Shown: positions 1-64,000 of the stretch, one piece after another
How positions within the stretch are numbered: position 1 is the stretch's first letter
Layout: each line of letters opens with the position of its first letter
Source of the DNA: an uncultured virus (IMG/VR IMGVR_UViG_3300020173_001350)
Taxonomy: Duplodnaviria; Heunggongvirae; Uroviricota; Caudoviricetes
Virus record (IMG/VR): IMGVR_UViG_3300020173_001350
DNA: 64,000 nt
Strand: one strand, 5' to 3'
Notes under the pieces: model-generated
Database searches by the model: none
Told to the model about the DNA's origin: nothing
Seen by the model: only the letters and a program-made list of their open reading frames with translations
Position numbers and translations under genes: made by a program

Positions 1-425
1 TCTTGTGAACCTGGATAACGCCATGCCCATGTAACAATCAATGTAAACGTAATAAACAAATATAATGTTGCCATTACATTCCCAGTACCAAAATACATAA
101 ATGCTAAAGATGTCGACATAACTGCAACCATTAACCATTTGGCTGCGGTTGGATATACTCTGTACTTTGACCAGTTTTTGACGAATGGACCAAACCGTGG
201 ATGGTTCATAATCCAATTATGTAGTCTGTCACTTGATTTAGCGAAACAAAACGTTGCGCCGAGAATTGGTGTTGACCAAGGTAGACCAGGTAGTAGCACG
301 CCGACATATGCTACACCTACTAATATAATTCCTAGACAAAACCAAAATGCCTTTTTCACTTTACTCATTTTACTATCCTTTTCCCAGATTCTTTTTCCAA
401 AGAATGCTGATTCTAATTGATTCAT
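1..425 (-). CDS. YbaN/DUF454-family inner membrane protein (3' end beyond window; alternative start 368)
   Basis: Not in ORF track; hand translation ...KAFWFCLGIILVGVAYVGVLLPGLPWSTPILGATFCFAKSSDRLHNWIMNHPRFGP matches DUF454 pattern (LPGLP..P, FAKSS.RLH.W..NHP.FG); ATGA overlap with upstream ORF. Confidence 0.8.
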   Translation of the reverse strand, partial: MNQLESAFFGKRIWEKDSKMSKVKKAFWFCLGIILVGVAYVGVLLPGLPWSTPILGATFCFAKSSDRLHNWIMNHPRFGPFVKNWSKYRVYPTAAKWLMVAVMSTSLAFMYFGTGNVMATLYLFITFTLIVTWAWRYPGSQ

Positions 426-622
426 TCTTCTTCCTGTTCCCAATATCTACAATAAAAGTGTTTGCCGCAGTTGTCAATCTCTTTCTGCGGATAACCTTCG
501 CTCAACAACCAAGGAAAGATACTCTCATTTTCGCCTAAGTCTGCTGGCAACGGTTTAGGAAATCCATACTTCCAACCACTAGGAGGATCACACATTGTTA
601 CTTTCATAATCCTAAACTCCAC
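422..622 (-). CDS. hypothetical small phage protein (DPPSGWKYGFPK motif)
   Basis: ORF tightly packed between hemA and DUF454 gene. Confidence 0.65.
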   Translation of the reverse strand: MEFRIMKVTMCDPPSGWKYGFPKPLPADLGENESIFPWLLSEGYPQKEIDNCGKHFYCRYWEQEEE

Positions 623-625
623 ACA

Positions 626-1825
626 TTACTTAAATAATACATTCTTTAAAGCACTCACTAGCTCAACCATCATGGTATCTGTATGATAAGGGGTTGGAGC
701 TATTCGTAATCTTTCAGTACCTGACTCAACCGTCGGACTATTTATCGGCTGAATATAAATTCCATAATCGTTTAGTAGCTTATCGCTTGCGGTTTTACAT
801 TTAAACGCGTCGTTAATCATCACGGGAACAATATGTGTACAAGAGTTTTCGTGTACTTTGATTTCAGCGTGATTAAGCATATGTTTAAGCTGATTAGCTT
901 TTTTCTGATGCTCGCGGCGAAGCCAATCATGATCTTTTAAATATTTAATTGATGCAATAGCGCCTGCACACATTACTGGTGATATTGAAGTTGTAAAAAT
1001 AAATCCACTTGCAACAGATCTAATAGCGTCAATTATTTTCTGATTTCCACTGATATATCCACCTTGTACACCAAATGCTTTACCAAGTGTACCATTAATA
1101 ATATCAATATCATCAGAATATAAATTAAGGTGCTCACAATAGCCCGCGCCTGTAGGCCCATATAGGCCCACAGCGTGCACTTCGTCTATATATGTAATAG
1201 CGCTATATTTCTTTGCGAGTTCGACTATATCTTTAATAGGAGCTATATCACCATCCATAGAATAAACAGACTCAAATAAAATACACGGCGTCTGTTTAGC
1301 TTTCACTGCTTTTTTCAAACAATTTTCTAAATCTTCCATATCATTGTGTTTAAAAATAATTTTATCTGCACGACTATGTTTAACACCCATAATCAGTGAT
1401 GCGTGGTTTTTATTATCTGAAACAAAACATATGTTTGGAATGATACGCGATAAAGCAATAATAGACCATTCATTTGCTACATAGGCACTACTAAATAGTA
1501 ATGCCGATTCTCTTTGATGTAACGATGCTAATTCTCTTTCTAATGTAACATGGTATTGTGAGGTTCCGCCAATATTACGAGTACCGCCGGAACCTGCACC
1601 TGTTTGGTCAAGCGCTGTATGCATCGCATCAATTACATATTGATTTTGGCCCATACCAAGATAGTCGTTAGAGCACCAATTAACTATATTTTTTGGAGCG
1701 TATTTTCCATACCAAATTGCTTTTGGAAAGTTTCCGCGCTCTCTAATAATATCATTGAATACTCTGTACCGACCATCTTTTTTAAACTCTTTGATTACTT
1801 TATCAAAATGGTGTTCATATATCAC
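626..1825 (-). CDS. hemA: 5-aminolevulinate synthase (Shemin pathway, PLP-dependent)
   Basis: Motifs [39 protein letters not shown] (PLP lysine), ERLRIAP; GTG start overlaps nrdB stop. Confidence 0.95.
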
Positions 1826-2949
1826 AAACTAAATCCTTTAAATGTATCACTGGATACATCTTGTTTTGTACCGCCTTGAATGTAGGAAGTGATTTCAGTT
1901 TCCTGCGGAGCAACCTGTACGTCAGCACCTGAAATCCATTTTTGAGTCCAAGGAAGAGGGTTATTTTTAATATTGTACGGTGATTTAAGTTTTACATTTG
2001 TCATGCGTCGAGTACAGATCCACTCGATATACTGAGAAAGTAATTCAGTATTCAGACCAATCATTGAGCCATCTTTAAACAGATATTCAGCCCATTCTTT
2101 TTCCTGGTTTACAGCATCAACAAACATTTGTATACATTCTTCTTCAGTTTCCTTGGCGATTTGTTCAAAGTCTGGATCCTCTTTACGAAGGAGTTTGAGC
2201 ATCATTTGAGTAGAAGCAAGGTGTAGGTTTTCATCACGTGCAATAAGTTTAATAATTTTAGCGTTACCTTCCATCTTTTTAAGCTCAGCAAAAGCCCAAG
2301 AGCAAGCAAATGAAACATAAAAACGAACGCCTTCTAAAATGTTAACGCTCATTAATGCAAGGTATAACTGTTTCTTCATCTCATATTTATCTACTACAAC
2401 AATGTCTCCGTTGACGGCGTGTCGTCCTTCGCCAAGTAAATTGTAATAGCCCGCCATTTCAATAAGCTTATCGTAATAACCTGAAATAGCGTCAGCGCAA
2501 TTTACGATTTCTTCAATGTCCATCATTTCATCAAAGATCTTAGATGGATTTGAATAGATGTTACGAATGATATGAGTATACGAACGGCTATGGATTGTTT
2601 CAGAAAACGTCCACGTAATAATCCAGTTTTCAAGCTCAGGCAAGGATACAATTGAGCCAAAGCTTTCTGCAGGTGCGCGGCCTTGAACAGAGTCGAGCAA
2701 AATTTGTCGCTTCAAGTTAGAGGTAAAAATATGTTGTTCATGCTCAGTAAGAGCTTTAAAGTCTTTTGCATCTTGGTAAATATCAACTTCCTCTGGACGC
2801 CAAAAGAAACCAAGTTGCTTATCTGTAAGTTGGTCAAACTGTTTATACTTCAAAGTATCATAACGCTGAATTGTTGGGCCGCCTGTTGGATCCATAAAAG
2901 ATGCTACGGTAGTATGGTCTGCACGGTTGTTTACGTCAAAAACGCTCAT
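1822..2949 (-). CDS. nrdB: ribonucleotide reductase class Ia beta subunit
   Basis: [42 protein letters not shown]. Confidence 0.97.
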
Positions 2950-2980
2950 TTAAATTTTCCTCTTTGTGTGATATGTTTAG

Positions 2981-3009
2981 ATTATAATAGGATCAGGCCC
3001 ATTTGTCAA
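2981..3009 (-). promoter_or_regulatory. sigma70-type promoter for nrdB-hemA unit
   Basis: TTGACA-17 nt-TATAAT on minus strand, perfect consensus. Confidence 0.8.
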
Positions 3010-3011
3010 CA

Positions 3012-5318
3012 TTAAATTGTGCAACTTTCACAGGAATCGTCGTCAATTTCGCCTTGTGCGAGTTCATCATCACCAGACATTTTATCGACATCAATTTCGC
3101 CTTGACCATCGAACGTATTAAAATAATACAATTGCTTTCCACCGTACTTATAGAACATAAGTAAGTGTTGCAATAATACGCTCATTGGAATTTTTTCATC
3201 TTCAAAGAATATTGGATTATAACTTGTGTTTACTGAAATACCTTGGTCAATATATTTCTGTAGAACAGCCATAATTTTCAGATATCCTTCGGGAGACTTT
3301 TGATCCCACAATAAATCGTATTTGTTTTTCAATCTGCGAAACTCTGGTACAACCTGCTTCAACACGCCATGCTTAGATTGCTTGACTGAGATTAAAGAAC
3401 GAGGTGGTTCTATGCCGTTTGTGGCGTTGGCAACCTGGGCACTCGTCTCTGATGGCATAAGGGCCATTAGTGTAGAGTTGCGAATACCAGTTTCTTTCAA
3501 CTGCTTACGAAGACCTTTCCAATCCATACGCTCTTGATGCTTAACCAATTCATTAAGATCTTTTTTGTATGTCTGGTTTGGAGTAATGCCATGACCATAT
3601 TTAGTTTCCATTAGACCTGAAACTGGAATAGCACCCTGTTCTACAGCCAAATCAGCTGAAGCTTTAATGAGGTAATAGGACCAAGCTTCAGCATATTCAT
3701 CAATAAGACCAAGACCTTCTGTTGTAATGTCTTGGTACGATAAATCGTGCTTAGCCATCCAATAGGCAAAGTTAATAATACCAACTCCAATAGGACGACG
3801 TTTTTCTGTAGAAAGCTGAGCAGCTAGGATAGGATAATTCTGATATGATAACAAAGCATCTAAACCACGAACAGCGAGGGTGCATGCTTTTTCAAAGTCG
3901 GCCGGTGTTTTTACGTTACCCCAGTTAATAGCAGACAAAGTACAAAGACTGATTTCACCTTCAGGATCATTTACGTCGTTTAGCGGTTTAGTTGGTAAAT
4001 CAATTTCAGCACAAAGATTTGATTGACGAATCGGTGCAACCTCTGGTAAAAACGATCCATGGTCGTTTGCGTTATCAACGTTTTGCAAATAGATACGACC
4101 CGTGTTTTTACGCTCTTCCATAAAAGAACTGAATAGCTGAGATGCTGAAATTGTCTTTTTACGCAGACGAGTATTTCGTTCTGCTGTTTCATATAGCTCA
4201 CGGAATTTATCCTGATCTGCATAAAAGGCGTCATATAAACCAGGCACATCACTCGGTGAAAACAAAGTAATATTACCACCGGTAATTAGGCGCTCATACA
4301 TCAATTTGTTGAATTGAACACCATAATCCATATGACGAACACGATTGTCTTCTGTACCTTTATTATTTTTCAATACAAGAAGATCCTCGACCTCATAGTG
4401 CCAAATAGGATAATAGATCGTAGCCGCACCACCACGAACACCACCTTGAGAACAAGATTTAGTCGCAGCCTGGAACATCTTATAAAACGGAATTATTCCT
4501 GTATGATAGGCGTCACCTTTACGAATGGGGGTTCCAATAGCTCGGATGCTCCCTCCACCAATTCCGATTCCTGCTTTTTGGGAAACGTATTTAACAATAG
4601 ATGAACTAGTAGCATTAATGCTATCGAGACTATCGCCGGTTTCGATAAGGACGCAAGAAGAGAATTGTCTTTGCGGAGTACGAACACCTGCCATAACAGG
4701 AGTAGGCAAGCTAATATCGTGTAGAGAAATGGCGTCATAATAGTCCTTTACATATTGCATCCGAGTTTCTTTTGGATATGAATTAAATAATACGGCAGCA
4801 ATCAAAATATAACACATTTGAGGTGTTTCAAAAATCTCACCGGTAACGCGATTTTGGCAAAGGTATTTACCACGAAGTTGTTCCATAGCAACATACGTCA
4901 AGTCTTCATCGCGAGCATGCTTTACAAAACTATTAATTTTATCCCACTCATCATCGTTATAATATGTAATGAGTTCAGGATCGTAAAAACCTAATTCAAT
5001 ATTACGTTCAACTAATTCTTTTACAGAGCAAGGCTCATAACCGTTATAAACTTCTTTACGAAGGCCGTAGTTAATCAGTCTACCACCAACATATTGGTAA
5101 TTAGGATTTTCATCATCAATCAAGTCAGAGGCGGCTTTAATTAAAGTTTCTTGGATTTCTTTTGTTGTAATACCATTAAAAAATTGAATTTGACTTTTAA
5201 TTTCAACTTCGCTCGGGCTTACACCAGTAATATTATCGCACGCATGGAAAACAACTTTGTGGAGTTTTTCTACGTCTAAAATTTCTTTAGTGCCATCTCT
5301 TTTAGTGACTTGAATCAT
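3012..5318 (-). CDS. nrdA: ribonucleotide reductase class Ia alpha subunit
   Basis: N-terminal ATP cone (VTKRDG), FSSCVL, SNLCAEI, C-terminal CESC. Confidence 0.97.
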   Translation of the reverse strand: MIQVTKRDGTKEILDVEKLHKVVFHACDNITGVSPSEVEIKSQIQFFNGITTKEIQETLIKAASDLIDDENPNYQYVGGRLINYGLRKEVYNGYEPCSVKELVERNIELGFYDPELITYYNDDEWDKINSFVKHARDEDLTYVAMEQLRGKYLCQNRVTGEIFETPQMCYILIAAVLFNSYPKETRMQYVKDYYDAISLHDISLPTPVMAGVRTPQRQFSSCVLIETGDSLDSINATSSSIVKYVSQKAGIGIGGGSIRAIGTPIRKGDAYHTGIIPFYKMFQAATKSCSQGGVRGGAATIYYPIWHYEVEDLLVLKNNKGTEDNRVRHMDYGVQFNKLMYERLITGGNITLFSPSDVPGLYDAFYADQDKFRELYETAERNTRLRKKTISASQLFSSFMEERKNTGRIYLQNVDNANDHGSFLPEVAPIRQSNLCAEIDLPTKPLNDVNDPEGEISLCTLSAINWGNVKTPADFEKACTLAVRGLDALLSYQNYPILAAQLSTEKRRPIGVGIINFAYWMAKHDLSYQDITTEGLGLIDEYAEAWSYYLIKASADLAVEQGAIPVSGLMETKYGHGITPNQTYKKDLNELVKHQERMDWKGLRKQLKETGIRNSTLMALMPSETSAQVANATNGIEPPRSLISVKQSKHGVLKQVVPEFRRLKNKYDLLWDQKSPEGYLKIMAVLQKYIDQGISVNTSYNPIFFEDEKIPMSVLLQHLLMFYKYGGKQLYYFNTFDGQGEIDVDKMSGDDELAQGEIDDDSCESCTI

Positions 5319-5362
5319 GTTATTTCCTTCGTCTATTTTTCGGCTAGAGTTATATTTATCTA

Positions 5363-6031
5363 TTAGTTTTTAATAAATTGTTCAGTTGCTGGAAATATTT
5401 TTGAAATAGCTTTTGCACATTCAATTGCAATATCCATATGTTCCTTTTGTGTACCATTGGCTGAGCGCAGTTCAATATAATGGATCCATGAACGAATAGA
5501 ACCCTGCATATACAAACGGCTGATCGTGTTACCTTCAGGTAATACCGCCCGGGCTTGTTCTTTAGCAATACCATTTTCAATAGCCCATTTGTATGCGTCT
5601 TCTGCGGCACGAATAACTTCGCCTTGTTTTGAATCCCACATCATTTGCAAACGTTCGTCATCGGTGTCAATACTGTTTTGGCGATTTTTAGTATCCTGTA
5701 GTCGTGCTTCACGCAACACAAATTGTTTACCCATAAGAGCAGGATCTGCATATCGTTGGCTAAACTCTTGGAATGCAAATGAACGGTGGCGCAGCATTTG
5801 ACGTGCAATGTCTCGTGTTGTTTCAATTTCCATGGTAGCATTAGCCATTTCAAATGGAGACCAATGAGCATGCTTAGCAAGGTAAGCTAACAGCTTAGGC
5901 GCTGTTTCTTGGTTTAACTGATTTGTTGGGTTTGAAACGCGCGCACAATATGCAATCAAGTCTTGTACATCGTCTAAACCAATAAACTCACCGGCAACAG
6001 GTTGAGTATAACCAATCAATTTAATTTTCAT
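5363..6031 (-). CDS. thyX: FAD-dependent thymidylate synthase
   Basis: HWSPFE, RHRSFAFQEFSQRY, AKEQARAVLP, TQKEH. Confidence 0.95.
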   Translation of the reverse strand: MKIKLIGYTQPVAGEFIGLDDVQDLIAYCARVSNPTNQLNQETAPKLLAYLAKHAHWSPFEMANATMEIETTRDIARQMLRHRSFAFQEFSQRYADPALMGKQFVLREARLQDTKNRQNSIDTDDERLQMMWDSKQGEVIRAAEDAYKWAIENGIAKEQARAVLPEGNTISRLYMQGSIRSWIHYIELRSANGTQKEHMDIAIECAKAISKIFPATEQFIKN

Positions 6032-6043
6032 TTTTTAATTTCC

Positions 6044-7051
6044 TTATGATTTGCGCCAGGCGCTAAGTTTCAATTCTGCTACCAAACCTTGGTAAATATT
6101 TTCTTCTATCATTTTTTCTGGATCGTATCCTTTTAGATAGATGTCATTAATGTCTTTTGCAGGAACGTTATCAGGCCATATACAAATTTTATAACCGGCT
6201 TTGATTACTTTTTCCATGCGCGCGCATATTTCTTTATTGCGTGGCTCTGCATCAAATACATATATCGCATTTTCATCTGCTGAATTGCCATTACCTTCAG
6301 CACCATTCATAGATATAGCATTTTCAATAAAGAAACTATCTATGGCGCCTTCAACAATATAGTAAGGTTGTGAGAAGTCAACTTTGTCAAGTCCAAAAAT
6401 CTTTGGCCTTTCTTCAAACATTATAGTTATATATCTAATTCCGTTAGGATCAAATCCACGCGCAGAGACACCAAAGCACTTTCCATTTTCATCCATAAAA
6501 GGTATTACTAGACGAGGCTCATCTTTGCCAACATTAGGAAACTTATTTGGAATTATTTCATTAATCCATGTTTTAAATTTCTTAGCATAATATAAACGGT
6601 AATGATGTTGCGGAGGTATTTTGCGCTTTTCAATATACCTTTTAATAGGATGGTCGTGTTTAAGCTGACTTACTTTTTTAATTTTTAATAGTGGGTTTTT
6701 CTGATTAAAGGTTGGCGACTTAGTCTTAAATTGATTATCATCAGTGGTTGACTTGATAGTATTATTAGCTTTACCAACAAACTTATCTGCAATATAATCA
6801 TTATATAATTGTTGGTCTTGCCCCTTTAGAAAGTAAGAGAAGCCCTGAGAAGCACCGCAATTATGACAATAATAGGAAAACTTATTGTCACGTTCTAACA
6901 GCCATCCACGGGCCTTAGATCGGCTCTTTTGCGAATCACCACAAATAGGACACCGAAAATTAATTTTATACGGATTCGTATTGCGTATCTTGAAGTTATC
7001 AAGTCGCCCGGATAACATCTGCGCATATTGAATGTCTACAAAATCTACCAT
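6044..7051 (-). CDS. gp61: DNA primase (T4 gp61-like)
   Basis: CPICGDS...CHNC zinc ribbon, RLVIPF, VEGAIDSFF, KDIND TOPRIM motifs. Confidence 0.95.
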   Translation of the reverse strand: MVDFVDIQYAQMLSGRLDNFKIRNTNPYKINFRCPICGDSQKSRSKARGWLLERDNKFSYYCHNCGASQGFSYFLKGQDQQLYNDYIADKFVGKANNTIKSTTDDNQFKTKSPTFNQKNPLLKIKKVSQLKHDHPIKRYIEKRKIPPQHHYRLYYAKKFKTWINEIIPNKFPNVGKDEPRLVIPFMDENGKCFGVSARGFDPNGIRYITIMFEERPKIFGLDKVDFSQPYYIVEGAIDSFFIENAISMNGAEGNGNSADENAIYVFDAEPRNKEICARMEKVIKAGYKICIWPDNVPAKDINDIYLKGYDPEKMIEENIYQGLVAELKLSAWRKS

Positions 7052-7108
7052 AATATATAAAGTTCCACATTGATTATAAGATTATAATAACACCTAAGTG
7101 TTATAATG

Positions 7109-7597
7109 TCAACCGAAAAGTGAAGGCCAGTTAATTCTTGCCACCAATAATATAATTACAAAACCAATACCCATCATATAATAACGCCAGTTCTCAAGAT
7201 GATTAATCTTTTTTTGTTGGTCGTTAATTCTTTGATGTACAGCTGTTTCCATGCGGTCAATTCTGTCTAATATTTCTTTTACATTAGCGGTTCGTTTATC
7301 AGCGTTATGATCTGCTAAACGTTGATGATCATCTCTTGAAGATCGTCTATACTCTTCAAGCCGATCTGAAAGAACATTCATTCTCAATTCGTCAGTTTTT
7401 TTCGTTTCTTCGCAAAGTTTTTCTACGACTTCTAATTTATCTTTAGTGTTATCTAGCACTTCATTTTGAACAGCAACGTTTTTAGACAGTTCTGCCATCA
7501 TGTCCATAGAATCTTCAACTCTGTTAAAGAATTTTTGTATTTGTTTGATATCCGATTTTATTAGGGCGATATCTGTTTCCCAATTAGATCCTGCCAA
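7109..7597 (-). CDS. coiled-coil protein with C-terminal transmembrane helix; possible lysis/holin-related
   Basis: Heptad-rich body, hydrophobic C-terminus, directly downstream of the spanins. Confidence 0.45.
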   Translation of the reverse strand: MAGSNWETDIALIKSDIKQIQKFFNRVEDSMDMMAELSKNVAVQNEVLDNTKDKLEVVEKLCEETKKTDELRMNVLSDRLEEYRRSSRDDHQRLADHNADKRTANVKEILDRIDRMETAVHQRINDQQKKINHLENWRYYMMGIGFVIILLVARINWPSLFG

Positions 7598-7624
7598 TGT
7601 CCCCAGCCTTTTTTATGATTAAAT

Positions 7625-7654
7625 AAAAAAAAGGAAACAAACTATGCTCCCTTT
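7625..7654 (-). terminator. intrinsic terminator after o-spanin
   Basis: AAAGGGAGCA-loop-TGTTTCCTTT followed by a U-run on minus strand. Confidence 0.55.
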
Positions 7655-7687
7655 GTATGTATCACAAAACTATAGTATTGTCAATAT

Positions 7688-8062
7688 TTATTCTTTTAAA
7701 GCTTCCTCATAGTAAAGAATTATTGCTTTTTGTTCATTAATATAACGACGCAGCTCACCGATACCAATAGCAAGATTTTCGTATCCTTTAGGACCAACAG
7801 CAAAAACTACAAAGTTACCAGTTTGACCTTTAAGTTCTTCCATTTTTTCATCAATATTTTCTTCAGTAATAACGCTCCACTCAACAGGTGGAAACTCTAC
7901 CTTAGGAGGTCTAGCTTGAATTGGAATATTTTGTTTTTGATATTCAGTCTGAACTACTACTGTCGGTTCCGGTGTCCTCAGTCCGCACGCTGTCAGTGCT
8001 AGACTCGTCACCAGGAGCAGTAGTATCTTCAGCGATGTCTTGGATAAGTCTATCAACTGCAC
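7688..8062 (-). CDS. o-spanin-like outer-membrane lipoprotein (Rz1-like)
   Basis: Signal peptide with lipobox LTAC, Pro-rich linker, overlaps i-spanin 3' end. Confidence 0.75.
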   Translation of the reverse strand: MQLIDLSKTSLKILLLLVTSLALTACGLRTPEPTVVVQTEYQKQNIPIQARPPKVEFPPVEWSVITEENIDEKMEELKGQTGNFVVFAVGPKGYENLAIGIGELRRYINEQKAIILYYEEALKE

Positions 8063-8390
8063 GCTGTACCCTTTCCTCTAAGTTATCAGGATCCTGTAAG
8101 GCTTCCATAGTTAAATCAATGCGCGCGAATTTGTTCCGCAAAGTATTAAGATACTCGCGTGATTCGGCTAATTGTTTGGTAAGGTTTTGATTGAGCTCTT
8201 CGTTACGTTTAGCATCTGCAACCATTGTGTCTACTGTATTTTGCAGAGTTTCAGTTGCAGATACTAATTTAACGTTATTTTCACGAAGAGTGGTAATAGT
8301 CGCCTGGGACCATTCATAATAATTTTTAGCCCCATACCCTACACCACCAACGATACCTAGTACAATGACTAAAAGATATAATTTAGCCAT
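7944..8390 (-). CDS. i-spanin-like protein (Rz-like)
   Basis: N-terminal TM helix plus long coiled coil, overlapping lipoprotein gene, near endolysin. Confidence 0.75.
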   Translation of the reverse strand: MAKLYLLVIVLGIVGGVGYGAKNYYEWSQATITTLRENNVKLVSATETLQNTVDTMVADAKRNEELNQNLTKQLAESREYLNTLRNKFARIDLTMEALQDPDNLEERVQRAVDRLIQDIAEDTTAPGDESSTDSVRTEDTGTDSSSSD

Positions 8391-8396
8391 AGCTAA

Positions 8397-8612
8397 TTAT
8401 TTTTTATCCTCATCTTCGTCTTCGTCATCATCCTCGTCTTCGTCGTCCTCGTCGTCATCTTCATCTTCGTCATCCGCTTCAGCTTTCATAGCTTTTTTAT
8501 ACTTTTCTTCTAAAGCAGCTTGGATGCGCAATTGCATTTCTTCTTCGAACGCTTCTTTCATTTCTAATGGCTTATTTTCGAGAGCCAATTGTGCGATTTT
8601 TTCTAAAGACAT
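8397..8612 (-). CDS. prohead core protein, T4 gp67-like
   Basis: 71 aa, helical N-terminus plus long D/E tail as in T4 gp67; late promoter upstream. Confidence 0.6.
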   Translation of the reverse strand: MSLEKIAQLALENKPLEMKEAFEEEMQLRIQAALEEKYKKAMKAEADDEDEDDDEDDEDEDDDEDEDEDKK

Positions 8613-8642
8613 TTTTTTATCTCCTATTGGGTTTGTATAGTC

Positions 8643-8650
8643 TATTTATA
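8643..8650 (-). promoter_or_regulatory. T4-type late promoter
   Basis: TATAAATA upstream of gp67-like gene and spanins. Confidence 0.7.
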
Positions 8651-9502
8651 TTATTTAAACATTTTGGCTTGGGTTGCAGGACCAACGATACCGTCAGCAA
8701 CTAGGCCATTAAGTTTTTGCCATTTTTTAACTGATGTTAGCGTACCGAAACCAAAGTCTCCATCTGCAGTAATACCTAAAGCTTTCTGCATTGCAGCAAC
8801 ATCGTCGCCTTTCATACCTTTACGTAATGTACGACTTCCTGTTGATGTAGCTTCCTTTTTAGGTGTTGGGATTTCTCCACCAAGAATAGCTAACGCTTCT
8901 TCCCAACGACGTGTACGATCTTCAAGTCCAATAGTACCACCATTAATCTTTTTGGTTAATCCTTTGATGTCACCATTGTCGGCCCATTTGTCAAGTTTGT
9001 TTGTTGCCCAGAACCAACAAGCTGACTCGAGAGCTCCTCGTTCGGTTGCAACATAGTCTGCTGCTTCTTCAGCAGTCATACCTACAGTCTTGCCGAATGC
9101 TGTATAATTATTACGGCCAGTGAGCTGCTTAATACCCCTGCCGCGGAATCTCCAACCATCGCCATCTTCCACATTTCCCATTGCGCCTCGTTTACTTCTG
9201 AATTCATCTTGATAAACGTAGTTTGCAATTTTTTCAGGATTTCTAGCATATTCTTTAGCATCTCTTTTGCCCTTTCCGAAATAACGGCCAAAGACTGAGT
9301 TGAGCGCTTTTTCGCTATAATTTAAATTTTCTTCAAGCCTAGTAAAGTCTAATGACTCGTGAGCACATTGTGCCATAAACCCTGCGATTCGATTTGTTGT
9401 AGTAATATCGTATTTTTCAAATGCAGGCACCGCAGCGTCATACCACGCTTCAGGATTTTTATTCTTTGGAATCATTGCAGTAAATTGTTCTAATGTAATC
9501 AT
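8651..9502 (-). CDS. endolysin: GH19 chitinase/lysozyme domain plus C-terminal peptidoglycan-binding domain
   Basis: AQCAHES, ENLNYS, FRGRGIKQLTGRNNY, TKKINGG; PG-binding DGDFG...DGIVGPAT. Confidence 0.92.
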   Translation of the reverse strand: MITLEQFTAMIPKNKNPEAWYDAAVPAFEKYDITTTNRIAGFMAQCAHESLDFTRLEENLNYSEKALNSVFGRYFGKGKRDAKEYARNPEKIANYVYQDEFRSKRGAMGNVEDGDGWRFRGRGIKQLTGRNNYTAFGKTVGMTAEEAADYVATERGALESACWFWATNKLDKWADNGDIKGLTKKINGGTIGLEDRTRRWEEALAILGGEIPTPKKEATSTGSRTLRKGMKGDDVAAMQKALGITADGDFGFGTLTSVKKWQKLNGLVADGIVGPATQAKMFK

Positions 9503-10428
9503 TGTTTAGGTACTCCCATAATATCTCTTAATCTTTTTTTCTTGTCTGATTTATTACCTGATGTCCATTTCTTTTGACCGGCTTTTGACATATGACCGCC
9601 ATCCATACCTGCAATGTTACCACCGCTTACGTTATTTGCTGGAGCATCTTCTTCGATTTCTGGTTTTGTATCAACCTTATTTGACATTGATCCGGATTTA
9701 ACAACACCAGACTTTTTAATTTTATTGATAAGTTTTAAAGCGCGCATATTAGTAGCCGACTCAACAACCTTTTTACCTTTGGAGTCATATTTACCCATTT
9801 CCATTACTTTCTCTTTCGCATACCATTGTGGGCTAAATGTTTCGTGCCATTCCCAATCACGTGAGCGTTTATCCCATTCCATAACTTTCCATTCACCTTT
9901 ATGGCGTTCGTCTTGGTCAAGTTGTTTTTCGATTTTGAAACGGCGACCAGTTGGGAAAGTAATTTCTTTCTCACCATTTGGTCCAGCCTTTTTCCATCTG
10001 GGAGGTTGTACTTTACGGGCTTCATTTAACGATTCGTCAAAAAAACCCTTGACATCTTCTGAAAGTGTGGTATAATGGTTATAACCAATACAAAATAAAT
10101 CTATGCTTTCATTAATCTGTTCTTCAGTTAATGTTTCTAATTCAGAATCATCTGTAAAAGCTTTATGTTCTCTAATTAAGTAAAGAGCTGCAGCATATGA
10201 CGCTAGTCTAGAACTACCTCCTGGTACCTTAGCAAGTAACTTCTTCATATTAGCAACCATAATATCAAAGACACCAAACGCCTTTCTTTGTTTGGCATCT
10301 CGGTCTTTTTTCTTTATAAGGATATTGCCTTTATCATCAATTATACCTTGTTCATAAGCTTCCCATTTATTAAATGGTGTTGCTAATCTTCTGACAAATT
10401 GATATACTAAAAATAGATCAACGACCAT
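9499..10428 (-). CDS. conserved T4-like phage hypothetical protein (probable head-associated)
   Basis: N-terminus YQFVRRLATPF.KWEAY..GIID.KG typical of T4-like phages; internal LxE sites. Confidence 0.6.
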   Translation of the reverse strand: MVVDLFLVYQFVRRLATPFNKWEAYEQGIIDDKGNILIKKKDRDAKQRKAFGVFDIMVANMKKLLAKVPGGSSRLASYAAALYLIREHKAFTDDSELETLTEEQINESIDLFCIGYNHYTTLSEDVKGFFDESLNEARKVQPPRWKKAGPNGEKEITFPTGRRFKIEKQLDQDERHKGEWKVMEWDKRSRDWEWHETFSPQWYAKEKVMEMGKYDSKGKKVVESATNMRALKLINKIKKSGVVKSGSMSNKVDTKPEIEEDAPANNVSGGNIAGMDGGHMSKAGQKKWTSGNKSDKKKRLRDIMGVPKQ

Positions 10429-10431
10429 AGG

Positions 10432-10806
10432 TCAAATTCCTTTAAGTTTTTCTTCTATAACTTTGTCTGAAACGATATTATCTTTATTTAAAACCACATC
10501 ACCATATTGAATCATTTGTGGCATAAAGTTTAAATACTCTACAAATGGTTTTAAAAACTCGTGGTATTCGTGCAATTTCATAAACAGCATATCGGTAGCT
10601 TCAGGTCCAAAAACATTGTATATAATTATCAAGTGGTTTAGAATCAACCTCTCTTTTAAATCATCGTCTTGTCTGTATCTTCCAAAAAGTTTACGCAAAT
10701 ACTGAAAACGTTTTAAATCTTCTTCAAATTCAGAAACATCTGAACATTGAGGGTTTTCATAACTTTTCGCTGCATATATAAGAAAGGTTGATTCTGTCAA
10801 TTTCAT
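10432..10806 (-). CDS. conserved T4-like phage hypothetical protein
   Basis: YENPQC..EFEEDLKRF.Y...ERLILNH.II.YNVFG pattern. Confidence 0.7.
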   Translation of the reverse strand: MKLTESTFLIYAAKSYENPQCSDVSEFEEDLKRFQYLRKLFGRYRQDDDLKERLILNHLIIIYNVFGPEATDMLFMKLHEYHEFLKPFVEYLNFMPQMIQYGDVVLNKDNIVSDKVIEEKLKGI

Positions 10807-10822
10807 AATAAATTAATTTGTA

Positions 10823-11125
10823 TTAAGTATCAGCTACAATTAAGTCTTCAACAGCCGTATCGCCTGTGATACCTAAGTCGCCTGCATCAGCAGCGGATAC
10901 TTTCATTGGTACTAAGCATTCTGCATAATGACGGCCATTTGATGTGTGGTACAACCACCAGCCCGGACCTGTCAAACCTTTTGCACGGTTAGCTGCAATT
11001 CCAGCTTCTGTAAGGTCAACAAACACCGCGTTGTCGCGATCATTTGATTTGTTTGTATTATTAGCGTCGTCTTCCAACCATTTTGGAACATCTGCTAATG
11101 TGTCGGTTTTTCCCCAAAGTGCCAT
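10823..11125 (-). CDS. putative virion structural protein
   Basis: MALWGK N-terminus and PGWW.Y motif seen in T4-like virion proteins. Confidence 0.55.
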   Translation of the reverse strand: MALWGKTDTLADVPKWLEDDANNTNKSNDRDNAVFVDLTEAGIAANRAKGLTGPGWWLYHTSNGRHYAECLVPMKVSAADAGDLGITGDTAVEDLIVADT

Positions 11126-11162
11126 TTGTTTTTATCTCCTTATTTGGGTTTCTTATTTATTC

Positions 11163-11726
11163 TTATGATAATTTATGCTTATTAGCTTCTTTAGATGCTT
11201 TTTGAGCTTCAGGATGATCGGAACCGTGTTTCTTAATCATATCTTGTGCATGCTGATGCGCATCAGCCGCATTATCGTGATGTTGCATTTTATCATAATG
11301 ATGATCTGCTTTATCATCATTTCCTTCATCCTCATGTTCAGATGCTCTTCTTCCGTGATGCTCAGCTGACTGCTGATGTTTTGCTGCCATATCGGCATGA
11401 TGACGTGCGGTTCCTTTTGGAGCATTAATAGTTCTTTTACTATCTCCAGGAGCAGGCATAGATGGTTTTTTACCAATTCCGCCTAAGCTACCTTTTGGCC
11501 CAGCAGTCATAGCTGTTGCTTCATTTAAGCGAGCTTCTTGCTCTTCTTTCATAGCCTTTTTGATAGCTTTGCGACGTTTGTGAAGATATTCATCTGAATT
11601 ATCAACGTCTCCATCGTTATCAATATCTGCGTCAGCCTGCCCCACTGGATCCATTTTCTTTTCGTCGAGTTCACCTACTCGACCGAGGGCATCAATAATT
11701 GCTTCTCTAACTGTATTCGTGTCCAT
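11163..11726 (-). CDS. putative internal head protein with DxDxDG loop and His-rich tail
   Basis: Likely start MDTNTV at 11726; DADIDNDGDVDNSDEYL; ELDE/LNE sites; His-periodic C-terminus. Confidence 0.6.
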   Translation of the reverse strand: MDTNTVREAIIDALGRVGELDEKKMDPVGQADADIDNDGDVDNSDEYLHKRRKAIKKAMKEEQEARLNEATAMTAGPKGSLGGIGKKPSMPAPGDSKRTINAPKGTARHHADMAAKHQQSAEHHGRRASEHEDEGNDDKADHHYDKMQHHDNAADAHQHAQDMIKKHGSDHPEAQKASKEANKHKLS

Positions 11727-11727
11727 T

Positions 11728-12072
11728 TTATTTTCCCTCTCTTGCTTTGCGTAAGTTTTCTCTGGCCTTGTCAATATTCGCCTTTGTGGTTTTTCTATCA
11801 CGGATAGCATTTGCTCTATCATTAATACGTTTTGCTTTATTAGCACGTGCCGTATTACGCCCAGCAGTTGATAAACGGAATTGACCTTGTTTATTTGTTA
11901 ATGCTCGTCGAACACCTTTTGCACCTACCTTAGCAACTGCCCCTACAGCCTTTGCGGCCATACCGATGATTTCGTCAAGTTGTTCGTCATCTATATTATC
12001 AAGTACAAGATCATTCTCAATGAGATGTGCCTCAACGTGTTCAATAAGACTATGTTCTGAAAAACTATACAT
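11728..12072 (-). CDS. putative internal head protein (acidic leader, basic body)
   Basis: Acidic leader ending QLDE, then K/R-rich segment; late promoter upstream. Confidence 0.55.
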   Translation of the reverse strand: MYSFSEHSLIEHVEAHLIENDLVLDNIDDEQLDEIIGMAAKAVGAVAKVGAKGVRRALTNKQGQFRLSTAGRNTARANKAKRINDRANAIRDRKTTKANIDKARENLRKAREGK

Positions 12073-12098
12073 ATTACTTCTCTATTTGCTGTTTGTTT

Positions 12099-12106
12099 TA
12101 TTTATA
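12099..12106 (-). promoter_or_regulatory. T4-type late promoter
   Basis: TATAAATA. Confidence 0.7.
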
Positions 12107-12110
12107 ATAT

Positions 12111-12377
12111 TTACCAGGCTTTACAAGACCAATATCGTGCCTTATCTTTTGGCCCAGGATTATCGCAATTATGTCTTGCTCTAAAAGATTTACGTCGACC
12201 TGGAATATGCTTTTTAATTGTCATATTCTTGTCACCAAAATTAACTTTTTTAGCAACACCGTCGCCATCAGGATCAACGAATACTTTTGATTTAGCAACA
12301 TCACCCGCCATAGGTTTGTTTAACTTAACCTCTTTACCTTGGTATGTTGCTTCCATATGTTGTTTAAATGTTTTCAT
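12111..12377 (-). CDS. small basic protein with capsid-targeting-like leader
   Basis: MKTFKQHMEA leader; SFRARHNCD...YWSCKAW. Confidence 0.65.
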   Translation of the reverse strand: MKTFKQHMEATYQGKEVKLNKPMAGDVAKSKVFVDPDGDGVAKKVNFGDKNMTIKKHIPGRRKSFRARHNCDNPGPKDKARYWSCKAW

Positions 12378-12667
12378 TTCATTAACTTCTTTATAGTTGC
12401 CAACGCTTTCTTACCGTCAGGATGGTTTGGATTTATACTTACTTCATCACCATTCATAAAATCAGATATGCTTGCCGATTTACCTAGCGCCGTAATTGCT
12501 TTATGTAACGGATCCCTTTTATCATATTTAGTTTCAAAATTAGGTTTGCCGCGTAATTCAACCCAACTCTTTTCTTTAGTGTCTTTCATTTTTAAAGTAT
12601 CCTGGCCTTTACCACGAATCAGTTTAACCATGATACCTTCAGAAATATATTGCTTAAAGCTTTTCAT
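12374..12667 (-). CDS. small basic protein with capsid-targeting-like leader
   Basis: MKSFKQYISE leader. Confidence 0.65.
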   Translation of the reverse strand: MKSFKQYISEGIMVKLIRGKGQDTLKMKDTKEKSWVELRGKPNFETKYDKRDPLHKAITALGKSASISDFMNGDEVSINPNHPDGKKALATIKKLMK

Positions 12668-12951
12668 CCGAACTCGTGTCCTGCAACTCTTTTCATTTGT
12701 TTATTGAATTCTTGTTGTGAAGGCTTTTCTTTATATAATTTAATAGTAAGATGAGATTTATCTTTACCTTTAATACGCCAATTATGTCCTGCCTCTTTAT
12801 GGTCAGGATCAGTTGTTTTTACAACACGGCGCTTATATCCAGCTTCCCAGGTTTCTGAGCCTTCGGTAACGGCGGTATCACATTCACCACAACAATCAGG
12901 TGTTCCACATTGTGTATGCTCAGCAAAGATATATTGTTTAAATGTTTTCAT
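12664..12951 (-). CDS. small protein with capsid-targeting-like leader and Cys cluster
   Basis: MKTFKQYIFAE leader; HTQCGTPDCCGEC. Confidence 0.65.
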   Translation of the reverse strand: MKTFKQYIFAEHTQCGTPDCCGECDTAVTEGSETWEAGYKRRVVKTTDPDHKEAGHNWRIKGKDKSHLTIKLYKEKPSQQEFNKQMKRVAGHEFG

Positions 12952-13220
12952 TTTACTACCTTATCAGCAATTCGTTGACCTGCATTCTTAATAGCTCTAC
13001 GTGCCTTAATAGCACCTTTAACTGCTTTGGCAACACCTTTTGCGGTATGCTTAATACCTTGTGCAACCATAGGAGCAGCAATTGCCGCACCCACAACTTC
13101 AGGTGGAATACTTTCATTCTTTGGTACACAATTAGGTACCATCTTGTCACCTTTTTTCTTCATGCCAACCTGTTTGTAATCAGACCAGCATGCTTCCAAA
13201 TGTTGCTTGAAGCTATGCAT
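12948..13220 (-). CDS. small basic protein with capsid-targeting-like leader
   Basis: MHSFKQHLEA leader; CW..YKQVGMKKKG.KMVPNCVP. Confidence 0.65.
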   Translation of the reverse strand: MHSFKQHLEACWSDYKQVGMKKKGDKMVPNCVPKNESIPPEVVGAAIAAPMVAQGIKHTAKGVAKAVKGAIKARRAIKNAGQRIADKVVK

Positions 13221-16200
13221 TAGGTGTATCCTTCTTTAGTCTTTTAACTAATTTAGCTGTACCTTCTTCGCCTGCGCCAGCTTCTTCATTTCTTTTCTTT
13301 GATGATCCACAAGAGCTTTCATCTTTCATTGATTTTTTATTACGAACACGGTTTAATGCATTTCTAAATTTATCTTCTTTATCCTGAACACCACCGTTAG
13401 CAACAGATGCTAACTTTGCTGCTTCTTCAGACTCACCCATATTACGGCGTTTCATTTCTTTAGTGATACGCTTCATCATATGCTGAGTTGATGGCATTTT
13501 TTGATCTTGACCTTTGAATTGCTTATGTAAACTTTTTAGGTTATCATCAGATTGCTTTTTCATTTTAGCATCTTCATCAAGCTCTTCTACTTCTTCAAGG
13601 ATACGCTTTGCTTTAGAACCCTTATTTCTTACTTCTTGAGACATCTTGTTAGCATGCATAGTTAGATGGTATGCCATATGCAGATCCTTTGCCTTTTTTT
13701 GAATAGAACCATCTTTATCTGCACCTGAACTAGAATGAGAAGCATTAAAGTGTGCTTCTGCTGCCTTCTTATGATGGACTGAGGCTTGGTGATGCAATCT
13801 TTGTAAAGTTGGACTAGAAGATTTTTCGCCTGCCTTTGTATGAGCATCCGCAACCTCATTGTGATGTGCAGCAGTTTTATCATGAGCATCTGCTTGACTA
13901 CTCGTTACAGTATGACGCTTATTACCTGGCGCATCCCACTCATTCGCCGATGTGTCTTGTGTGTCACGAGAATCTTTCCCAGAAAACTTTTTAGTATGAT
14001 TCGGTGGCTTTACTGTCTGGTGTGTAAGATCTTCATCAAGTTCAAACTCTTCTTTTTTCAATTTTTTCTTTACCATACCTTGAAGACGATCATCTTCTTT
14101 GTCTAGTGCTTTGCGTGGGTCATAAGTTTTTGGATTACGATTTTTTGATCCACGACCTCTTGCAGGCTTGTCTGGTGATGGGTTTGCTCTTGCTGCCTTT
14201 ATTTTATCATATAGGCTCATTTCGGCTTCATCTAGTTCTACTTCTTCACGGATTTTAACTTTAAACATTTTTTCAACTGTTTGTTTACCCATAGTCTTAG
14301 CAAGATTAGTGATTAACCATTCGCGTGGTTCTGTATCAAGATCATCTACAAATTTAACGAATTTTATACCAGCATTACCAGATGATAGCATCTTTGCTGC
14401 TTTCATAAAGTCTGCTTTATCAATGCCACCGCTTTTCTTTGCATATGCTTCGATACTTGCAGCTGCCTTTTTCATTTGAGGCGTTGCTGCTTCATTAAGT
14501 GAGATGAATGCTTCAAACTTATCATCTAACGATTCAACAAAACCTTTATCACCTTTTTTCTTACCGTGGTTCATTACTTTTTTACCATGTGGTGTGAGGT
14601 TGCCTTTTTTATCATACATTTGATTTACTAGCTTTTTCTCAGCTGCTGTTAATTCGTCAAGTTCTACTTCCTCGTGATAATCAAATGCGCTTGATTTACC
14701 CCAAGACTTATCAGATTTACGCATATCCTTTAATTTTTTCATATTCTGTGCTAGTCTACTCTCACGTTCTGCTTTAGTGTTCTTAGGCTTGGCAGCCATA
14801 GCGTTTCTCCTAACTTCATTAACTGTTTCTACTGATTCATTAACCTTTGCAGCAAGGTCTTTATCAGCCTTACCCCATGTACCAGAGGATTTAGTAATAA
14901 ATGAATTTACTCGAGCATGTCCCCATTGTTCAGGTGTTGTTCCTGGGCGGTGACCTGTTTTCCATGCGGCAACACCACGGTTATATACTTTACGTAAAAT
15001 CCCTGCAGGCATGTCAGATTTCTTTGCTTTATCAGCTAATGATTTGCCTGCGGCATCTTCACCTAAAAAATCAAATTCTTCAGTGTAACCCATCGCTCGT
15101 GCTTTTTTTGTATGCTTTGATTCTTTTGTCTTTGCTTCTTTATCACCTGGTGCTGGCCTATATGCTGAAGGATCATCATCAGCCTTTTTAGCATTACGTT
15201 CAAAATGATCTTCACGGTCATCTTTCTTATTTTTAGCAACACCTGTGTAATATTTACCTGTTGTTTCGGTAAATTTTTCAACTGATTCCATAAGTTCAAC
15301 GATATCTTCAATATCAAACTCATTCATCTCTGTAACTTGTTTAGGTTTAAACATCTTAAACCGTTTATCAAACTTTGGTTTGTTGTTTTTATCCATAAGC
15401 ATATGTGGTCGCTTAGTTACATATGCACCCCACATCTCATTCAGATCAACAGACTCATTCTTATTATGACGTGCTTGTAATCTCTCACGTTCTTTCTTTT
15501 TAACAGAAGGTAACAATTTAATTGCCAGGTTATCAATACGTTGTTTTGAAATCTTTTCAATGCGTTTATCAATACGTTCCTTTTCCGCAGGCTCCATATC
15601 AGCATATCGTTTATTACCAGCAAGACGCTTTTTAATTATATTACGTGCTGCTTTTCTTGATCTTCTTTTCAAAACATCAATATTGGCACGGCGCCGCTTT
15701 GCCTTTTCCCGACCTCGTTTCATTTTAACACGCATTCTTCGCATTTGACGGCCGCGTTTAATACGCTGCTGTCGAGTCAAAGCTTCGTCTAATTCATCTT
15801 CTTCGATAAAGTTATCTTCGTTATATTCTTCCGACATTCCCATTCCCTTTTTAATGCTGGCCATAATGTCGGCCGCGCTTGTTTTTAGCTTACTAGGTAA
15901 TCCTGTAGTAAACTTTTTGATATTATCTGAAACAGCATACTCACGCATTTTTGATGCTGACATTCCTTTAACACCTTCAGCGTCAGGATCTCTAGCACCT
16001 GCGGATACAACTTCTATTTCATCAAATTTATATTCTTTACCATTGTATTTGTTAAGCAATGTATCCATCTCTTTATATCGGTCAGAACCAACAACGAGAG
16101 TTACCTTTTTAAATTTCTTTTGTAACTGCTGCATTAATTGAATGATTGTCTTGGCAGTTGATCTTTTAATGATTTTACCAAATGCTACCTCGGCATATTT

Positions 16201-16476
16201 GATCTTATCATTATATGACAATGGATTTTTTGTTTTATCTTGAGAATGTGTTAAAAATACAGCAGGAATAGCATTCTTTGATTTTGCTACATTTAAAACT
16301 CTATTGATAAGTTTTTCGTGCCCAGTTGTAATAGGGTTCATACGTCCCCAAGAAATAACAACCTCGCCTACTTTTGCTTCATTGATAGTAGGTTCAATAT
16401 CAATATAGTTTCCAGGATCAAATTCTTTAAATCCCTTAACCTTTTTCTTTTTGTCCTTATTGCTTTCGTCTGCCAT
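13213..16476 (-). CDS. cytidyltransferase-like (HIGH nucleotidyltransferase) domain fused to modular basic segments
   Basis: GRMNPITTGH, VVGSDR, SAGARDPD, MSASKMR; repeated EEVELDE-type linkers. Confidence 0.8.
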   Translation of the reverse strand: MADESNKDKKKKVKGFKEFDPGNYIDIEPTINEAKVGEVVISWGRMNPITTGHEKLINRVLNVAKSKNAIPAVFLTHSQDKTKNPLSYNDKIKYAEVAFGKIIKRSTAKTIIQLMQQLQKKFKKVTLVVGSDRYKEMDTLLNKYNGKEYKFDEIEVVSAGARDPDAEGVKGMSASKMREYAVSDNIKKFTTGLPSKLKTSAADIMASIKKGMGMSEEYNEDNFIEEDELDEALTRQQRIKRGRQMRRMRVKMKRGREKAKRRRANIDVLKRRSRKAARNIIKKRLAGNKRYADMEPAEKERIDKRIEKISKQRIDNLAIKLLPSVKKKERERLQARHNKNESVDLNEMWGAYVTKRPHMLMDKNNKPKFDKRFKMFKPKQVTEMNEFDIEDIVELMESVEKFTETTGKYYTGVAKNKKDDREDHFERNAKKADDDPSAYRPAPGDKEAKTKESKHTKKARAMGYTEEFDFLGEDAAGKSLADKAKKSDMPAGILRKVYNRGVAAWKTGHRPGTTPEQWGHARVNSFITKSSGTWGKADKDLAAKVNESVETVNEVRRNAMAAKPKNTKAERESRLAQNMKKLKDMRKSDKSWGKSSAFDYHEEVELDELTAAEKKLVNQMYDKKGNLTPHGKKVMNHGKKKGDKGFVESLDDKFEAFISLNEAATPQMKKAAASIEAYAKKSGGIDKADFMKAAKMLSSGNAGIKFVKFVDDLDTEPREWLITNLAKTMGKQTVEKMFKVKIREEVELDEAEMSLYDKIKAARANPSPDKPARGRGSKNRNPKTYDPRKALDKEDDRLQGMVKKKLKKEEFELDEDLTHQTVKPPNHTKKFSGKDSRDTQDTSANEWDAPGNKRHTVTSSQADAHDKTAAHHNEVADAHTKAGEKSSSPTLQRLHHQASVHHKKAAEAHFNASHSSSGADKDGSIQKKAKDLHMAYHLTMHANKMSQEVRNKGSKAKRILEEVEELDEDAKMKKQSDDNLKSLHKQFKGQDQKMPSTQHMMKRITKEMKRRNMGESEEAAKLASVANGGVQDKEDKFRNALNRVRNKKSMKDESSCGSSKKRNEEAGAGEEGTAKLVKRLKKDTPNA

Positions 16477-16485
16477 AAGATACCT

Positions 16486-17247
16486 CTATTCTCTGATTTT
16501 GTTTCTATTTATAATATTTACAGACCCTTTGGGTATAACGATTGATTCCTTTAGCTGACCTTTAAAGTTGTTCTTAAAAGATTCTAACATTTCGGCATGA
16601 TTATTATGAGTGGCACTATATTTCTGAATAGTTGATAATCTTAACCACCCAATTGCTGCTATAGGATCACAAATAGCCATTGGTATTTTAGTAAAATTTT
16701 TCCGACTGCTCATAAACCAACGATTATCAATTGCCTCGGTAACACCTACCTTTGTTACTTCATCAATCATTTTCTGCGCGGTAATGTGTGTAATAGCATA
16801 CGCATGAGAACCTGGATGAAATTTCACATCTTTAATTCTTTCGGGTTGACCTGCGGTTTTATAGTCATAGTTTTCCCATTCTCTATATTTGTATCCTAAC
16901 GCAACGATTTTGTTATCAGGAATATCCAACTTTACTTTATGAAGCATCATCCCATCGTGTTCTAATATAACAGCACATTCTTTATTCTGAACAATCCTTT
17001 GCCATAATTGTAAATGAGAAGCCATACAACCATGAGCACCAACCATCATTCTTTTAAATGATTTGATTGGAATTCCTGTTTCAGCGGTAAACTTTCTCCA
17101 CATTTGACCAGGACCACCTTGTGGTTTCCATCCTTCGTATAACTCATAATTTACTCCAAGCTTTTTACATTGCTCGGCAGCATCATTTGCGTATTGTTTT
17201 GATAGGTTATCATTAGTATAAATTATATAATACTTATTTACTTTCAT
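16486..17247 (-). CDS. glycosyltransferase family 25-like
   Basis: GCMASHLQLW...VILEHD, GSHAYAIT. Confidence 0.75.
   Translation of the reverse strand: MKVNKYYIIYTNDNLSKQYANDAAEQCKKLGVNYELYEGWKPQGGPGQMWRKFTAETGIPIKSFKRMMVGAHGCMASHLQLWQRIVQNKECAVILEHDGMMLHKVKLDIPDNKIVALGYKYREWENYDYKTAGQPERIKDVKFHPGSHAYAITHITAQKMIDEVTKVGVTEAIDNRWFMSSRKNFTKIPMAICDPIAAIGWLRLSTIQKYSATHNNHAEMLESFKNNFKGQLKESIVIPKGSVNIINRNKIRE
16506..16513 (-). promoter_or_regulatory. T4-type late promoter for the 1087-aa protein
   Basis: TATAAATA 30 nt upstream of start. Confidence 0.65.
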
Positions 17248-17941
17248 AATTAAATATCCTCATAATAGTAGGTTCTTGGATCATTCTCCTAGATGTTCCA
17301 TGTGCTAATTTATAACAAGGTCCTGTTAATGGCAATCCTTGTTTTCTTATTTTTGTCCATCGGCTGGCATTATATGGTGTAAACCAATGTGGGTTGTCAG
17401 GTGTTTCAGGAAGCGGTTTATGATTAGCCAGCCATGGTTTAGTTTTGTTCCACATTGTCTGACAAGCAGGGTCTTCTAATACATTATTAAATAAACCATG
17501 AAACCACAGATAATCCATATTTGGGCGGTTCTTCCAATATTCATCAACCAATAATTTCCACCGATCCACAATGCAATTATCTTTATCAGCATATAGAAAC
17601 CAACTTGCAACTTCGGTATCAGGTTTTGGTTTTCGGAACGCAAAGAAACCGGTTTTAGCATGAGCAGGTAACCAACTATCAAGTGGTTTATTACAAGCAA
17701 CGGTTGCATCTACCCATACTCCGCCGTATTCTTTAAGTAAGTTAATGCGAACAACATCAGACCATGCCTGAATGCTACGCCCATTTTGCGTGCCTTTGTA
17801 ATAATCCCTAAGATTTGTATTATCAAGTAATACTATTTTCCATGTAGGATTATGGTGTTTCCAACTGTCAACGCATTTATGAACAATTGGAGGTGCTGCT
17901 TTAATTCCTGTATTCCAATATATCCATAATGTTTTAATCAT
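17234..17941 (-). CDS. capsular polysaccharide synthesis protein / GT32-like glycosyltransferase
   Basis: LWIYWNTG, APPIV.KC..SW, SDVVRINLLKEYGGVWVDAT. Confidence 0.85.
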   Translation of the reverse strand: MIKTLWIYWNTGIKAAPPIVHKCVDSWKHHNPTWKIVLLDNTNLRDYYKGTQNGRSIQAWSDVVRINLLKEYGGVWVDATVACNKPLDSWLPAHAKTGFFAFRKPKPDTEVASWFLYADKDNCIVDRWKLLVDEYWKNRPNMDYLWFHGLFNNVLEDPACQTMWNKTKPWLANHKPLPETPDNPHWFTPYNASRWTKIRKQGLPLTGPCYKLAHGTSRRMIQEPTIMRIFNYESK

Positions 17942-18614
17942 AACCGAATACTTCCATATCTTTTTGAATTAACGGTTTAAGTTGTTTTACTAAATTGGCA
18001 TTCAAATATTCTTTATAATCTTTTCGTGCTGTTCTATTTTCATGCCCAAAGTTTATAGGTATGCCGAGTTTTTCCGATATAACCTTTTGTGCTTTATCCA
18101 TTTCCTCGAGTCTAAATACATCATCAACAATAAGATTATCTTTTTCATCATATACAAACTTCCATTGCGGTGCATTATGCGGAGTACGTATTTTCATATT
18201 ATTCCGCTGATATTCCATTTCCATAGCTCTAATCTGCTGTTCAAATGTCATATTTACTTTACCAGGTAGCCTTTCACGCTTCCAAATAACCTCAGATACA
18301 AATTTATGAAAAGGATTTCGGACAAATGCAAATGTATATTTAGATCCTGTGAAGGCTTTATCATTCCAAGCTTTCAATTGCCATGCTGATAAATGCTGTG
18401 TTTCACCAGTAGGTAATATTTCAGGTGTTGGTTGTCCAAAATGATACCGTGAGGCATTTATTCGCCCACCGTATTTTGTTATAAATTGCCGAAACATATT
18501 TCTTTCTTGAAAGTCAGGATAACCACATACATTACGAAGAAAGAATAATTCAACACTTGTTCCACCTGCTTTAGGAACATGGACAAAATAAGTATTGATT
18601 TCTGGGATATACAT
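17934..18614 (-). CDS. sulfotransferase (Sulfotransfer_2 family)
   Basis: FVHVPKAGGTS and FAFVRNP...FVS PAPS-binding motifs. Confidence 0.85.
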   Translation of the reverse strand: MYIPEINTYFVHVPKAGGTSVELFFLRNVCGYPDFQERNMFRQFITKYGGRINASRYHFGQPTPEILPTGETQHLSAWQLKAWNDKAFTGSKYTFAFVRNPFHKFVSEVIWKRERLPGKVNMTFEQQIRAMEMEYQRNNMKIRTPHNAPQWKFVYDEKDNLIVDDVFRLEEMDKAQKVISEKLGIPINFGHENRTARKDYKEYLNANLVKQLKPLIQKDMEVFGYD

Positions 18615-19255
18615 TATACAAACTCCTGTGGAACAACCTTATCATTCCACCAATTCTCATAATCATTTTTATAGTATTTTTTAATTCTTGTTATCTGATC
18701 TTTAGTAATAACAATTTTACTTTGTTTTTCTCTACCACCATCTTGTCGCTGCAGCGCAGGTACATCAGTGTTTGCAATTTCTGATAACCATTCACGCATA
18801 TCTGTGCTAACCTGTGATACTGTAAAGATCTTATCATATCGGTTAGGATCGTTACCTAGCCAATACGTCATTGGAAAAGAATGGTGAGAAATATCACCTG
18901 CTGCATAGTTACCTAAGTTATCAACAAAATTATCCCACCCACGATTTCTCATCTTATTATAAAATAACACTCGGTTTGTATAACAAGACACAAGTCTTTT
19001 AATAGGATCACGGATAATAGTAAACCGATAATCTACGTTACCAAATTTACCTTTTCCATGCCGATCCATGAATTTGTTATTTTGTTTTTGATGTTTTCTT
19101 TGGCTTATTGGCAATCCCCAATCATTTGCCGGGGAGTTTCTCCAATCAAATCCTGATGCTTCAAGCATCATACATTTTGCGGATGTACCGCCGCATTTTG
19201 GTATATGCGTAAACTCAACTACTTTATTGTTGATTTCAACTGTAAAGACTGGCAT
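18614..19255 (-). CDS. sulfotransferase (Sulfotransfer_2 family)
   Basis: HIPKCGGTS, IIRDPIKRLVS; likely start MPVF at 19255. Confidence 0.85.
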   Translation of the reverse strand: MPVFTVEINNKVVEFTHIPKCGGTSAKCMMLEASGFDWRNSPANDWGLPISQRKHQKQNNKFMDRHGKGKFGNVDYRFTIIRDPIKRLVSCYTNRVLFYNKMRNRGWDNFVDNLGNYAAGDISHHSFPMTYWLGNDPNRYDKIFTVSQVSTDMREWLSEIANTDVPALQRQDGGREKQSKIVITKDQITRIKKYYKNDYENWWNDKVVPQEFV

Positions 19256-19276
19256 AATATAACCTTTAAAATGATG

Positions 19277-19303
19277 AAAGGTGCCCAACTAATGAACACC
19301 TTT
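19277..19303 (-). terminator. hairpin/terminator closing the DUF1127-atpE operon
   Basis: AAAGGTGTTCA-loop-TGGGCACCTTT on minus strand. Confidence 0.5.
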
Positions 19304-19304
19304 T

Positions 19305-19312
19305 TATTTATA
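19305..19312 (-). promoter_or_regulatory. T4-type late promoter upstream of sulfotransferase/glycosyltransferase cluster
   Basis: TATAAATA. Confidence 0.55.
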
Positions 19313-19520
19313 TTACTTTACAGTCGAATGTTGACTTAGCTAATTTGACTGGAACTCCGCCTGCCTCAATGCAAGCTTCGGACCAATTAGGTTGTTTAAA
19401 CTTTTGAATTACCGCAAAAAATCCAAATGCAATACACACTACAGTTAAAAGTGTCATTACAAAGAAAGCGTAAAAACCAACCTTATCGACTATCTCAGCC
19501 GAAGGTGTTGTTGGCCCCAT
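19308..19520 (-). CDS. small single-TM membrane protein with C-terminal Cys pair
   Basis: Hydrophobic helix; C..AGG.P......FDC; abuts atpE stop. Confidence 0.6.
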   Translation of the reverse strand: MGPTTPSAEIVDKVGFYAFFVMTLLTVVCIAFGFFAVIQKFKQPNWSEACIEAGGVPVKLAKSTFDCKVI

Positions 19521-19745
19521 TTAGACAACGGCAAACATTAGCAAAAGCGCTACGAGAAATGCGAAGATTCCTAATGCTTCAGCAAACGCAATACCAACAA
19601 ACATTGTACCTGTATCTGGTTTCTTAGGCATTACTTTTAGTACACTACCAACAATCATTCCTACTCCGATGGCAGCGCCACCCATTCCGAATGTTGCTAG
19701 CCCTGCGCCAATTAAGGCACCCATTGTTGCGATATCACCGGTCAT
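19521..19745 (-). CDS. atpE: F0 ATP synthase subunit c homologue with atypical loop
   Basis: [16 protein letters not shown] helix 1; [23 protein letters not shown] helix 2 with ion-binding Glu. Confidence 0.92.
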
Positions 19746-19923
19746 TTTGCAATCTCCCGATTTCCATCATACAACGTTTCGATTCCTCTATCATACCCAT
19801 TCTTGCGAGCTCCGCTGCCGCTCGGCTGTAGCCAATCATTTGCGAATAACGATCTAGTGAAGACCACAAACCCGACAAGGGCGAAAAGACATAGTTTGCT
19901 ACTAAAGTTGTCATTAAACCCAC
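19735..19923 (-). CDS. small hypothetical protein
   Basis: Overlaps both neighbours; [11 protein letters not shown] helix. Confidence 0.6.
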
Positions 19924-20144
19924 CCTCTCAAATTATCGTTTTGATTATGAGCAATGTACCAAATATCACCTCTACTGAGACCAATATCGTTTAACTCTTT
20001 ATCAGTTAATTTAGATAATTCTTTGATGGTTTGTTTAGCTATTTTCTTTGCAGCTCTCTCTTGTTTGAAAGTTCTGTATGCTTCAATGATAGTTTCAATT
20101 GCCCTCGTTGAGTAGCTGTGGGCCATAAGGATTGCTTGTGTCAT
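19914..20144 (-). CDS. DUF1127 (YjiS-like) small protein
   Basis: ELSKLTDKELNDIGLSRGDI signature; SD AGAGG. Confidence 0.9.
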   Translation of the reverse strand: MTQAILMAHSYSTRAIETIIEAYRTFKQERAAKKIAKQTIKELSKLTDKELNDIGLSRGDIWYIAHNQNDNLRGWV

Positions 20145-20305
20145 TTCCGTTTCCTCTAATATATGTGTATGTTGTATGATCCGATCCTAGACCGTATGCC
20201 TAGGTTTAATCCTTTTTACAAATATATTTATTAGGAAAATAGGTAAATAAGGGTTACCAATTTGGAATAGCCGTTATTCGGTTTAGACAACAGTGACAAA
20301 TTGTC

Positions 20306-21091
20306 TTATGGAATAGGATTGTCTACTAATATTAAATCGTAAGTTGCACCACAACCTACTGAACCGACAGTGATAACATCAACTTTAATGTCAGTTTTTT
20401 CTGGAAACCTAAGAGGTACAGCATATTCAAAGTTTACTGGATTACCACCTTGTGATCCAAGCTGTGATTTAATATTAAATGCAGTTCCATTATCTACTGG
20501 ACGTGACATTAATCTAAAGTATGTTGGAGCATTTGTTTTATCCATTGTACAAGTCAATTGCATCAAATACGCCGTCTTACCGGCAGGAACTGTATAGGTA
20601 CTCATCAAAGTTTGACCGTTGTCTGCTAATATAATAGCGTATGTAGTTCCACCAATTGAGAAGGTAACATCATTCTCATTTTGATCGCCTGTCATATAAG
20701 CACGGTAGATACGATAAAATTCTGCGGTGGTTGTTCCACCAATTGTTGTTTCTTCTGATACGATATTATAATTTACGTCAAGTCCTTCAACAACAACTGT
20801 CTCACCGCTTTGAGACGAAGAAGCAACTGTTACTACACCCGCTGCGGTTGGCCAAGTATATACACCATTTGAACCATCCCAAATAGTAGTCGTACCATTA
20901 ATATCGTCACCTGTATGAGCGAACTTGTTGATATGAGAATATCCATCTACTTGCCCCGCAGCAATTGGAATATTAGACGCCGAACCAAATGTGTTGATAA
21001 TATTGCCGTCTTTATCTGCTAGAACAAATGCTTCAAATAAAGTTTTATTACCTTGTAAAAAAGCTTGAGTTAGTTTGTTCCAAATAGCCAT
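20306..21091 (-). CDS. hypothetical protein, probably virion structural (beta-rich)
   Basis: Thr/Gly-rich, YTVPAGKTAYL motif common in phage structural proteins. Confidence 0.5.
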   Translation of the reverse strand: MAIWNKLTQAFLQGNKTLFEAFVLADKDGNIINTFGSASNIPIAAGQVDGYSHINKFAHTGDDINGTTTIWDGSNGVYTWPTAAGVVTVASSSQSGETVVVEGLDVNYNIVSEETTIGGTTTAEFYRIYRAYMTGDQNENDVTFSIGGTTYAIILADNGQTLMSTYTVPAGKTAYLMQLTCTMDKTNAPTYFRLMSRPVDNGTAFNIKSQLGSQGGNPVNFEYAVPLRFPEKTDIKVDVITVGSVGCGATYDLILVDNPIP

Positions 21092-21094
21092 CTG

Positions 21095-21382
21095 TTAAAT
21101 CCTCGTGTCAAAATAGTTTTTAGATAGTTCAGACCAAGGGCCGTTCGTGTTGGAATCAGTATAAATTTTTCCTCCTGCGGCTGGCTGAACCTTACGACAC
21201 TTTACATATGTTTCTTGTGTATTGCCGCCTGGAGGTGTGAAAGATCTGATACCATTTGTAACAGTTCCATTTGCATCTTCATAGTATTCACCAGCTAATG
21301 GCGCGTTACCGTATTGCCAAATCGCAGTAGGTGTTCCACTTACTAAAACTGTTGGTGATCCTGGTACGTCAACCCATGCCAT
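21095..21382 (-). CDS. hypothetical protein
   Basis: Likely start MAWVD at 21382. Confidence 0.55.
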   Translation of the reverse strand: MAWVDVPGSPTVLVSGTPTAIWQYGNAPLAGEYYEDANGTVTNGIRSFTPPGGNTQETYVKCRKVQPAAGGKIYTDSNTNGPWSELSKNYFDTRI

Positions 21383-22611
21383 TATTTTGTCCACCCTTTG
21401 ATATACTTGTCTGAGAAATTAGCTTTACTAAATTCTAATCTGTCAACAAGTTTTAATGCGTTTTTGCCATACCTATCAATAGCGACAAACCCTTCTTGAC
21501 CTGTTACTTCATATCCTTTACTCGTTTTGAGTAAGGTTCTTAATCCACCTACCATGTTAAGCTTTTTAACAATAAGGTGCTTTGCGTCTACGATGTGATT
21601 ATACATTGTAAACATATTCTCAAGATCTTTTGATTTGTTTGTTTTAAAGAACTTCATAGCAACATCTTTTTTACCTTGCCATGCCGCTTTACCCTTAGGT
21701 GATTTCTTTTCAGCGATTTCTTTATCAAAATAAGTATTCATATATTTCTCAAATCCTTTAATGAAAGCTTTAGGTTTACCAACCCGCTGTCCTTCACGAA
21801 CCTTTGAATTAATATATACGTTTAATCTTTTATTGATATCTTCGTTATTAGCAACATCATCTAATGTCTTTTTCGGTACCATACGGAATAACTTACCTGC
21901 GTTTGATAGCGCAAGTGTTACTGCATCGGTTTCAGCTTTTGTCATATTAGCTGTACCTGATTGATCTCGGAATACCGCATCAACACTCCAACAGGATTTT
22001 ACCTTTTTGAGTCCAGATGCAATCTCCTCTCCAAAACTTGCTGACATTGTTTCAAATGATTCTCCTCGATAGACTGTATGCCAGACCACACCGACCTTGG
22101 ATCCGAGTATTTCTTTAGCAAGGGCTGACGACTTTGGTACCGCATAAACAATCGTATTAGGATGGAAAGTAATATGCGGTTCTCCATCAATCGTATCTTC
22201 TTTAATATCACTTCTTTCATATAAAAAATCACCTTGTACTACACCTTTGATACCGAGTTTTGAAAACTCATCAAGAGCAAGTTTTAATTTTACTGCAAGT
22301 TCACCACTTGTATCCGCATCAATTTCAGCATGCGTTTTATATACTTTTGGGTTCTTATTGAATATACCTTTTTTGGCAACAAAGAATTTACCATCACTCG
22401 GGTCAGTACCTGCAAATACAGCAGGTGCGCCATCCCACTTAACACTAATGTTAACCGCTGATTTTGATGTGCCGCCAAGCATATCCCGTATATCTCGTAG
22501 ATGATTAATGACGTTACGTGTTCCCATAACACCGCCGTCAATAACCGCATCTTCCGCATGGGTCATATGCAGGTTTTTAGCCTCGTTTAATAATGTACTA
22601 AATTTTTTCAT
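21382..22611 (-). CDS. conserved T4-like protein (DUF6267-like) with ligase-type nucleotidyltransferase motifs
   Basis: SVKWDGAP, EGFV, KLVDR.EFS; leader MKKFSTLLNEA. Confidence 0.65.
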   Translation of the reverse strand: MKKFSTLLNEAKNLHMTHAEDAVIDGGVMGTRNVINHLRDIRDMLGGTSKSAVNISVKWDGAPAVFAGTDPSDGKFFVAKKGIFNKNPKVYKTHAEIDADTSGELAVKLKLALDEFSKLGIKGVVQGDFLYERSDIKEDTIDGEPHITFHPNTIVYAVPKSSALAKEILGSKVGVVWHTVYRGESFETMSASFGEEIASGLKKVKSCWSVDAVFRDQSGTANMTKAETDAVTLALSNAGKLFRMVPKKTLDDVANNEDINKRLNVYINSKVREGQRVGKPKAFIKGFEKYMNTYFDKEIAEKKSPKGKAAWQGKKDVAMKFFKTNKSKDLENMFTMYNHIVDAKHLIVKKLNMVGGLRTLLKTSKGYEVTGQEGFVAIDRYGKNALKLVDRLEFSKANFSDKYIKGWTK

Positions 22612-23321
22612 TACTTAACTTCGTGAGATATTTTACGCCCGGCTTTCATACCAATGCCGACACGAGTATGCTTTAGTCCCAAATCGTTTCTTTTTGAGCT
22701 ACCACTTTTTGCTGTTCTTGCAAAGATATGATAGTCGTGTTTAATTGGCTCGTCATGGTGCATAATATGGTGAGCGTCAATATGATGCCCATCTTTATGC
22801 TTTTTCAAATTCATATGCCCTTGAATCAAACTATGACACGCATCATTGCCGTGCTTACCGCCGTGATCTTTACCAAACAATGCCTTTTTAACTAGGTCAT
22901 GGTGTTGTTTGTTTTTATTGTCGAGATGCATAGAAATAGTGCCTTTTCCTTCGGCAGTACCACCATGATCTTTTTCAATAGCTTTTTGGAATTTTTTAAC
23001 CGCGGGATGATCTTTAAACTTTGAAACACCACCTAATTGATTGTACGATTTAGCAGCATCACCTGAACCTTTATAATCCTTATGAGAAACGTAAACGTGA
23101 TTGCCTTTTTTATCGTGTAGTTTAAAATCGGCTTTCGGTGTACCACTAACCTTTTCGGCATGGGTAATTTGATGCTTTTTGTTATTATGATGTAATACCA
23201 CATGGTCCTTGCCTGTTTCTTTTTTAACACGATTTACTTCGTCATTAAAGTGCGCAAGGTGCATCTTTTCCTTTGCTTCAGGATCTTTTTTCTCATTTAT
23301 AAATGTCTTAAACCGTAACAT
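22611..23321 (-). CDS. His-rich protein, possible PD-(D/E)XK-like nuclease fold
   Basis: GTPKADF...VSHK; leader MLRFKTFINE. Confidence 0.5.
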   Translation of the reverse strand: MLRFKTFINEKKDPEAKEKMHLAHFNDEVNRVKKETGKDHVVLHHNNKKHQITHAEKVSGTPKADFKLHDKKGNHVYVSHKDYKGSGDAAKSYNQLGGVSKFKDHPAVKKFQKAIEKDHGGTAEGKGTISMHLDNKNKQHHDLVKKALFGKDHGGKHGNDACHSLIQGHMNLKKHKDGHHIDAHHIMHHDEPIKHDYHIFARTAKSGSSKRNDLGLKHTRVGIGMKAGRKISHEVK

Positions 23322-23349
23322 AGTAAGCTCCGCTGTGTTGATTTAAAAC

Positions 23350-23357
23350 TATTTATA
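23350..23357 (-). promoter_or_regulatory. T4-type late promoter
   Basis: TATAAATA at replication-to-late module boundary. Confidence 0.7.
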
Positions 23358-23544
23358 ATTCTGCTGAATTGTTATATTTCTGAAAAAAGGAAGGTACAGG
23401 TGATTGATAGAAACCTGACCCAAGGTTTAGGCGACGAGCCATCTTGTTAGCCTCACGTTTACTAACATTTATTTCAATCCATTCGTCACTTTCCGTATTG
23501 TATAACTGCCAACGTTTATCTTTTTGAGTCACAACATAAGCCAT
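23353..23544 (-). CDS. hypothetical protein
   Basis: ORF coupled to gp41 stop; LNLGSGF...P.FF. Confidence 0.6.
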   Translation of the reverse strand: MAYVVTQKDKRWQLYNTESDEWIEINVSKREANKMARRLNLGSGFYQSPVPSFFQKYNNSAEL

Positions 23545-24962
23545 TACATTAAATCTCCTGAGTCAAATAATTTCTTTTTACTTTTACCAAAATTGCCTTT
23601 ATCAAATACAGGTGCATCATCAAAAGATCTTGGTTGTTGTGGTGTTGTATTAGCGGTGTCTTGGCTAATACTTGTCTGAGCATAATCCTCAAGGTCATAC
23701 AGTTTCATTTTAGCACGGTCAATACCAACAACAAATCGGCGGAAATAATTCAAATCACCCCAACGATTTTTCAATTGTTTAAACATTAATTGACCAAGGT
23801 TGTCGAGTTCTTCAGATGAGATCAAGCCAATAATACAATCAGCAGTATGAGTAATACCCATGGATTCAGAAGTATTCGTAAGATCCACATCAGAATTACC
23901 ATACCCATCACGGTTAAACTGAGAACTAGTAACAACGGCACAATTGTATTCCATAGCAAGACCACGCACCTCCTCGGCAATTGATTTAACTAATGTATAT
24001 GAGTTAGCTGCAGCTGCACCTTTGACACGTGCCGACGCACATATGTTTAGATAATCAATAAAGATAATATCAGGAGTGAAGTTGCGTTTCATTTTTAATT
24101 CGTTTAGCAAATGTCGGAAATGACCAACGTGAGCCGAACCTGTTGGATATTCTTTAACAACAAGTTTGCCTGTTGTTTTGCCTTTGAAGCGATTAATACG
24201 TTTAGCAAATACATCACGTGGGGTTTCAGAAACTTCATCAATTGTTACATCCATCATATTAGCATCAATGCGTTCAGAGATACGTTCTTCTGCCATTTCC
24301 ATTGTAATGTATAAGACATTGTTACCGTGCATCAATGCCGATGCAGCATGATGGCATTTAACTAATGATTTACCACCACCTGTTGTTGCCAACAATACAG
24401 TCATAGATTTGCGCGGCAAACCACCTTTAGTAATCTTGTTAAGTAATTCAATATCGAATGGAATACGCTCTTCTTTCTTATGATAAAAGTCATATCGAGA
24501 GTCATAATCTTCAAAGTAATCATGGCCGATTGATGTATCAAAATTAACAGAAAGTGAGTCACTCAAAAGTTGAGGTAAGGCACCTTTATCAAATTCTTTA
24601 TCAGTGCCATCAACAACCAAAATTGCTTTACGAATTGCATTATATAAATCACGGTCTTGACAGAATTTTTCTGTTTCACCTACCAACCAATCAAAGTTAG
24701 TATTCTCATCAATTGCCATTGTATCAATTTCAGTCATAACACCTTTATAGGTATCTTCATTCAAATCTTTACGTTTATCAACGGACAGCTTGAGTGCTTC
24801 GACGGAAGGTGGTTCTTTGTAATCTTCAACATATGACGAATATGTATCAAAGATCTTTTTGATATTAGCATCCTCAAAGTAATCCGATTTAATATACGGA
24901 AATACCTTTTGAAAATACTCACGGTTAAATATAAGGTTTGTTAATACTGTTTTTTCAATCAT
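23544..24962 (-). CDS. gp41: replicative DNA helicase (T4 gp41-like)
   Basis: Walker A TTGGGKS, YITMEMAEE, KEYPTG, IDYLNIC, KQLKNRWGD; likely start MIEK at 24962. Confidence 0.95.
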   Translation of the reverse strand: MIEKTVLTNLIFNREYFQKVFPYIKSDYFEDANIKKIFDTYSSYVEDYKEPPSVEALKLSVDKRKDLNEDTYKGVMTEIDTMAIDENTNFDWLVGETEKFCQDRDLYNAIRKAILVVDGTDKEFDKGALPQLLSDSLSVNFDTSIGHDYFEDYDSRYDFYHKKEERIPFDIELLNKITKGGLPRKSMTVLLATTGGGKSLVKCHHAASALMHGNNVLYITMEMAEERISERIDANMMDVTIDEVSETPRDVFAKRINRFKGKTTGKLVVKEYPTGSAHVGHFRHLLNELKMKRNFTPDIIFIDYLNICASARVKGAAAANSYTLVKSIAEEVRGLAMEYNCAVVTSSQFNRDGYGNSDVDLTNTSESMGITHTADCIIGLISSEELDNLGQLMFKQLKNRWGDLNYFRRFVVGIDRAKMKLYDLEDYAQTSISQDTANTTPQQPRSFDDAPVFDKGNFGKSKKKLFDSGDLM

Positions 24963-25053
24963 TGGATATCCATAAGTTGAGATGATTTGTGGCGAGCAAT
25001 AAGTTACCCGCCACAATATTAATTGTATTACAGATGTAAGAACTTGTCAACTG

Positions 25054-26142
25054 TTATTCTTCGGTATCCACAACAAGATCTTCAATTACTTCAGGTTCAT
25101 CCGTTTCTTCACGCATAATACTACCTGAGGCTCCAATTGTAAAGGCTTCTTTAATATATGTTGTGAGATCAGTTTTCTCAAACATCATTAGCCAAAACTC
25201 TTTGTTATCGTTAACCTCTTTGGCACGCATCAGCTTTTCAGAAATAACCTCACCGGTTTCTGGGTTAACTGCTTCATACCAACCAACTTTTGGTTTACGG
25301 AGGTAACCACCTTTTTCAGCTACATCCATCAAACCAGACCACTTCACAATACCGCCATCCCAACTTACACTAATTGGAATTTTAGATTTTTCTTTAACAT
25401 GGCGTGATTTTTCAATATTAATAACAAAGTGATAACCTTGAATTTCAGTACCAACCTTATCCTGTTGGCGACCAATAATCCAAATTGCATCAGCAGAGTA
25501 ATAAATACCAGTCCCACCTGAAACAATAGCTTTAGGAAACAAACCAATTTCCTGATAAGTATGGTTTACCGCAATCAGTGGGATATCTTTCAAATTAAGA
25601 TGTGGTGTAACAATACGGAACAATGATTTCAGTGCCTTTGCTCGAGACATATCAGCAACTGATTTTTCATTCATCGCATCTTCGACTTCTTTCTTAGATG
25701 CAAGGTTACCGACTGAGTCAATGATAATACAAACATTATCTTTTTTCTCAATACCGTCCAACTGTTTCGTAACATCAAATTTGAGTTCTTCAACATTGGT
25801 GATTGGTGTATGGACGACTCGATCCATGTCAATACCAAATGATTCAAAATATGATTGAGGTGTACCAAATTCCGAATCATAAAAGAGCAAGATTGCATCT
25901 TCATGCTTGTTTAAATAAGCGGCTGCTGTTAGCAAAGCAAACGCCGACTTAAAGTGTTTTGATGGACCTGCCAAAACAAGGAGACCTGGTGATAGTCCAC
26001 CATCAACACGACCTGACAGCGCAACATTTACCATAGGTACAGGTGTTGGTGCCATTTCTTTCTTACCAAAAACTTTTGACTCAGATAACTGTGCCGTCAG
26101 TTTAATGGTAGAATTCTTCACAAGTTTGTCTAAAAGACTCAT
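25054..26142 (-). CDS. uvsX: RecA-like recombinase
   Basis: AGPSKHFKS, YDSEFG, DSVGNLAS, SGGTGIYYSAD. Confidence 0.95.
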   Translation of the reverse strand: MSLLDKLVKNSTIKLTAQLSESKVFGKKEMAPTPVPMVNVALSGRVDGGLSPGLLVLAGPSKHFKSAFALLTAAAYLNKHEDAILLFYDSEFGTPQSYFESFGIDMDRVVHTPITNVEELKFDVTKQLDGIEKKDNVCIIIDSVGNLASKKEVEDAMNEKSVADMSRAKALKSLFRIVTPHLNLKDIPLIAVNHTYQEIGLFPKAIVSGGTGIYYSADAIWIIGRQQDKVGTEIQGYHFVINIEKSRHVKEKSKIPISVSWDGGIVKWSGLMDVAEKGGYLRKPKVGWYEAVNPETGEVISEKLMRAKEVNDNKEFWLMMFEKTDLTTYIKEAFTIGASGSIMREETDEPEVIEDLVVDTEE

Positions 26143-26143
26143 A

Positions 26144-26470
26144 TTATTTTCCCTCTACAATCGTCATTAGTTTTTCTTTATATGATTGTATTTTCCCGAC
26201 TCTATCGGGCCAATAGATTGTTGACTTATCTGGGTTCTTACATAGATTATCCAGAAAAGGTGTTACAGATTTGAATAAAAGTTCTAGACGATATTCAAAG
26301 TCATCGGCAGCTACTTTAGCATCATTAAGTTGATCCTCGAGTGATTGCTTTTCACTACTGACTTCTTGAATTTTTTCCTCGGCAGCAGCTTCTTTTTCCT
26401 GAAGCTCTTCATCAATGAAGCTGAAGCCGAAGTCAAAGTCTAAAACCTCTTCGTAGGTTTTACTAACCAT
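26144..26470 (-). CDS. hypothetical protein
   Basis: DFDFGFSF...PFLDNLCKNP..STIYWPDR. Confidence 0.65.
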   Translation of the reverse strand: MVSKTYEEVLDFDFGFSFIDEELQEKEAAAEEKIQEVSSEKQSLEDQLNDAKVAADDFEYRLELLFKSVTPFLDNLCKNPDKSTIYWPDRVGKIQSYKEKLMTIVEGK

Positions 26471-27404
26471 TTGCTAGTTCCTTAAAGATTGAAAGATCTT
26501 CATCATCGTCGTCCATTGACATGGTTGTGGATGATGTTTCAGGCATTGCGGTAGGCATTGTCGGTTGAGGTGCCGACGTTGCTGCATTACCCAGGCTACT
26601 CAAATCAAGATCATCATCGGCGTCACCAACAGCAGTTGTTGGATCAGATGGTTCTTCATTCAAAGCAAGTACACGGTGTAGCTTTGCTTTCAATTCATTA
26701 TAATCTTTGAAGTTCTTTGGATCAACCAACTCTTGCAGTTTATGCTGTTGGTTCCAGATAGCTTCGATTTCTGCATCATCTTCGGCAATAGGTGACGGTG
26801 AATCAAATTCTGATTTGTCATAGTTTGGATATCCTTCAAACTTACGGATTTTCAAACGGAAATTTGCACCTTCCCAAAAATCAAATGGGTTTACTGGTGT
26901 TTCATCCTCGAACTGAGGGTTCATCATATCATTCAGTTTGTCGAAGATCTTTTTACCGAATTGGTACATAAAGACCTTGCCGTCATTATCAGGGTTTGCG
27001 CTGTCTTTTACAATAAGGACATTGGCAACATACTTCAGACGACGCTTCTGTTTGCGTGCCTGTTCTTTATCGGACTCAATACCTGAGTTCCACAATTTTG
27101 AATTAAATTCTGAAACCGGGTCATCCGCACCGATTGTTGTTAATGAGTTTTCAATGTACCACAGACCTGTTGGGCCTTGAAAACCGTGATCCCAAATACG
27201 AACGAATGGCATTTCTTCACCTTGAGGGGCAGGCAAGAAACGAATGATAGCAAAACCATTACCCGCTTTGTCACGAGTTGGTTTCCACATTTTACCTTCA
27301 TTGGGATCAGAGTAGCTCTTTTGAGAAATCTTGTCGAGCTGTTGGTTCAATTTATTTAAAGAACTTGAACGATTCTTTTTGAGTGCATCAAATGACATAG
27401 TCAT
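26463..27404 (-). CDS. gp32: single-stranded DNA-binding protein
   Basis: GNGFAIIRFLP, HGFQGP.G.WYIENS, FGKKIFDK, acidic tail. Confidence 0.95.
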   Translation of the reverse strand: MTMSFDALKKNRSSSLNKLNQQLDKISQKSYSDPNEGKMWKPTRDKAGNGFAIIRFLPAPQGEEMPFVRIWDHGFQGPTGLWYIENSLTTIGADDPVSEFNSKLWNSGIESDKEQARKQKRRLKYVANVLIVKDSANPDNDGKVFMYQFGKKIFDKLNDMMNPQFEDETPVNPFDFWEGANFRLKIRKFEGYPNYDKSEFDSPSPIAEDDAEIEAIWNQQHKLQELVDPKNFKDYNELKAKLHRVLALNEEPSDPTTAVGDADDDLDLSSLGNAATSAPQPTMPTAMPETSSTTMSMDDDDEDLSIFKELANG

Positions 27405-27476
27405 ATACGTATCTCCTTAATATTGCTTTATATAGCGTTTTATGTTGCGAAATGTAGTTAACATCAGTTAACCAAC

Positions 27477-27484
27477 TATTTATA
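27477..27484 (-). promoter_or_regulatory. T4-type late promoter upstream of gp32
   Basis: TATAAATA. Confidence 0.6.
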
Positions 27485-28096
27485 TCAGAAAAACCGATCA
27501 CGGATGATATCCTTGAACTTTTTTTCATTTATTTCCAAGAACGGTTTGTATTTCTTGGATAATCTAATTATATCACGAGCAACGATTTTGTCAACCAAAT
27601 TATCATCCCAATAAGGAAAAATGTTTGATAAATTGGTAATTATTGTAAACGTCTCAAGTGATATTTGCTTTTGTAAATATAGACGTAAGATATGCGGATG
27701 CTGTCCGTCTGGTGTTACAAAATTTGCTTGGTAGTTATCGTCAAGTTTACTCAAATCAGATTTAAAAGTATAACTTAACGCATCCATCTTTTTGCGCCAA
27801 TCAACGTATCGCTCATCACCAATGTCTTCAACAATATCACGTATCCATGAATTAGGATTAACAACCATATTAGCCAACAATTGATTTATTGGCTCATCCT
27901 TAGTTGACAATTTGTGAAAGAAGAAAACATCGTTACGTGTGCGATATGTTTCAAATTTGGCTCTTACTTTACCACGATATTTTTGATAGTCATAACCGTC
28001 CGTGGTAAAGTGTTTTTTCATTGCAAGATATTTTATATAGAGCTGAAAAGTTTCCTCATTTGCAAAGCTCTGTGATGTCTTTATCATCTTTTTCAA
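27485..28096 (-). CDS. gp59: helicase loader
   Basis: YLAMKKHF...YDY.KY.GK, QISLETF; position between gp33 and gp32. Confidence 0.85.
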   Translation of the reverse strand: MKKMIKTSQSFANEETFQLYIKYLAMKKHFTTDGYDYQKYRGKVRAKFETYRTRNDVFFFHKLSTKDEPINQLLANMVVNPNSWIRDIVEDIGDERYVDWRKKMDALSYTFKSDLSKLDDNYQANFVTPDGQHPHILRLYLQKQISLETFTIITNLSNIFPYWDDNLVDKIVARDIIRLSKKYKPFLEINEKKFKDIIRDRFF

Positions 28097-28295
28097 CCAA
28101 TCTCAATTGCACAGCTTCTGATCTAAGTTTCTCTTTAAGTATTGATGATTTCTTTACGATATCAGCAACTGCCTCGATTTCTAGATTATTCTTGCGTGCA
28201 TATTCAACTAACGCATCAATATAATTTACACCGTTGGCCAGCATGTCCGCAATTTCATGGTGGATTTTTTCAGGCGACCTTGGCGGTGTAATCAT
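28056..28295 (-). CDS. gp33: late transcription coactivator
   Basis: NYIDALVEY...EIE....LKEKLRSEA; T4 synteny. Confidence 0.8.
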   Translation of the reverse strand: MITPPRSPEKIHHEIADMLANGVNYIDALVEYARKNNLEIEAVADIVKKSSILKEKLRSEAVQLRLVEKDDKDITELCK

Positions 28296-28299
28296 TTGT

Positions 28300-28494
28300 C
28301 TAAAGTCCCAACGCGTGTCTAATTTCATTTTTCTTATGGTCCCTTCCCATTCTATAGGCTGTCCAAAAAAGCATTACATCTTTCTTGTCCTCATAAACTA
28401 TGTTTCCATTAATTTTCACAAAAGGTCTATCTTTTATTTGAATTTCAACACCATAAGTATTACCACGGATTTCAGGTATGTTATTGCTATCCAT
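28300..28494 (-). CDS. hypothetical protein
   Basis: ORF in tightly packed operon. Confidence 0.5.
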   Translation of the reverse strand: MDSNNIPEIRGNTYGVEIQIKDRPFVKINGNIVYEDKKDVMLFWTAYRMGRDHKKNEIRHALGL

Positions 28495-28690
28495 TTAATG
28501 TCTTAATCCCACTGATCCAATTATCAGCCGCATCCTCGACATAGTGGATAGATTTTCCTTCAAAAGTTTCACGTTTAATTTCTTGTGCTTCCGAGAAATA
28601 ACGAATAGAATATGTTCCTTCATTATCTTTATGAATTTCAGCACGATACATCAATTTATTGCGTTCGCCTAGTACGTGTTTAACATACAT
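28487..28690 (-). CDS. hypothetical protein
   Basis: SD AAGGAG; KSIHYVEDAADNW motif. Confidence 0.65.
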   Translation of the reverse strand: MYVKHVLGERNKLMYRAEIHKDNEGTYSIRYFSEAQEIKRETFEGKSIHYVEDAADNWISGIKTLNG

Positions 28691-28850
28691 CTGTTTTCTC
28701 CTTTTTAATATGAGTTATGTTTGAGCTGGCCTTTTTAGACCCGCAAGACTTACAATAATGTAAAGTAATTAAATACCTATGGTTATCAAACTCAGCTATT
28801 GTTTGATTCCTTACAATATTAATATTATCACAACATCCATTTATTGTCAA
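28680..28850 (-). CDS. putative 56-aa zinc-ribbon protein (not in ORF track)
   Basis: TTG start; MTINGCCDN...HYCKSCGSKK...; fills the gap exactly and overlaps both neighbours. Confidence 0.5.
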   Translation of the reverse strand: MTINGCCDNINIVRNQTIAEFDNHRYLITLHYCKSCGSKKASSNITHIKKEKTDVC

Positions 28851-29506
28851 CCGTTTTCTTCCTCTTTTGTTTTATATTGCCATTCATCAGTGTGGCCAAC
28901 CGACCATTTGGGTTGATCTTCTACTGCGTAGTTTTGAGTACACACTTTAAAATCAGGTCGTTTCAAATTAGCAGGTGTTAATGAACTGTCTCTCCATATA
29001 ACTCTGTTGTTTGGTTGAGCAGCGAATTGACCATTATCAAGTCTAATAACATTAAATGATTTGTGCTCTGGATCGTGTTCTGAAAAATTAGTATCGAGAT
29101 ATGCGTTATCTCTGTGAGCATTATCTATGGTAAATTCGTATTCTCCTGCGTGCATCTTTTTGTCTTTTCCAAAAAACTCACACCTACACAAGATTGGCTT
29201 TTGGATAACGGTAAGGTCGTAATCAAAACAATCCCAAAGCTGAAGAACATCAAGTGGAAGCTGGTCTTCAAGATCGAAGTCTTCTTTCCAAACAAAAGCT
29301 GATATAGGTAATTTATCATATAATGCTCCATAGTCTGTAAGAAGTGTTTCAAAATATAACGCTTTTGATTGAGTTGATTTAACACTAATCCAAATGCCAG
29401 GAGTTAAGTTACCCCATCCTCGGTCGTCAGCGAAATCCAAATCGTATAGATATTCCATTTTAACATATACGTTTACTGGTGGCAAGGGATGTACTAAAAA
29501 CGCCAT
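28847..29506 (-). CDS. conserved marine T4-like phage hypothetical protein
   Basis: ALYFE..L.DYGALYDKLPISAF, LQLWDCF, EHKSFN...GQFAAQPNNR. Confidence 0.7.
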   Translation of the reverse strand: MAFLVHPLPPVNVYVKMEYLYDLDFADDRGWGNLTPGIWISVKSTQSKALYFETLLTDYGALYDKLPISAFVWKEDFDLEDQLPLDVLQLWDCFDYDLTVIQKPILCRCEFFGKDKKMHAGEYEFTIDNAHRDNAYLDTNFSEHDPEHKSFNVIRLDNGQFAAQPNNRVIWRDSSLTPANLKRPDFKVCTQNYAVEDQPKWSVGHTDEWQYKTKEEENG

Positions 29507-30190
29507 TTAAATCTCCTCGAATAGCACGTTATTTACATATTCATCTTTATCTTTTTCGGATATACCCATTGCTAAAATAGATCTATGAAGATGCGGATTA
29601 AGCTTTTGATTTTGACAATACTTATTTAATAGAGGTGTTGTTTCACGCCGACTGTAAAATGTGTTATCATCAAGGTTGTCGAGATAATAATCTACCAAAT
29701 CAGTTGTCACTTGTATAAACTGATTAAGCTCATCATCAGTATTAATATTACCAACCGCAAGCATATCACTTGAAAAGATTTCTTTTGCCCACGGTGGTAA
29801 TTCACGTGGTTTATTCCATTCTAGGTTAGCAACTCGCCGTTCCATATAATCATGGTAAGGATGTGCAAAACCTAACAATGGTGAAAAGTCCATAAATGAT
29901 CCTGTAATCTTTTTGGGACCGGCAACAATATCAAACCCAAGAATAGGTAATTCAATATTTGCTTTTGGAAATACGTTAACGTGCATCAACCATAAACCTT
30001 TACCGTTTTCTGGTACAATGGTTTTCAAATGCGCTTTGTAGATTTGATCTGAATTCCAAAAGGTATCAGTCCATCCAGGAAAGTGCATATCATCAGTATA
30101 TTTTTGGTTATCATATCGCTTAAACTTATTATCAAATGAATTTGATATGTATTCAGCATAGCTGTTAAGCCGATCCCATAGTGGTGTCAT
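29507..30190 (-). CDS. pcyX: ferredoxin-dependent bilin reductase, PcyX-like
   Basis: MHVNVFP...PILGFDIVAGPKKITGSFMDFSP, RELPPWA..IFS, YCQNQKLNPH; near heme oxygenase. Confidence 0.85.
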   Translation of the reverse strand: MTPLWDRLNSYAEYISNSFDNKFKRYDNQKYTDDMHFPGWTDTFWNSDQIYKAHLKTIVPENGKGLWLMHVNVFPKANIELPILGFDIVAGPKKITGSFMDFSPLLGFAHPYHDYMERRVANLEWNKPRELPPWAKEIFSSDMLAVGNINTDDELNQFIQVTTDLVDYYLDNLDDNTFYSRRETTPLLNKYCQNQKLNPHLHRSILAMGISEKDKDEYVNNVLFEEI

Positions 30191-30354
30191 TTCTTTCTGC
30201 GTGCCCTTTTCAATTTGGCATATGCGTTTAGTAAGCGCGTTTCTCTTACTTGTTTCAACATTTTCCGCCTTCGCCTTGCGCTGATACTTCTTGAAAGTCG
30301 ATCTGCACGTTTCTTAGGTTTAAGGTTAATGTCTTCTAATGCGTTATCTTGCAT
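30187..30354 (-). CDS. 55-aa Arg/Lys-rich peptide (not in ORF track)
   Basis: SD AGGAGG; MQDNALEDINLKPKKRADRLSRSISARRRRKMLK...; ATGA overlap with pcyX. Confidence 0.65.
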   Translation of the reverse strand: MQDNALEDINLKPKKRADRLSRSISARRRRKMLKQVRETRLLNAYAKLKRARRKK

Positions 30355-30424
30355 TTGATTCCTCCTTAGAATATGTTGTATTATAGTATTATTTTATATC
30401 ACAAAACTTGGATTGTCAATTATA

Positions 30425-30964
30425 TTATGACAATTCATCAAATAATTTTGAGGCAAATTCAAAACACTTTTTTGCCTCGGGTGCCATGCTATCGTCAAGA
30501 AGTTTTCTAAACTCTGAGATAAGCAATTCTTTATCACCTTCAAACTCATACATAGTACCTGAGCCCGGTGCTTTCTTTTTGATTATTTGTCCACCGTGTA
30601 GTTCACCAAAATGCCTAGTATACATATGGGCAAGCAAACCATGATTGTTTTCAGATTCGGTAAGTTGACCAATATGGTTTTGGTATTCTTTTACGGATGT
30701 TGGTAATGCCGATGGGTGGCCAAATCCGTGTAGTTTTTCGAGTTCCTGCATATCAGCTTTGATACGGTCCGCTCGATATATAGCATTGAGATTAGGTGGA
30801 ATAATAACAGCATTTTCAAGTGGTGTATAATTGTGCCATTGGCAGACCAGGAATATATAATATTCGTAGTCCGATAACTCGCCTCTTAAAAGCTTACGAG
30901 CAAATGCCCGCCGTTCTGCTGCTTGATGATGATCCCACGTTAATTTTTTCAACTCGTTGCTCAT
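30425..30964 (-). CDS. hemO: heme oxygenase
   Basis: LKKLTWDHHQAAE (proximal His), AHMYTRHFGELHGGQII. Confidence 0.9.
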   Translation of the reverse strand: MSNELKKLTWDHHQAAERRAFARKLLRGELSDYEYYIFLVCQWHNYTPLENAVIIPPNLNAIYRADRIKADMQELEKLHGFGHPSALPTSVKEYQNHIGQLTESENNHGLLAHMYTRHFGELHGGQIIKKKAPGSGTMYEFEGDKELLISEFRKLLDDSMAPEAKKCFEFASKLFDELS

Positions 30965-30993
30965 TATAAATTTCCTCCGTGGTATGATATAGT

Positions 30994-31001
30994 TATTTAT
31001 A
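30994..31001 (-). promoter_or_regulatory. T4-type late promoter upstream of heme oxygenase
   Basis: TATAAATA 30 nt upstream of start. Confidence 0.65.
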
Positions 31002-31004
31002 ATG

Positions 31005-31034
31005 AAAAAAGGGGTGACAAATTAATGCCACCCC
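31005..31034 (-). terminator. intrinsic terminator after porin
   Basis: GGGGTGGCA-loop-TGTCACCCC followed by T6. Confidence 0.8.
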
Positions 31035-31060
31035 GTCTAAAATTTATACAATATTACTTT

Positions 31061-31855
31061 TTAAAATGCGAATGTCGCTGTTACAGATGGTGCATATGTT
31101 TCTGCATCAATGTCATAGTCAACAGCACCTTTTAGATCAATACCACCTAGGTCATATGTATATGAACCACCGATATTTTGTGCAAGATCATCCTGGTCAC
31201 CTGCAACATATGCAGTCAGGCCCATTACAGTAGCATCTGCTTCAAAAGCAATGTTCTCTGACGCAGAACCGTATGTTGCGGCACCACCTAGACGAACACT
31301 GTCAAGCATTCCTGCTGTATCAGCGCGGCCACCAACTACCCATTCTTCGGAATCAATGTTGTAATCACCTGCTGCAGTTATATTAGCAATGCCAACGTTC
31401 AGACCGTATGCACCTTGTACGTTAGCAATATCAGTTACGTCCGTACCAATATCAGTGAATGCCAACGCAACGGTTGCACTACCTACACCGAGAGACAAGC
31501 TTTCATCTGCCATTGTTGGTTCTTCAATTGTCGCACCAGATTCTGTGTCAAACCAAATGTTACCTTGGTCACCAAAAGACATTGCAACTCCTGCAACATT
31601 AGTACCCATTGACCAACCGTCAAGTGTTAGATCATTATCAGAGTCAACAACAAATTCCATTGAACCTGTTGCAGCGCCGTTTGTCAAAGCGCCATCAAAA
31701 CCGAATGAAGTAGTTGCACCCCATTTATCATTCAGACCTTCAGCGATTACTGTTTCAATTTCGCCACTAAGTGTGACTGCTGGTGTTGTTGCTTGATCTG
31801 CAAATGCCGCTGTACCCGCAAATACAAGGGCTGTTGTTGATAGAAATTTGGTCAT
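31061..31855 (-). CDS. outer-membrane porin-like beta-barrel (Rhodobacter type)
   Basis: Signal peptide ...TTAL...AAFA, VTLSG start, amphipathic strands, C-terminal Phe. Confidence 0.75.
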   Translation of the reverse strand: MTKFLSTTALVFAGTAAFADQATTPAVTLSGEIETVIAEGLNDKWGATTSFGFDGALTNGAATGSMEFVVDSDNDLTLDGWSMGTNVAGVAMSFGDQGNIWFDTESGATIEEPTMADESLSLGVGSATVALAFTDIGTDVTDIANVQGAYGLNVGIANITAAGDYNIDSEEWVVGGRADTAGMLDSVRLGGAATYGSASENIAFEADATVMGLTAYVAGDQDDLAQNIGGSYTYDLGGIDLKGAVDYDIDAETYAPSVTATFAF

Positions 31856-31884
31856 ATTACTTCCTTTATTGTTTGTTAAAAATA

Positions 31885-32155
31885 TGCCACATTTTCTGTT
31901 GCTAGGTAAGTGGCCAACCCCCTTTGATTACGCCGCTAGGGCAAATCCAGATGGTTTATAATTGTCATTTGCAATTAAAATTTTTGGCTTAATAACGTAG
32001 GCCAACACGGTAATCTACTCTCATCTCTTCACGTCCGTCGATCCTTGTTCTGCCCCATCATAAACACACTAAAATTATTGTCAATGTGTTTATGGTGGAG
32101 CAGCGCGGTACTGCCCCGCGGTCCGATCCATGCGTTGACTTGTATCAACGATTAC
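31885..32155 (-). ncRNA. ssrA: tmRNA, circularly permuted two-piece type
   Basis: Acceptor piece ending CTGCTCCACCA at 32093, 36-nt intervening hairpin, coding piece starting GGGGCAG at 32056 (G3-U70 pair), tag ANDNYKPSGFALAA* at 31972-31928; outer ends approximate. Confidence 0.92.
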
Positions 32156-32160
32156 TAGAT

Positions 32161-32189
32161 ATATATAAACTATTTTGCGGAAATGTCAA
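32161..32189 (-). promoter_or_regulatory. sigma70-type promoter for tmRNA
   Basis: TTGACA-17 nt-TATATA/T. Confidence 0.65.
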
Positions 32190-32233
32190 CCAAATAAAAT
32201 TTTTGATTATTTTTAGTGACTTAAATGATACAG

Positions 32234-32830
32234 CTATTCGTTAGGTATTTCAATATTAGGTAATTCCCAACCTGGCATACCTTCGGCAGGCGTATCTTCA
32301 ATCTGTGGATTGTTTTCACCATCAGTTACGTAAGTTTCATCAGTTACCAATGAAGTTTCATAGTCATGCGGATTACCTTTAATAACTCCTTTAGCACCAC
32401 CTGGTATGATAGTATCTGATATATCAAGGTAATCACCAGAAGATAATGTCCGCCCATCTTCAAGGACTACACCGATAAAGTCTCCTTCTTCACTATATGT
32501 GTACTCAGCAGCAGCAAACTTTGATGGAAAGATAATGGCATTTTGAGCAGAAGTAAAATGGTCAGGAAAATTAGTATCAGCTTCATATATTGAATCAGGA
32601 TCAAAAGTTACTCCATCAACCGCTGATACTCGAGCGGCAATATTACTAACTGACTCTCGGTTCATTCCTTTAAATGTGAATATACGAAAGCCATCATCAG
32701 ATGTACCGGTAAGCTCAACGCTATGACAGCCCAAGCTTAAACCCCATTCTTTAATTTCAATATCAGGAACAGGCACCCCGTTTCTATCCGGGAGCCTGAT
32801 CTCAAGTTCTGCTATATATTCTTTTGCCAC
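32234..32830 (-). CDS. acidic hypothetical protein
   Basis: 198-aa ORF with SD AGGAG. Confidence 0.6.
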   Translation of the reverse strand: MAKEYIAELEIRLPDRNGVPVPDIEIKEWGLSLGCHSVELTGTSDDGFRIFTFKGMNRESVSNIAARVSAVDGVTFDPDSIYEADTNFPDHFTSAQNAIIFPSKFAAAEYTYSEEGDFIGVVLEDGRTLSSGDYLDISDTIIPGGAKGVIKGNPHDYETSLVTDETYVTDGENNPQIEDTPAEGMPGWELPNIEIPNE

Positions 32831-32850
32831 TATAAACTCCTTTAGTTTAT

Positions 32851-33228
32851 TTATGCAGCAACCTTGTTCATTTCAGGACGGAAGGCAAATGCTACAAAAC
32901 CAATAGGAGCAACAACAATTACCTGACCTTCTTCATCAACGATAAGATCACCGACTGATAGTGAGTGCATACGAGAAAAGCGAGTGATTGCCGACTCAGG
33001 ACCCATATTACCAATTTCAAATACATCGTTTGCACTGTCAGCTTCAATGTTAGCAACGTGAGTATAAAACCCGGCAGTAAGTGCCTCGTCTGCCAAACCA
33101 CCAATTTTGTGACCAGCAAAGTCAAGATTCATTTTATTCCGAGCTTCAAATGCTGGTACAGTTTCGCCTGCGTTTACTTTGTCGGCGATTTCACGAGTCA
33201 TTTGAATTTGATATACTGAATAGTTCAT
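32851..33228 (-). CDS. hypothetical early protein, YodL-like motif
   Basis: YSVYQ...VFEIGN...HSLSVGDLIV. Confidence 0.55.
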   Translation of the reverse strand: MNYSVYQIQMTREIADKVNAGETVPAFEARNKMNLDFAGHKIGGLADEALTAGFYTHVANIEADSANDVFEIGNMGPESAITRFSRMHSLSVGDLIVDEEGQVIVVAPIGFVAFAFRPEMNKVAA

Positions 33229-33254
33229 GGTGTTTTCCTTTTGTTGTTGATTCT

Positions 33255-33283
33255 AATATAACTGATTCGACAACAAATGTCAA
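33255..33283 (-). promoter_or_regulatory. early promoter, GAATCAGT class
   Basis: TTGACA-N9-GAATCAGT-TATATT. Confidence 0.8.
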
Positions 33284-33307
33284 TGGTTAATTTAAGTTAA
33301 AAAGAAA

Positions 33308-33577
33308 TTAACCCCAATCTTTAAAATCTCGAACGATTTCTTCATTATACTCATACCCAGCATAGTACGCATCTTTTTCAATATCAGTCAGCTCAGCAAC
33401 GGCTTCAGACATTCCAGTATCACCAACATAGTAATGAGGTCGATAACCGCGCCCATAGTAACTATCCGCTGAGCCGCGGTCAAAAGGCCCTCCATGACGT
33501 GTATCATCAGAACCAAATTCTACATCATACACACGGCCTTTAAATTCAAAGGTGTTTGATTTTGCGCAATACCTCAT
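33308..33577 (-). CDS. hypothetical early protein
   Basis: RHGGPFDRGSADSYYGR...PHY; likely start 33577. Confidence 0.65.
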   Translation of the reverse strand: MRYCAKSNTFEFKGRVYDVEFGSDDTRHGGPFDRGSADSYYGRGYRPHYYVGDTGMSEAVAELTDIEKDAYYAGYEYNEEIVRDFKDWG

Positions 33578-33813
33578 CCTACAACCTCCATACCATTTGA
33601 ATATTCTTGAAGCCATCCACGGTCAATAGCATGAAGAACAATAATATTTTTATAGTGTTCGGATAGCCAAACGCCTTTTTCAACAGCCCATGCTTTCATG
33701 TCACGTTGAACCATTATTGATTGCTCACCTTGAACAGGCATAGCTTCAATACGGTTCATTTCTTCTTCGGCTATTTCAAAGCCATTGCGGGTTTCTTGAA
33801 TCCAAGGTTCCAT
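33574..33813 (-). CDS. hypothetical early protein
   Basis: SD AGGAG, coupled ORF. Confidence 0.6.
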   Translation of the reverse strand: MEPWIQETRNGFEIAEEEMNRIEAMPVQGEQSIMVQRDMKAWAVEKGVWLSEHYKNIIVLHAIDRGWLQEYSNGMEVVG

Positions 33814-33815
33814 TA

Positions 33816-34046
33816 TTATACTCCTAAAACTTCAATTTCTGCCAAGGTGGCAAAGCATTCATCAATATAAGATGAAGCATACACACCAGATAAGTCCATA
33901 TACATATCAGACTCAACAAAATTCCAAAAATCAGTTGAGCCAAAACCAGGACGAAGATTAAAGTCGTCACGGATTGCTTTGTCAAAGCTTTCAATTACGT
34001 CGGCTTTAATCATTGCGCCGTTATGAAGATGTGTAATTCTTGACAT
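33816..34046 (-). CDS. hypothetical early protein
   Basis: First ORF after early promoter; WNFVESDMY. Confidence 0.6.
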   Translation of the reverse strand: MSRITHLHNGAMIKADVIESFDKAIRDDFNLRPGFGSTDFWNFVESDMYMDLSGVYASSYIDECFATLAEIEVLGV

Positions 34047-34077
34047 TTGGTTTTTCCTTTGTTTACCTTATATAAAC

Positions 34078-34106
34078 AATATAACTGATTCTATACTAAA
34101 TGTCAA
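34078..34106 (-). promoter_or_regulatory. early promoter, GAATCAGT class
   Basis: TTGACA-N9-GAATCAGT-TATATT; TTAA-N7-TTAA at 34110-34124. Confidence 0.8.
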
Positions 34107-34130
34107 TAGTTAATTTCTTTTTAAACCAAA

Positions 34131-34688
34131 TTAATTCCTCACCGCGGTAAAAAAAGTATCCCATGCTTGTCCTTCCGCAAGTTTCATACATCTATACTCG
34201 GAATACATATCAGCAATCCATGTATCAAATAAACTTTGACGCATAAAGGCATAGTCAAACCTGATAGAATCAATATCAATAAATTTGAACTTAAGTTTAT
34301 CCAAATCTTGTATGATAAGGTTCCCAGGGTTTAAGTCATAGTGATAGCAGTAATATGTATCCTTAAGATCCAAAGAATATTCGGCAAATGCTGAGGTGAT
34401 TTTTTGTGATATGCTAAGTAACTTTTTTAAATCGTTAAGTATAGTTTCACTCGACCGCTCATATTTAATTTGCTGTGGAGTCAAACCTTCAACCGCTTCC
34501 ATAACAATTTTCTTGCCTGGTACAAAGTCTATAAGTTCTGGTGTTATGTCGGGAAATTTATTATATAAGCCATCATATAGCATTGCCCATTCTTCATTTA
34601 AATGGTGCCGATGGTGTTTAAATTCTTTTATATAATATGTCCCATCAAATGATACTGTATTATGAGGGTGGGATCTCATTATTTCCAT
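34131..34688 (-). CDS. protein kinase-like/phosphotransferase fold protein
   Basis: YIK, IVMEAVEG, HYDLNPGN catalytic loop, FIDIDS. Confidence 0.65.
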   Translation of the reverse strand: MEIMRSHPHNTVSFDGTYYIKEFKHHRHHLNEEWAMLYDGLYNKFPDITPELIDFVPGKKIVMEAVEGLTPQQIKYERSSETILNDLKKLLSISQKITSAFAEYSLDLKDTYYCYHYDLNPGNLIIQDLDKLKFKFIDIDSIRFDYAFMRQSLFDTWIADMYSEYRCMKLAEGQAWDTFFTAVRN

Positions 34689-34702
34689 AATATACTTTCT
34701 TG

Positions 34703-34951
34703 TTAATCGAAGTGTCCTCCAAGGACTGCAACTCTTTTAACATCTTCATTTATCATTTCTGCTTCACGGATTTTCCAGGCTTGTTCAAAACCGGTTTCGT
34801 GGATATAGTTTTCATTGTTATTCCACAACCTTTTGAAATATGAGTCATAGATATACTCGACTGTTTTATCACTTTCGGCTCGGTCAATCAACTGACCCTT
34901 TATCATCCAATTCATTCGGTTGGCTTCTTTACGTACAAATGGACTGCACAT
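34703..34951 (-). CDS. hypothetical protein
   Basis: SD GGAGG; late promoter upstream. Confidence 0.6.
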   Translation of the reverse strand: MCSPFVRKEANRMNWMIKGQLIDRAESDKTVEYIYDSYFKRLWNNNENYIHETGFEQAWKIREAEMINEDVKRVAVLGGHFD

Positions 34952-34997
34952 TGTGGGACCTCCTCTATAAAATAATATTTATGTCTGAAGATCCCAC

Positions 34998-35005
34998 TAT
35001 TTATA
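34998..35005 (-). promoter_or_regulatory. T4-type late promoter
   Basis: TATAAATA. Confidence 0.55.
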
Positions 35006-35041
35006 ATGTTACCGTTAACATCGCATTAATGAAACATAATG

Positions 35042-36007
35042 TTATGTAGGATTAATAACATAATGGACCAATAATACAAGAGCAACTGAAGCTCCAAGTC
35101 CTACCATCATCTTACCAAAGTCTTTAGCAACTAATGGGAATACAGATTTTGTTTTCTTTTTACCAAAGTACGTTGCCATTGCAAGTTCACGGCCTGCGAG
35201 CAAACCAACGAATACCCATGTTGTACTCATAGGAATATCATTTAGTTCTTTAAAGAAATACAGGCATAGCCAATAGAATAAGTCAATCAATGTCGCCGAT
35301 CGTACGTATCGAGTGTTATGCTTTTCCAAAACAATCTTTTGGATCTTACCACCTTTTTCTCTAAACATAAAGAACAAGCCGCCAATAAACACAATACTGA
35401 TAAACACCATTAGATCTACTGGAATGGCACGTGGTAGGAATACCGCAATGTTAGCAATATCGTGAGATAACCAAGTAAACCATAATCCACCTGTTGCTAC
35501 CCATTGGGCAATACGCCAAAACTTTTTATTACCTTCAGATACTGGTTGAGTTTCGTCGTACCATTTACCAAAATACTTATGGATAGCAAACCACACAGCA
35601 TAAGCAAATGCCGCGGCTACACCATAACCCATAATTGATTTCATAAGCATTTTTTCCAACACAAAGGTTGAAGCAAATACTGATAAGACCAAAAACGATG
35701 TTGAAACCGGAACACCCATTCGTGTTAATAAAACAAGAATAGCAGGTGCCGCGGCGTGATACCATTGTACTTCTTGGAATGGGATCTTATTCAAACGGCC
35801 GTAAGATATATCGCCACCATTCATATACCACCCATACCAGAGTGTATATAACAAAACAGCGGATGCCGCGGCCCATAATACCTTATAATTAAATCTTTCA
35901 TTGTTTGATGCCATCCAAGTACCGAGCGTTTGTACTGAATCGTTGGCAATAACTGCATATGCAGCAAGCAGGAATCCAATAAGACTCCACATTGTAAGTA
36001 GTTCCAT
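35042..36007 (-). CDS. multi-pass membrane protein, PiT-like phosphate permease
   Basis: Internal repeat ANDSVQT...PVSTS / HDIAN...PMSTT resembling PiT signatures; downstream of pstS. Confidence 0.6.
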   Translation of the reverse strand: MELLTMWSLIGFLLAAYAVIANDSVQTLGTWMASNNERFNYKVLWAAASAVLLYTLWYGWYMNGGDISYGRLNKIPFQEVQWYHAAAPAILVLLTRMGVPVSTSFLVLSVFASTFVLEKMLMKSIMGYGVAAAFAYAVWFAIHKYFGKWYDETQPVSEGNKKFWRIAQWVATGGLWFTWLSHDIANIAVFLPRAIPVDLMVFISIVFIGGLFFMFREKGGKIQKIVLEKHNTRYVRSATLIDLFYWLCLYFFKELNDIPMSTTWVFVGLLAGRELAMATYFGKKKTKSVFPLVAKDFGKMMVGLGASVALVLLVHYVINPT

Positions 36008-36027
36008 TTATTTTCCTCCGTTAAAAA

Positions 36028-36054
36028 ATAGGCGAAACTTTACATTCCGCCTAT
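36028..36054 (-). terminator. intrinsic terminator after pstS
   Basis: ATAGGCGGAA-TGTAAAG-TTTCGCCTAT followed by T-run. Confidence 0.7.
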
Positions 36055-36075
36055 CAGATTATTATATCATTTGAA

Positions 36076-37059
36076 TTAAAAATTGTCAACCATTTCTTGG
36101 GTGGCTGCCAACTCAGGATCACTTACTAGTCCATATTCAGCAAGAGGGCTATCGGGACCAGCCATATCATCAGAAACAAAGAACTGGATATATTCCTTAA
36201 GACCAGGAATAAAATCAATATGCTCCATTTTTACATAAAACTGCAAAGGGCGAGAGATTGGATACTCACCAGATGCAATTGTTTCAGTTGAAGGCGCAAC
36301 ACCATTTACATTTGCAGCATAGATTGAATCTGTATTATTCAACAAGAATGATAGACCAAACACGCCAATACCTTCTGGGTTATTTTTCAAACGATTTAAG
36401 GTTTCAGTATAGTCACCATCAATATCAATGCTTACACCATCAGTACGAACTTTCATACATTCTTTTTCGGCTTTCTTTTTATCTCCACCATTCTGTTTAA
36501 AGAACAAGTCATATGAACCGGCTGATTTACAACCTGATACCATAACCTTCTTATCAAACACTTCACGTGTACCATGCTTGGTACCTGGAATAAATGTTTT
36601 GATTGGACGATCCGGAAAGTTTGGATCTACTTCTTTCCAGTTTTCTGCATTTGATTTATTTGAAATTGCCAAATAGATATGCATAGGTGTAATGTTTTCA
36701 AACCCTTTAGTTTCTAAGCGGCTTGCAAATACGATACCATCATATCCAATACGAACTTCAACTGGCTCACTTACACCATTTGAAGCACACCGTGCAATAT
36801 CTGAATCTTTAATGTGTGATGATGAGTTTGCTATATCAATAGTGTTTGCGCCAACACCCTCACATAGTCTTTTACGTCCAGCACCTGAGCCACCTGATTC
36901 GATTACTGGTGTTGGAAAGTCAAAGTTTTCTCCAAAAGCCTCTGCAACAATTGCTGCATAGGGTAATACTGTTGAAGATCCAGCTACGTGAACTTGGTCA
37001 CGTGCAGTTGCCATAGTGGCAGTTGCTATTATAGCAACCATTAAGCTTAATAGTTTCAT
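36076..37059 (-). CDS. pstS: phosphate ABC transporter substrate-binding protein
   Basis: Signal peptide, AGSSTV.P, GGSGAG, IGYDGIVF, YPISRPL.FYVK. Confidence 0.92.
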   Translation of the reverse strand: MKLLSLMVAIIATATMATARDQVHVAGSSTVLPYAAIVAEAFGENFDFPTPVIESGGSGAGRKRLCEGVGANTIDIANSSSHIKDSDIARCASNGVSEPVEVRIGYDGIVFASRLETKGFENITPMHIYLAISNKSNAENWKEVDPNFPDRPIKTFIPGTKHGTREVFDKKVMVSGCKSAGSYDLFFKQNGGDKKKAEKECMKVRTDGVSIDIDGDYTETLNRLKNNPEGIGVFGLSFLLNNTDSIYAANVNGVAPSTETIASGEYPISRPLQFYVKMEHIDFIPGLKEYIQFFVSDDMAGPDSPLAEYGLVSDPELAATQEMVDNF

Positions 37060-37143
37060 TTAGTTCTCCTTTTGCTTGACGGCTTTACCCCGTCGCTCGC
37101 ATTAAAAAAGACAAAGTCTTTACCACTTTGCCTTAAATTATTT

Positions 37144-37183
37144 ATTAAAGAAACTTTAAAGTTTTGTGACAGTAGTGTAAAAC
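37144..37183 (-). promoter_or_regulatory. Pho-box-like 11-bp periodic repeats
   Basis: GTTTTAC-acta-CTGTCAC-aaaa-CTTTAAA-gttt-CTTTAAT upstream of pstS. Confidence 0.55.
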
Positions 37184-37594
37184 TTACAGCGCTTTATCTA
37201 AATTACCATGATTACCTTCGTGGCTAGGTGCTGTCCATCCAGAAGGTTTCAATAGATCTGGAAGCCCAAACGGATTAGGACGCCCCGGCTTAATTCCAGG
37301 CTCTTTTGCCATGTTAGCACTATAAACACGATCCCAAGCGTCATTAGCATCAACACCAAATACGTCGAGAGTGCCAATAGCAAAAACGCAAAGGTCAATG
37401 AGACCATCAACGATCTCTTCAGAATCTCCATTATTATATGCAGTAAGTGTTTCACTGAGTTCCTCCTGACACATTAGCAAACGGAACATAAGATACTTAC
37501 GCATCAATTCCTTATTATCTTTGTTTTCTTCAAACCAATCACGCACACCAAATTTGTTATGCATCATATAGATATCGTTTACCCAATCAGTCAT
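37184..37594 (-). CDS. MazG-like/PRA-PH nucleotide pyrophosphohydrolase
   Basis: QEELSE...EEIVDGLID...V..ANM.K...DL.KP.GW..P. Confidence 0.8.
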   Translation of the reverse strand: MTDWVNDIYMMHNKFGVRDWFEENKDNKELMRKYLMFRLLMCQEELSETLTAYNNGDSEEIVDGLIDLCVFAIGTLDVFGVDANDAWDRVYSANMAKEPGIKPGRPNPFGLPDLLKPSGWTAPSHEGNHGNLDKAL

Positions 37595-37763
37595 TATTTA
37601 GTACCTCATTTTTTAAAATTGCAATCTTATCTTTGATTTGTAGCCGTTTCTTTTTAGCAATAGTTATATATTTGTCTGGTGCATTTTCGGCTTCGAGTGC
37701 TTCCACAACAGTATTCTGATACCGCCATGCTGCCTCAAGTGTATTAAGCTTTGTGTTGTTCAT
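37587..37763 (-). CDS. small coiled-coil protein, DUF465-like
   Basis: KKKRLQIKDKI; likely start MNNTK. Confidence 0.55.
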   Translation of the reverse strand: MNNTKLNTLEAAWRYQNTVVEALEAENAPDKYITIAKKKRLQIKDKIAILKNEVLNND

Positions 37764-37773
37764 GGTGTTACCT

Positions 37774-40308
37774 TTATCCAAAGAAATCTTCAAGTGTGTT
37801 AATTTTTTCAGCATTCCAACCAATCGCATCAAGGATTGATCCAATCGGACTGAGGAACACCTTTTCAAATTGTTTATCATAGTCAATGTAGTTTGTCAAC
37901 TCAAATTCTTTAGGTAATGCTCCTGGAAACGAAATAATGTTTTCACGGATAGGATTTGGCATTTTCAAGTAAACAAACTTGATCTTGTCACCACCAGCAA
38001 TTGAGTCATACCGTTTATTTAGTCCTAGCTGTTTGAGATGATTGTTGTATAGAATACAACCACGAACGTGCATTGGACAACCTTTCTTATAAGAACCTTT
38101 TACTTTGTACTTATCAATGTTATCGGTACCGCTGTTACGTCCGATGTCTTCAGGATTAAGTGTTCGGAATTCTTCACGGAAATCCTGGATGAACTGCTGC
38201 ATTGCTTCTTCACCTTCATTCATAATAACTTTGAATGATTTTTTGAGTTTCTCACGGCATACCTCAGGTGTTGATGAGCGTACTGATTCTAAACCTGTAA
38301 CTGAAATCTTTGGCTCTTCATAGTGAACACCTTCGGAATTCAGTGTATTCATAATGTACCGTTTCTTAGCAATAAACACCGACTTATCAGTAATCTTTTC
38401 TCGTTTCATACCCATTGCTTGGCGATAGGCGCCCATCTTCTTTGCGAGTTCTTCATAACCAGCATCAATCACTGGTTCAATTTTCATTTGGCAAACTTTG
38501 TCGAGGAACTCCTCACCTTTCTTGCGGTCAACATCAACAGTACCAAATGCTGATTCTACAATCGGTGCCATATCAACATAGATTGAGTCGGTATCAATAT
38601 ATACGATATAGTCAGTATCAGTTTTAAGGATCTTGTTGAGATAATTGTTTACTGACTTTTGAGCATACCGAATAGACAATTGACCTGAGGTTGTAATTGC
38701 TTCAGCCATATCGTTAATATAATATAGGAAGTAAACATTTGCCATAGCACCATATAGTGAGTTCATACTAATTTTGATAGCCATCTGTGAGTTATGTAAT
38801 TGGTTTGCTTTACGTTTCAATTGTTCTTTGATAGCAGGATCGGTTGCATTCTCGAGTTCTTGTTCAACACCGAGCATTTCTTTTTTGATGATCTTACGAT
38901 TACCATAATACTCATTAATGATTTCAGGAATAATGCCGATATGCTCATTAGTAAAACAAGCACCATTGGCAGCAACGGACATATTCTCACGGCTTGATTG
39001 ATATTTACCACTCAATACCATATCCTGTGATACGTTTTCACGCTCATCCTCAAGGTAGGTTTCAGGTGACATATTATATTGTAGCATCAAGTGCGGATAC
39101 AGTGAGTTCAAATCAAATGATACAATCCATGGGTGCATACCAACTCTAGGATCTTTTACATAACCGCCAACCAATTCTCCAGCACGTTGACCTGGACCAC
39201 CTTTGATTGGTGGGATACGTTTTTCTTTAATCAGTTTACGATACAAGGTTGTTTCCCAAATACCAACTGTACCAAATGCATCACCATAGTTAACACCGCC
39301 GCCATATGCAACGGTCATAACCAATTCAAGTAATGATGTTTCATCTTCAAACCGTTGGATCAGCCAAGTATCTTTAAGGTTATAGTCGAGATATAGTTGA
39401 GGATTTTGCTCATACAAATTAGTTAGGTTACCGTATTCAGAGTAATCCATTTTCTTTTCACCAAGCACAACGTATGCAATATGGTCAAGTTTCCATGATT
39501 CTTGTGGGCCGTACTTGTAACCAAATTTCTTGAAGGCATCCATATAGTCGATAATGGTAATTCCGCTGATACGATATGATCCTTGATCTTTACCAAAGAA
39601 CTCGCGGGAATACGGTCGGACCGAACGCCATGGTGACAATTCTTTAACCTTTTCTTCACCTAATAGGTTTTTCATACGAGTAATAATATATTGAATGTCA
39701 AAGAATTCAACATTCCAACCTGTAACAATATCAGGATAGTCATTTACCCATATACTAATAAACCGTTTGAGTAATGCTTCTTCGGTATCAAACTGCATCC
39801 ACAGAATATCATCAGTATCAATATTAGTTAAGGTCTTGTGCTTATCATATTCTTTTCGGCCGAGCAAGTGATATGTGTTTGACTTTGAAGATTTATATGC
39901 GATGGAAGTGATTTCCTTGTCCGCAGTATCCATGTTAGGATACCCATCAGCAATATCCACCTCAATATCAAAACTGACAATGTTAATGAGCGTTGGATCA
40001 AATTTAATTTCATTAGGATACTTTTCTTGAATAAATTGTGAAACATAATTTGTATTACCACATATCTCAAGTCCGTGAACACCTTTATACTTTTCGGTGA
40101 ACTCCTTGGCATCTTTCATACTATCTTGCAACATTGGCTTGATTGGTGCCTTTGTAAACAGTGACTGGTATTCTGATTCTTTTTGTTGTGTGGTGATATA
40201 CAGAGTTGGTTGATACTTTACTTTGCGTTCAAACCGTTTACCGTTTTCATAACCGCGCCATAGGATGGTATTACCGAAACGCTCAACTGAGGTGTAAAAA
40301 TTAGACAT
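37774..40308 (-). CDS. gp43: family B DNA polymerase
   Basis: FDIEV exonuclease, SFDLNSLYP, KISMNSLYG, YIDTDS. Confidence 0.97.
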   Translation of the reverse strand: MSNFYTSVERFGNTILWRGYENGKRFERKVKYQPTLYITTQQKESEYQSLFTKAPIKPMLQDSMKDAKEFTEKYKGVHGLEICGNTNYVSQFIQEKYPNEIKFDPTLINIVSFDIEVDIADGYPNMDTADKEITSIAYKSSKSNTYHLLGRKEYDKHKTLTNIDTDDILWMQFDTEEALLKRFISIWVNDYPDIVTGWNVEFFDIQYIITRMKNLLGEEKVKELSPWRSVRPYSREFFGKDQGSYRISGITIIDYMDAFKKFGYKYGPQESWKLDHIAYVVLGEKKMDYSEYGNLTNLYEQNPQLYLDYNLKDTWLIQRFEDETSLLELVMTVAYGGGVNYGDAFGTVGIWETTLYRKLIKEKRIPPIKGGPGQRAGELVGGYVKDPRVGMHPWIVSFDLNSLYPHLMLQYNMSPETYLEDERENVSQDMVLSGKYQSSRENMSVAANGACFTNEHIGIIPEIINEYYGNRKIIKKEMLGVEQELENATDPAIKEQLKRKANQLHNSQMAIKISMNSLYGAMANVYFLYYINDMAEAITTSGQLSIRYAQKSVNNYLNKILKTDTDYIVYIDTDSIYVDMAPIVESAFGTVDVDRKKGEEFLDKVCQMKIEPVIDAGYEELAKKMGAYRQAMGMKREKITDKSVFIAKKRYIMNTLNSEGVHYEEPKISVTGLESVRSSTPEVCREKLKKSFKVIMNEGEEAMQQFIQDFREEFRTLNPEDIGRNSGTDNIDKYKVKGSYKKGCPMHVRGCILYNNHLKQLGLNKRYDSIAGGDKIKFVYLKMPNPIRENIISFPGALPKEFELTNYIDYDKQFEKVFLSPIGSILDAIGWNAEKINTLEDFFG

Positions 40309-40361
40309 GGATATCCTTTCAATGTTATGTCCATACTATAACAGATTTCCGTTTCTGTCAA

Positions 40362-41075
40362 CTACTTTTTTGTCAAATATATCATCCAACAGGAACCCCA
40401 ACCGATTGGCCATTTGCCTTTGATCCACGAATCATTCCACATCTTTGTTTTATGTTCAGGTTTAAGGAAATTCAATTGAAATCCTGCCTGTTGTAATTTT
40501 GGTAGTAGCTTTTCTCTCATTTTGATAAACATATCAGGTGCAGACGGTGATGCATCAAGGTGCACTTCCATTGCAATGTGTTTTACGTTATTTGATAGAA
40601 AATCCCAATTCTCCTCATTAAACATATTGAACTCGCCACCTTCGCAATCAACTTTAAGATAATCTAGGTATTGTATTTCAAGGCGTTTAATCAATTCTTT
40701 AAATGATAACATAGGAACACTACCTTTATCAAAGTCGCCAAACCCGTTTTCAATATTTCCACCGACAAACGCATTCGTAACAGACAGAGGGCTTGTCTTT
40801 TTATTTACGATATGCGGCATAGCATTATGAAAAATGGTTTCAATAAGAATAGGGTTTGGCTCTACAGCATATACCTTTGCTGCTCCTTGATCCAGTGCTT
40901 TGCAGGTAAACATACCATTACAAGCACCGATATCCATAACAATATCACCAGGCTGTACCTTGTACCACCAGTCATATGTGTTCTTAACAAAGAATTCATC
41001 ATATAAGGTTAGTGATGTTTTTAAATCATTAATGCCATTAACTGACATGCCGTTGTGGAGTGTTTTTATATTCAT
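40362..41075 (-). CDS. FkbM-family methyltransferase
   Basis: DIGACNG.F, AVEPN, LKVDCEGGE. Confidence 0.85.
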   Translation of the reverse strand: MNIKTLHNGMSVNGINDLKTSLTLYDEFFVKNTYDWWYKVQPGDIVMDIGACNGMFTCKALDQGAAKVYAVEPNPILIETIFHNAMPHIVNKKTSPLSVTNAFVGGNIENGFGDFDKGSVPMLSFKELIKRLEIQYLDYLKVDCEGGEFNMFNEENWDFLSNNVKHIAMEVHLDASPSAPDMFIKMREKLLPKLQQAGFQLNFLKPEHKTKMWNDSWIKGKWPIGWGSCWMIYLTKK

Positions 41076-42784
41076 GCTGTGATCTCACTAAAATTCTTTA
41101 TTTTCTGAAAACGGATATGGGAATCAAACTTGTCTCCAAACTGATGACCCCGATGACTAATAACAAAAATATTATCATCTGAATTAAGATTGTGTAATGT
41201 ATCAATCAGATTTTCAATACCTACCGAGTCGAGTGCACCGTCAAGTGTTTCATCAAGTAACAATAGATTGGTTGAAACTGAATTGCGTAGTTTGGCAACT
41301 GAACGCCATGCTAACATAATTGATAAGGTAATACGTAGCTTTTCTCCTTCAGAAAACGAAGCATACGAGAATTGGTCACGGAACCTTGATTTGATAACCT
41401 CATTAAAATTTTCATCAAGTTGAAAGTCAACAAACAAGTCAAAGGCACCAAGGTACTTATTAATCAGTTTATTCATTACTGGAATATATTGACGGATGAT
41501 CCGCGTTTTAATACCGCCATCACGTAGCATTGTTTGAACAATATTGAGTACTTCTTTATGGTTAAACAGATCGGTTTGCTCAACCTCATAATTGGTAAGT
41601 GCGTCGGCATATTGCTGCAGCTTTGAAGTATCAACTTCTTCGAGTTCAGCCTCTGCTTGTGTCAATTCATTTTTATATGATACCAATGCAGATTTTGACA
41701 TTTTAATAGTAGCACGGTGTTCACCAATAGTCAAGTTTAGGTCGGTTATTACATCCTCAACCTTAGAGATCTCTTCAATCCTATCAGTATATTCTTTTGC
41801 CTTTTCTGCAAGTTGCACCAACGCTGTTTCAATTTCAGTTTGCTTTTTACTTTTTTCAGTGATAATGTTTTCTTTAAACGTATGCTCAATACCTTGCTTA
41901 CAGGTTGGGCAATTATCATGGTCATGGTAAAATGCTAATTCTTTTGCATGTCCACGTAGTGATGATTCGAGATCTCGCCTAATGCTTTTTGCTTTTTCCA
42001 ATTTAGACTTTTGGGAAGCTTTATCGGATATTGTGGATGTGAGGGTTGTAATATTATCCTGGAGAATTCCAATGCTTTCTGTTTCTCCTTCAATTTTTGC
42101 AATGTGCTCGGACATTTTAAGCCGAACTTTGTCCACTTCAGCTTCTCGAATTTTACGAATTGATGCATTGTGTTCCTTTGCTTGGCTCAATTTTGATTCG
42201 GTTAAATCCATTTGATAACTGTTTTCAGTGATCTGTTCTTTGTTTGAATTAACTTTATCTTTAAGTAATAAATTCATTGTACTGAATACCTGAATGTCTA
42301 ATAGGTCTTCAATAATATCACGGCGTGTATGAGCAGGTAATTCCATAAAAGGAACATATGTTGCTGAACCCAATACAACAATTTGATTAAACGATTTATA
42401 ATTTAAGTTTAAAATGTTTTGTTCAAGATATGCCTGATAGTCACGTGAGGCAGCATCCTGATTAATCATTTCACCGTTTTTCCATATCTCAAAGATATTT
42501 GGCTTAATACCACGACGGATCATAAAGTTATTCTGACCGATCTGAAATGCTATCTCAACAACAGTTTCACGGCCGTTAATACTATTAATCAATTGTGCTT
42601 TATTAACTTTACGGAATGCTTTGCCATACAAACCAAATACGATAGCATCAAGTAATGTTGATTTACCGCTACCGTTTGTACCACTAATAAGTGTGGTTCT
42701 GCTGAGATTTAATGGAATAACCGTCCATGAATTACCCGAAGATAACAAGTTTTTATAACGAACTTCTTTAAATACAATCTTCAT
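41072..42784 (-). CDS. gp46: recombination endonuclease ATPase subunit (Rad50/SbcC-like)
   Basis: GTNGSGKST, CPTC hook, FSEGEK, LLDE. Confidence 0.95.
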   Translation of the reverse strand: MKIVFKEVRYKNLLSSGNSWTVIPLNLSRTTLISGTNGSGKSTLLDAIVFGLYGKAFRKVNKAQLINSINGRETVVEIAFQIGQNNFMIRRGIKPNIFEIWKNGEMINQDAASRDYQAYLEQNILNLNYKSFNQIVVLGSATYVPFMELPAHTRRDIIEDLLDIQVFSTMNLLLKDKVNSNKEQITENSYQMDLTESKLSQAKEHNASIRKIREAEVDKVRLKMSEHIAKIEGETESIGILQDNITTLTSTISDKASQKSKLEKAKSIRRDLESSLRGHAKELAFYHDHDNCPTCKQGIEHTFKENIITEKSKKQTEIETALVQLAEKAKEYTDRIEEISKVEDVITDLNLTIGEHRATIKMSKSALVSYKNELTQAEAELEEVDTSKLQQYADALTNYEVEQTDLFNHKEVLNIVQTMLRDGGIKTRIIRQYIPVMNKLINKYLGAFDLFVDFQLDENFNEVIKSRFRDQFSYASFSEGEKLRITLSIMLAWRSVAKLRNSVSTNLLLLDETLDGALDSVGIENLIDTLHNLNSDDNIFVISHRGHQFGDKFDSHIRFQKIKNFSEITA

Positions 42785-43845
42785 GCTATCTGCTGTGCCT
42801 CAATATATAACTCATCAATTACTTTAAGAATATTTCCTTTATCAACACTTGTATCAATTGATTCAATATATTGATGTAAAATATCCTTTGTGTCTTTTGT
42901 TTCATCTAGGATCTCATCAACTCCTGCATCTTCAAGGTTTAACGAGTCCTCAATTGCTTTTACATCGGCAGCACCCGAGTCGGTAAGCTTATTCATAAAC
43001 AGATCATAGATATACGGATTTGATCTTGTCTTTACGATTACTTTAATGTATGTATCTTTAATTGCCGAAACATCAAGGTTAGCAATATCTTCAATTGTCA
43101 TATCGGTATCATCATAGTCAATTTTATTATATACCGCATATGGATTAAGAACCCATTCAAGCTCACGTGTTTCAGTATCAAGAACACGGAAACCACGTCG
43201 ACCTTCATAATCCGACCAAGTCATTTCATATGGTGCACCAAGATATTTGATATTTCCATATTCTGATGGATGATGAAAGTGTCCTGAGTATACTTGTTCA
43301 AAATGTGTAAAGATTTCACGCGTCAACCCGTGGTCATTGATAGCTCCTTTGAGCATTTCAAATCCTTGGATTGAAAAGTGACCCATACAAATATTTGCTT
43401 TTGATTCTGCCATTGTAGTCATAGTGTCTTCTGAATTATCTTTTGTAATCCATGGAACCATTATAACATCGGTTGAGCCAAATGTCAACTCAACAGGTTT
43501 ACTTTCGTAAATATGGAACTTGCTATATTCTTGAAGTAACAACCGCATTGAATTGATTTCGTTTGTATTTGTATAGTATACCGAATGATTACCAACGATT
43601 GCGTGGTATTCAATCTCACGTTTTGCTAGCTGGTCAAAAAACATCTTTTTAGCACGGTCAAGCGTAACGTAATTAACAAACTTGCGTCGGTCAAACGTAT
43701 CACCTAAATCGAGTACTGTTTTAATGTTGTGCTCATCAATATACGGAAAGAATACTTCATTAAAGAACCTTTCCTGATGATCCAGAAATACTTTAGAGTC
43801 ACCACGTACACCAATGTGCATATCAGTAATAATTGCTATTTTCAT
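42781..43845 (-). CDS. gp47: recombination endonuclease subunit (Mre11/SbcD-like)
   Basis: TDMHIG, LGDTFD, GNH, SGHFH. Confidence 0.95.
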   Translation of the reverse strand: MKIAIITDMHIGVRGDSKVFLDHQERFFNEVFFPYIDEHNIKTVLDLGDTFDRRKFVNYVTLDRAKKMFFDQLAKREIEYHAIVGNHSVYYTNTNEINSMRLLLQEYSKFHIYESKPVELTFGSTDVIMVPWITKDNSEDTMTTMAESKANICMGHFSIQGFEMLKGAINDHGLTREIFTHFEQVYSGHFHHPSEYGNIKYLGAPYEMTWSDYEGRRGFRVLDTETRELEWVLNPYAVYNKIDYDDTDMTIEDIANLDVSAIKDTYIKVIVKTRSNPYIYDLFMNKLTDSGAADVKAIEDSLNLEDAGVDEILDETKDTKDILHQYIESIDTSVDKGNILKVIDELYIEAQQIA

Positions 43846-44354
43846 TTCTTTTTCGCTTTATCCTTAGCCAACTTATCTTCAAAATCCTGAACGAACGAGT
43901 TCATATAATCAGCATTTGTTGTTAAGTTAAGAGTTACATCTTCACCTGTATAGGTACCACCTGATGCAAGCATTTGTTGAGATGATTTAAAACGAATATA
44001 CATTTGCTTCTTTTCTTTTTGAATACGGCGTAGAAATGCGAACCAAATAATTTGTGTGAAGTAAGCAAACGGGTTTTGAGATTTCTCAGGATTAAAGTTA
44101 TTAATATATTGTAGACAATTCTCAATACCGTCACTAATCATATCTTCCTTATACGAATAGCCACTAAAATTTGGTTTAGTTGCCAATCGTGTTGCGATCT
44201 GATAAATGCATTTGCCGATATAGTCAGGAACACGTGGAATTTCATCACCACTGTCCTCTGCTTCTTTAATCCGTCCTTTGTATGCAATCAATGCTTCATA
44301 TAAGTCTTTATTGTTGACGTAATTTTTCTTACGAGGTTTCGTAGGTTTTCCCAT
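43842..44354 (-). CDS. gp55: late transcription sigma factor
   Basis: YVNNKD, KPNFSGYSY.EDMISDGIENC, NPFAYFTQ...AFLRRI.KEK. Confidence 0.95.
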   Translation of the reverse strand: MGKPTKPRKKNYVNNKDLYEALIAYKGRIKEAEDSGDEIPRVPDYIGKCIYQIATRLATKPNFSGYSYKEDMISDGIENCLQYINNFNPEKSQNPFAYFTQIIWFAFLRRIQKEKKQMYIRFKSSQQMLASGGTYTGEDVTLNLTTNADYMNSFVQDFEDKLAKDKAKKK

Positions 44355-44448
44355 TACGGTATCCTCCTTTACTGAGATTAGTTTTAATATATCGCAACTC
44401 TGTGGTATTGTCAATGGATTTTTTTTCTAACATAACTGAAATTAACTA

Positions 44449-44476
44449 TTGACAAATATTCCAGACTGTGTATAAT
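44449..44476 (+). promoter_or_regulatory. orphan sigma70-type promoter facing antisense into uvsW
   Basis: TTGACA-16 nt-TATAAT with TGTG just upstream of the -10. Confidence 0.55.
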
Positions 44477-44500
44477 AGCATTTATGCTCTATAAACAATA

Positions 44501-45994
44501 TTATATGTTAACAGTATAAATTTTATAATTAAATTGTTCGGATCCATATATTTCAATGCGTTTGCGGAAATGTTTCAGAGTATAGTTTTCAAATGATCCT
44601 GAAGATAAATCATCGGTAATATCATATAGTGTTGCCTTGTCCGCATCATTACCCTTACGGAGTGCGCGTCCAATTGATTGTAATACTTTAATTTCAGATT
44701 TAGAACCAGATGCAAATATCACATTATCGAGTTTCTTAAGGTTGACGCCAGTCGAAAATACACCATAGGATGCAAGGATATCGTGCTGTTTAACTGGATC
44801 ATTTTCTACGAGATTTCTAATCCGCTCACGCTCATCACCTTTAGTTCCACCATATACAAAATGCAAGCAACGGTCGTCTCTCCGAAGGAGTGGCTCTAAC
44901 ACTTTACCATGTTTTTCAACGAGATCAAATAATACAAGATTATTCTGATCTTTAAGTGACCAAAGTAAGTTCCGAATGAATATATTTCTTTTATTGTTAT
45001 TAATAATGAACTCACGTTCTGCGGGATACTTACGGCTTGTATCTTGAACAGATCTCAATGCTTTTCTGAAATCCTTTTTGGTCTCAGGTGTATAGTTCAA
45101 TACAATTGCCTTAACATTAAAGTCAGCGACAGTACCTGCGTCCATCAAATCTTTTGTTGATACAAATTTCTTTACCTGCCCGAAACATCCTTCAAGAACA
45201 AGTCGGTGTGTTTTTGATTCTGATGCTTTCAATGTACCGGTAAATCCATGGCGATATTTACAGTCGGTCAACTTTTCCATAATCTTAGTGAGTGATTTTG
45301 CCTGGAACAAGTGAGCTTCATCACCAAGGACAACACGAAATTGGTCAAACCATGCCTTAGGTAATTTAATAAGTGACTGCCATGTTGATATAACAATAGG
45401 TGCATTAGTGTTCTTATCCACACCACCTTTAATTGTATAGATGTCTTTAGGATCACAGCCATAATCTGCAAAGTCACCTTGCATCTGATATACCAATGAA
45501 ATTGTCGGAACAATAATCAAAGTACGGTGACCATATGCTTGATGATAATGTTGTTGTAGTAAATAGATTATTAACGATTTACCCGAGGAGGTTGGTGATA
45601 CTGAAAGTGATCTGTTATTACGAATAGCATTTACAATGTACTCGTTTTGATAATCACGTGGTTCAAATTTACAGCTGATCTCACGAGCAATTTCGTATCC
45701 ATAATCATCAGGAACAGGTTCTTGGTCATATAACTCACCATCAATATTGAGTTGATACTCTCGATCTTCACAGAATTTTTGGAGGTAAGATAATAGACCT
45801 ACATATAACGTAGGACGCATTGGTTGATACAAACGAATATATCCATCCCACACACGGTTCTTATATGAAGGCACAAATTGATAGCCGTCAGGTCGAAACG
45901 AGAAATAATTCATAATCTCTTGCCGTGTTGACGGATCAGCAGTTACTTTCATATGAACCGCATTAATTGGTTCTACATTAACAATTTCAGTCAT
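44501..45994 (-). CDS. uvsW: SF2 DNA helicase
   Basis: PTSSGKS, DEAH, GFTGT, QSIGR.LR. Confidence 0.95.
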   Translation of the reverse strand: MTEIVNVEPINAVHMKVTADPSTRQEIMNYFSFRPDGYQFVPSYKNRVWDGYIRLYQPMRPTLYVGLLSYLQKFCEDREYQLNIDGELYDQEPVPDDYGYEIAREISCKFEPRDYQNEYIVNAIRNNRSLSVSPTSSGKSLIIYLLQQHYHQAYGHRTLIIVPTISLVYQMQGDFADYGCDPKDIYTIKGGVDKNTNAPIVISTWQSLIKLPKAWFDQFRVVLGDEAHLFQAKSLTKIMEKLTDCKYRHGFTGTLKASESKTHRLVLEGCFGQVKKFVSTKDLMDAGTVADFNVKAIVLNYTPETKKDFRKALRSVQDTSRKYPAEREFIINNNKRNIFIRNLLWSLKDQNNLVLFDLVEKHGKVLEPLLRRDDRCLHFVYGGTKGDERERIRNLVENDPVKQHDILASYGVFSTGVNLKKLDNVIFASGSKSEIKVLQSIGRALRKGNDADKATLYDITDDLSSGSFENYTLKHFRKRIEIYGSEQFNYKIYTVNI

Positions 45995-46000
45995 ATCATC

Positions 46001-46264
46001 CTATACTTCAATATTTACAAATTCACCTTCAGTATGAGCAATAGGAACAGCATTACCGTATGGGTCATAGCGGGCTATTGCCTGTTGTTTGAGTGTATTT
46101 ATCTCTTCAACCCGTTCTTCAATTTCTTTGATTTGATTGAGTTCAAGTTCAGTGCGTGTAGCTGCTTCAACCACACGAAGCCGTTCTTTTTCCAATGGAG
46201 GTTTAATGTTTTCAGAATTTGGGTAAATAGCAGGATGCCCATATACATTAGTAATTTCTGTCAT
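46001..46264 (-). CDS. hypothetical protein
   Basis: ORF between uvsY and uvsW. Confidence 0.55.
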   Translation of the reverse strand: MTEITNVYGHPAIYPNSENIKPPLEKERLRVVEAATRTELELNQIKEIEERVEEINTLKQQAIARYDPYGNAVPIAHTEGEFVNIEV

Positions 46265-46701
46265 TAATAATCTCCTGCTTGGAATTTCATAATATCAATA
46301 ATATTTTTTACAATAAAATTTCTACTATGAATGGTTTTAATAATATCTTCAAGAAAGTTAGCACGTGCAGAATGATAATCAATTTTTAAACTTAAATTAA
46401 TAATATCCTTATCCGCTTGTAGATATTTATTCATATCCTGTCTAATAATTTTCTTTTGGTATGGTTTCCAACCTCGCTCGGCTAAATCTTCCATTGCCAT
46501 AGAACCATCAAACCATTCAGTCTTTGCCATTTCCAATTCTTTATAATCAGCCTTAAGCTTTTTAACTTTAAGTGCTTCTTTGTAATATAAATTGTAATAC
46601 TTGTTATGTAGCTCAGGAATTCTTTTTGATTCACCGGCTAAATTTGTTTCGTCAATTTTGCAGTCAACCGACCATAACGCACTTATATCATCAGTACTCA
46701 T
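46264..46701 (-). CDS. uvsY: recombination mediator
   Basis: IPELHNKY, YLQAD, I..R.F..KN.I....F.AG; gp3-uvsY-uvsW synteny. Confidence 0.88.
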   Translation of the reverse strand: MSTDDISALWSVDCKIDETNLAGESKRIPELHNKYYNLYYKEALKVKKLKADYKELEMAKTEWFDGSMAMEDLAERGWKPYQKKIIRQDMNKYLQADKDIINLSLKIDYHSARANFLEDIIKTIHSRNFIVKNIIDIMKFQAGDY

Positions 46702-46755
46702 TCTTTACCTCACTATTTCAATCATATATGATTCTAACACAGAATTAGAATTTTG

Positions 46756-47244
46756 TCAACTAACTTGTGTGAGTTTAAATCCGTTATGTCTCATTGTAAC
46801 TGTTGCCTCGGGATATACAATATCTTGTTGTGTTATATCAAGGCTTAACGGTGATAAAATTGTTGGGAAACAATCGGTAAACGTAAACAGCATATTTGGG
46901 TTTTTATTACTGTTCTCGACAATAATAGTAACATCGGATACGATGCCTTCATCTGCTTTTTCCAAACGAGCAAACTGATCAGTCGTTTCTGATTTGCCTA
47001 ATGATTCCATCCAATATAGGATTTCCTGATAATTTGCCATATTTTCATCAACCACAAAACTTAGATCAAGTTCAGCATATTCGAGTCGATCCGCGGTCTC
47101 ATATAAATTCCTAATAGGTGATGGCCGTGCCACGGGTGACATTGTAACACCTGGGATAATTGTTCGTCGAGTAAAAAACTCAACATTTGGAAGGCGTGAA
47201 ACTGCAACCTTAAAGGAGGTTGGATCAAGATAATTTGTTTGCAT
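46756..47244 (-). CDS. gp3: tail completion/tube terminator protein
   Basis: NYL.P.SF....RLPNVEFF....IPG, F.VDENM.NY.EI..W, F.D.FP. Confidence 0.8.
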   Translation of the reverse strand: MQTNYLDPTSFKVAVSRLPNVEFFTRRTIIPGVTMSPVARPSPIRNLYETADRLEYAELDLSFVVDENMANYQEILYWMESLGKSETTDQFARLEKADEGIVSDVTIIVENSNKNPNMLFTFTDCFPTILSPLSLDITQQDIVYPEATVTMRHNGFKLTQVS

Positions 47245-47256
47245 GGTATTTTCCTA

Positions 47257-47284
47257 TTGACATTTATATAGAATCAGTTAGTAT
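47257..47284 (+). promoter_or_regulatory. early promoter, GAATCAGT class
   Basis: TTGACA-N8-GAATCAGT-TAGTAT at strand switch. Confidence 0.7.
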
Positions 47285-47287
47285 GAG

Positions 47288-47295
47288 TATTTATA
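47288..47295 (-). promoter_or_regulatory. T4-type late promoter for gp3
   Basis: TATAAATA. Confidence 0.7.
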
Positions 47296-47413
47296 ATAAA
47301 TAGCCAACATCAACAACCAAAAGTGGAAAGTGCATGGAGCCCGTATATTTGTGGGACGACCCGTGTGATGATTGCAGCCATTGGATTGGCAACTTATAAT
47401 ATAGGAGACAATA

Positions 47414-48112
47414 ATGAGCGGCAAAGCATTGAATTTATTTATGGATACGAGTGATTTGTGTATGGTAAGCGTAGCTACAATGCATAGAGAATTTTTTGTC
47501 CGAAAAGATTATGAATGGTGGTATAAGGTACAACCCGGTGATATATGTGTGGATGTAGGAGCATGCGTTGGTATGTTTACTGCCCATGCTCTCGACCGAG
47601 GTGCTAAAAAGGTTTATGCGATTGAACCTAACCCAAAATTTTTAAAAGCAATCGTAAATAATACATGGCAGTATGTAATAGACGAGCCTGAACAAAAAGT
47701 TGTACCTATCCCATACGCAATTGGTTCAGAAATGGGTCATACTGATAACGTATTTTATACCGATGAGTTTGAAGTAAAATCATTTGCATATTTCCTTGAC
47801 AGATTCAATATTGATAAAATCGACTATCTTAAAATTGATTGCGAAGGCGGAGAATATGATGTCTTATCAAAGGAAAATCTCGACTTCTGTATTAATAATG
47901 TAAAACACATTGCGGTTGAGTGTCACCTTCGAGCATCAACTGATGGTCCTCAAAAATTCATTAAATTTAGAGAACAATTTCTTCGACCCCTTATTGATAC
48001 ATTGCAATTTGATATGAATTTCATGGAAGATACAATGAAAACTCGGATATGGAATGATGCTGATATTCATGCCATGCGGGGCGAGTTTATGATTTACCTA
48101 ACAAAAAAGTAG
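47414..48112 (+). CDS. FkbM-family methyltransferase (paralogue)
   Basis: DVGACVG.F, AIEPN, LKIDCEGGE. Confidence 0.85.
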   Translation: MSGKALNLFMDTSDLCMVSVATMHREFFVRKDYEWWYKVQPGDICVDVGACVGMFTAHALDRGAKKVYAIEPNPKFLKAIVNNTWQYVIDEPEQKVVPIPYAIGSEMGHTDNVFYTDEFEVKSFAYFLDRFNIDKIDYLKIDCEGGEYDVLSKENLDFCINNVKHIAVECHLRASTDGPQKFIKFREQFLRPLIDTLQFDMNFMEDTMKTRIWNDADIHAMRGEFMIYLTKK

Positions 48113-48170
48113 TTGACAAGTTCTGAAAACTTTGTTAGTATGGTATAAGATAACTAAGGAATGATTCTAT

Positions 48171-50000
48171 ATGTCTGAACAATTTAAAATTTTAACTGCT
48201 CGCCAACACGTCCGTGAACGTATCGGAATGTATATGGGTTCAAGTGCAAAAGAACAGGTTGAGCGGTTTGTTCTCGGTGAGTGGAAAAATGCCACATACG
48301 TACCTGCATTGTCAAAAATGATTGATGAGATACTCGACAACTCACTTGATGAAGCAATTCGTACAAATTTCAAATTCGCAAACCGTATTAATGTATCTGT
48401 GACCGATGATAAAGTAATCGTTACGGACAACGGTCGTGGTATTCCACAAGAACTGGTGTACGATGAAACATCCGATACAAAAATTGCTCGAGCAACTGCG
48501 GCATGGACAAGAGTTAATGCTGGTACATCGTTTGATGATGAACGCGTAACAATCGGTACAAACGGTGTCGGTTCAGCGGCAACCAATTTCCTATCAAAGA
48601 AATTTGTCGGTAAGACTTGGTCAAATAACAATATGCTTATTGTTGAATGTAAGAACGGTGCCGAGACTATTAATGAAAAGAATGGTCAACGTGAAGGCAA
48701 TGGTACTGAGGTATCATTTATACCTGACTTTGACTTGTTTGAAGTTAATAACCTTTCTGAACTTGATACAATTGTATTACTTGAAGATCGGTTGATTTCA
48801 TTGCAAATGGCATTTCCTGAGATCTCGTTTTCGTTTAATAAGAAACGTATTAAGGTCAACAACCTCAAAAAATATGCCGATATGTTTGTAAAAGATGGCA
48901 GTGATGTTATCATTGAGAAATCATACAACTTATCCTTTTTCTTTGCGGGTTCAGTTGATGGGTTCCGTTCAAACTCATTTGTTAATGGTGTGAATACTCG
49001 TCAAGGTGGTACTTATGTTGATTGGATAATGCATAACGTAATTACTCAATTGGCTGTTATGATTAAACGGAAACACCGTATTGAAGTCGGTAATATGACA
49101 ATTAAAAATGGTTTGACCATGGTTATGTTTGCTCGAAACTTCACCAATCCAAAGTTTGATTCTCAAACAAAGGAACGGTTAACAAACCCAATGGGTAATG
49201 TCAAAGAACACTACACAGAAGCAAACGTAAAAGATGCTTTATTCTTTGCTCGTAAGATCATGGCAACACCGTCAATTATTGAACCAATTATCGAAGCACA
49301 GCTTGCAAAGAAACAGGCTGCTGATAAACGTGCCGCTACAATTGCTCAAAAGAATTTGAGAAAAGTCAAAGTTGCAAAGCACATCTCTGCTAACAAACCA
49401 AACTCAACACTGAAAATTGTTGAAGGTGACTCGGCAATGGGTTTCTTACTCAAAGTACGTGATCCTGATACGGTTGGTGCATATCCATTGCGTGGTGTTA
49501 TTATGAACACGTGGGATATGAAACCTGCGGATGTGCTAAAGAACAAAGAATTGTCAGAATTGGTTGCGGTTCTAAACCTCGACATTAACAATCCAAATTC
49601 TATTGATAATATGTCATATGAATCAATTGCAACATTAACCGATGCTGACCACGATGGTATTGGCCACATCAGTCCGTTGCTGATTGCATTCTTTTACAAA
49701 TTTTGGCCGCGGTTGTTATCTGAGAAACGTGTTAAAATCACACGTACTCCAATTATGATTTCAACTAAAGGCAAAGACATTAAATGGTTCTACACATATG
49801 AAGATGCTTCAAAGTTCAAACAAGAACAAACAAATTGGAAGCACCGTTATATCAAAGGCCTAGGCAGCTTGACCGAAGATGAATATGATACCATTATTAA
49901 TAAACCGGTTTATGATACGGTTACGGTTGATGATGCATCAGTATTCCAAATGATGTTCGGTAAAGACTCAACCTTGCGTAAGGAGTATATGTTCGCATGA
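48171..50000 (+). CDS. gp39: DNA topoisomerase II large subunit (gp39+gp60 fused)
   Basis: EILDNSLDE, DNGRGIP, EGDSA, PLRG, TDADHDG, YIKGLG. Confidence 0.95.
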   Translation: MSEQFKILTARQHVRERIGMYMGSSAKEQVERFVLGEWKNATYVPALSKMIDEILDNSLDEAIRTNFKFANRINVSVTDDKVIVTDNGRGIPQELVYDETSDTKIARATAAWTRVNAGTSFDDERVTIGTNGVGSAATNFLSKKFVGKTWSNNNMLIVECKNGAETINEKNGQREGNGTEVSFIPDFDLFEVNNLSELDTIVLLEDRLISLQMAFPEISFSFNKKRIKVNNLKKYADMFVKDGSDVIIEKSYNLSFFFAGSVDGFRSNSFVNGVNTRQGGTYVDWIMHNVITQLAVMIKRKHRIEVGNMTIKNGLTMVMFARNFTNPKFDSQTKERLTNPMGNVKEHYTEANVKDALFFARKIMATPSIIEPIIEAQLAKKQAADKRAATIAQKNLRKVKVAKHISANKPNSTLKIVEGDSAMGFLLKVRDPDTVGAYPLRGVIMNTWDMKPADVLKNKELSELVAVLNLDINNPNSIDNMSYESIATLTDADHDGIGHISPLLIAFFYKFWPRLLSEKRVKITRTPIMISTKGKDIKWFYTYEDASKFKQEQTNWKHRYIKGLGSLTEDEYDTIINKPVYDTVTVDDASVFQMMFGKDSTLRKEYMFA

Positions 50001-50149
50001 TTTTATGGTATGACATATTGTTAGCTATTTTGTTTGCATGGATAATGCTCAACCTATTCTTTGCACCATTCATTGGACCCATCATGGCATACTTTGCTTA
50101 TGAAGGTTGGATGGTGTACTGTAATTATCGGTTGACAAACCAGGTTTAA
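49997..50149 (+). CDS. 50-aa membrane peptide (not in ORF track)
   Basis: ATGA overlap; MILWYDILLAILFAWIMLNLFFAPFIGPIMAYFAYEGW... Confidence 0.55.
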   Translation: MILWYDILLAILFAWIMLNLFFAPFIGPIMAYFAYEGWMVYCNYRLTNQV

Positions 50150-50184
50150 TGTTGTAGAATGGATAGAATCATAAAGGAATTACT

Positions 50185-51525
50185 ATGAGCGTTTTAGATT
50201 TTGTTGAAGATCAACACCAATACCCAATTAGCGCCGTTGCTAAAAACGAATGGTTATCATTTGCAATGTATACGGTTGAGTCGAGAGCAATCCCAAATAT
50301 GATTGATGGGTTGAAACCAGTACAACGGTTTTATTTGTACTCCTCATTGCTAAACTCTAAATCAGATTTCAAAAAGGTATCTGCTGTTGCTGGTATCATT
50401 TCTGATTACGGCTACAATCACGGTGAAACATCAGCGGCAGGTGCCGGTCAATTGATGGCAGCAACATGGAATAACAATATTTGTTTAGTTGAAGGCCGTG
50501 GGTCATTTGGTACTCGACTTGTTCAAGAACCTGGTGCGGCACGTTATGTATATACTCGTGTCCATGAAAATTTCAAAACATATATCAAAGATTTGGAATT
50601 GTCACCTGAACATAATGATCCTGAGCATGAGCCGCCAGCATTCTACCTGCCAGTTATTCCTTTGGTATTGGCAAATGGAACTAAAGGAATTGCAACTGGT
50701 TTCGCAACAAACATTCTTCCGCGATCAAAAAACGATCTCTCTCGTGCTTGCGATGAATACTTGTCGAGTGGTAACATATCGAGAAGACTTCCAGTGTCCT
50801 TTCCTGATTTCAATGGTACAGTTACATATGATTCTATCGAAGATAAGTATTCTGTTAATGGTGTTTTCAGTAAACCAACCAAAACAACAATGACAATCAC
50901 TGAAGTACCATATGGTTTTGACCGTGAAGGTTACGTTAAGGTTCTCGATAAACTTGAGGAAGATGGTGACATTGTATCATATGAAGATTTATGTGATAAA
51001 ACTGGTTTTCGTTTTGATGTTAAATTAAAACAAAAAGGTAGTTCAGATTGGGATAACGATAAAATATATCGTAAGTTCAAATTATCAAAGCCACTCACCG
51101 AAAATATTACTGTTATTGATTTTAATGGTAAACTCCGTGAGTACAAAAATGAACTTGATCTCATTAAAGATTTTTGTGATTACCGTTTGGGTATTCTCAA
51201 TGCTCGTATTGAATTGCGTAAACAAGAAGCAATCGAATTAGCACGTTGGTTACGTGTTAAAATGGAATTCATCCAAGCAGTACTTGATGATAAAATTGTA
51301 TTCAAGAACCGCAAGAAAAAAGATGTCGCCGAGCAAATCCTTAATGTCACCTCAGCATTACCAGAAGATGCTGATAAGTTACTCGCAATTAACATTATGA
51401 GCCTAACTGATGAAATGGTACAAAAGCTTGCCAAGGAAATCAAAGAAGCTGAAACTGATTTGCGGTATTGGAACAATACAACTGCAAAGAAACAATTTGA
51501 GCTTGATCTTAAAGAGGTGGCATAA
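50185..51525 (+). CDS. gp52: DNA topoisomerase II medium subunit
   Basis: RAIP..IDGLKPVQR, Y.HGE.S, AARY catalytic Tyr, GIATGF. Confidence 0.95.
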   Translation: MSVLDFVEDQHQYPISAVAKNEWLSFAMYTVESRAIPNMIDGLKPVQRFYLYSSLLNSKSDFKKVSAVAGIISDYGYNHGETSAAGAGQLMAATWNNNICLVEGRGSFGTRLVQEPGAARYVYTRVHENFKTYIKDLELSPEHNDPEHEPPAFYLPVIPLVLANGTKGIATGFATNILPRSKNDLSRACDEYLSSGNISRRLPVSFPDFNGTVTYDSIEDKYSVNGVFSKPTKTTMTITEVPYGFDREGYVKVLDKLEEDGDIVSYEDLCDKTGFRFDVKLKQKGSSDWDNDKIYRKFKLSKPLTENITVIDFNGKLREYKNELDLIKDFCDYRLGILNARIELRKQEAIELARWLRVKMEFIQAVLDDKIVFKNRKKKDVAEQILNVTSALPEDADKLLAINIMSLTDEMVQKLAKEIKEAETDLRYWNNTTAKKQFELDLKEVA

Positions 51526-51929
51526 TGTTTTATGTCTCATATGATAAACCAGCAAAAATACCTGATGCCATGATGGACCGTGCTGTTGCGTTTGCATCAG
51601 AGTTCCTTGAAATCGAAGGTGAAATGGAAGTGTTATTTAATGGTGAGTTCGATAATGATTGTTTTGGTTATGTTGAATACGACCCTGAGGATCTTGAGCT
51701 GTGTGTTTATATTGATGGAAAAAACCAGCAAGACCAGATCCTCACTACTTTCTTCCATGAAATGGTACACGTTAAACAATACCTAAAAGGTGAGCTTGTT
51801 TCAGGTATCGGTAAGAAACCGTCACGTTGGTATGGTAAAACATTTGATGGTGATTATTATAATTCACCATGGGAACAAGAAGCCTTCGAATTAGAAAAGA
51901 TTATGTTTGATTGCTTTAAATCCTATTGA
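51525..51929 (+). CDS. zinc metallopeptidase-like protein
   Basis: HEMVHVKQY...PWEQEA. Confidence 0.7.
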   Translation: MFYVSYDKPAKIPDAMMDRAVAFASEFLEIEGEMEVLFNGEFDNDCFGYVEYDPEDLELCVYIDGKNQQDQILTTFFHEMVHVKQYLKGELVSGIGKKPSRWYGKTFDGDYYNSPWEQEAFELEKIMFDCFKSY

Positions 51930-51954
51930 CATTCAAAATAGAATCAGTTATAAT
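51926..51954 (+). promoter_or_regulatory. early promoter, GAATCAGT class
   Basis: TTGACA-N9-GAATCAGT-TATAAT. Confidence 0.8.
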
Positions 51955-51979
51955 AACATAATAACAAAGGAGAAACAGC

Positions 51980-52486
51980 ATGCCCAATTGGTGTATGAAT
52001 GATATTGAAATAAGCGGACCGACTGATTTAATCACTGAGATTTTTGAAAAGGCTCAAGATCAAGGTGGTTTACTTCAACAACTCGTACCTCTTAAGGAAG
52101 ATGAATCAATCGGAATCGGTGACCAGCTTGAAGCATGGGGTACTAAATGGGATGTTGATCCTGAGAACCTAGAACTTGATGTTGTAAACGCTAATACACT
52201 TCGTATTGTTGGTACTGTCGATTCTGCATGGGGTCCACCAATCACCGCATTGGAAACATTCGCCACCCTTAACAAAGACTGTTCTGTTGATTTGAAATAT
52301 TGGGAGTCAGGCATTGGGTTTGTTGGGCAATTTAATTCTGAAACAATGGAAGACGAGTATTACGAATATAATTTGGAAGACCGTTCGTCAATTGATGAAA
52401 TTCCTGATGATTTGCTAGAACATTTTAGCATTGAAGAAGAATATAACGAATACCTTGAAGACTTTGATTACGAAGATGATGATTAA
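51980..52486 (+). CDS. DUF1281-like protein
   Basis: MPNWC.N, WGTKWD, SAWGPP, Y.E.G..F.G. Confidence 0.7.
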   Translation: MPNWCMNDIEISGPTDLITEIFEKAQDQGGLLQQLVPLKEDESIGIGDQLEAWGTKWDVDPENLELDVVNANTLRIVGTVDSAWGPPITALETFATLNKDCSVDLKYWESGIGFVGQFNSETMEDEYYEYNLEDRSSIDEIPDDLLEHFSIEEEYNEYLEDFDYEDDD

Positions 52487-52850
52487 AACTAATCTTGATA
52501 ATGAAGATCTGGTAAAAAAGTTTGTTGCATTTTGTTGTAACAATCTAAACGTGTTCCCAGAGCAAATCGTCCTCGAAGCTGAGGATGAGCTCGAAGGCAA
52601 TGGTATATGTGTTGATATAGAAAAAGGTTATTATCTGATTTTGGTAAAAACCATTAATCGTAATATCACGGAAATATTTTCAACCATTGCTCACGAGCTT
52701 GTTCACGTTAAACAATATGAGTTTGATGATCTTAATGCTGCATTACAAACTGACACAGAATACGAAACTTGTTGGTGGGAAACTGAGGCACGTGAAAAAT
52801 CTAAAGAATTAATTACAGAATTTGTTAAAATAATTGAAATTAACCATTGA
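52476..52850 (+). CDS. zinc metallopeptidase-like protein (paralogue)
   Basis: HELVHVKQY...WWETEA. Confidence 0.7.
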   Translation: MMIKTNLDNEDLVKKFVAFCCNNLNVFPEQIVLEAEDELEGNGICVDIEKGYYLILVKTINRNITEIFSTIAHELVHVKQYEFDDLNAALQTDTEYETCWWETEAREKSKELITEFVKIIEINH

Positions 52851-52875
52851 CAAATGCTTTAGAATCAGTTATTAT
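52847..52875 (+). promoter_or_regulatory. early promoter, GAATCAGT class
   Basis: TTAACCA-TTGACA-N9-GAATCAGT-TATTAT. Confidence 0.8.
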
Positions 52876-52902
52876 GGAATAATCAAATAAAGGAAACTAT
52901 CT

Positions 52903-53127
52903 ATGAACATTACATTCTTTGAACAAACTGCCGCACAAAAAATCGTTTCATCCTTTGGCCGTAAAATGATGTGGGCATCTGAATCAGGTGAATTTATGAA
53001 CATTCCGTTACCTATCCTGAATTCCTTTTCGGATGTAGGTGAGCATCTTGCTGAAACTGCATCTATGAAAGGTCTTAGTGAAGCACAACTAATGACCGTT
53101 CGTTATGCTAAAAGATTGATTGGATAA
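52903..53127 (+). CDS. hypothetical early protein
   Basis: SD AAGGA, first ORF after early promoter. Confidence 0.6.
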   Translation: MNITFFEQTAAQKIVSSFGRKMMWASESGEFMNIPLPILNSFSDVGEHLAETASMKGLSEAQLMTVRYAKRLIG

Positions 53128-53131
53128 TAAA

Positions 53132-53596
53132 ATGAAAAATTTAGTATTTCTAACCGCGCTGACTGTTGCAACACCAGTCTTTGCAAACGAAACTCCGACT
53201 AACGTGAGAGTGTTTGACCATACAAAGCAAGCACGTTCCGTTCAGATTGTTGAAAAGCTCGTTTGTAATGATGTGAAAGTACCGATTTACGAGACGGTAC
53301 AATCCCAAGGTGATGCCGCAGGTGGTGCTCTTGCAGGTATGATTATCGGAGGTATCCTAGGTAAAGGAGTATCAGGTAACGATGATGGTGCAGCAGTCGG
53401 CGCGGTAATTGGAGGATTGGTTGGTGCAGATCAAGGATCACGACCAAAAACACAACAACGTATTGTTGGTTATGAATGGACTGAACAATGTGATGTTGTT
53501 GAATATCGAGATACCGTAAACGCCGACGTGTATTCGCACTCGACGATTAGATTTTTTATTGACGGTAAACGATACGTTCTTAATTTTCAAAGATAG
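53132..53596 (+). CDS. secreted glycine-zipper protein
   Basis: Signal peptide; GALAGMIIGGILG...GAAVGAVIGGLVG. Confidence 0.75.
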   Translation: MKNLVFLTALTVATPVFANETPTNVRVFDHTKQARSVQIVEKLVCNDVKVPIYETVQSQGDAAGGALAGMIIGGILGKGVSGNDDGAAVGAVIGGLVGADQGSRPKTQQRIVGYEWTEQCDVVEYRDTVNADVYSHSTIRFFIDGKRYVLNFQR

Positions 53597-53673
53597 GTCT
53601 CTTAGCTCAGCAGGATTAGAGCAAGTGCCTTCTAAGCACTAGGTCGTAGGTTCGAGTCCTACAGAGATCACCA
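53596..53673 (+). tRNA. tRNA-Arg(UCU)
   Basis: Acceptor GGTCTCT/AGAGATC, anticodon arm AGTGC-CTTCTAA-GCACT, GTTCGAG T-loop, encoded CCA. Confidence 0.95.
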
Positions 53674-53688
53674 AATAAAGGAATAACA

Positions 53689-53880
53689 ATGTGGGTTTTA
53701 GTGTTCGTATATATGTACGATGAAATACCTTACGTAGAACTTGTCAGCAAACATACTAATATGTATGAGTGCTTTTATGCACGTGAAGATCTAAGTTCTG
53801 ACGTTGGTAAAGGCGATGGTTATTTTGAAGCAGGTCAACAAGCAATTTGCATTTATAAAGGTGAAAAAGATGGCATTTAA
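53689..53880 (+). CDS. hypothetical protein
   Basis: SD AAGGA; ECF..RE.L...GQQAIC. Confidence 0.6.
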   Translation: MWVLVFVYMYDEIPYVELVSKHTNMYECFYAREDLSSDVGKGDGYFEAGQQAICIYKGEKDGI

Positions 53881-54163
53881 AGCTAATGATATTGTAACAG
53901 TAATTACACAAAACGGTGAATACGTAGGTAAACTAATATCACAAGATGGCTCAACAGTTGAGCTAAAAAATCCTAGGTTCCTCACAATGAGTGAACAAGG
54001 TATGGGTTTTTCAAATGGAATTGCTATGACAGGTGAACAAGATCCTAAGGAATGTGTATTATATAACATTTCATTAGTAGTTAAAACAAATGAAGAGGTT
54101 GCTAACGCATACCGACAAATGACGAGTGGTTTGGTTACACCACAATCAAGCTTAATTGTATAG
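53870..54163 (+). CDS. hypothetical protein, Sm-like fold candidate
   Basis: DIVTV....GEYVGK....L.NPR...AY...TSGLV. Confidence 0.55.
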   Translation: MAFKANDIVTVITQNGEYVGKLISQDGSTVELKNPRFLTMSEQGMGFSNGIAMTGEQDPKECVLYNISLVVKTNEEVANAYRQMTSGLVTPQSSLIV

Positions 54164-54172
54164 GAGAATATT

Positions 54173-54379
54173 ATGATTCATCAAGAATACACAATAGAAG
54201 CACTACGCTCACACGCAAGAGGTCATATTGATAAGCATAAGTATAATGTTGAAGTTTATCTTAATAACCCAGCAGGTGTAGGTGAACACCCCGACGTATT
54301 TGAAGCAATGGAAACAGAAATCCTTGAAATTGCAAAATACCAGGATGTGCTTGATATGTTGGATAAGTACTTTACATAA
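54173..54379 (+). CDS. conserved phage hypothetical protein
   Basis: NVEVYL.NPAGVGEHPD. Confidence 0.7.
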   Translation: MIHQEYTIEALRSHARGHIDKHKYNVEVYLNNPAGVGEHPDVFEAMETEILEIAKYQDVLDMLDKYFT

Positions 54380-54387
54380 ATATTAGT

Positions 54388-55272
54388 ATGGTTATGAAGT
54401 TATTAGTGACAGGTGCGTCCGGTTATATCGGATCACATTTTTGTCGGTTGGCAAAAGAACATGGATATGAAGTCCATGGGTTTGATAACAATTTCCATGG
54501 CGAAAGCAATGATGTTTCTAAATACTGTGACAAGTTTTGGGTACAGGATATTATGGATCATTGGCTTATGGGTTGGGGTGATGCAGTAGTTCACCTTGCA
54601 GGCCGTAGTATTGTTCCACAATCATTAAAAGAACCATCAGCATATTATCGTATCAATACAATGGGTACGCTCAATGCGGTTCAAAAATTACGTACTGATA
54701 ATTTCATATTCGCATCTACATCATCGGCTTTTGAAATGGCATCACCGTATGCTCGCTCAAAAGTTGGTGCTGAAGATATTATAAAGGAGAAAGCTGATGG
54801 GTACACTATTTTTCGTTTCTTTAATGTTAGTGGGAGTGATGGTATTAATCGTCAGCTTGGGGATAGTTCTCACCTCATTAGAATTGGAGCGGAAGTTGCT
54901 GCAGGCATACGGCAACACGTAGAAGTATATGGAGATGATTATGAAACACGGGATGGGACTTGTGTACGTGATTACATTCACGTTAACGATCTCTGTAATT
55001 CTTTACTCAACGCTGCTATATCTGGACCATCCAATACTCCATACGAATGCCTCGGAAGTAATCAAGGATGGACTGTCCACGAAGTCTTAGATACTATGGA
55101 AAAAATTACCGGTAAATCAATGAATAGAAAAATTGTCGGCCGTCGTGCCGGTGATGCTGTTAAATCTATAGTTGATAATCCATCAAAATTATGTAACCTG
55201 ACAAAATCGCTTGGTGATATGTGCCACGATCAGTATAAGTTAGAAATGGGAAAGCATGGCAAATCAATTTAG
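54388..55272 (+). CDS. galE: UDP-glucose 4-epimerase-like NAD-dependent epimerase
   Basis: TGASGYIGSH, SPYARSK, FRFFNV, DGTCVRDYIHV, RRAGD. Confidence 0.88.
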   Translation: MVMKLLVTGASGYIGSHFCRLAKEHGYEVHGFDNNFHGESNDVSKYCDKFWVQDIMDHWLMGWGDAVVHLAGRSIVPQSLKEPSAYYRINTMGTLNAVQKLRTDNFIFASTSSAFEMASPYARSKVGAEDIIKEKADGYTIFRFFNVSGSDGINRQLGDSSHLIRIGAEVAAGIRQHVEVYGDDYETRDGTCVRDYIHVNDLCNSLLNAAISGPSNTPYECLGSNQGWTVHEVLDTMEKITGKSMNRKIVGRRAGDAVKSIVDNPSKLCNLTKSLGDMCHDQYKLEMGKHGKSI

Positions 55273-56011
55273 ATATGAGGAAAAGTTTCCGACAACTCAA
55301 GAAGGTGAATTTCAAAATCACTTTATTTTTCCAACAACAATTACAGAAGTTAGAAAACCTGTAACTCAAAAAGAAAAAGATATGTGGTTTGACGCTTATC
55401 TTAGACATTCAAAGGAAAGTGGTGTATCTCATGACTTTATCGGTTATGAGAAAGTACACAATGATCCTGCATTAGCGGAATGGTTTGATGTAGTATTACC
55501 AAACTGTTTAAACCTGTACCTTGAGACAATCGGTGTGAACCGAATGAAGATTGATTTGTTTATAACAAAAGCATTCTTTAATATAACCGATAAAGCATCC
55601 ATAAATATCCATAACCATGCTGAGAATCATATCTCATGGGTGTATTATCCACACGTAAATATTCAAAGGCACCGTGATATTAGATTCTATGATCCACGTG
55701 ATGCTCATCCTAATGAGCCCTATTCAAAATTCTTTGGCGAACACGTGGGTGGGAATTGGACTTATGCAAATGCAAGAACATGGCAATTCCCAGTAAAGGA
55801 CGGTGTTCTACTAGTATTTCCATCAAACCTTAACCATGATATTGTTGCACAGGAAGGTGACGATGGACCTGGCCTCCAAAGTTTCAAAACAAAAACTGAT
55901 TTAAAACTAAGTAGGTTTTGTGTGGCAGGAGATGTTATGATTGTAAGAAAACCAAATGTCGCCGAATATAGTAGAACACTGCCTTCATTTGAACATTGGC
56001 GGAAAGCTTAA
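55256..56011 (+). CDS. 2OG-Fe(II) oxygenase-like protein
   Basis: HNH...ISWVYY, FPSNLNH, R..VAGD. Confidence 0.7.
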   Translation: MANQFRYEEKFPTTQEGEFQNHFIFPTTITEVRKPVTQKEKDMWFDAYLRHSKESGVSHDFIGYEKVHNDPALAEWFDVVLPNCLNLYLETIGVNRMKIDLFITKAFFNITDKASINIHNHAENHISWVYYPHVNIQRHRDIRFYDPRDAHPNEPYSKFFGEHVGGNWTYANARTWQFPVKDGVLLVFPSNLNHDIVAQEGDDGPGLQSFKTKTDLKLSRFCVAGDVMIVRKPNVAEYSRTLPSFEHWRKA

Positions 56012-56012
56012 C

Positions 56013-56171
56013 TTATTCAGATTTCCAAATTGTCCAAGCGCCCCAGGCAATTGCAATGCCTGCAGCAATTTTTGCTAATGGTGCCATGAAGAGAACCAAC
56101 ATACCGAGTGCTACCAAAGCACAGCCGTCCCAAGTTGTTCTTTCCTTAAGTCTGTTTTTAATCCAATTCAT
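56013..56171 (-). CDS. 52-aa two-TM membrane protein (not in ORF track)
   Basis: SD AGGAGG; MNWIKNRLKERTTWDGCALVALG...AWGAWTIWKSE. Confidence 0.7.
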   Translation of the reverse strand: MNWIKNRLKERTTWDGCALVALGMLVLFMAPLAKIAAGIAIAWGAWTIWKSE

Positions 56172-56470
56172 TTCTTTTTTCCTCCTAGGATTTTAACACC
56201 AGCTTTTGCTTCAACGGCATTTAGCCGGCGCTCCATATCATCAATCTTTTGAGTGATTTTTGGATACTTCTTTCGCCATGCGTCTTCAGGTTGTTCAAGC
56301 CAGGTTAAACCCCAGCGCTCAACTAAGTAATCAATCATCAAATCAAATTTAGCATAGCCCCATAGTCCAATGCGTGTTGTACTCAAATATGCAAGTACAA
56401 CTGCGCCAATTATGGATCCGCCAATTGCGGTGTAGATCCATAACGTGTCTTCTAGCATTCTATCTATCAT
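56168..56470 (-). CDS. membrane-anchored hypothetical protein
   Basis: N-terminal TM; coupled to lipase. Confidence 0.65.
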   Translation of the reverse strand: MIDRMLEDTLWIYTAIGGSIIGAVVLAYLSTTRIGLWGYAKFDLMIDYLVERWGLTWLEQPEDAWRKKYPKITQKIDDMERRLNAVEAKAGVKILGGKKK

Positions 56471-57200
56471 TATTTTGCTCCGTGTATTTGCAGTAATGGT
56501 TCATACCGTGGTCATATGCACCATCAAAAGGCATACCTTTTTTCAATGCTCTCCAACGGCCGCGCCACTTGTCTTTAATTCTTTGCCACTTCGACATTTT
56601 TCTAATATTACCGTAGTAATTAATATAACGTGGTGGGCAATGATGTCTATAGCCAATAAGTGCAAACGGTACAGTTGTTACCAAATCATTATTGTTGACA
56701 TGGCGATAGTGAGTAACATTTTTAAAACTCTTGACGAATTTACGAGTACCAACTCTCGGTGATCCATATGTATATAATGCCACAGGATTCCAAGGACCAT
56801 CAGCCAAACGAGATGTTGCAATTGTTGCCATTGCACCACCTAATGAATGTCCGCATATGAATAGGTCTTTAGGTTTTGCCTTTGCCAATGCTGCTTCAAT
56901 TGCAACCCATACTTTATCAACTTCTGTTTGAAAACCGTTATGGACAAGACCTGATCCGTTGTTTGCTTTGTCGGGCATAGCATTTAGATCTGCTTTAATA
57001 TCAGAAAATTCACCAGGCTCTGTACCACGGAAACATAAAACAATTTCGTTCTTATTCTGAATAAGGTGTACCTGAGCACCATCCTTTTCAATAAATTTAT
57101 GTTGTGTATAACCTAACTTTTTATATTCAGCTTTTGCTTCTTTACCGTCCATATATGCTATTTGAGCACACTGGGCCATAGTTGCGCATTTTTCTATCAT
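56460..57200 (-). CDS. lipase class 3
   Basis: FRGT, VHNGF, GHSLGGA, YGSPRVG, NNDLV, DH.M. Confidence 0.9.
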   Translation of the reverse strand: MIEKCATMAQCAQIAYMDGKEAKAEYKKLGYTQHKFIEKDGAQVHLIQNKNEIVLCFRGTEPGEFSDIKADLNAMPDKANNGSGLVHNGFQTEVDKVWVAIEAALAKAKPKDLFICGHSLGGAMATIATSRLADGPWNPVALYTYGSPRVGTRKFVKSFKNVTHYRHVNNNDLVTTVPFALIGYRHHCPPRYINYYGNIRKMSKWQRIKDKWRGRWRALKKGMPFDGAYDHGMNHYCKYTEQNNDR

Positions 57201-57502
57201 TTGTTAATCCCCTTTAGTTTATCTTTTAACGAAGATGTAGTGGTTTTTGTTTGTACTCGGGATTTGGCGTCGTCCCATCGTAAGTCACCACTGGACAATA
57301 CTTTGGGCTCGGACATATCTTGCTCGGCCTCATGGGAAGGCGGATAATCAATCTTGTAGCGATCTCTTGCTTGTTGAAGTCGTCTTGATGTTTCATTCTG
57401 TCTTTGAGCCCAGTATCTTTCAATCATATTCTCCGTGAACCGTTTGTCTATTTGTTCATCAATATAATTTTTAAAGAACATTTCAAATAAAGTTCTAATC
57501 AT
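57197..57502 (-). CDS. hypothetical protein
   Basis: ATGA-coupled between cyclase and lipase. Confidence 0.55.
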   Translation of the reverse strand: MIRTLFEMFFKNYIDEQIDKRFTENMIERYWAQRQNETSRRLQQARDRYKIDYPPSHEAEQDMSEPKVLSSGDLRWDDAKSRVQTKTTTSSLKDKLKGINK

Positions 57503-59541
57503 TTTGTGGTCGCAATAAATACGCCGTTCCAATCTTCTGGAAGGTCTTGTGTTTTCATATATTCACATCTTTCTTTCCACATATCATAATATCCGTCCAT
57601 TTTATTATCAAAGTGGCCATGTAATATATCACATAGTTCAATAGCTTTATCAAAATCTTGTGCTTGATACGCAGCAAACATTTCTTGGTGTTTTTTCTGT
57701 GCTGCATACCATGGTTGTTTTACATCATCAAGTGCTGTCCAAATTCCAATTCCTACCGATTTACCTTTGACTGCCAAGTCGTCGATCTTGAGGTAAAAGA
57801 ATTCATCAGCTGTGTGGCGTTGCGTTTCTTCTCCAATGAGGAGTACCATTCCATATTCTTTACATTTAGACTCAATTCTTGCTGCTGTTGATACAGCATC
57901 CCCAAGTATGTCGTAGCTGTGCCGCTTACTACTACCCATCTCCCCAATGTAACCCAGGCCAGAATTAATACCAGCACCCATGCCCACTGGCGGCCGGTTA
58001 CTTCTTTGAAGTGCCACATTAAATTTCTCCACTGCTTTCAGCATTTTGAAAGCCACTTGCACCGCGGTTCGTGGGTGGTCAGGATCATCTATCGGTGCGT
58101 TGTGAATATGCATTGAAGCATCGCCGATATACTTAATAATCATGCCATTGGCATCTAATACTGGTTCGGTTATTGCATCCATATAACCATTCATAATCTC
58201 CGTTAAGCCTTTAACATCATCGCCAAAGCTTTCTCCTAAAGGAGTAAAACCGCGAAGGTCACTGAATACTATTGATACGTCTTTCTTTTGCCCATCCTTA
58301 ACTAACGACGGATTTTCTTGTAATAACTTAACAACCGTTGGTGAAGCGTAACCCGCGAATTGTTTTTTGATTGCTTGTTTCTGTAAAAACTCGTCTACGA
58401 ATTTTACAATATATCGTAAACTACCAACAAGGAACAGCATAACAGAAATAGTGATGCCGTCAATAAGTAAATTTGAACTTTGGAATACATAGATAGACCC
58501 TCCTATAAAGCCGCCAATCGTTAATACGAATGCGCCGATGCCTATAAAAGTCCAATAGGATAAACCAATTATTAATAGCCCTGCTACAATTAGAGCAGCC
58601 AGTTCACCCCATGCTTTTGCATCGGCGTGACGTGTGATGTTTGACTCATTAAATACAGTACCAAGCATTGCTGCTTGTATTTCTTGTGGATATACTCCAC
58701 CAACCGCAGTTGAAATCGGTTGAATAGTACCTGCAGCTGTTGGTCCAACAAATACTACAGCACCTCCTAAATCATCTGGCAAATTCATTATTGATTCTGA
58801 TTGATAACCTTGAGACCAATCTATCCATACCTCGCCAACCTCATTTGTTGGTATCATTCCAAATTGTGGTATTCTTAATTTATCAACCCCGAGCGGCGAC
58901 AACTTGATTTGGAAGGATGGGTCTCCGGCAAGGACTCGCAATACCTCAAGGGTGACATTAGGGAAGAGGTTCCCCCCGGACTCGAATACCAACGGTGCTC
59001 TGCGGGTAACCCCGTCGATCTCTGGGAATGTGTTGATGATTCCTGACCCCACTGCATTAGTTTCAAGCTCATTGATGTTAGCGATAATCCCAGGTACACT
59101 TGGAATGAGAGAAATATAATCGCTATTAATAATAGAGGCTCCTGGATTAATCGCTTCATTTTTGTTCTCCTCAGCTCCAAGCATGGTTAAAATTATTGGT
59201 ACTTGCTGCATAGTTATAGCAAGGTCTTCATCTCCGCCGGATCTATCAGGTTCAGACATAAGAATATTTAAAACAACAAGACCTGCACCTCTATTGTACA
59301 GATCTATAATAAATTCTGAGTATACTTGTCTAGGAAATGGCCATTGTCCATATTCGGTTATTGCATCTTCATCAATGTTTACTGAATAAATGTTATTTGG
59401 GACAACCTCTTGATTTACAATAAGCTGGTCAAAATACCGTAATCTTAAACTTTCAATGAATGAAGGATTAATAGTATGCAGCCAAGCAAGTAACCCTAAC
59501 AATAATATGCTCCATATAGGAGATAATAAAATATTTTTCAT
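57499..59541 (-). CDS. CHASE2-domain class III adenylate cyclase
   Basis: CHASE2 GQWPFPR, SEPDR, DGVTRR; TM helices; FSDLRGFT, IKYIGDA, YDILGDAVSTAARIE. Confidence 0.92.
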   Translation of the reverse strand: MKNILLSPIWSILLLGLLAWLHTINPSFIESLRLRYFDQLIVNQEVVPNNIYSVNIDEDAITEYGQWPFPRQVYSEFIIDLYNRGAGLVVLNILMSEPDRSGGDEDLAITMQQVPIILTMLGAEENKNEAINPGASIINSDYISLIPSVPGIIANINELETNAVGSGIINTFPEIDGVTRRAPLVFESGGNLFPNVTLEVLRVLAGDPSFQIKLSPLGVDKLRIPQFGMIPTNEVGEVWIDWSQGYQSESIMNLPDDLGGAVVFVGPTAAGTIQPISTAVGGVYPQEIQAAMLGTVFNESNITRHADAKAWGELAALIVAGLLIIGLSYWTFIGIGAFVLTIGGFIGGSIYVFQSSNLLIDGITISVMLFLVGSLRYIVKFVDEFLQKQAIKKQFAGYASPTVVKLLQENPSLVKDGQKKDVSIVFSDLRGFTPLGESFGDDVKGLTEIMNGYMDAITEPVLDANGMIIKYIGDASMHIHNAPIDDPDHPRTAVQVAFKMLKAVEKFNVALQRSNRPPVGMGAGINSGLGYIGEMGSSKRHSYDILGDAVSTAARIESKCKEYGMVLLIGEETQRHTADEFFYLKIDDLAVKGKSVGIGIWTALDDVKQPWYAAQKKHQEMFAAYQAQDFDKAIELCDILHGHFDNKMDGYYDMWKERCEYMKTQDLPEDWNGVFIATTK

Positions 59542-59660
59542 TCTTTATCTTTCTTACAATCACAGCTTGTGCAAACATCATTGACACATTCTTTACAGTC
59601 TGATGCATAACAGTGGCAGCGGTGACCACACTTTTTACAAAATCTCTCTTGACCTATCAT
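59538..59660 (-). CDS. 40-aa Cys-rich metallothionein-like peptide (not in ORF track)
   Basis: SD AGGAG; MIGQERFCKKCGHRCHCYASDCKECVNDVCTSCDCKKDKE; ATGA overlap with cyclase. Confidence 0.7.
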   Translation of the reverse strand: MIGQERFCKKCGHRCHCYASDCKECVNDVCTSCDCKKDKE

Positions 59661-59672
59661 TCTTATACTCCT

Positions 59673-59680
59673 TATAAATA
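59673..59680 (+). promoter_or_regulatory. T4-type late promoter for kdsB cassette
   Basis: TATAAATA. Confidence 0.6.
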
Positions 59681-59691
59681 TTATTTTATTA

Positions 59692-60534
59692 ATGGATTAT
59701 ATCATGGCAAATCTAATTGAAACTATTTATATAGGTTGTGAAAATAATAAAAGCATTTCACTGCCAACATCATCCCACATAGTACGTTTTTGTGCTGATA
59801 CAGCCCATGCTCACTGCACTATTATGTGTTTATTAAGTGATGTTTTCTTTAAAGCACAATTAATGTCAGATGAAGACTATGCACAAGGCCCATATCGTGT
59901 TTCTATTATGTGGCCTGAACAATTTATCAATCCATTTAAACGTAAACCTAGTAATGCCGAAACCTCATATGATGTTATGAAATGGTTTCTTAATAATATG
60001 CTACCTCCTAAGAATGGTATGATTGTAAGCATATATCGGTACGAACAAAAGCAGACAGTTGCAACACCTTGGACGGTAAATCAATTATGGCCGTTTAAAA
60101 AACAATGGAATAAGAAAGGTAAATTCGTTTCAATTCATAAATCTGAACCGTTAATGTCAAAGCGACGGATCGGCGGATTAATGGAAAAAGAAAAAACAAT
60201 ATTACCGAACATAACTAAAATTGCTCACGAGTTTGGGTATGGTGTAAAATTTATTCATTACTCCTTGACAATGGAAGAAATCTATGATATATTGTTATCA
60301 ACCACACACCATTTTAGTTATGACGGCGGTACTTATTACACCGCAGGAATGACGGGAACACCGACAACCAAATATACTCACTATTATGATAACTTACCCG
60401 ACACGTGGGGATTTATGGGTATCAGCCCAAACAAAATATTACAATTCAGAAATGAAGCTGTATCCGCACCTATCGAGTATTCAACTATATCATATTTGAA
60501 ACCCGAGGAAATAAGGAATATATTAAATGATTGA
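59692..60534 (+). CDS. hypothetical protein, possible glycosyltransferase-like
   Basis: YDGG..Y.A...GTPT resembles GT9-type C-terminal motif; next to kdsB. Confidence 0.4.
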   Translation: MDYIMANLIETIYIGCENNKSISLPTSSHIVRFCADTAHAHCTIMCLLSDVFFKAQLMSDEDYAQGPYRVSIMWPEQFINPFKRKPSNAETSYDVMKWFLNNMLPPKNGMIVSIYRYEQKQTVATPWTVNQLWPFKKQWNKKGKFVSIHKSEPLMSKRRIGGLMEKEKTILPNITKIAHEFGYGVKFIHYSLTMEEIYDILLSTTHHFSYDGGTYYTAGMTGTPTTKYTHYYDNLPDTWGFMGISPNKILQFRNEAVSAPIEYSTISYLKPEEIRNILND

Positions 60535-61216
60535 TTGTATTATACCAGCAAGAACAGGATCAACTCGTTTCCCAAGCAAAATATTTGCCGAAGTAAACGG
60601 TAAATCTGTTCTTAATCATTGTATTGATAACGCGAACGCTTGCGCAGATATTAATAAAGTATATGTAGCTGCTGACGAATACGACAGCATATGGGCGCCT
60701 AATCTTATTAAAACAAAAAAGATTCACAACACTTGTACTTCACGAGTTGCTGAGGCGGTTATTCAAACTGATGCTGATTATATTGTGAATTTACAAAGTG
60801 ATGAACCGTGTGTTACACCTGAAATGATATCTGGAATCATTCGTAAAATGTTTGAAACAAATGCTGAAATGGTTCAGTGTTGTTATCCATTAACCGATGA
60901 AGAAAGAAGTAATGTAAACGTAGTTAAGGCTGTTATCAGCAATGGGAAAATTGTTTACTTAACACGAACACCTGACCGTGAATTAATTGATAGTCCTAAT
61001 CTTGTTGGTATTAATGGCTTATATGCATATGATCTTGGTACAATTATGCATTTTCCAGAATATGATCAAGAATTAGTATATGCACATAAAGGACTAGACA
61101 CATTAGCATTCATAGGAATGGTTGATGTTATACCATATATGATTAATGAACGTACACCTGCGGTTGATGTACCAGACGATATAAAATTAGTGGAGGAATA
61201 CCTTGATAGATCTTAA
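60527..61216 (+). CDS. kdsB: CMP-KDO synthetase-like cytidylyltransferase
   Basis: IIPARTGSTRFPSK, VNLQSDEP, N.VKAV, VD.PDD. Confidence 0.85.
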   Translation: MIDCIIPARTGSTRFPSKIFAEVNGKSVLNHCIDNANACADINKVYVAADEYDSIWAPNLIKTKKIHNTCTSRVAEAVIQTDADYIVNLQSDEPCVTPEMISGIIRKMFETNAEMVQCCYPLTDEERSNVNVVKAVISNGKIVYLTRTPDRELIDSPNLVGINGLYAYDLGTIMHFPEYDQELVYAHKGLDTLAFIGMVDVIPYMINERTPAVDVPDDIKLVEEYLDRS

Positions 61217-61655
61217 TCTTATTAAAAAAATATCTCATTCACCAAAGATTGCTATTGTAGGCAATGGCGGAAACCTTGCTATTGCTCAACACGCTGCATC
61301 TGATATGACAAGGCATCTTGGCAAACATTGCTTTGCACCTGATGCTATTCACCTAACCGCCTTGGGTGGTGATGAGGGTTGGCATAAAAGATGGATATAT
61401 GAATACGGAACTTTTGCTGACTGTATCATCGGTATTACAACAAGAGCAAACTCTCCTATTGTCGAAGGACTTGTTAATGTCGGCGGGCTATTACCTCATA
61501 AGATTGTAATAGCCCCTATGGACATTCCTGAATTAGATACAATTGTTTTAAATCAAAAAACCTACCATGAATTTGAGTGCGAAGCATTACTTACACTCTA
61601 TAAGATTATGGAACAATGCGGTGTGGTGTTACCGAGATTTAAAACCGTATCTTGA
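61203..61655 (+). CDS. SIS-domain sugar-phosphate isomerase, GmhA-like
   Basis: VGNGGN.AIAQH.ASD, LTALG.D.G, IGITT..NS. Confidence 0.7.
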   Translation: MIDLNLIKKISHSPKIAIVGNGGNLAIAQHAASDMTRHLGKHCFAPDAIHLTALGGDEGWHKRWIYEYGTFADCIIGITTRANSPIVEGLVNVGGLLPHKIVIAPMDIPELDTIVLNQKTYHEFECEALLTLYKIMEQCGVVLPRFKTVS

Positions 61656-63633
61656 TACCTGCTGAGAAATAATTGCTTGAATTATCTTCATCCAAAGTTC
61701 TATTATAATCTACACCGACAATAGCATATTCATTTATTTCTTGTTCAAAACCAATTCTTATATTAGTGGCATCATTGTCGCCAATGTTTTTACTAAATGT
61801 AGCGGTAATTGGTCCTTCATCAATATTGAAACCTATTGTACCATATCTGTATGTAGCGTCTGCTTCATCATGAGTTAAAACAGCTTGAACATCTCCGGTT
61901 TCAGTCCATCCATCAGTGCTTGATTTTCCGATAGTTAATCCACCGAAAGGTCTAACAGAACCAGTTGATTTTTCAATTGTTAGCCCAGCAGAAACGTCAG
62001 AAGCTGATGTTTCACCTGCCGCAGAAAAAGTACCGATTGTTCTTGAATATTCAATATCAGATTTAGCCATGTTTACTCGTCCTACGACGGTAATGTCTTT
62101 ATCTTCTATTGCCTTTCCTAATTCAGCAGACACAGCGTTTGTTATTATTTCACCATCGCCGCCTTCTGACATTTCAGTATCAATTCTATTAATACCTAGG
62201 CTTAGTCTTAACGCATCGTCGGTTACAAGTGTGTGACCAAGACCAACCACCGTTGATGTTGCTTCGTAGTTATCACCCATCGAATGGTTAATGCGACCTA
62301 CTGATACGCCATCAGCTATATTTAAATTGCGATGAGTATTTAATCCGATTAATTGCGATGCTTGATCCATACGTCCAACGAATGAACCTGGATCAGTTAC
62401 AGTTACAACAGCATCATTACGAACAACTGTAGTTGATGTTGGAGTACCGTCTGTAACAACTTCGCTGCCGTCACTCATAGTATCAGTAGTTCTAACAAAG
62501 CTTGTGGTTGTTACATCCATCGGTGTTGTTACAGTCGTAGTAGTTTCACGGTCAATAGTTTGAACACCGTCAGCTGTAGATGAGTCATGCGTTGTGATTG
62601 CACCAGTTAAAACAGGTAGTGTTGTGCTTATTGCTTCTGATGTTGAAGTAATAGTTTCGGTTGCGGTACTTACAACTGTTGGTGCTCCGCCGCTTTCGGC
62701 AGCATCTGTTGCTGATCCAACATCATCAAGTGACCACCCTGTAGGTAATTCACCAGGAGTACCACCGCCTGCTCCACCATCTACTGCATCATCAAGTGCA
62801 TCAAACGCTGATGGGCCGAAGATATAAGCATATTTTGCTGTAAGAATGTCGCCTGTTGATACACCAGTCCAAGACCAACTAATACCAATAGTATCATCTG
62901 AATTGCCGTAATTGACAGCATTGCCTTCGGCATCTGTATAACTTGTTCCGTTATATCCATCTGCTTCTGATGACCAACCATTGACGCCTGCAGTAGTGTT
63001 TGTATCCGTTGAATAAACACCTAATGCATACTTTGAAACAGTTGCTTCTGAAAAGGCAATGTTTGTATCAGGAACACCTGAATACCCAAGTACGTTATCT
63101 GTTGATGAACTATCTCCCGGCATACCTTGTGAGTCTGGGTCAATAAATTTACCATATGCTACAGTATCAGCATCAGAACCTGCGGTAATTTTTGTTTCAA
63201 CATCAATGTATGGTTTATTATCTTCTAATGTAAATGTATTTTCAACATTCCATGTACCGCCATCAACATCAACATCACCACTCCAAGTCATGCTGTCTGT
63301 GCCGTCTGTTAAACCGTCAGAGTCAACGATAGTTTTTGAGCCTGTATTATTATTTGCTTTATTTGTGCCATCTACCTTTAGTGCTTGTCCGTCAAACGGC
63401 GAGCCAGGCGTCAGATAATCATAACTAGAATTAAATGTACCCGAACCTTCAGGATCAAATAACAGGCCCGGTGATGTACTTCCGCCAGAGCCAAATGTGC
63501 CTGAGTCTTTATTAATGCCAGCTTTAACCCATTGGTTCTCAAGTAAACCGTGAGATGATGTTTGTAAACTCGAAGTATCAGCAATAGCCCAGCTTGGTAT
63601 GACTAATGCAGTTGTTAATAGTAAATGTTTCAT
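61639..63633 (-). CDS. autotransporter-like outer-membrane protein
   Basis: Signal peptide, Gly/Ser/Thr/Asp-rich passenger, Thr-rich stalk, C-terminal beta-barrel ending GIKIRF. Confidence 0.7.
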   Translation of the reverse strand: MKHLLLTTALVIPSWAIADTSSLQTSSHGLLENQWVKAGINKDSGTFGSGGSTSPGLLFDPEGSGTFNSSYDYLTPGSPFDGQALKVDGTNKANNNTGSKTIVDSDGLTDGTDSMTWSGDVDVDGGTWNVENTFTLEDNKPYIDVETKITAGSDADTVAYGKFIDPDSQGMPGDSSSTDNVLGYSGVPDTNIAFSEATVSKYALGVYSTDTNTTAGVNGWSSEADGYNGTSYTDAEGNAVNYGNSDDTIGISWSWTGVSTGDILTAKYAYIFGPSAFDALDDAVDGGAGGGTPGELPTGWSLDDVGSATDAAESGGAPTVVSTATETITSTSEAISTTLPVLTGAITTHDSSTADGVQTIDRETTTTVTTPMDVTTTSFVRTTDTMSDGSEVVTDGTPTSTTVVRNDAVVTVTDPGSFVGRMDQASQLIGLNTHRNLNIADGVSVGRINHSMGDNYEATSTVVGLGHTLVTDDALRLSLGINRIDTEMSEGGDGEIITNAVSAELGKAIEDKDITVVGRVNMAKSDIEYSRTIGTFSAAGETSASDVSAGLTIEKSTGSVRPFGGLTIGKSSTDGWTETGDVQAVLTHDEADATYRYGTIGFNIDEGPITATFSKNIGDNDATNIRIGFEQEINEYAIVGVDYNRTLDEDNSSNYFSAGIKIRF

Positions 63634-63992
63634 TGCTTCTCCCGTGGATTTAGTATAAATTCTATTCCTAATACAATTCCTCCTCGAGCTGCAGAGCCGT
63701 CGGATTCAAATGCCGTAGTCCCAAATAATCTTATATTATCCACGTAATCGTAGGTTACCCTACCATAAGGAGCTATTGGATGTGGCCTATAGCCTGTAGC
63801 CACACCTCCTTCTATTGCAATATCACCATAACTATATTTTATTCCTGAGTATACACTCAATTTTTCGACGCTGTTATAATATGCGCCTGCGATATATTTA
63901 TCATTAGTTAATCTTATATGAGGATGAATTTCATTATAATCTTGAGAAAGACCCAAATGTGTTGACAAAGCCAAACTTAAAATTAAATCCAT
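63630..63992 (-). CDS. small putative outer-membrane beta-barrel protein
   Basis: YNE.HP, AG.YYNS, GG.ATGY amphipathic strands. Confidence 0.45.
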   Translation of the reverse strand: MDLILSLALSTHLGLSQDYNEIHPHIRLTNDKYIAGAYYNSVEKLSVYSGIKYSYGDIAIEGGVATGYRPHPIAPYGRVTYDYVDNIRLFGTTAFESDGSAARGGIVLGIEFILNPREKQ

Positions 63993-64000
63993 TACTCAGC

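Follow-up and report, generated by a model that had tools for sequence, protein, structure and literature searches.

The window, by which we mean the whole 64,000-nt stretch of DNA analysed here, carries four small genes on its minus strand at positions 19308-20144, encoding in order a DUF1127 protein, a helical protein of 59-62 aa, an F-type c subunit and a one-helix protein. The DUF1127 gene (g1, 19914-20144, 76 aa) overlaps g2 by 1 nt, or by 10 nt if a GTG start is used for the latter; g2 accordingly spans 19735-19914 from its ATG (59 aa) or 19735-19923 from the GTG (62 aa). The ATG at 19914 is the more likely start, because GAGGG lies 9-13 nt upstream of it and the junction reads TAATG. 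The third gene (g3, 19521-19745, 74 aa, PF00137), whose product is called c* here, overlaps g2 by 11 nt and abuts g4 (19308-19520, 70 aa, a single long helix), with the TAA of one followed by the ATG of the other. The ORF map places a 161-nt non-coding leader (20145-20305, minus strand) between a phrog_8198 gene and g1, and immediately 3' of the g4 stop codon lies a terminator-like hairpin (19277-19303, minus strand) of 11 pairs and a 5-nt loop that folds at -13.8 kcal/mol (z -4.0, with 0 of 200 shuffles equally good), although the U-tract in its tail (CATCATTTTA) is poor. The ORF map and the fold thus bear out the preliminary description of four small ORFs, overlapping or abutting, with a leader in front and a hairpin behind. 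That description had also placed the cassette in a late or virion region. This agrees with the phrog_8198 gene upstream (a tail fibre or virion structural protein according to some cyanophage records), which together with DUF6267 makes up that flank, but not with the sulfotransferases and glycosyltransferases downstream or with the T4-type replication genes in the wider surroundings.

With median dN/dS at 0.09 (g3), 0.22 (g4) and 0.36 (g1 and g2 alike), all four genes are under purifying selection. The INPHARED phage records, a set from which near-identical genomes are possibly absent, contained nothing that matched 19200-20400 at the DNA level or c* by tblastn. None of the four cassette proteins was matched by PADLOC, and g1, g2 and g4 had no match in NCBIfam.

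Within the leader, a conserved box (20225-20247, minus strand) ends in the T4-type late-promoter-like sequence TAATAAATA at 20225-20233, and the g1 ATG lies 81 nt downstream of its ATAAATA (20225-20231). The box has a single match within the window and is found again 5' of DUF1127 in many other loci. The ATAAATA motif itself occurs 29 times in the window, with 16 copies fully intergenic versus 3.5 expected, and a gp55-like late sigma gene (phrog_234) is located at 43842-44414. We take boxes of the ATAAATA type to be the late promoters of marine T4-like phages; as in T4-type late units, a TATAAATA-like box lies upstream and a gp55-type sigma is encoded in the genome. A perfect TATAAATA, read from the sequence at 19305-19312 (minus strand), overlaps the g4 stop codon and is possibly a late promoter for the downstream sulfotransferase genes. 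The presumed 5' UTR includes a small hairpin (20186-20204, minus strand) that is followed by a conserved ATCGGATCA box. RNAalifold, applied to five leaders only, gave 7 stem pairs in this hairpin and a compensatory change in just 1 of these, which is a weak signal, and a search of 19000-20500 against Rfam found no family at E<=1 except a chance-level snoRNA row (E 0.9).

RNA-library data took the form of assembled contigs from libraries in which DNA is possibly present. In library X4, one 826-nt contig spans g4, g3, g2 and most of g1 with 0 mismatches, its strand, ends and timing not being readable from contigs; its depth is 50.3 versus 3-5 for the flanking contigs, a measure that cannot rank genes. 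The bin at 20244-20477 had no cover in X4, although a gap in contigs is not diagnostic. Libraries X1-X3 cover the whole 7 kb evenly, with contigs up to 53 kb, and are uninformative on transcription.

The first gene product matches Pfam DUF1127 (PF06568) with an E-value of 4.7e-10 and 39.5 bits versus a cut-off of 23.3, which is also passed by the DUF1127 genes of three other loci (L058, L074 and L078). It corresponds to phrog_26566, and it shows an N-terminal extension and a conserved NLRGWV at the C-terminus. An invariant core, G..RAA..L...G, is apparent in the alignment of g2, for which no family was found in Pfam, PHROG, NCBIfam or PADLOC and for which the best match in a PDB profile search (E 0.3) was taken as chance. 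All taxon-known members of the Atlas clusters that hold g2 are labelled Viruses, and by its sequence relatives g2 is a phage-only family. Other loci have a fifth gene of 44 aa, whose homology to g2 is not supported (hhalign probability 24%).

The c* protein matches PF00137 with an E-value of 1.1e-12 (48.4 bits versus a cut-off of 24). Its best PDB chain is 5dn6_J from Paracoccus (E 2.2e-16), and its first named cellular matches, 63-67% identical, come from Neptunicoccus, Amylibacter and Rhodovulum; going by these matches, c* is derived from a Rhodobacterales AtpE. An AF2 model (pLDDT 79.5) is a hairpin of two helices, residues 2-38 and 45-72, for which the best Foldseek chain is again 5dn6_J (prob 1.00, TM 0.63), all E-values being above 0.001. 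Compared with six cellular c subunits, helix 2 of c* is 87% identical, helix 1 68% and the loop 19%. The proton-binding Glu56 of helix 2 is retained and is, together with 25 other columns, invariant in both the phage and the cellular rows of the alignment; the GxGxGxG packing motif of helix 1 is likewise retained. In the loop, the Arg-Asn-Pro of the cellular protein is replaced by V-M-P-K-K-P, with a shortening of 5 residues, so the term "atypical AtpE" in the preliminary description was apt. The NCBIfam equivalog NF005733 gives c* 67.6 bits, below the cut-off of 85, whereas the Neptunicoccus control (P0094) scores 104.7.

The loss of this loop motif is not peculiar to the window. Among the 120 best c* homologs, R[NQ]P is absent from 84; the other 36 retain ALRNP, and every named Rhodobacterales sequence is among them. 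The phage-type forms make up a loop series that runs from VNP by way of AMP/ALP and AVK to the short VMPKKP, and the Arg is therefore missing from every one of them; the Pro is usually retained. In the helix-1 motif, Gly is changed to Ala or Ser in 29 of 76 phage-type sequences versus 0 of 28 cellular ones, the window's c* having the host-type GVG. Relatives of c* comprise 85 viral-contig and 894 protein matches, with Tara Oceans material among them, and public records label the homologs plain 'ATP synthase subunit C'. The near-identical virus record G001, a complete record (CheckV 100%) with a cassette identical to the window's, has one c gene and no match to PF00119, PF00430 or PF00006, and hence no recognisable a, b or alpha/beta subunit.

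The fourth gene product has no Pfam family at E<=1, and its best match in a PDB profile search, PetG at E 1.6, was taken as chance. Its AF2 model (pLDDT 81.6) consists of a helix at 6-42, a second helix at 46-52 and a beta hairpin, and on this model g4 is a single-pass membrane protein. Nine residues are invariant in the alignment (G15, F19, M22, L25, C29, G33, F34, V37 and C50), and a second Cys is carried by the C-terminal mini-domain. The family is tiny, with 7 matches among 1.84 billion representatives. A genome search yielded two phage-like contigs of a Rhodobacteraceae-labelled MAG and one spurious helix match, the latter (L243, Acidimicrobiales) lying within a 193-aa membrane protein and rejected as a helix look-alike. 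The possibility that g4 is a truncated b subunit was discarded as having no sequence support in Pfam at E<=1 or in the PDB profile search. A holin or lysis cassette made of g4 and c* was also rejected, the endolysin (8651-9502) and Rz-like (7688-8390) genes being about 10 kb off. A search of G001 for the T4 holin family PF11031 gave no match, with the controls silent too. A predicted complex of three c* and one g4, built from our own alignments, scored 0.00 in two runs for which controls were not folded, a result that speaks neither for nor against contact between them.

The same gene order was found again in related phages, across 80 viral-contig loci and in at least 17 upstream and at least 20 downstream flank contexts, in partial support of the reading offered in the preliminary description. 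In 78 of the 80 c* loci g4 follows directly, with the two misses at contig ends, and c* is directly upstream of g4 in 79 of 80 g4 loci, the single miss being cut by a contig end. All the assessable loci that were examined have DUF1127 upstream of c*. The idea of a self-contained unit was not sustained, as the DUF1127-g2 pair appears to be older and wider: g2 has 404 viral relatives versus 85 for c*, and among the best 80 of these 404, all 75 loci that could be assessed have DUF1127 upstream of g2, whereas only 23 have c*-g4 downstream of it and 52 lack c*-g4. Two collinear loci differ in this respect, L218 being without c*-g4 and L025 with it. Conversely, c* and g4 are present and g2 is missing in L074, L075 and L078; in the distant type represented by L074 and L078, g2 is replaced and DUF1127 still lies 5' of c*. 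The slot behind DUF1127-g2 is filled by unrelated genes in other phages, and related phages have a cytochrome c or pseudoazurin-like (plastocyanin/azurin-family) gene in or beside it.

The four-gene row is a composite, a putative operon behind a late-type promoter, in which a c*-g4 insert appears to have been added later to an older DUF1127-g2 pair. Of the partners that had been proposed for the c-ring, g4 holds its place by its position beside c* (79 of 80 loci); g1 and g2 do not, and since the pair is wider and most of its assessable loci are without c*-g4, a dedicated role of DUF1127 and g2 in c-ring assembly is unlikely. That c* is never separated from a DUF1127 gene nevertheless hints at a functional tie, against this two-layer reading.

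The host of this marine T4-like phage of about 221 kb is probably a Rhodobacterales bacterium. The constant pairing of a rotor protein that lacks its docking loop with a phage-only membrane protein, behind an older gene pair, suggests that the phage interferes with host energy conversion in a manner not described before. We tentatively favour the reading, possible rather than probable, that c* enters the host Fo as a rotor subunit unable to dock F1 and thereby uncouples host energy conversion late in infection. In this scheme the DUF1127-g2 pair, widespread in such phages, would supply the promoter and leader, and c* is a captured host rotor subunit added with g4 behind it. The protein has kept what a place in the ring against the a subunit would need, namely the helix packing motif, the proton-binding Glu and a helix 2 nearly identical to that of the host, and has lost the Arg-Asn-Pro loop, the part with which a c-ring holds on to gamma/epsilon in the F1 stalk; an excerpt of PMC3542316 describes the polar loop of bovine and yeast c (ARNPS) as the link between the c ring and the central stalk. 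Late in infection c* would insert into the membrane of the host, with g4 helping or retaining it, and would build or invade Fo rotors on which F1 cannot dock properly. Proton flow through Fo would then be uncoupled from ATP synthesis and hydrolysis, and the result would be a leak or a poisoned rotor, or both at once. What the data show directly is the layout of the cassette, its conservation and linkage, the origin of c* and the missing loop; that c* enters rings, that F1 fails to dock, what follows for the host and what g4 does are inferred. Against uncoupling, the neighbouring cytochrome c and pseudoazurin-like genes suggest that host energetics are sustained, not short-circuited, and there would be an ATP cost to the phage. 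The argument from loop loss is itself open to the objection that the short Lys-rich loop, with its Pro usually kept, may still bind gamma/epsilon.

Several other readings were weighed against this one. It seems unlikely that c* and g4 form an F1-free phage Fo, using the host a subunit or acting alone; F1 could not cap such a ring, and therefore a controlled proton leak would open on the late-gene schedule. This would amount to an energy switch, by which membrane potential is set so as to time lysis, exclude superinfecting phage or speed up respiration, and to a new class of host-takeover device built from a sabotaged host part. An F1-independent channel seems distinctly unlikely; here c* rings would form their own leak or pore, which g4 would gate, plug or help to assemble, for timed depolarisation, for example to time lysis or keep out a superinfecting phage. 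Its attractions are the missing F1 dock of c*, the late type of the promoter and the lack of a recognised T4-type holin in G001 (in a search that had no positive control), and an excerpt of PMC9433415 describes purified c-rings as a large-conductance channel inhibited by an F1 subcomplex. However, the lysis genes are distant, and the near identity of helix 2 to that of the host suggests that it faces the host a subunit, for which a free pore has no need. The c-ring channel idea is moreover mitochondrial, and it is debated there. To rotor retuning we would give a similarly low probability. Here c* would enter host c-rings in part, with F1 docking via the remaining host loops and ring size or ion-to-ATP ratio changed, so that the dying cell could go on making ATP while its proton-motive force falls. 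Gly changes in the GxGxGxG motif are known to alter c-ring size, and the Ala/Ser substitutions confined to phage-type sequences fit this reading, as do the host-like helix 2 with its Glu and the electron carriers adjoining the cassette in related phages; the window's own c* retains the host-type GVG, however, and retuning neither requires the loss of the docking Arg in all 84 phage-type sequences nor offers g4 a role.

That all four proteins form one complex, with DUF1127 and g2 assembling or regulating a ring of c* and g4, was suggested by the tight gene junctions and by the constant position of DUF1127 5' of c*, even in the L074/L078 type, and the DUF1127 protein YjiS of Salmonella associates with the inner membrane (as described in part of PMC11707872). 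We consider such a complex improbable, given the 52 of 75 DUF1127-g2 loci without c* and g4, the three loci in which c* and g4 occur without g2, and the unrelated genes that occupy the same slot in other phages. Very improbable is an ordinary spare part that replaces or tops up the host c and keeps ATP synthase running, much as psbA supports photosystem II in cyanophages. Pfam and the public records, which see a plain c subunit, and the strong purifying selection agree with it, but the F1-coupling motif is gone in all phage-type forms and unchanged in cellular relatives, c* falls below the equivalog cut-off, and its partner g4 is obligate and phage-only.

ATP synthase has not been recognised as a direct target of phage-encoded subunit mimics, and among the papers searched, for DUF1127 together with phage as well, none was found that deals with a c subunit encoded by a phage or with this cassette. 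Because c* is common and is named a plain c subunit in records, metabolic surveys will count it as an ordinary host-like function. If c* uncouples or retunes Fo, late control of host energy by phages of abundant marine Rhodobacterales would be demonstrated. DUF1127-g2 is a widespread phage module, and energy-related host genes (c*, cytochrome c and the pseudoazurin-like protein) have repeatedly landed behind it. The natural loop-loss series, on an otherwise frozen rotor subunit, also provides ready variants for studies of rotor-stalk coupling.

Among known systems, g1 resembles three DUF1127 proteins in having this domain above the Pfam cut-off: CcaF1 of Rhodobacter sphaeroides, which binds RNA (excerpt of PMC8034643), the Agrobacterium SDPs, which bind the sensor kinase PhoR (PMC12501420 as cited in a passage of PMC12648545), and YjiS. 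CcaF1 comes from the bacterial order of the presumed phage host. In contrast to these proteins, g1 is phage-encoded, is 76 aa long, differs in its N-terminal part and is always followed by g2, which had no cellular relatives in our searches; by analogy, the own job of the DUF1127-g2 pair is probably regulatory. The mitochondrial c-subunit leak channel (ACLC), as outlined in part of PMC9433415, is a case of an F1-freed c-ring acting as a leak; whereas ACLC is F1-gated, a c* ring would be uncappable by F1 if loop loss abolishes docking. ACLC is eukaryotic, and the likeness is one of analogy only. With Rhodobacterales AtpE (5dn6 chain J, NF005733), c* shares the two-helix hairpin, GxGxGxG and AFAEALGIF with the proton-binding Glu; it differs in the lost and shortened Arg-Asn-Pro loop, in its score below the equivalog cut-off, in being phage-encoded without a, b or F1 genes and in always having g4 next to it. 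Cyanophage plastocyanin and PTOX are auxiliary metabolic genes for electron transport, carried by phages as intact copies thought to sustain host function. Like them, c* is a host-derived bioenergetic gene in a marine T4-like phage; unlike them, it has lost a motif essential to the host function.

Four minus-strand ORFs lie within 19308-20144 in the ORF map of the window. The first, g1 (19914-20144, 76 aa), encodes a DUF1127 protein (PF06568, 39.5 bits against a cut-off of 23.3; phrog_26566) and is preceded on the same strand by a non-coding gap of 161 nt (20145-20305). The second, g2 (19735-19923), yields a 62-aa product from a GTG start and no family match in Pfam, PHROGs, NCBIfam or PADLOC; an ATG at 19914 (59 aa) appears the likelier start, because GAGGG is located 9-13 nt upstream and the codon forms a TAATG stop-start junction with g1. 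The g2 frame overlaps by 11 nt the third gene, g3 (19521-19745, 74 aa), which encodes a variant F-type ATP synthase c subunit, here called c* (PF00137, 48.4 bits against a cut-off of 24), and g3 abuts g4 (19308-19520, 70 aa), a gene without family. AF2 models the g4 protein (pLDDT 81.6) with one long helix at residues 6-42, a second, short one at 46-52, and a small beta hairpin. A minus-strand RNA hairpin (19303-19277; -13.8 kcal/mol, z -4.0) is located directly 3' of the g4 stop. Given these coordinates, junctions, gap and folding result, the preliminary description of four small overlapping or abutting ORFs with a leader and an end hairpin was correct.

That description had also presented the genes as a self-contained unit. 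A gene-neighbourhood search of viral contigs with c* returned 85 relatives, and at the best 80 of these 85 the other cassette genes were sought by tblastn with the window proteins. The genes do co-occur: g4 was detected in 78 of the 80 best c* loci, both misses being contig ends, g1 in 72/80 and g2 in 67/80. Four of the eight loci that lacked a g1 match have less than 260 nt upstream of c*; L058, L074 and L078, also scored as misses, carry a DUF1127 ORF confirmed by Pfam, and L075 matches L074 exactly in c* and g4. In 77/79 c* loci an ORF terminates where c* starts; 74 of these ORFs have the g2 motif, and the place of that ORF in L074, L075 and L078 is taken by a hydrophobic peptide of 40 aa and an acidic protein of 55-59 aa. 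The flanks of the c* loci are diverse (17 upstream families in 64 loci, 20 downstream families in 68). When 80 loci were collected with a g4 alignment, c* was directly upstream in 79, and the remaining locus starts at base 3 of its contig. The g4 profile matched 7 proteins among 1.84 billion representatives and, among 185,579 species genomes, only two phage-like contigs, binned into a MAG labelled Rhodobacteraceae, and one helix match judged spurious.

Phage contigs with c*-g4 have been binned into bacterial MAGs (L241 and L242, labelled Rhodobacteraceae; cluster member P0129, labelled Saprospirales), where the phage c subunit is annotated as a protein of the bacterium. The Rhodobacteraceae binning is a weak host hint, and the Saprospirales case is likely mis-binning. 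In 35 c* loci (e.g., L004:1073-1207) g4 is followed by a fifth gene of 44 aa, which the window does not carry and whose invariant core includes M-E-Y-R-S-Y-C-M; kinship of this gene with the g2 core was considered and is unsupported (hhalign probability 24%).

A scan with a g2 alignment gave 404 relatives. Among the best 80 of these 404, DUF1127 was upstream of g2 in all 75 loci with room, whereas c*-g4 was downstream in only 23/75, a share biased as an estimate because these are the loci most like the window's g2, and both genes were absent in 52/75. The same four genes thus recur together, but the unit is not self-contained: the 'operon' combines an old DUF1127-g2 pair with a later c*-g4 insertion, and no locus has shown c*-g4 apart from the pair since that insertion. 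L218 and L025, for instance, are collinear through hsp20, DUF1127, g2 and the same downstream gene, and only L025 carries c*-g4. In L181 the slot directly after g2 (1684-2091) is occupied by a cytochrome c (PF00034), and in L006 (5602-6030) and others the gene after the fifth, 44-aa one encodes a plastocyanin/azurin-family protein (PF00127). In related phages hsp20 (PF00011) is often found just upstream; the positions noted for these neighbours include L008:4085-4573. Host-type genes for energy and stress functions seem to land at the DUF1127-g2 site. Excerpts of published work on DUF1127 proteins report RNA binding by CcaF1 (PMC8034643), PhoR binding (PMC12648545) and inner-membrane association of YjiS (PMC11707872).

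A box ending in TAATAAATA in the leader (20225-20247, minus strand) is found again ahead of DUF1127 at many loci that otherwise differ, and it resembles the T4-type late-promoter consensus. The window holds 29 copies of ATAAATA, of which 16 lie wholly between genes where 3.5 would be expected, and most of these are located 29-110 nt upstream of a same-strand gene, including those for the tail tube and a head protein. Together with a gp55-like sigma gene, the box and this distribution fit a predicted T4-type late promoter; sigma-70-like sites were at chance level in a consensus scan (5 against 5.0 expected). A leader hairpin (20186-20204), with one compensatory pair among five leaders, is a weak candidate for a conserved structure. 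The stretch is contained wholly or partly in 24 runs from 17 studies, 18 of them recorded as RNA, and the RNA libraries were compared as contigs rather than raw reads. One 826-nt contig of a salt-marsh metatranscriptome (19298-20123, no mismatch) spans g4, g3, g2 and most of g1, which places the sequence in an RNA library as one piece and is not evidence of one transcript, strand or level. Contigs of three RNA libraries break at 19900-19939 and 20094-20123, their loose ends entering other sequence. Phage variants present together seem to have c*-g4 in common and to differ in the g1/g2 region, which fits the much lower g1/g2 identity at loci with identical c* (L002, L003). A perfect TATAAATA at 19305-19312 (minus strand) shares bases with the stop codon of g4, immediately 5' of the end hairpin, and may be a late promoter of the two downstream sulfotransferase genes, in which case that hairpin could be a 5' structure of their transcript and not only a terminator.

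Among solved structures, c* is closest to the c subunit of Paracoccus denitrificans (5dn6_J, E 2.2e-16), and the first named cellular homologues are from Neptunicoccus, Amylibacter and Rhodovulum (63-67% identity). The polar loop of the c subunit is needed for coupling, according to mutational evidence from E. coli. Against six cellular c subunits, the identity of the window's c* is 87% in helix 2 and 68% in helix 1 but 19% in the loop, and the proton-binding Glu and Gly-rich motif are retained in the alignment. In cellular relatives, eleven more residues lead from the G-A-L-R-N-P of the loop to the Met-Phe with which helix 2 starts; the loop of the window's c* is five residues shorter. Among the 120 best homologues (P0001-P0120), R[NQ]P is present in 36, including every named cellular one, and absent from 84; the phage-type loops run through VNP, AMP or ALP followed by HRS, AVK and a short VMPKKP, with the Arg missing in all. 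This loop is described in excerpts of PMC3542316 as the connection of the ring to the central stalk. Public records label c* an ordinary c subunit; it fails the NCBIfam equivalog NF005733 (67.6 bits against a cut-off of 85) despite passing Pfam PF00137, and Neptunicoccus c passes (104.7 bits). Median pS was 0.58, pN 0.09 and dN/dS 0.09 (1326 pairs, 52 distinct coding sequences), and c* evolves under strong constraint. Two forms of the g4 protein occur, a long one with two Cys and a short one (49-69 aa) paired with a K-[YH]-M-P-K-K loop type; this pairing and the Gly to Ala/Ser changes of helix 1 may reflect no more than lineage linkage.

Helices this strongly conserved suggest that c* must still fit host parts, namely neighbouring c subunits and the a subunit. 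Loops that never keep the docking Arg and vary freely in length and sequence suggest a rotor subunit not designed to hold on to F1. On these grounds we read c*, tentatively and as the foremost of several possibilities, as a host part that has been sabotaged or put to a new use. Made late in infection, it would build or invade Fo rotors, proton flow then being uncoupled from F1, with g4 as the membrane partner dedicated to it. Related phages have electron carriers next to the cassette, which argues that they invest in host respiration and counts somewhat against a pure short-circuit.

A still-coupled hybrid ring retuned by c* could draw on the helix-1 GxGxGxG packing motif, in which Gly is changed to Ala/Ser in 29/76 phage-type c subunits against 0/28 cellular ones, but the window's c* lacks this change and we consider retuning unlikely. 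By analogy with the c-subunit leak channel inhibited by F1, as excerpted from PMC9433415, c* and g4 might instead form a leak channel independent of F1, a proposal that we hold just as doubtful. One complex of all four cassette products seems more improbable still, and a plain spare part, the role closest to the public label, is the least probable of these. Neither a phage-encoded c subunit nor a phage DUF1127 cassette was the subject of any paper that our literature search retrieved; its sole atpE match, to judge from the excerpt, concerns a bacterial N-ATPase operon.

The nearest record compared, a 221,447-bp virus (G001; CheckV 100%), is letter-for-letter identical to the window in the four cassette proteins and both flanking genes, and no a, b or alpha/beta ATP synthase subunit was found in it. 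The window encodes T4-type replication and late-transcription proteins (DNA polymerase, gp41-like helicase, UvsX, gp32, helicase loader, gp46/47, the gp55-like late sigma, UvsW/UvsY, topoisomerase II, RNR and thymidylate synthase), together with an endolysin and Rz-like spanins. The gene immediately upstream of the cassette belongs to phrog_8198, and its product has 47% identity to proteins of cyanomyophages that some records call tail fibre; immediately downstream are two sulfotransferases and then glycosyltransferases. Directly downstream of the cassette there is thus a run of surface-sugar genes (13213-19288, minus strand) that comprises a 1087-aa protein with a cytidyltransferase-like N-terminus, a GT25, a capsule-synthesis-like transferase and the two sulfotransferases. 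Elsewhere in the window (28847-30190, minus strand), a ferredoxin-dependent bilin reductase (PF05996, 29507-30190) adjoins a phrog_3704 protein, and this pair resembles the hemO/pcyX-type cassette of marine phage metagenomes as described in excerpts of PMC11480375.

Follow-up and report, generated by a model that had tools for sequence, protein, structure and literature searches.

The window analysed here is a stretch of 64,000 nucleotides from an uncultured virus (Caudoviricetes; IMG/VR record IMGVR_UViG_3300020173_001350). Four genes lie one behind another on its minus strand and form an operon, preceded by a candidate promoter element and a structured leader and followed by a terminator-like hairpin (Table 1). 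Gene order within this four-gene operon is conserved, as are the overlapping starts and stops that join its members.

Table 1. Features of the operon and its flanks, listed from 5′ to 3′; positions are those of the window.
Feature	Position	Strand	Details
Candidate promoter element (TAATAAATA...TTGTA)	20217..20233	-	Roughly 75 nt upstream of the first ATG in the operon
5′ leader	20177..20204	-	7-bp hairpin at 20186-20204, then invariant TCGGATCA box at 20177-20184
Gene 1, DUF1127 small protein	19914..20144	-	76 aa; Pfam PF06568, 39.5 bits (cut-off 23.3); phrog_26566
Gene 2, orf62, small helical protein	19735..19914	-	Conserved G-Y/R-S/A-R-A-A motif
Gene 3, host-derived F-type c subunit with shortened loop	19521..19745	-	Start overlaps orf62 stop by 11 nt
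Gene 4, TM70	19308..19520	-	70 aa; ATG abuts the c stop (TAAATG)
Terminator-like hairpin	19277..19303	-	Directly 3′ of TM70; 11 pairs, then T-rich tail

An earlier note on this DNA dealt with the c gene and left out the anatomy that matters most, namely the operon itself and the obligate, phage-only membrane partner that it encodes.

Upstream of the DUF1127 gene, the TAATAAATA...TTGTA block is conserved in many related loci, and it bears a possible resemblance to the late promoter of phage T4. The motif as such is not enriched in the window, where it has 4 matches against 2.6 expected. In an alignment of 10 distinct leaders, 91% of the cells in the leader hairpin are paired, compared with 15%–43% when the partner is slid, and six of the seven pairs change on both sides; the covariation score of 0.705 (against 0.369) was reached by none of 500 shuffles. 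Rfam contains no family matching positions 19000-20500, leader included. At the other end of the operon, the hairpin behind TM70 belongs to a scanned region that holds five terminator-like sites where 1.2 would be expected. Of 16 RNA-labelled runs that contain the stretch, four were examined, and the operon is covered in all four. These are assembled contigs of up to 53 kb from RNA libraries, in which DNA carry-over is possible, so that the coverage does not amount to transcription; contig depths give no basis for ranking the genes.

The viral comparison set comprises 81 loci, made up of 80 of the 82 IMG/VR relatives together with the nearest record (G001), a virus contig of 221,447 bp that is rated complete. 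The DUF1127 gene is present in 77 of these loci, and the four that miss it all have less than 250 nt of upstream flank; orf62 is likewise found in 77 of the 81. The true start of orf62 is likely the ATG at 19914, which gives a protein of 59 aa and overlaps the DUF1127 stop codon as TAATG. In the Atlas, the orf62 family is viral only. It has 392 viral relatives, and the best 80 loci comprise 24 with the c gene, 54 without it, and 2 that are too short to tell. As far as the distribution of homologues tells, the DUF1127–orf62 pair is both wider and older than the c gene, and the slot behind it holds other cargo in other phages.

The window derives from a T4-like myovirus, encoding UvsX, gp41, gp43, gp46/47, gp32, gp59, UvsY, and topoisomerase II, with a DNA polymerase about 44% identical to that of its nearest cultured relatives, the cyanomyoviruses. 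G001 shares 75% of the window's sampled words and carries an identical c gene; ATP synthase subunits a, b, gamma, epsilon, and alpha/beta were all sought in this contig, and none was found. A search of 50,697 phage records with the c protein (tblastn, E 1e-3) gave no match in cultured phages. Several further genes of the phage touch on energy metabolism: 5-aminolevulinate synthase (TIGR01821, 563.7 bits), heme oxygenase, and bilin reductase, with a cytochrome c-like gene in a relative. An endolysin-like gene lies at 8651-9502 and does not adjoin the c/TM70 pair. With respect to the host, the c gene points to the Rhodobacterales, and low-GC members of that order are among the loci recovered. 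Similar phage contigs with 5-aminolevulinate synthase have been grouped with the pelagimyophages (PMC11480375); should SAR11 be the host, the helices of the phage c protein, being of Rhodobacterales type, would not be host-matched.

The c gene is an intact ORF that runs from an ATG at 19745-19743 to a TAA at 19523-19521 and encodes 74 aa. Its product scores 48.4 bits (E 1.1e-12), well above the cut-off of 24, for the Pfam family PF00137 (ATP-synt_C), with residues 12-69 covering all 60 profile positions. The ion-binding carboxylate of helix 2 is retained as Glu56, within the sequence FAEALGIF, and helix 1 carries the glycine repeat GxGxGxG (G20, G22, G23, G27, G29, and G33). The intervening loop reads, in translation, without an Arg-(Asn/Gln)-Pro motif. 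Its alignment with the best PDB match, 5dn6_J from Paracoccus denitrificans (HMMER, E 2.2e-16), shows a 5-residue gap in the loop, and the same 5-column gap appears when the protein is aligned with AtpE of Rhodobacterales. The AlphaFold2 model (mean pLDDT 81.7) has one helix at residues 2-38 and a second at 45-72, with a turn of six residues (39-44) between them; its best structural neighbours in Foldseek are all c subunits, headed by 5dn6_J with a TM score of 0.63 and with no match reaching E 0.001. The earlier note had described both helices as resembling an alphaproteobacterial AtpE, with the proton-carrying Glu kept and a loop that lacks the Arg-(Asn/Gln)-Pro motif and is about five residues shorter, and on each of these points the profile match, the translation, and the alignments agree with it. 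Its further statement that the window contains no other atp gene also stands, with none found in Pfam scans of 11 and of 62 ORFs.

Membership in the domain family is not matched by membership in the narrower family of functional AtpE. The c protein scores 67.6 bits against NCBIfam NF005733 (cut-off 85) and 25.6 bits against TIGR01260 (cut-off 43.95), both of which are AtpE equivalog models, whereas AtpE of Planktomarina clears both (110.4 and 45.6 bits, respectively). The c gene genuinely belongs to the c-subunit domain family, yet it lacks the features by which a working AtpE is defined. Set beside AtpE of the Rhodobacterales/Paracoccaceae (5DN6 chain J), the phage protein shares the Pfam family, the hairpin fold, and the ion-binding Glu, but it is without R-N-P, shorter by those five residues, and under the equivalog cut-offs, and its gene lies outside any atp operon, with TM70 in the place next to it instead of subunit b′.

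The earlier note had proposed asking whether loop loss is phage-specific and conserved, and had named cellular AtpE proteins with the same loop as evidence that would speak against its interpretation. The cellular set assembled here was drawn from species-representative bacterial genomes and takes in their best 80 loci, every one of which is from the Rhodobacterales. The motif R-(N/Q)-P occurs in none of the 81 viral loci, all of which retain FAEALGIF; conversely, ALRNP is kept in all 80 cellular loci, 75 of them scored by script and the other 5 on re-inspection. When 401 Rhodobacterales genomes were searched whole, every one gave a match, the best of which reached at most 74% identity, and the motif is kept in all of the 8 best loci. 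A metagenome scan was seeded with the most host-like viral forms, and a c ORF could be recovered in 73 of 80 loci: 66 have the motif and none of these adjoins TM70, whereas the 7 without it all adjoin TM70. An intermediate form, that is, an R-N-P copy beside TM70, was found neither among these 73 metagenome loci nor among the 81 viral ones. Across 5.8 billion proteins there were 911 matches, in which the proteins of 73-75 aa at 82%–95% identity are all without the motif; named cellular AtpE proteins (from Neptunicoccus, Amylibacter, and Rhodovulum) are 63%–70% identical and carry GALRNPSAA. Loop loss is accordingly phage-specific and conserved in the loci compared, and no cellular AtpE with such a loop came to light in the Rhodobacterales genomes or metagenome loci sampled. 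The viral loops themselves form a graded series, with proteins from 78 down to 73 aa, and the basal ones retain a Pro with Arg or Lys in the second position after it (e.g., MPHRS). Members of the family are plentiful in marine and salt-marsh data sets, with 82 viral contigs and single protein clusters of up to 183 members.

Selection on the gene was estimated as dN/dS by the Nei-Gojobori method from distinct coding sequences, 51 of them viral and 68 cellular, a comparison in which synonymous sites are near saturation. Values for helix 1, loop, and helix 2 are 0.133, 0.177, and 0.040, respectively, across all 51 viral sequences; 0.097, 0.091, and 0.037 in the 43 of the viral short-loop class; and 0.198, 0.089, and 0.067 in the 68 cellular sequences. 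A range of 0.04–0.18 in the viral genes, with 0.091 in the loop of the short-loop class, indicates that the c gene is not decaying and that the new loop is itself constrained. Neutral decay of the homologues, which the earlier note had listed as grounds for abandoning its proposal, is thus absent. The same figures dispose of the idea that the gene is no more than what remains of a captured host gene, decaying or mis-called and without function. The missing motif, taken alone, would suit such a remnant; dN/dS far below 1 at near-saturated synonymous sites, reading frames that are undamaged at each of the 81 viral loci (only the end of its contig truncates one of them), and the conserved gene order with its overlapping starts and stops refute it, and the probability left to it is negligible.

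Constraint on the loop likewise weighs on the idea that the gene is a spare part, an auxiliary metabolic gene that would top up c subunits and keep the host ATP synthase running after host shut-off. Phages often copy the bioenergetic parts of their hosts, this phage has other energy-supporting genes, and the ring-building and ion-binding parts of the c subunit are kept, all of which speak for such a role. To accommodate the altered loop, the loop would have to be free to drift, host subunits in the same ring supplying enough F1 contacts. The short loop is under purifying selection instead of drifting, loss of the motif is universal among the viral loci even as every cellular lineage sampled keeps it, the protein falls under the AtpE equivalog cut-offs, and an obligate orphan partner would be needless for a replacement subunit. 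A spare part is, on balance, an improbable description of the gene.

With respect to origin, viral c genes average 43.5% GC compared with 61.8% for their cellular counterparts, which indicates that the gene has long been resident in phage DNA. A maximum-likelihood tree was built without the loop columns and, with 60 columns, has limited resolution; in this tree, the 45 distinct viral proteins are set apart together by a branch (SH-aLRT 95) lying within Rhodobacterales AtpE. At the base of the viral group stand the forms that have a loop of full length; those of the short-loop class are derived (support 94). The tree topology shows the viral c gene to have been acquired once, from within Rhodobacterales AtpE, in so far as alignments of this length can show it.

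Divergence between the viral and cellular proteins is concentrated in one part of the molecule. Of 21 columns that are diagnostic for viral versus cellular origin, 19 fall within residues 30-50, the cytoplasmic cap that faces F1, whereas the stretch from residue 51 to the end of the protein (the rest of helix 2) has no diagnostic difference. Within helix 1, one glycine of the repeat has given way to Ala or Ser (G27A, G29A, or G29S) in 33 of the 51 distinct viral sequences, each of them a member of the short-loop class; G27 and G29 are invariant in all 68 cellular and all 66 metagenomic motif-bearing sequences. Ring size depends on this helix-1 glycine repeat, according to a review (PMC7594442), and replacement of G27 or G29 accordingly suggests that phage c may form a ring of its own size, which argues against seamless mixing into host rings.

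The partner of the c subunit, TM70, is a predicted single-pass membrane protein with a small C-terminal domain carrying two invariant Cys residues; its AlphaFold2 model (pLDDT 82.3) has helices at residues 6-41 and 46-52 and a beta hairpin at 55-69. Counts of Lys plus Arg in the flanks of the membrane segment (N side, 1.11; C side, 1.91) differ too weakly to orient the protein. TM70 adjoins the c gene in all 81 viral loci, and in the reverse direction the c gene lies just upstream in all 65 loci found with TM70. It is the obligate, dedicated partner of the phage c gene. Pfam, PHROGs, NCBIfam, and PADLOC contain no family for TM70; its relatives amount to 48 clusters, all unnamed, in a word-index search of 5.8 billion proteins, and to 7 representatives in an exhaustive profile search of 1.84 billion proteins. 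Its best score in the Atlas is 0.85, below the level of a lead, and Foldseek gives no structural neighbour (best E 4.5). A complex prediction for two c subunits plus TM70, supplied as alignments, scored 0.00 and was run without controls, so that it speaks neither for nor against binding. Derivation of TM70 or orf62 from host subunit a, b′, or b was considered and rejected, given that, among 10,646 ORFs of the 80 cellular atp loci, the TM70 profile has no match at E 10 and the best for orf62 is at E 0.009; the profiles of DUF1127, orf62, and TM70 find nothing in these loci.

Obligate pairing with an orphan single-pass protein is one of the observations that would suit a stand-alone gated pore, in which phage c builds its own F1-free ring and never meets the host stator, with TM70 as its plug, cap, or trigger; this we regard as rather doubtful. 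On such a reading, the pair would depolarise the cell at a set time in the manner of a viroporin or holin, serving lysis timing or superinfection exclusion, a use for which the prospects are equally modest. A ring-packing glycine replaced in most viral sequences and in no cellular one also suits an independent ring, given the dependence of ring size on that motif noted above. A third point in favour comes from the purified human c-ring, which is described by Mnatsakanyan et al. 2022 (PMC9433415) as a large channel closed by F1, conducting ions when F1 is absent. The corresponding structural proposal, a rather unlikely one, is that an F1-free c-ring, of altered size because its helix-1 glycines are replaced, would carry TM70 on its cytoplasmic face or in its lumen and act as a virus-built, gated conduit for protons or other ions. 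By analogy, it might be a phage counterpart of the mitochondrial c-ring leak channel, setting membrane potential on the phage's schedule, although the odds are against it. The two cases are alike in principle, since in both a ring uncovered by F1 would conduct ions and dissipate the gradient. In mitochondria, however, F1 is lost by stress-induced dissociation of a normal enzyme, whereas in the phage the docking surface has been removed genetically and a partner added. A mere pore would not need Glu56 and helix 2 to be held as tightly as in working enzymes (dN/dS 0.040; FAEALGIF in 81 of 81), the pair resembles no known holin or exclusion protein in PHROGs, and it lies away from the endolysin-like gene.

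The make-up of the operon could instead be taken to mean that the c-like hairpin and TM70 act outside energy coupling altogether, as a decoy or inhibitor that blocks some other host membrane component able to recognise c subunits. Its head, the DUF1127–orf62 pair, is widespread without the c gene, the slot behind that pair carries different cargo in other phages, and TM70 has no relatives outside its own few clusters, all of which agree with a decoy. Conceivable targets, each of them a very long shot, include assembly by way of YidC or AtpI, subunit a by itself, and a sensor of host defence; a membrane scaffold for the operon's other proteins is a further variant. A decoy would leave unexplained why the ion-binding Glu and the residues around it are so strictly conserved, and PADLOC-DB, a library of defence and not of counter-defence proteins, gave no match at E 0.01 or better for any of the four operon proteins. 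Such a decoy is very improbable.

The reading preferred here is that phage c is an F1-blind rotor subunit, which would uncouple the host F0 or make it leak; it is put forward tentatively, with a probability of roughly 0.45. The parts that build the ring and carry protons are kept, the surface for gamma and epsilon is rewritten, and the phage encodes neither a stator nor an F1 of its own, and these three features together make an F1-blind subunit the simplest reading. Under this model, an ancestor of the T4-like phage group would have taken atpE from a Rhodobacterales bacterium and kept those parts of the protein that build the c-ring and carry protons past the host stator (subunit a), rewriting only the cytoplasmic cap that is gripped by the gamma/epsilon foot of F1. 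After presumed insertion into the membrane, phage c and its dedicated TM70 may enter host c-rings, or phage c may assemble rings of its own. Such rings would be expected to turn against subunit a and pass protons but, with docking lost, could not hold F1. Proton flow would then be disconnected from ATP synthesis, leaving an uncoupled or leaky F0 and, presumably, an altered proton-motive force. The purified human c-ring, open as a channel once F1 is gone (PMC9433415), sets a precedent for the principle. What the phage would gain is a matter of guesswork: exclusion of superinfecting phages, control of lysis timing, or a stop to the reverse, ATPase action of the enzyme. The earlier note had likewise suggested a dominant-negative or uncoupling c-ring component that might alter proton leak or set superinfection or lysis timing; all of its comparative predictions held, and this physiological part is supported only in so far as those predictions bear on it.

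It is established that bacterial F0 stripped of F1 leaks protons and that mutants in the polar loop of Escherichia coli subunit c (Arg41, Gln42, and Pro43) break the coupling between F0 and F1. These mutants are altered in the same loop as the phage protein, but they are laboratory point mutants, whereas the phage loop is natural, selected, shortened, and borne on a second, viral copy of the gene. Several observations qualify the F1-blind reading. Basal viral loops keep Pro together with Arg or Lys, so some altered contact with F1 is possible for the basal forms; the replaced helix-1 glycines speak for a ring of the phage's own; and the helices would be unmatched to a SAR11 host. Moreover, 5-aminolevulinate synthase and heme oxygenase, with the cytochrome c-like gene of a relative beside them, should sustain respiration, which is hard to square with simple uncoupling if that effect is neither timed nor partial.

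Among marine T4-like phages, a parallel exists with the psbA-type genes of cyanophages, which are likewise host-derived genes for membrane energy conversion that are maintained under selection. The psbA-type auxiliary metabolic genes keep their host function; phage c, in contrast, no longer has one of the surfaces that define its function and is joined by an orphan partner. Imm, Sp, holin T, and antiholin RI of T4 are, like the c/TM70 pair, small inner-membrane proteins of a T4-like phage, and a parallel in purpose is possible; no likeness in sequence is seen (PHROGs has no family for c or TM70), and the phage c subunit differs from all four in its origin as a host rotor subunit.

A full-text literature search found no published account of a phage-encoded c subunit, and ATP synthase is mentioned neither in the text of PMC11480375 nor in 8 of its supplementary files. 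ATP synthase ranks with the most thoroughly studied of biological machines. A virus-borne subunit built to join it while ignoring F1 appears to be undescribed in the literature searched. If the F1-blind reading is true, phages would have a previously undescribed way of taking over their hosts, by altering how the cell's energy converter is coupled instead of simply adding capacity to it. The graded loop series from 78 to 73 aa, together with the changes in the glycine motif, would amount to a natural experiment on these two elements of the c subunit. The phage protein would also allow the disputed leak through uncovered c-rings to be tested independently. Given how often the family occurs in data from the sea and from salt marshes, any effect that it has would bear on how infected marine Rhodobacterales handle energy.

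Two glycines of helix 1 are invariant in all 68 cellular c subunits, and the same two residues (G27 and G29) are likewise invariant in the 66 metagenomic c subunits that carry the Arg-(Asn/Gln)-Pro loop motif. Among the 51 distinct viral c sequences (the window gene and its relatives at loci L001-L081), 33 carry a substitution at G27 or G29, comprising G27A (n = 21), G29A (n = 7), and G29S (n = 5), and every one of these 33 is a short-loop form. According to PMC7594442, c-ring size is set by the helix-1 glycine repeat.

The viral forms whose c subunit has 77 aa (L074, L075, and L078, about 3700-4000) lack orf62, and an acidic protein of ~55 aa together with a 40-aa single-helix peptide occupies its position just 5′ of the c gene. 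In one viral subgroup (L026, L028-L030, L034, and L044-L064), TM70, the membrane protein encoded directly after the c gene, is truncated to about 49-60 aa and lacks its Cys-bearing end domain; the c loops of this subgroup end in ...DNST, as against ...DTGT. The shortening of TM70 and the DNST loop ending look like one evolutionary event.

Upstream of the operon, the conserved 5′ leader comprises a hairpin followed by an invariant TCGGATCA box, with compensatory changes at six of the seven hairpin pairs. A search of Rfam returned no family match for the leader, which is also present in phages without the c gene. In the RNA-library run X3, a single assembled contig of 826 bases matches window 19298-20123 with zero mismatches and spans the four-gene operon almost exactly. 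Its depth of 50, compared with 0-9 for adjacent contigs, is unfit for ranking genes; the excess could also arise from several strains having the conserved operon in common and is no more than a lead.

The surface-sugar run encodes two sulfotransferases, two glycosyltransferases (one for capsule synthesis and one of family 25), and a 1087-aa protein that is cytidylyltransferase-like in part. Gene content of this run differs among related phages, while the operon beside it is unchanged. Elsewhere in the window, the CHASE2-cyclase protein matches phrog_35576, a phage family without a name, from end to end; a sensor-cyclase encoded by a phage is unusual. The tetrapyrrole genes are the same set as in the aquatic phage contigs described in PMC11480375.

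Features of the window and of a related phage locus (window coordinates unless a locus is named)
Feature	Position	Strand	Remarks
Conserved 5′ leader	20177-20204	-	Upstream of DUF1127 operon; also in L003, L016, L019, L077, L079, L080, L245, L262, L286
Surface-sugar gene run	13213-19288	-	Immediately downstream of four-gene operon
135-aa protein	L247:1684-2091		Also L249; slot after DUF1127-orf62 in related phage without c gene
5-Aminolevulinate synthase	626-1825	-	TIGR01821, 563.7 bits
Ferredoxin-dependent bilin reductase and heme oxygenase	29507-30190, 30425-30964	-	
CHASE2 sensor and adenylate/guanylate cyclase protein	57499-59541	-	680 aa
PstS-like phosphate-binding protein	36076-37059	-	
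MazG-like pyrophosphohydrolase	37184-37594	-	
Class-3 lipase	56460-57200	-	
Endolysin-like protein	8651-9502	-	Glycoside hydrolase 19 part and peptidoglycan-binding part

The 135-aa protein of L247 begins with a signal-like stretch, carries the heme-binding motif CxxCH, and looks like a c-type cytochrome. The slot that follows DUF1127 and orf62 may be a collecting place for host-derived energy genes.
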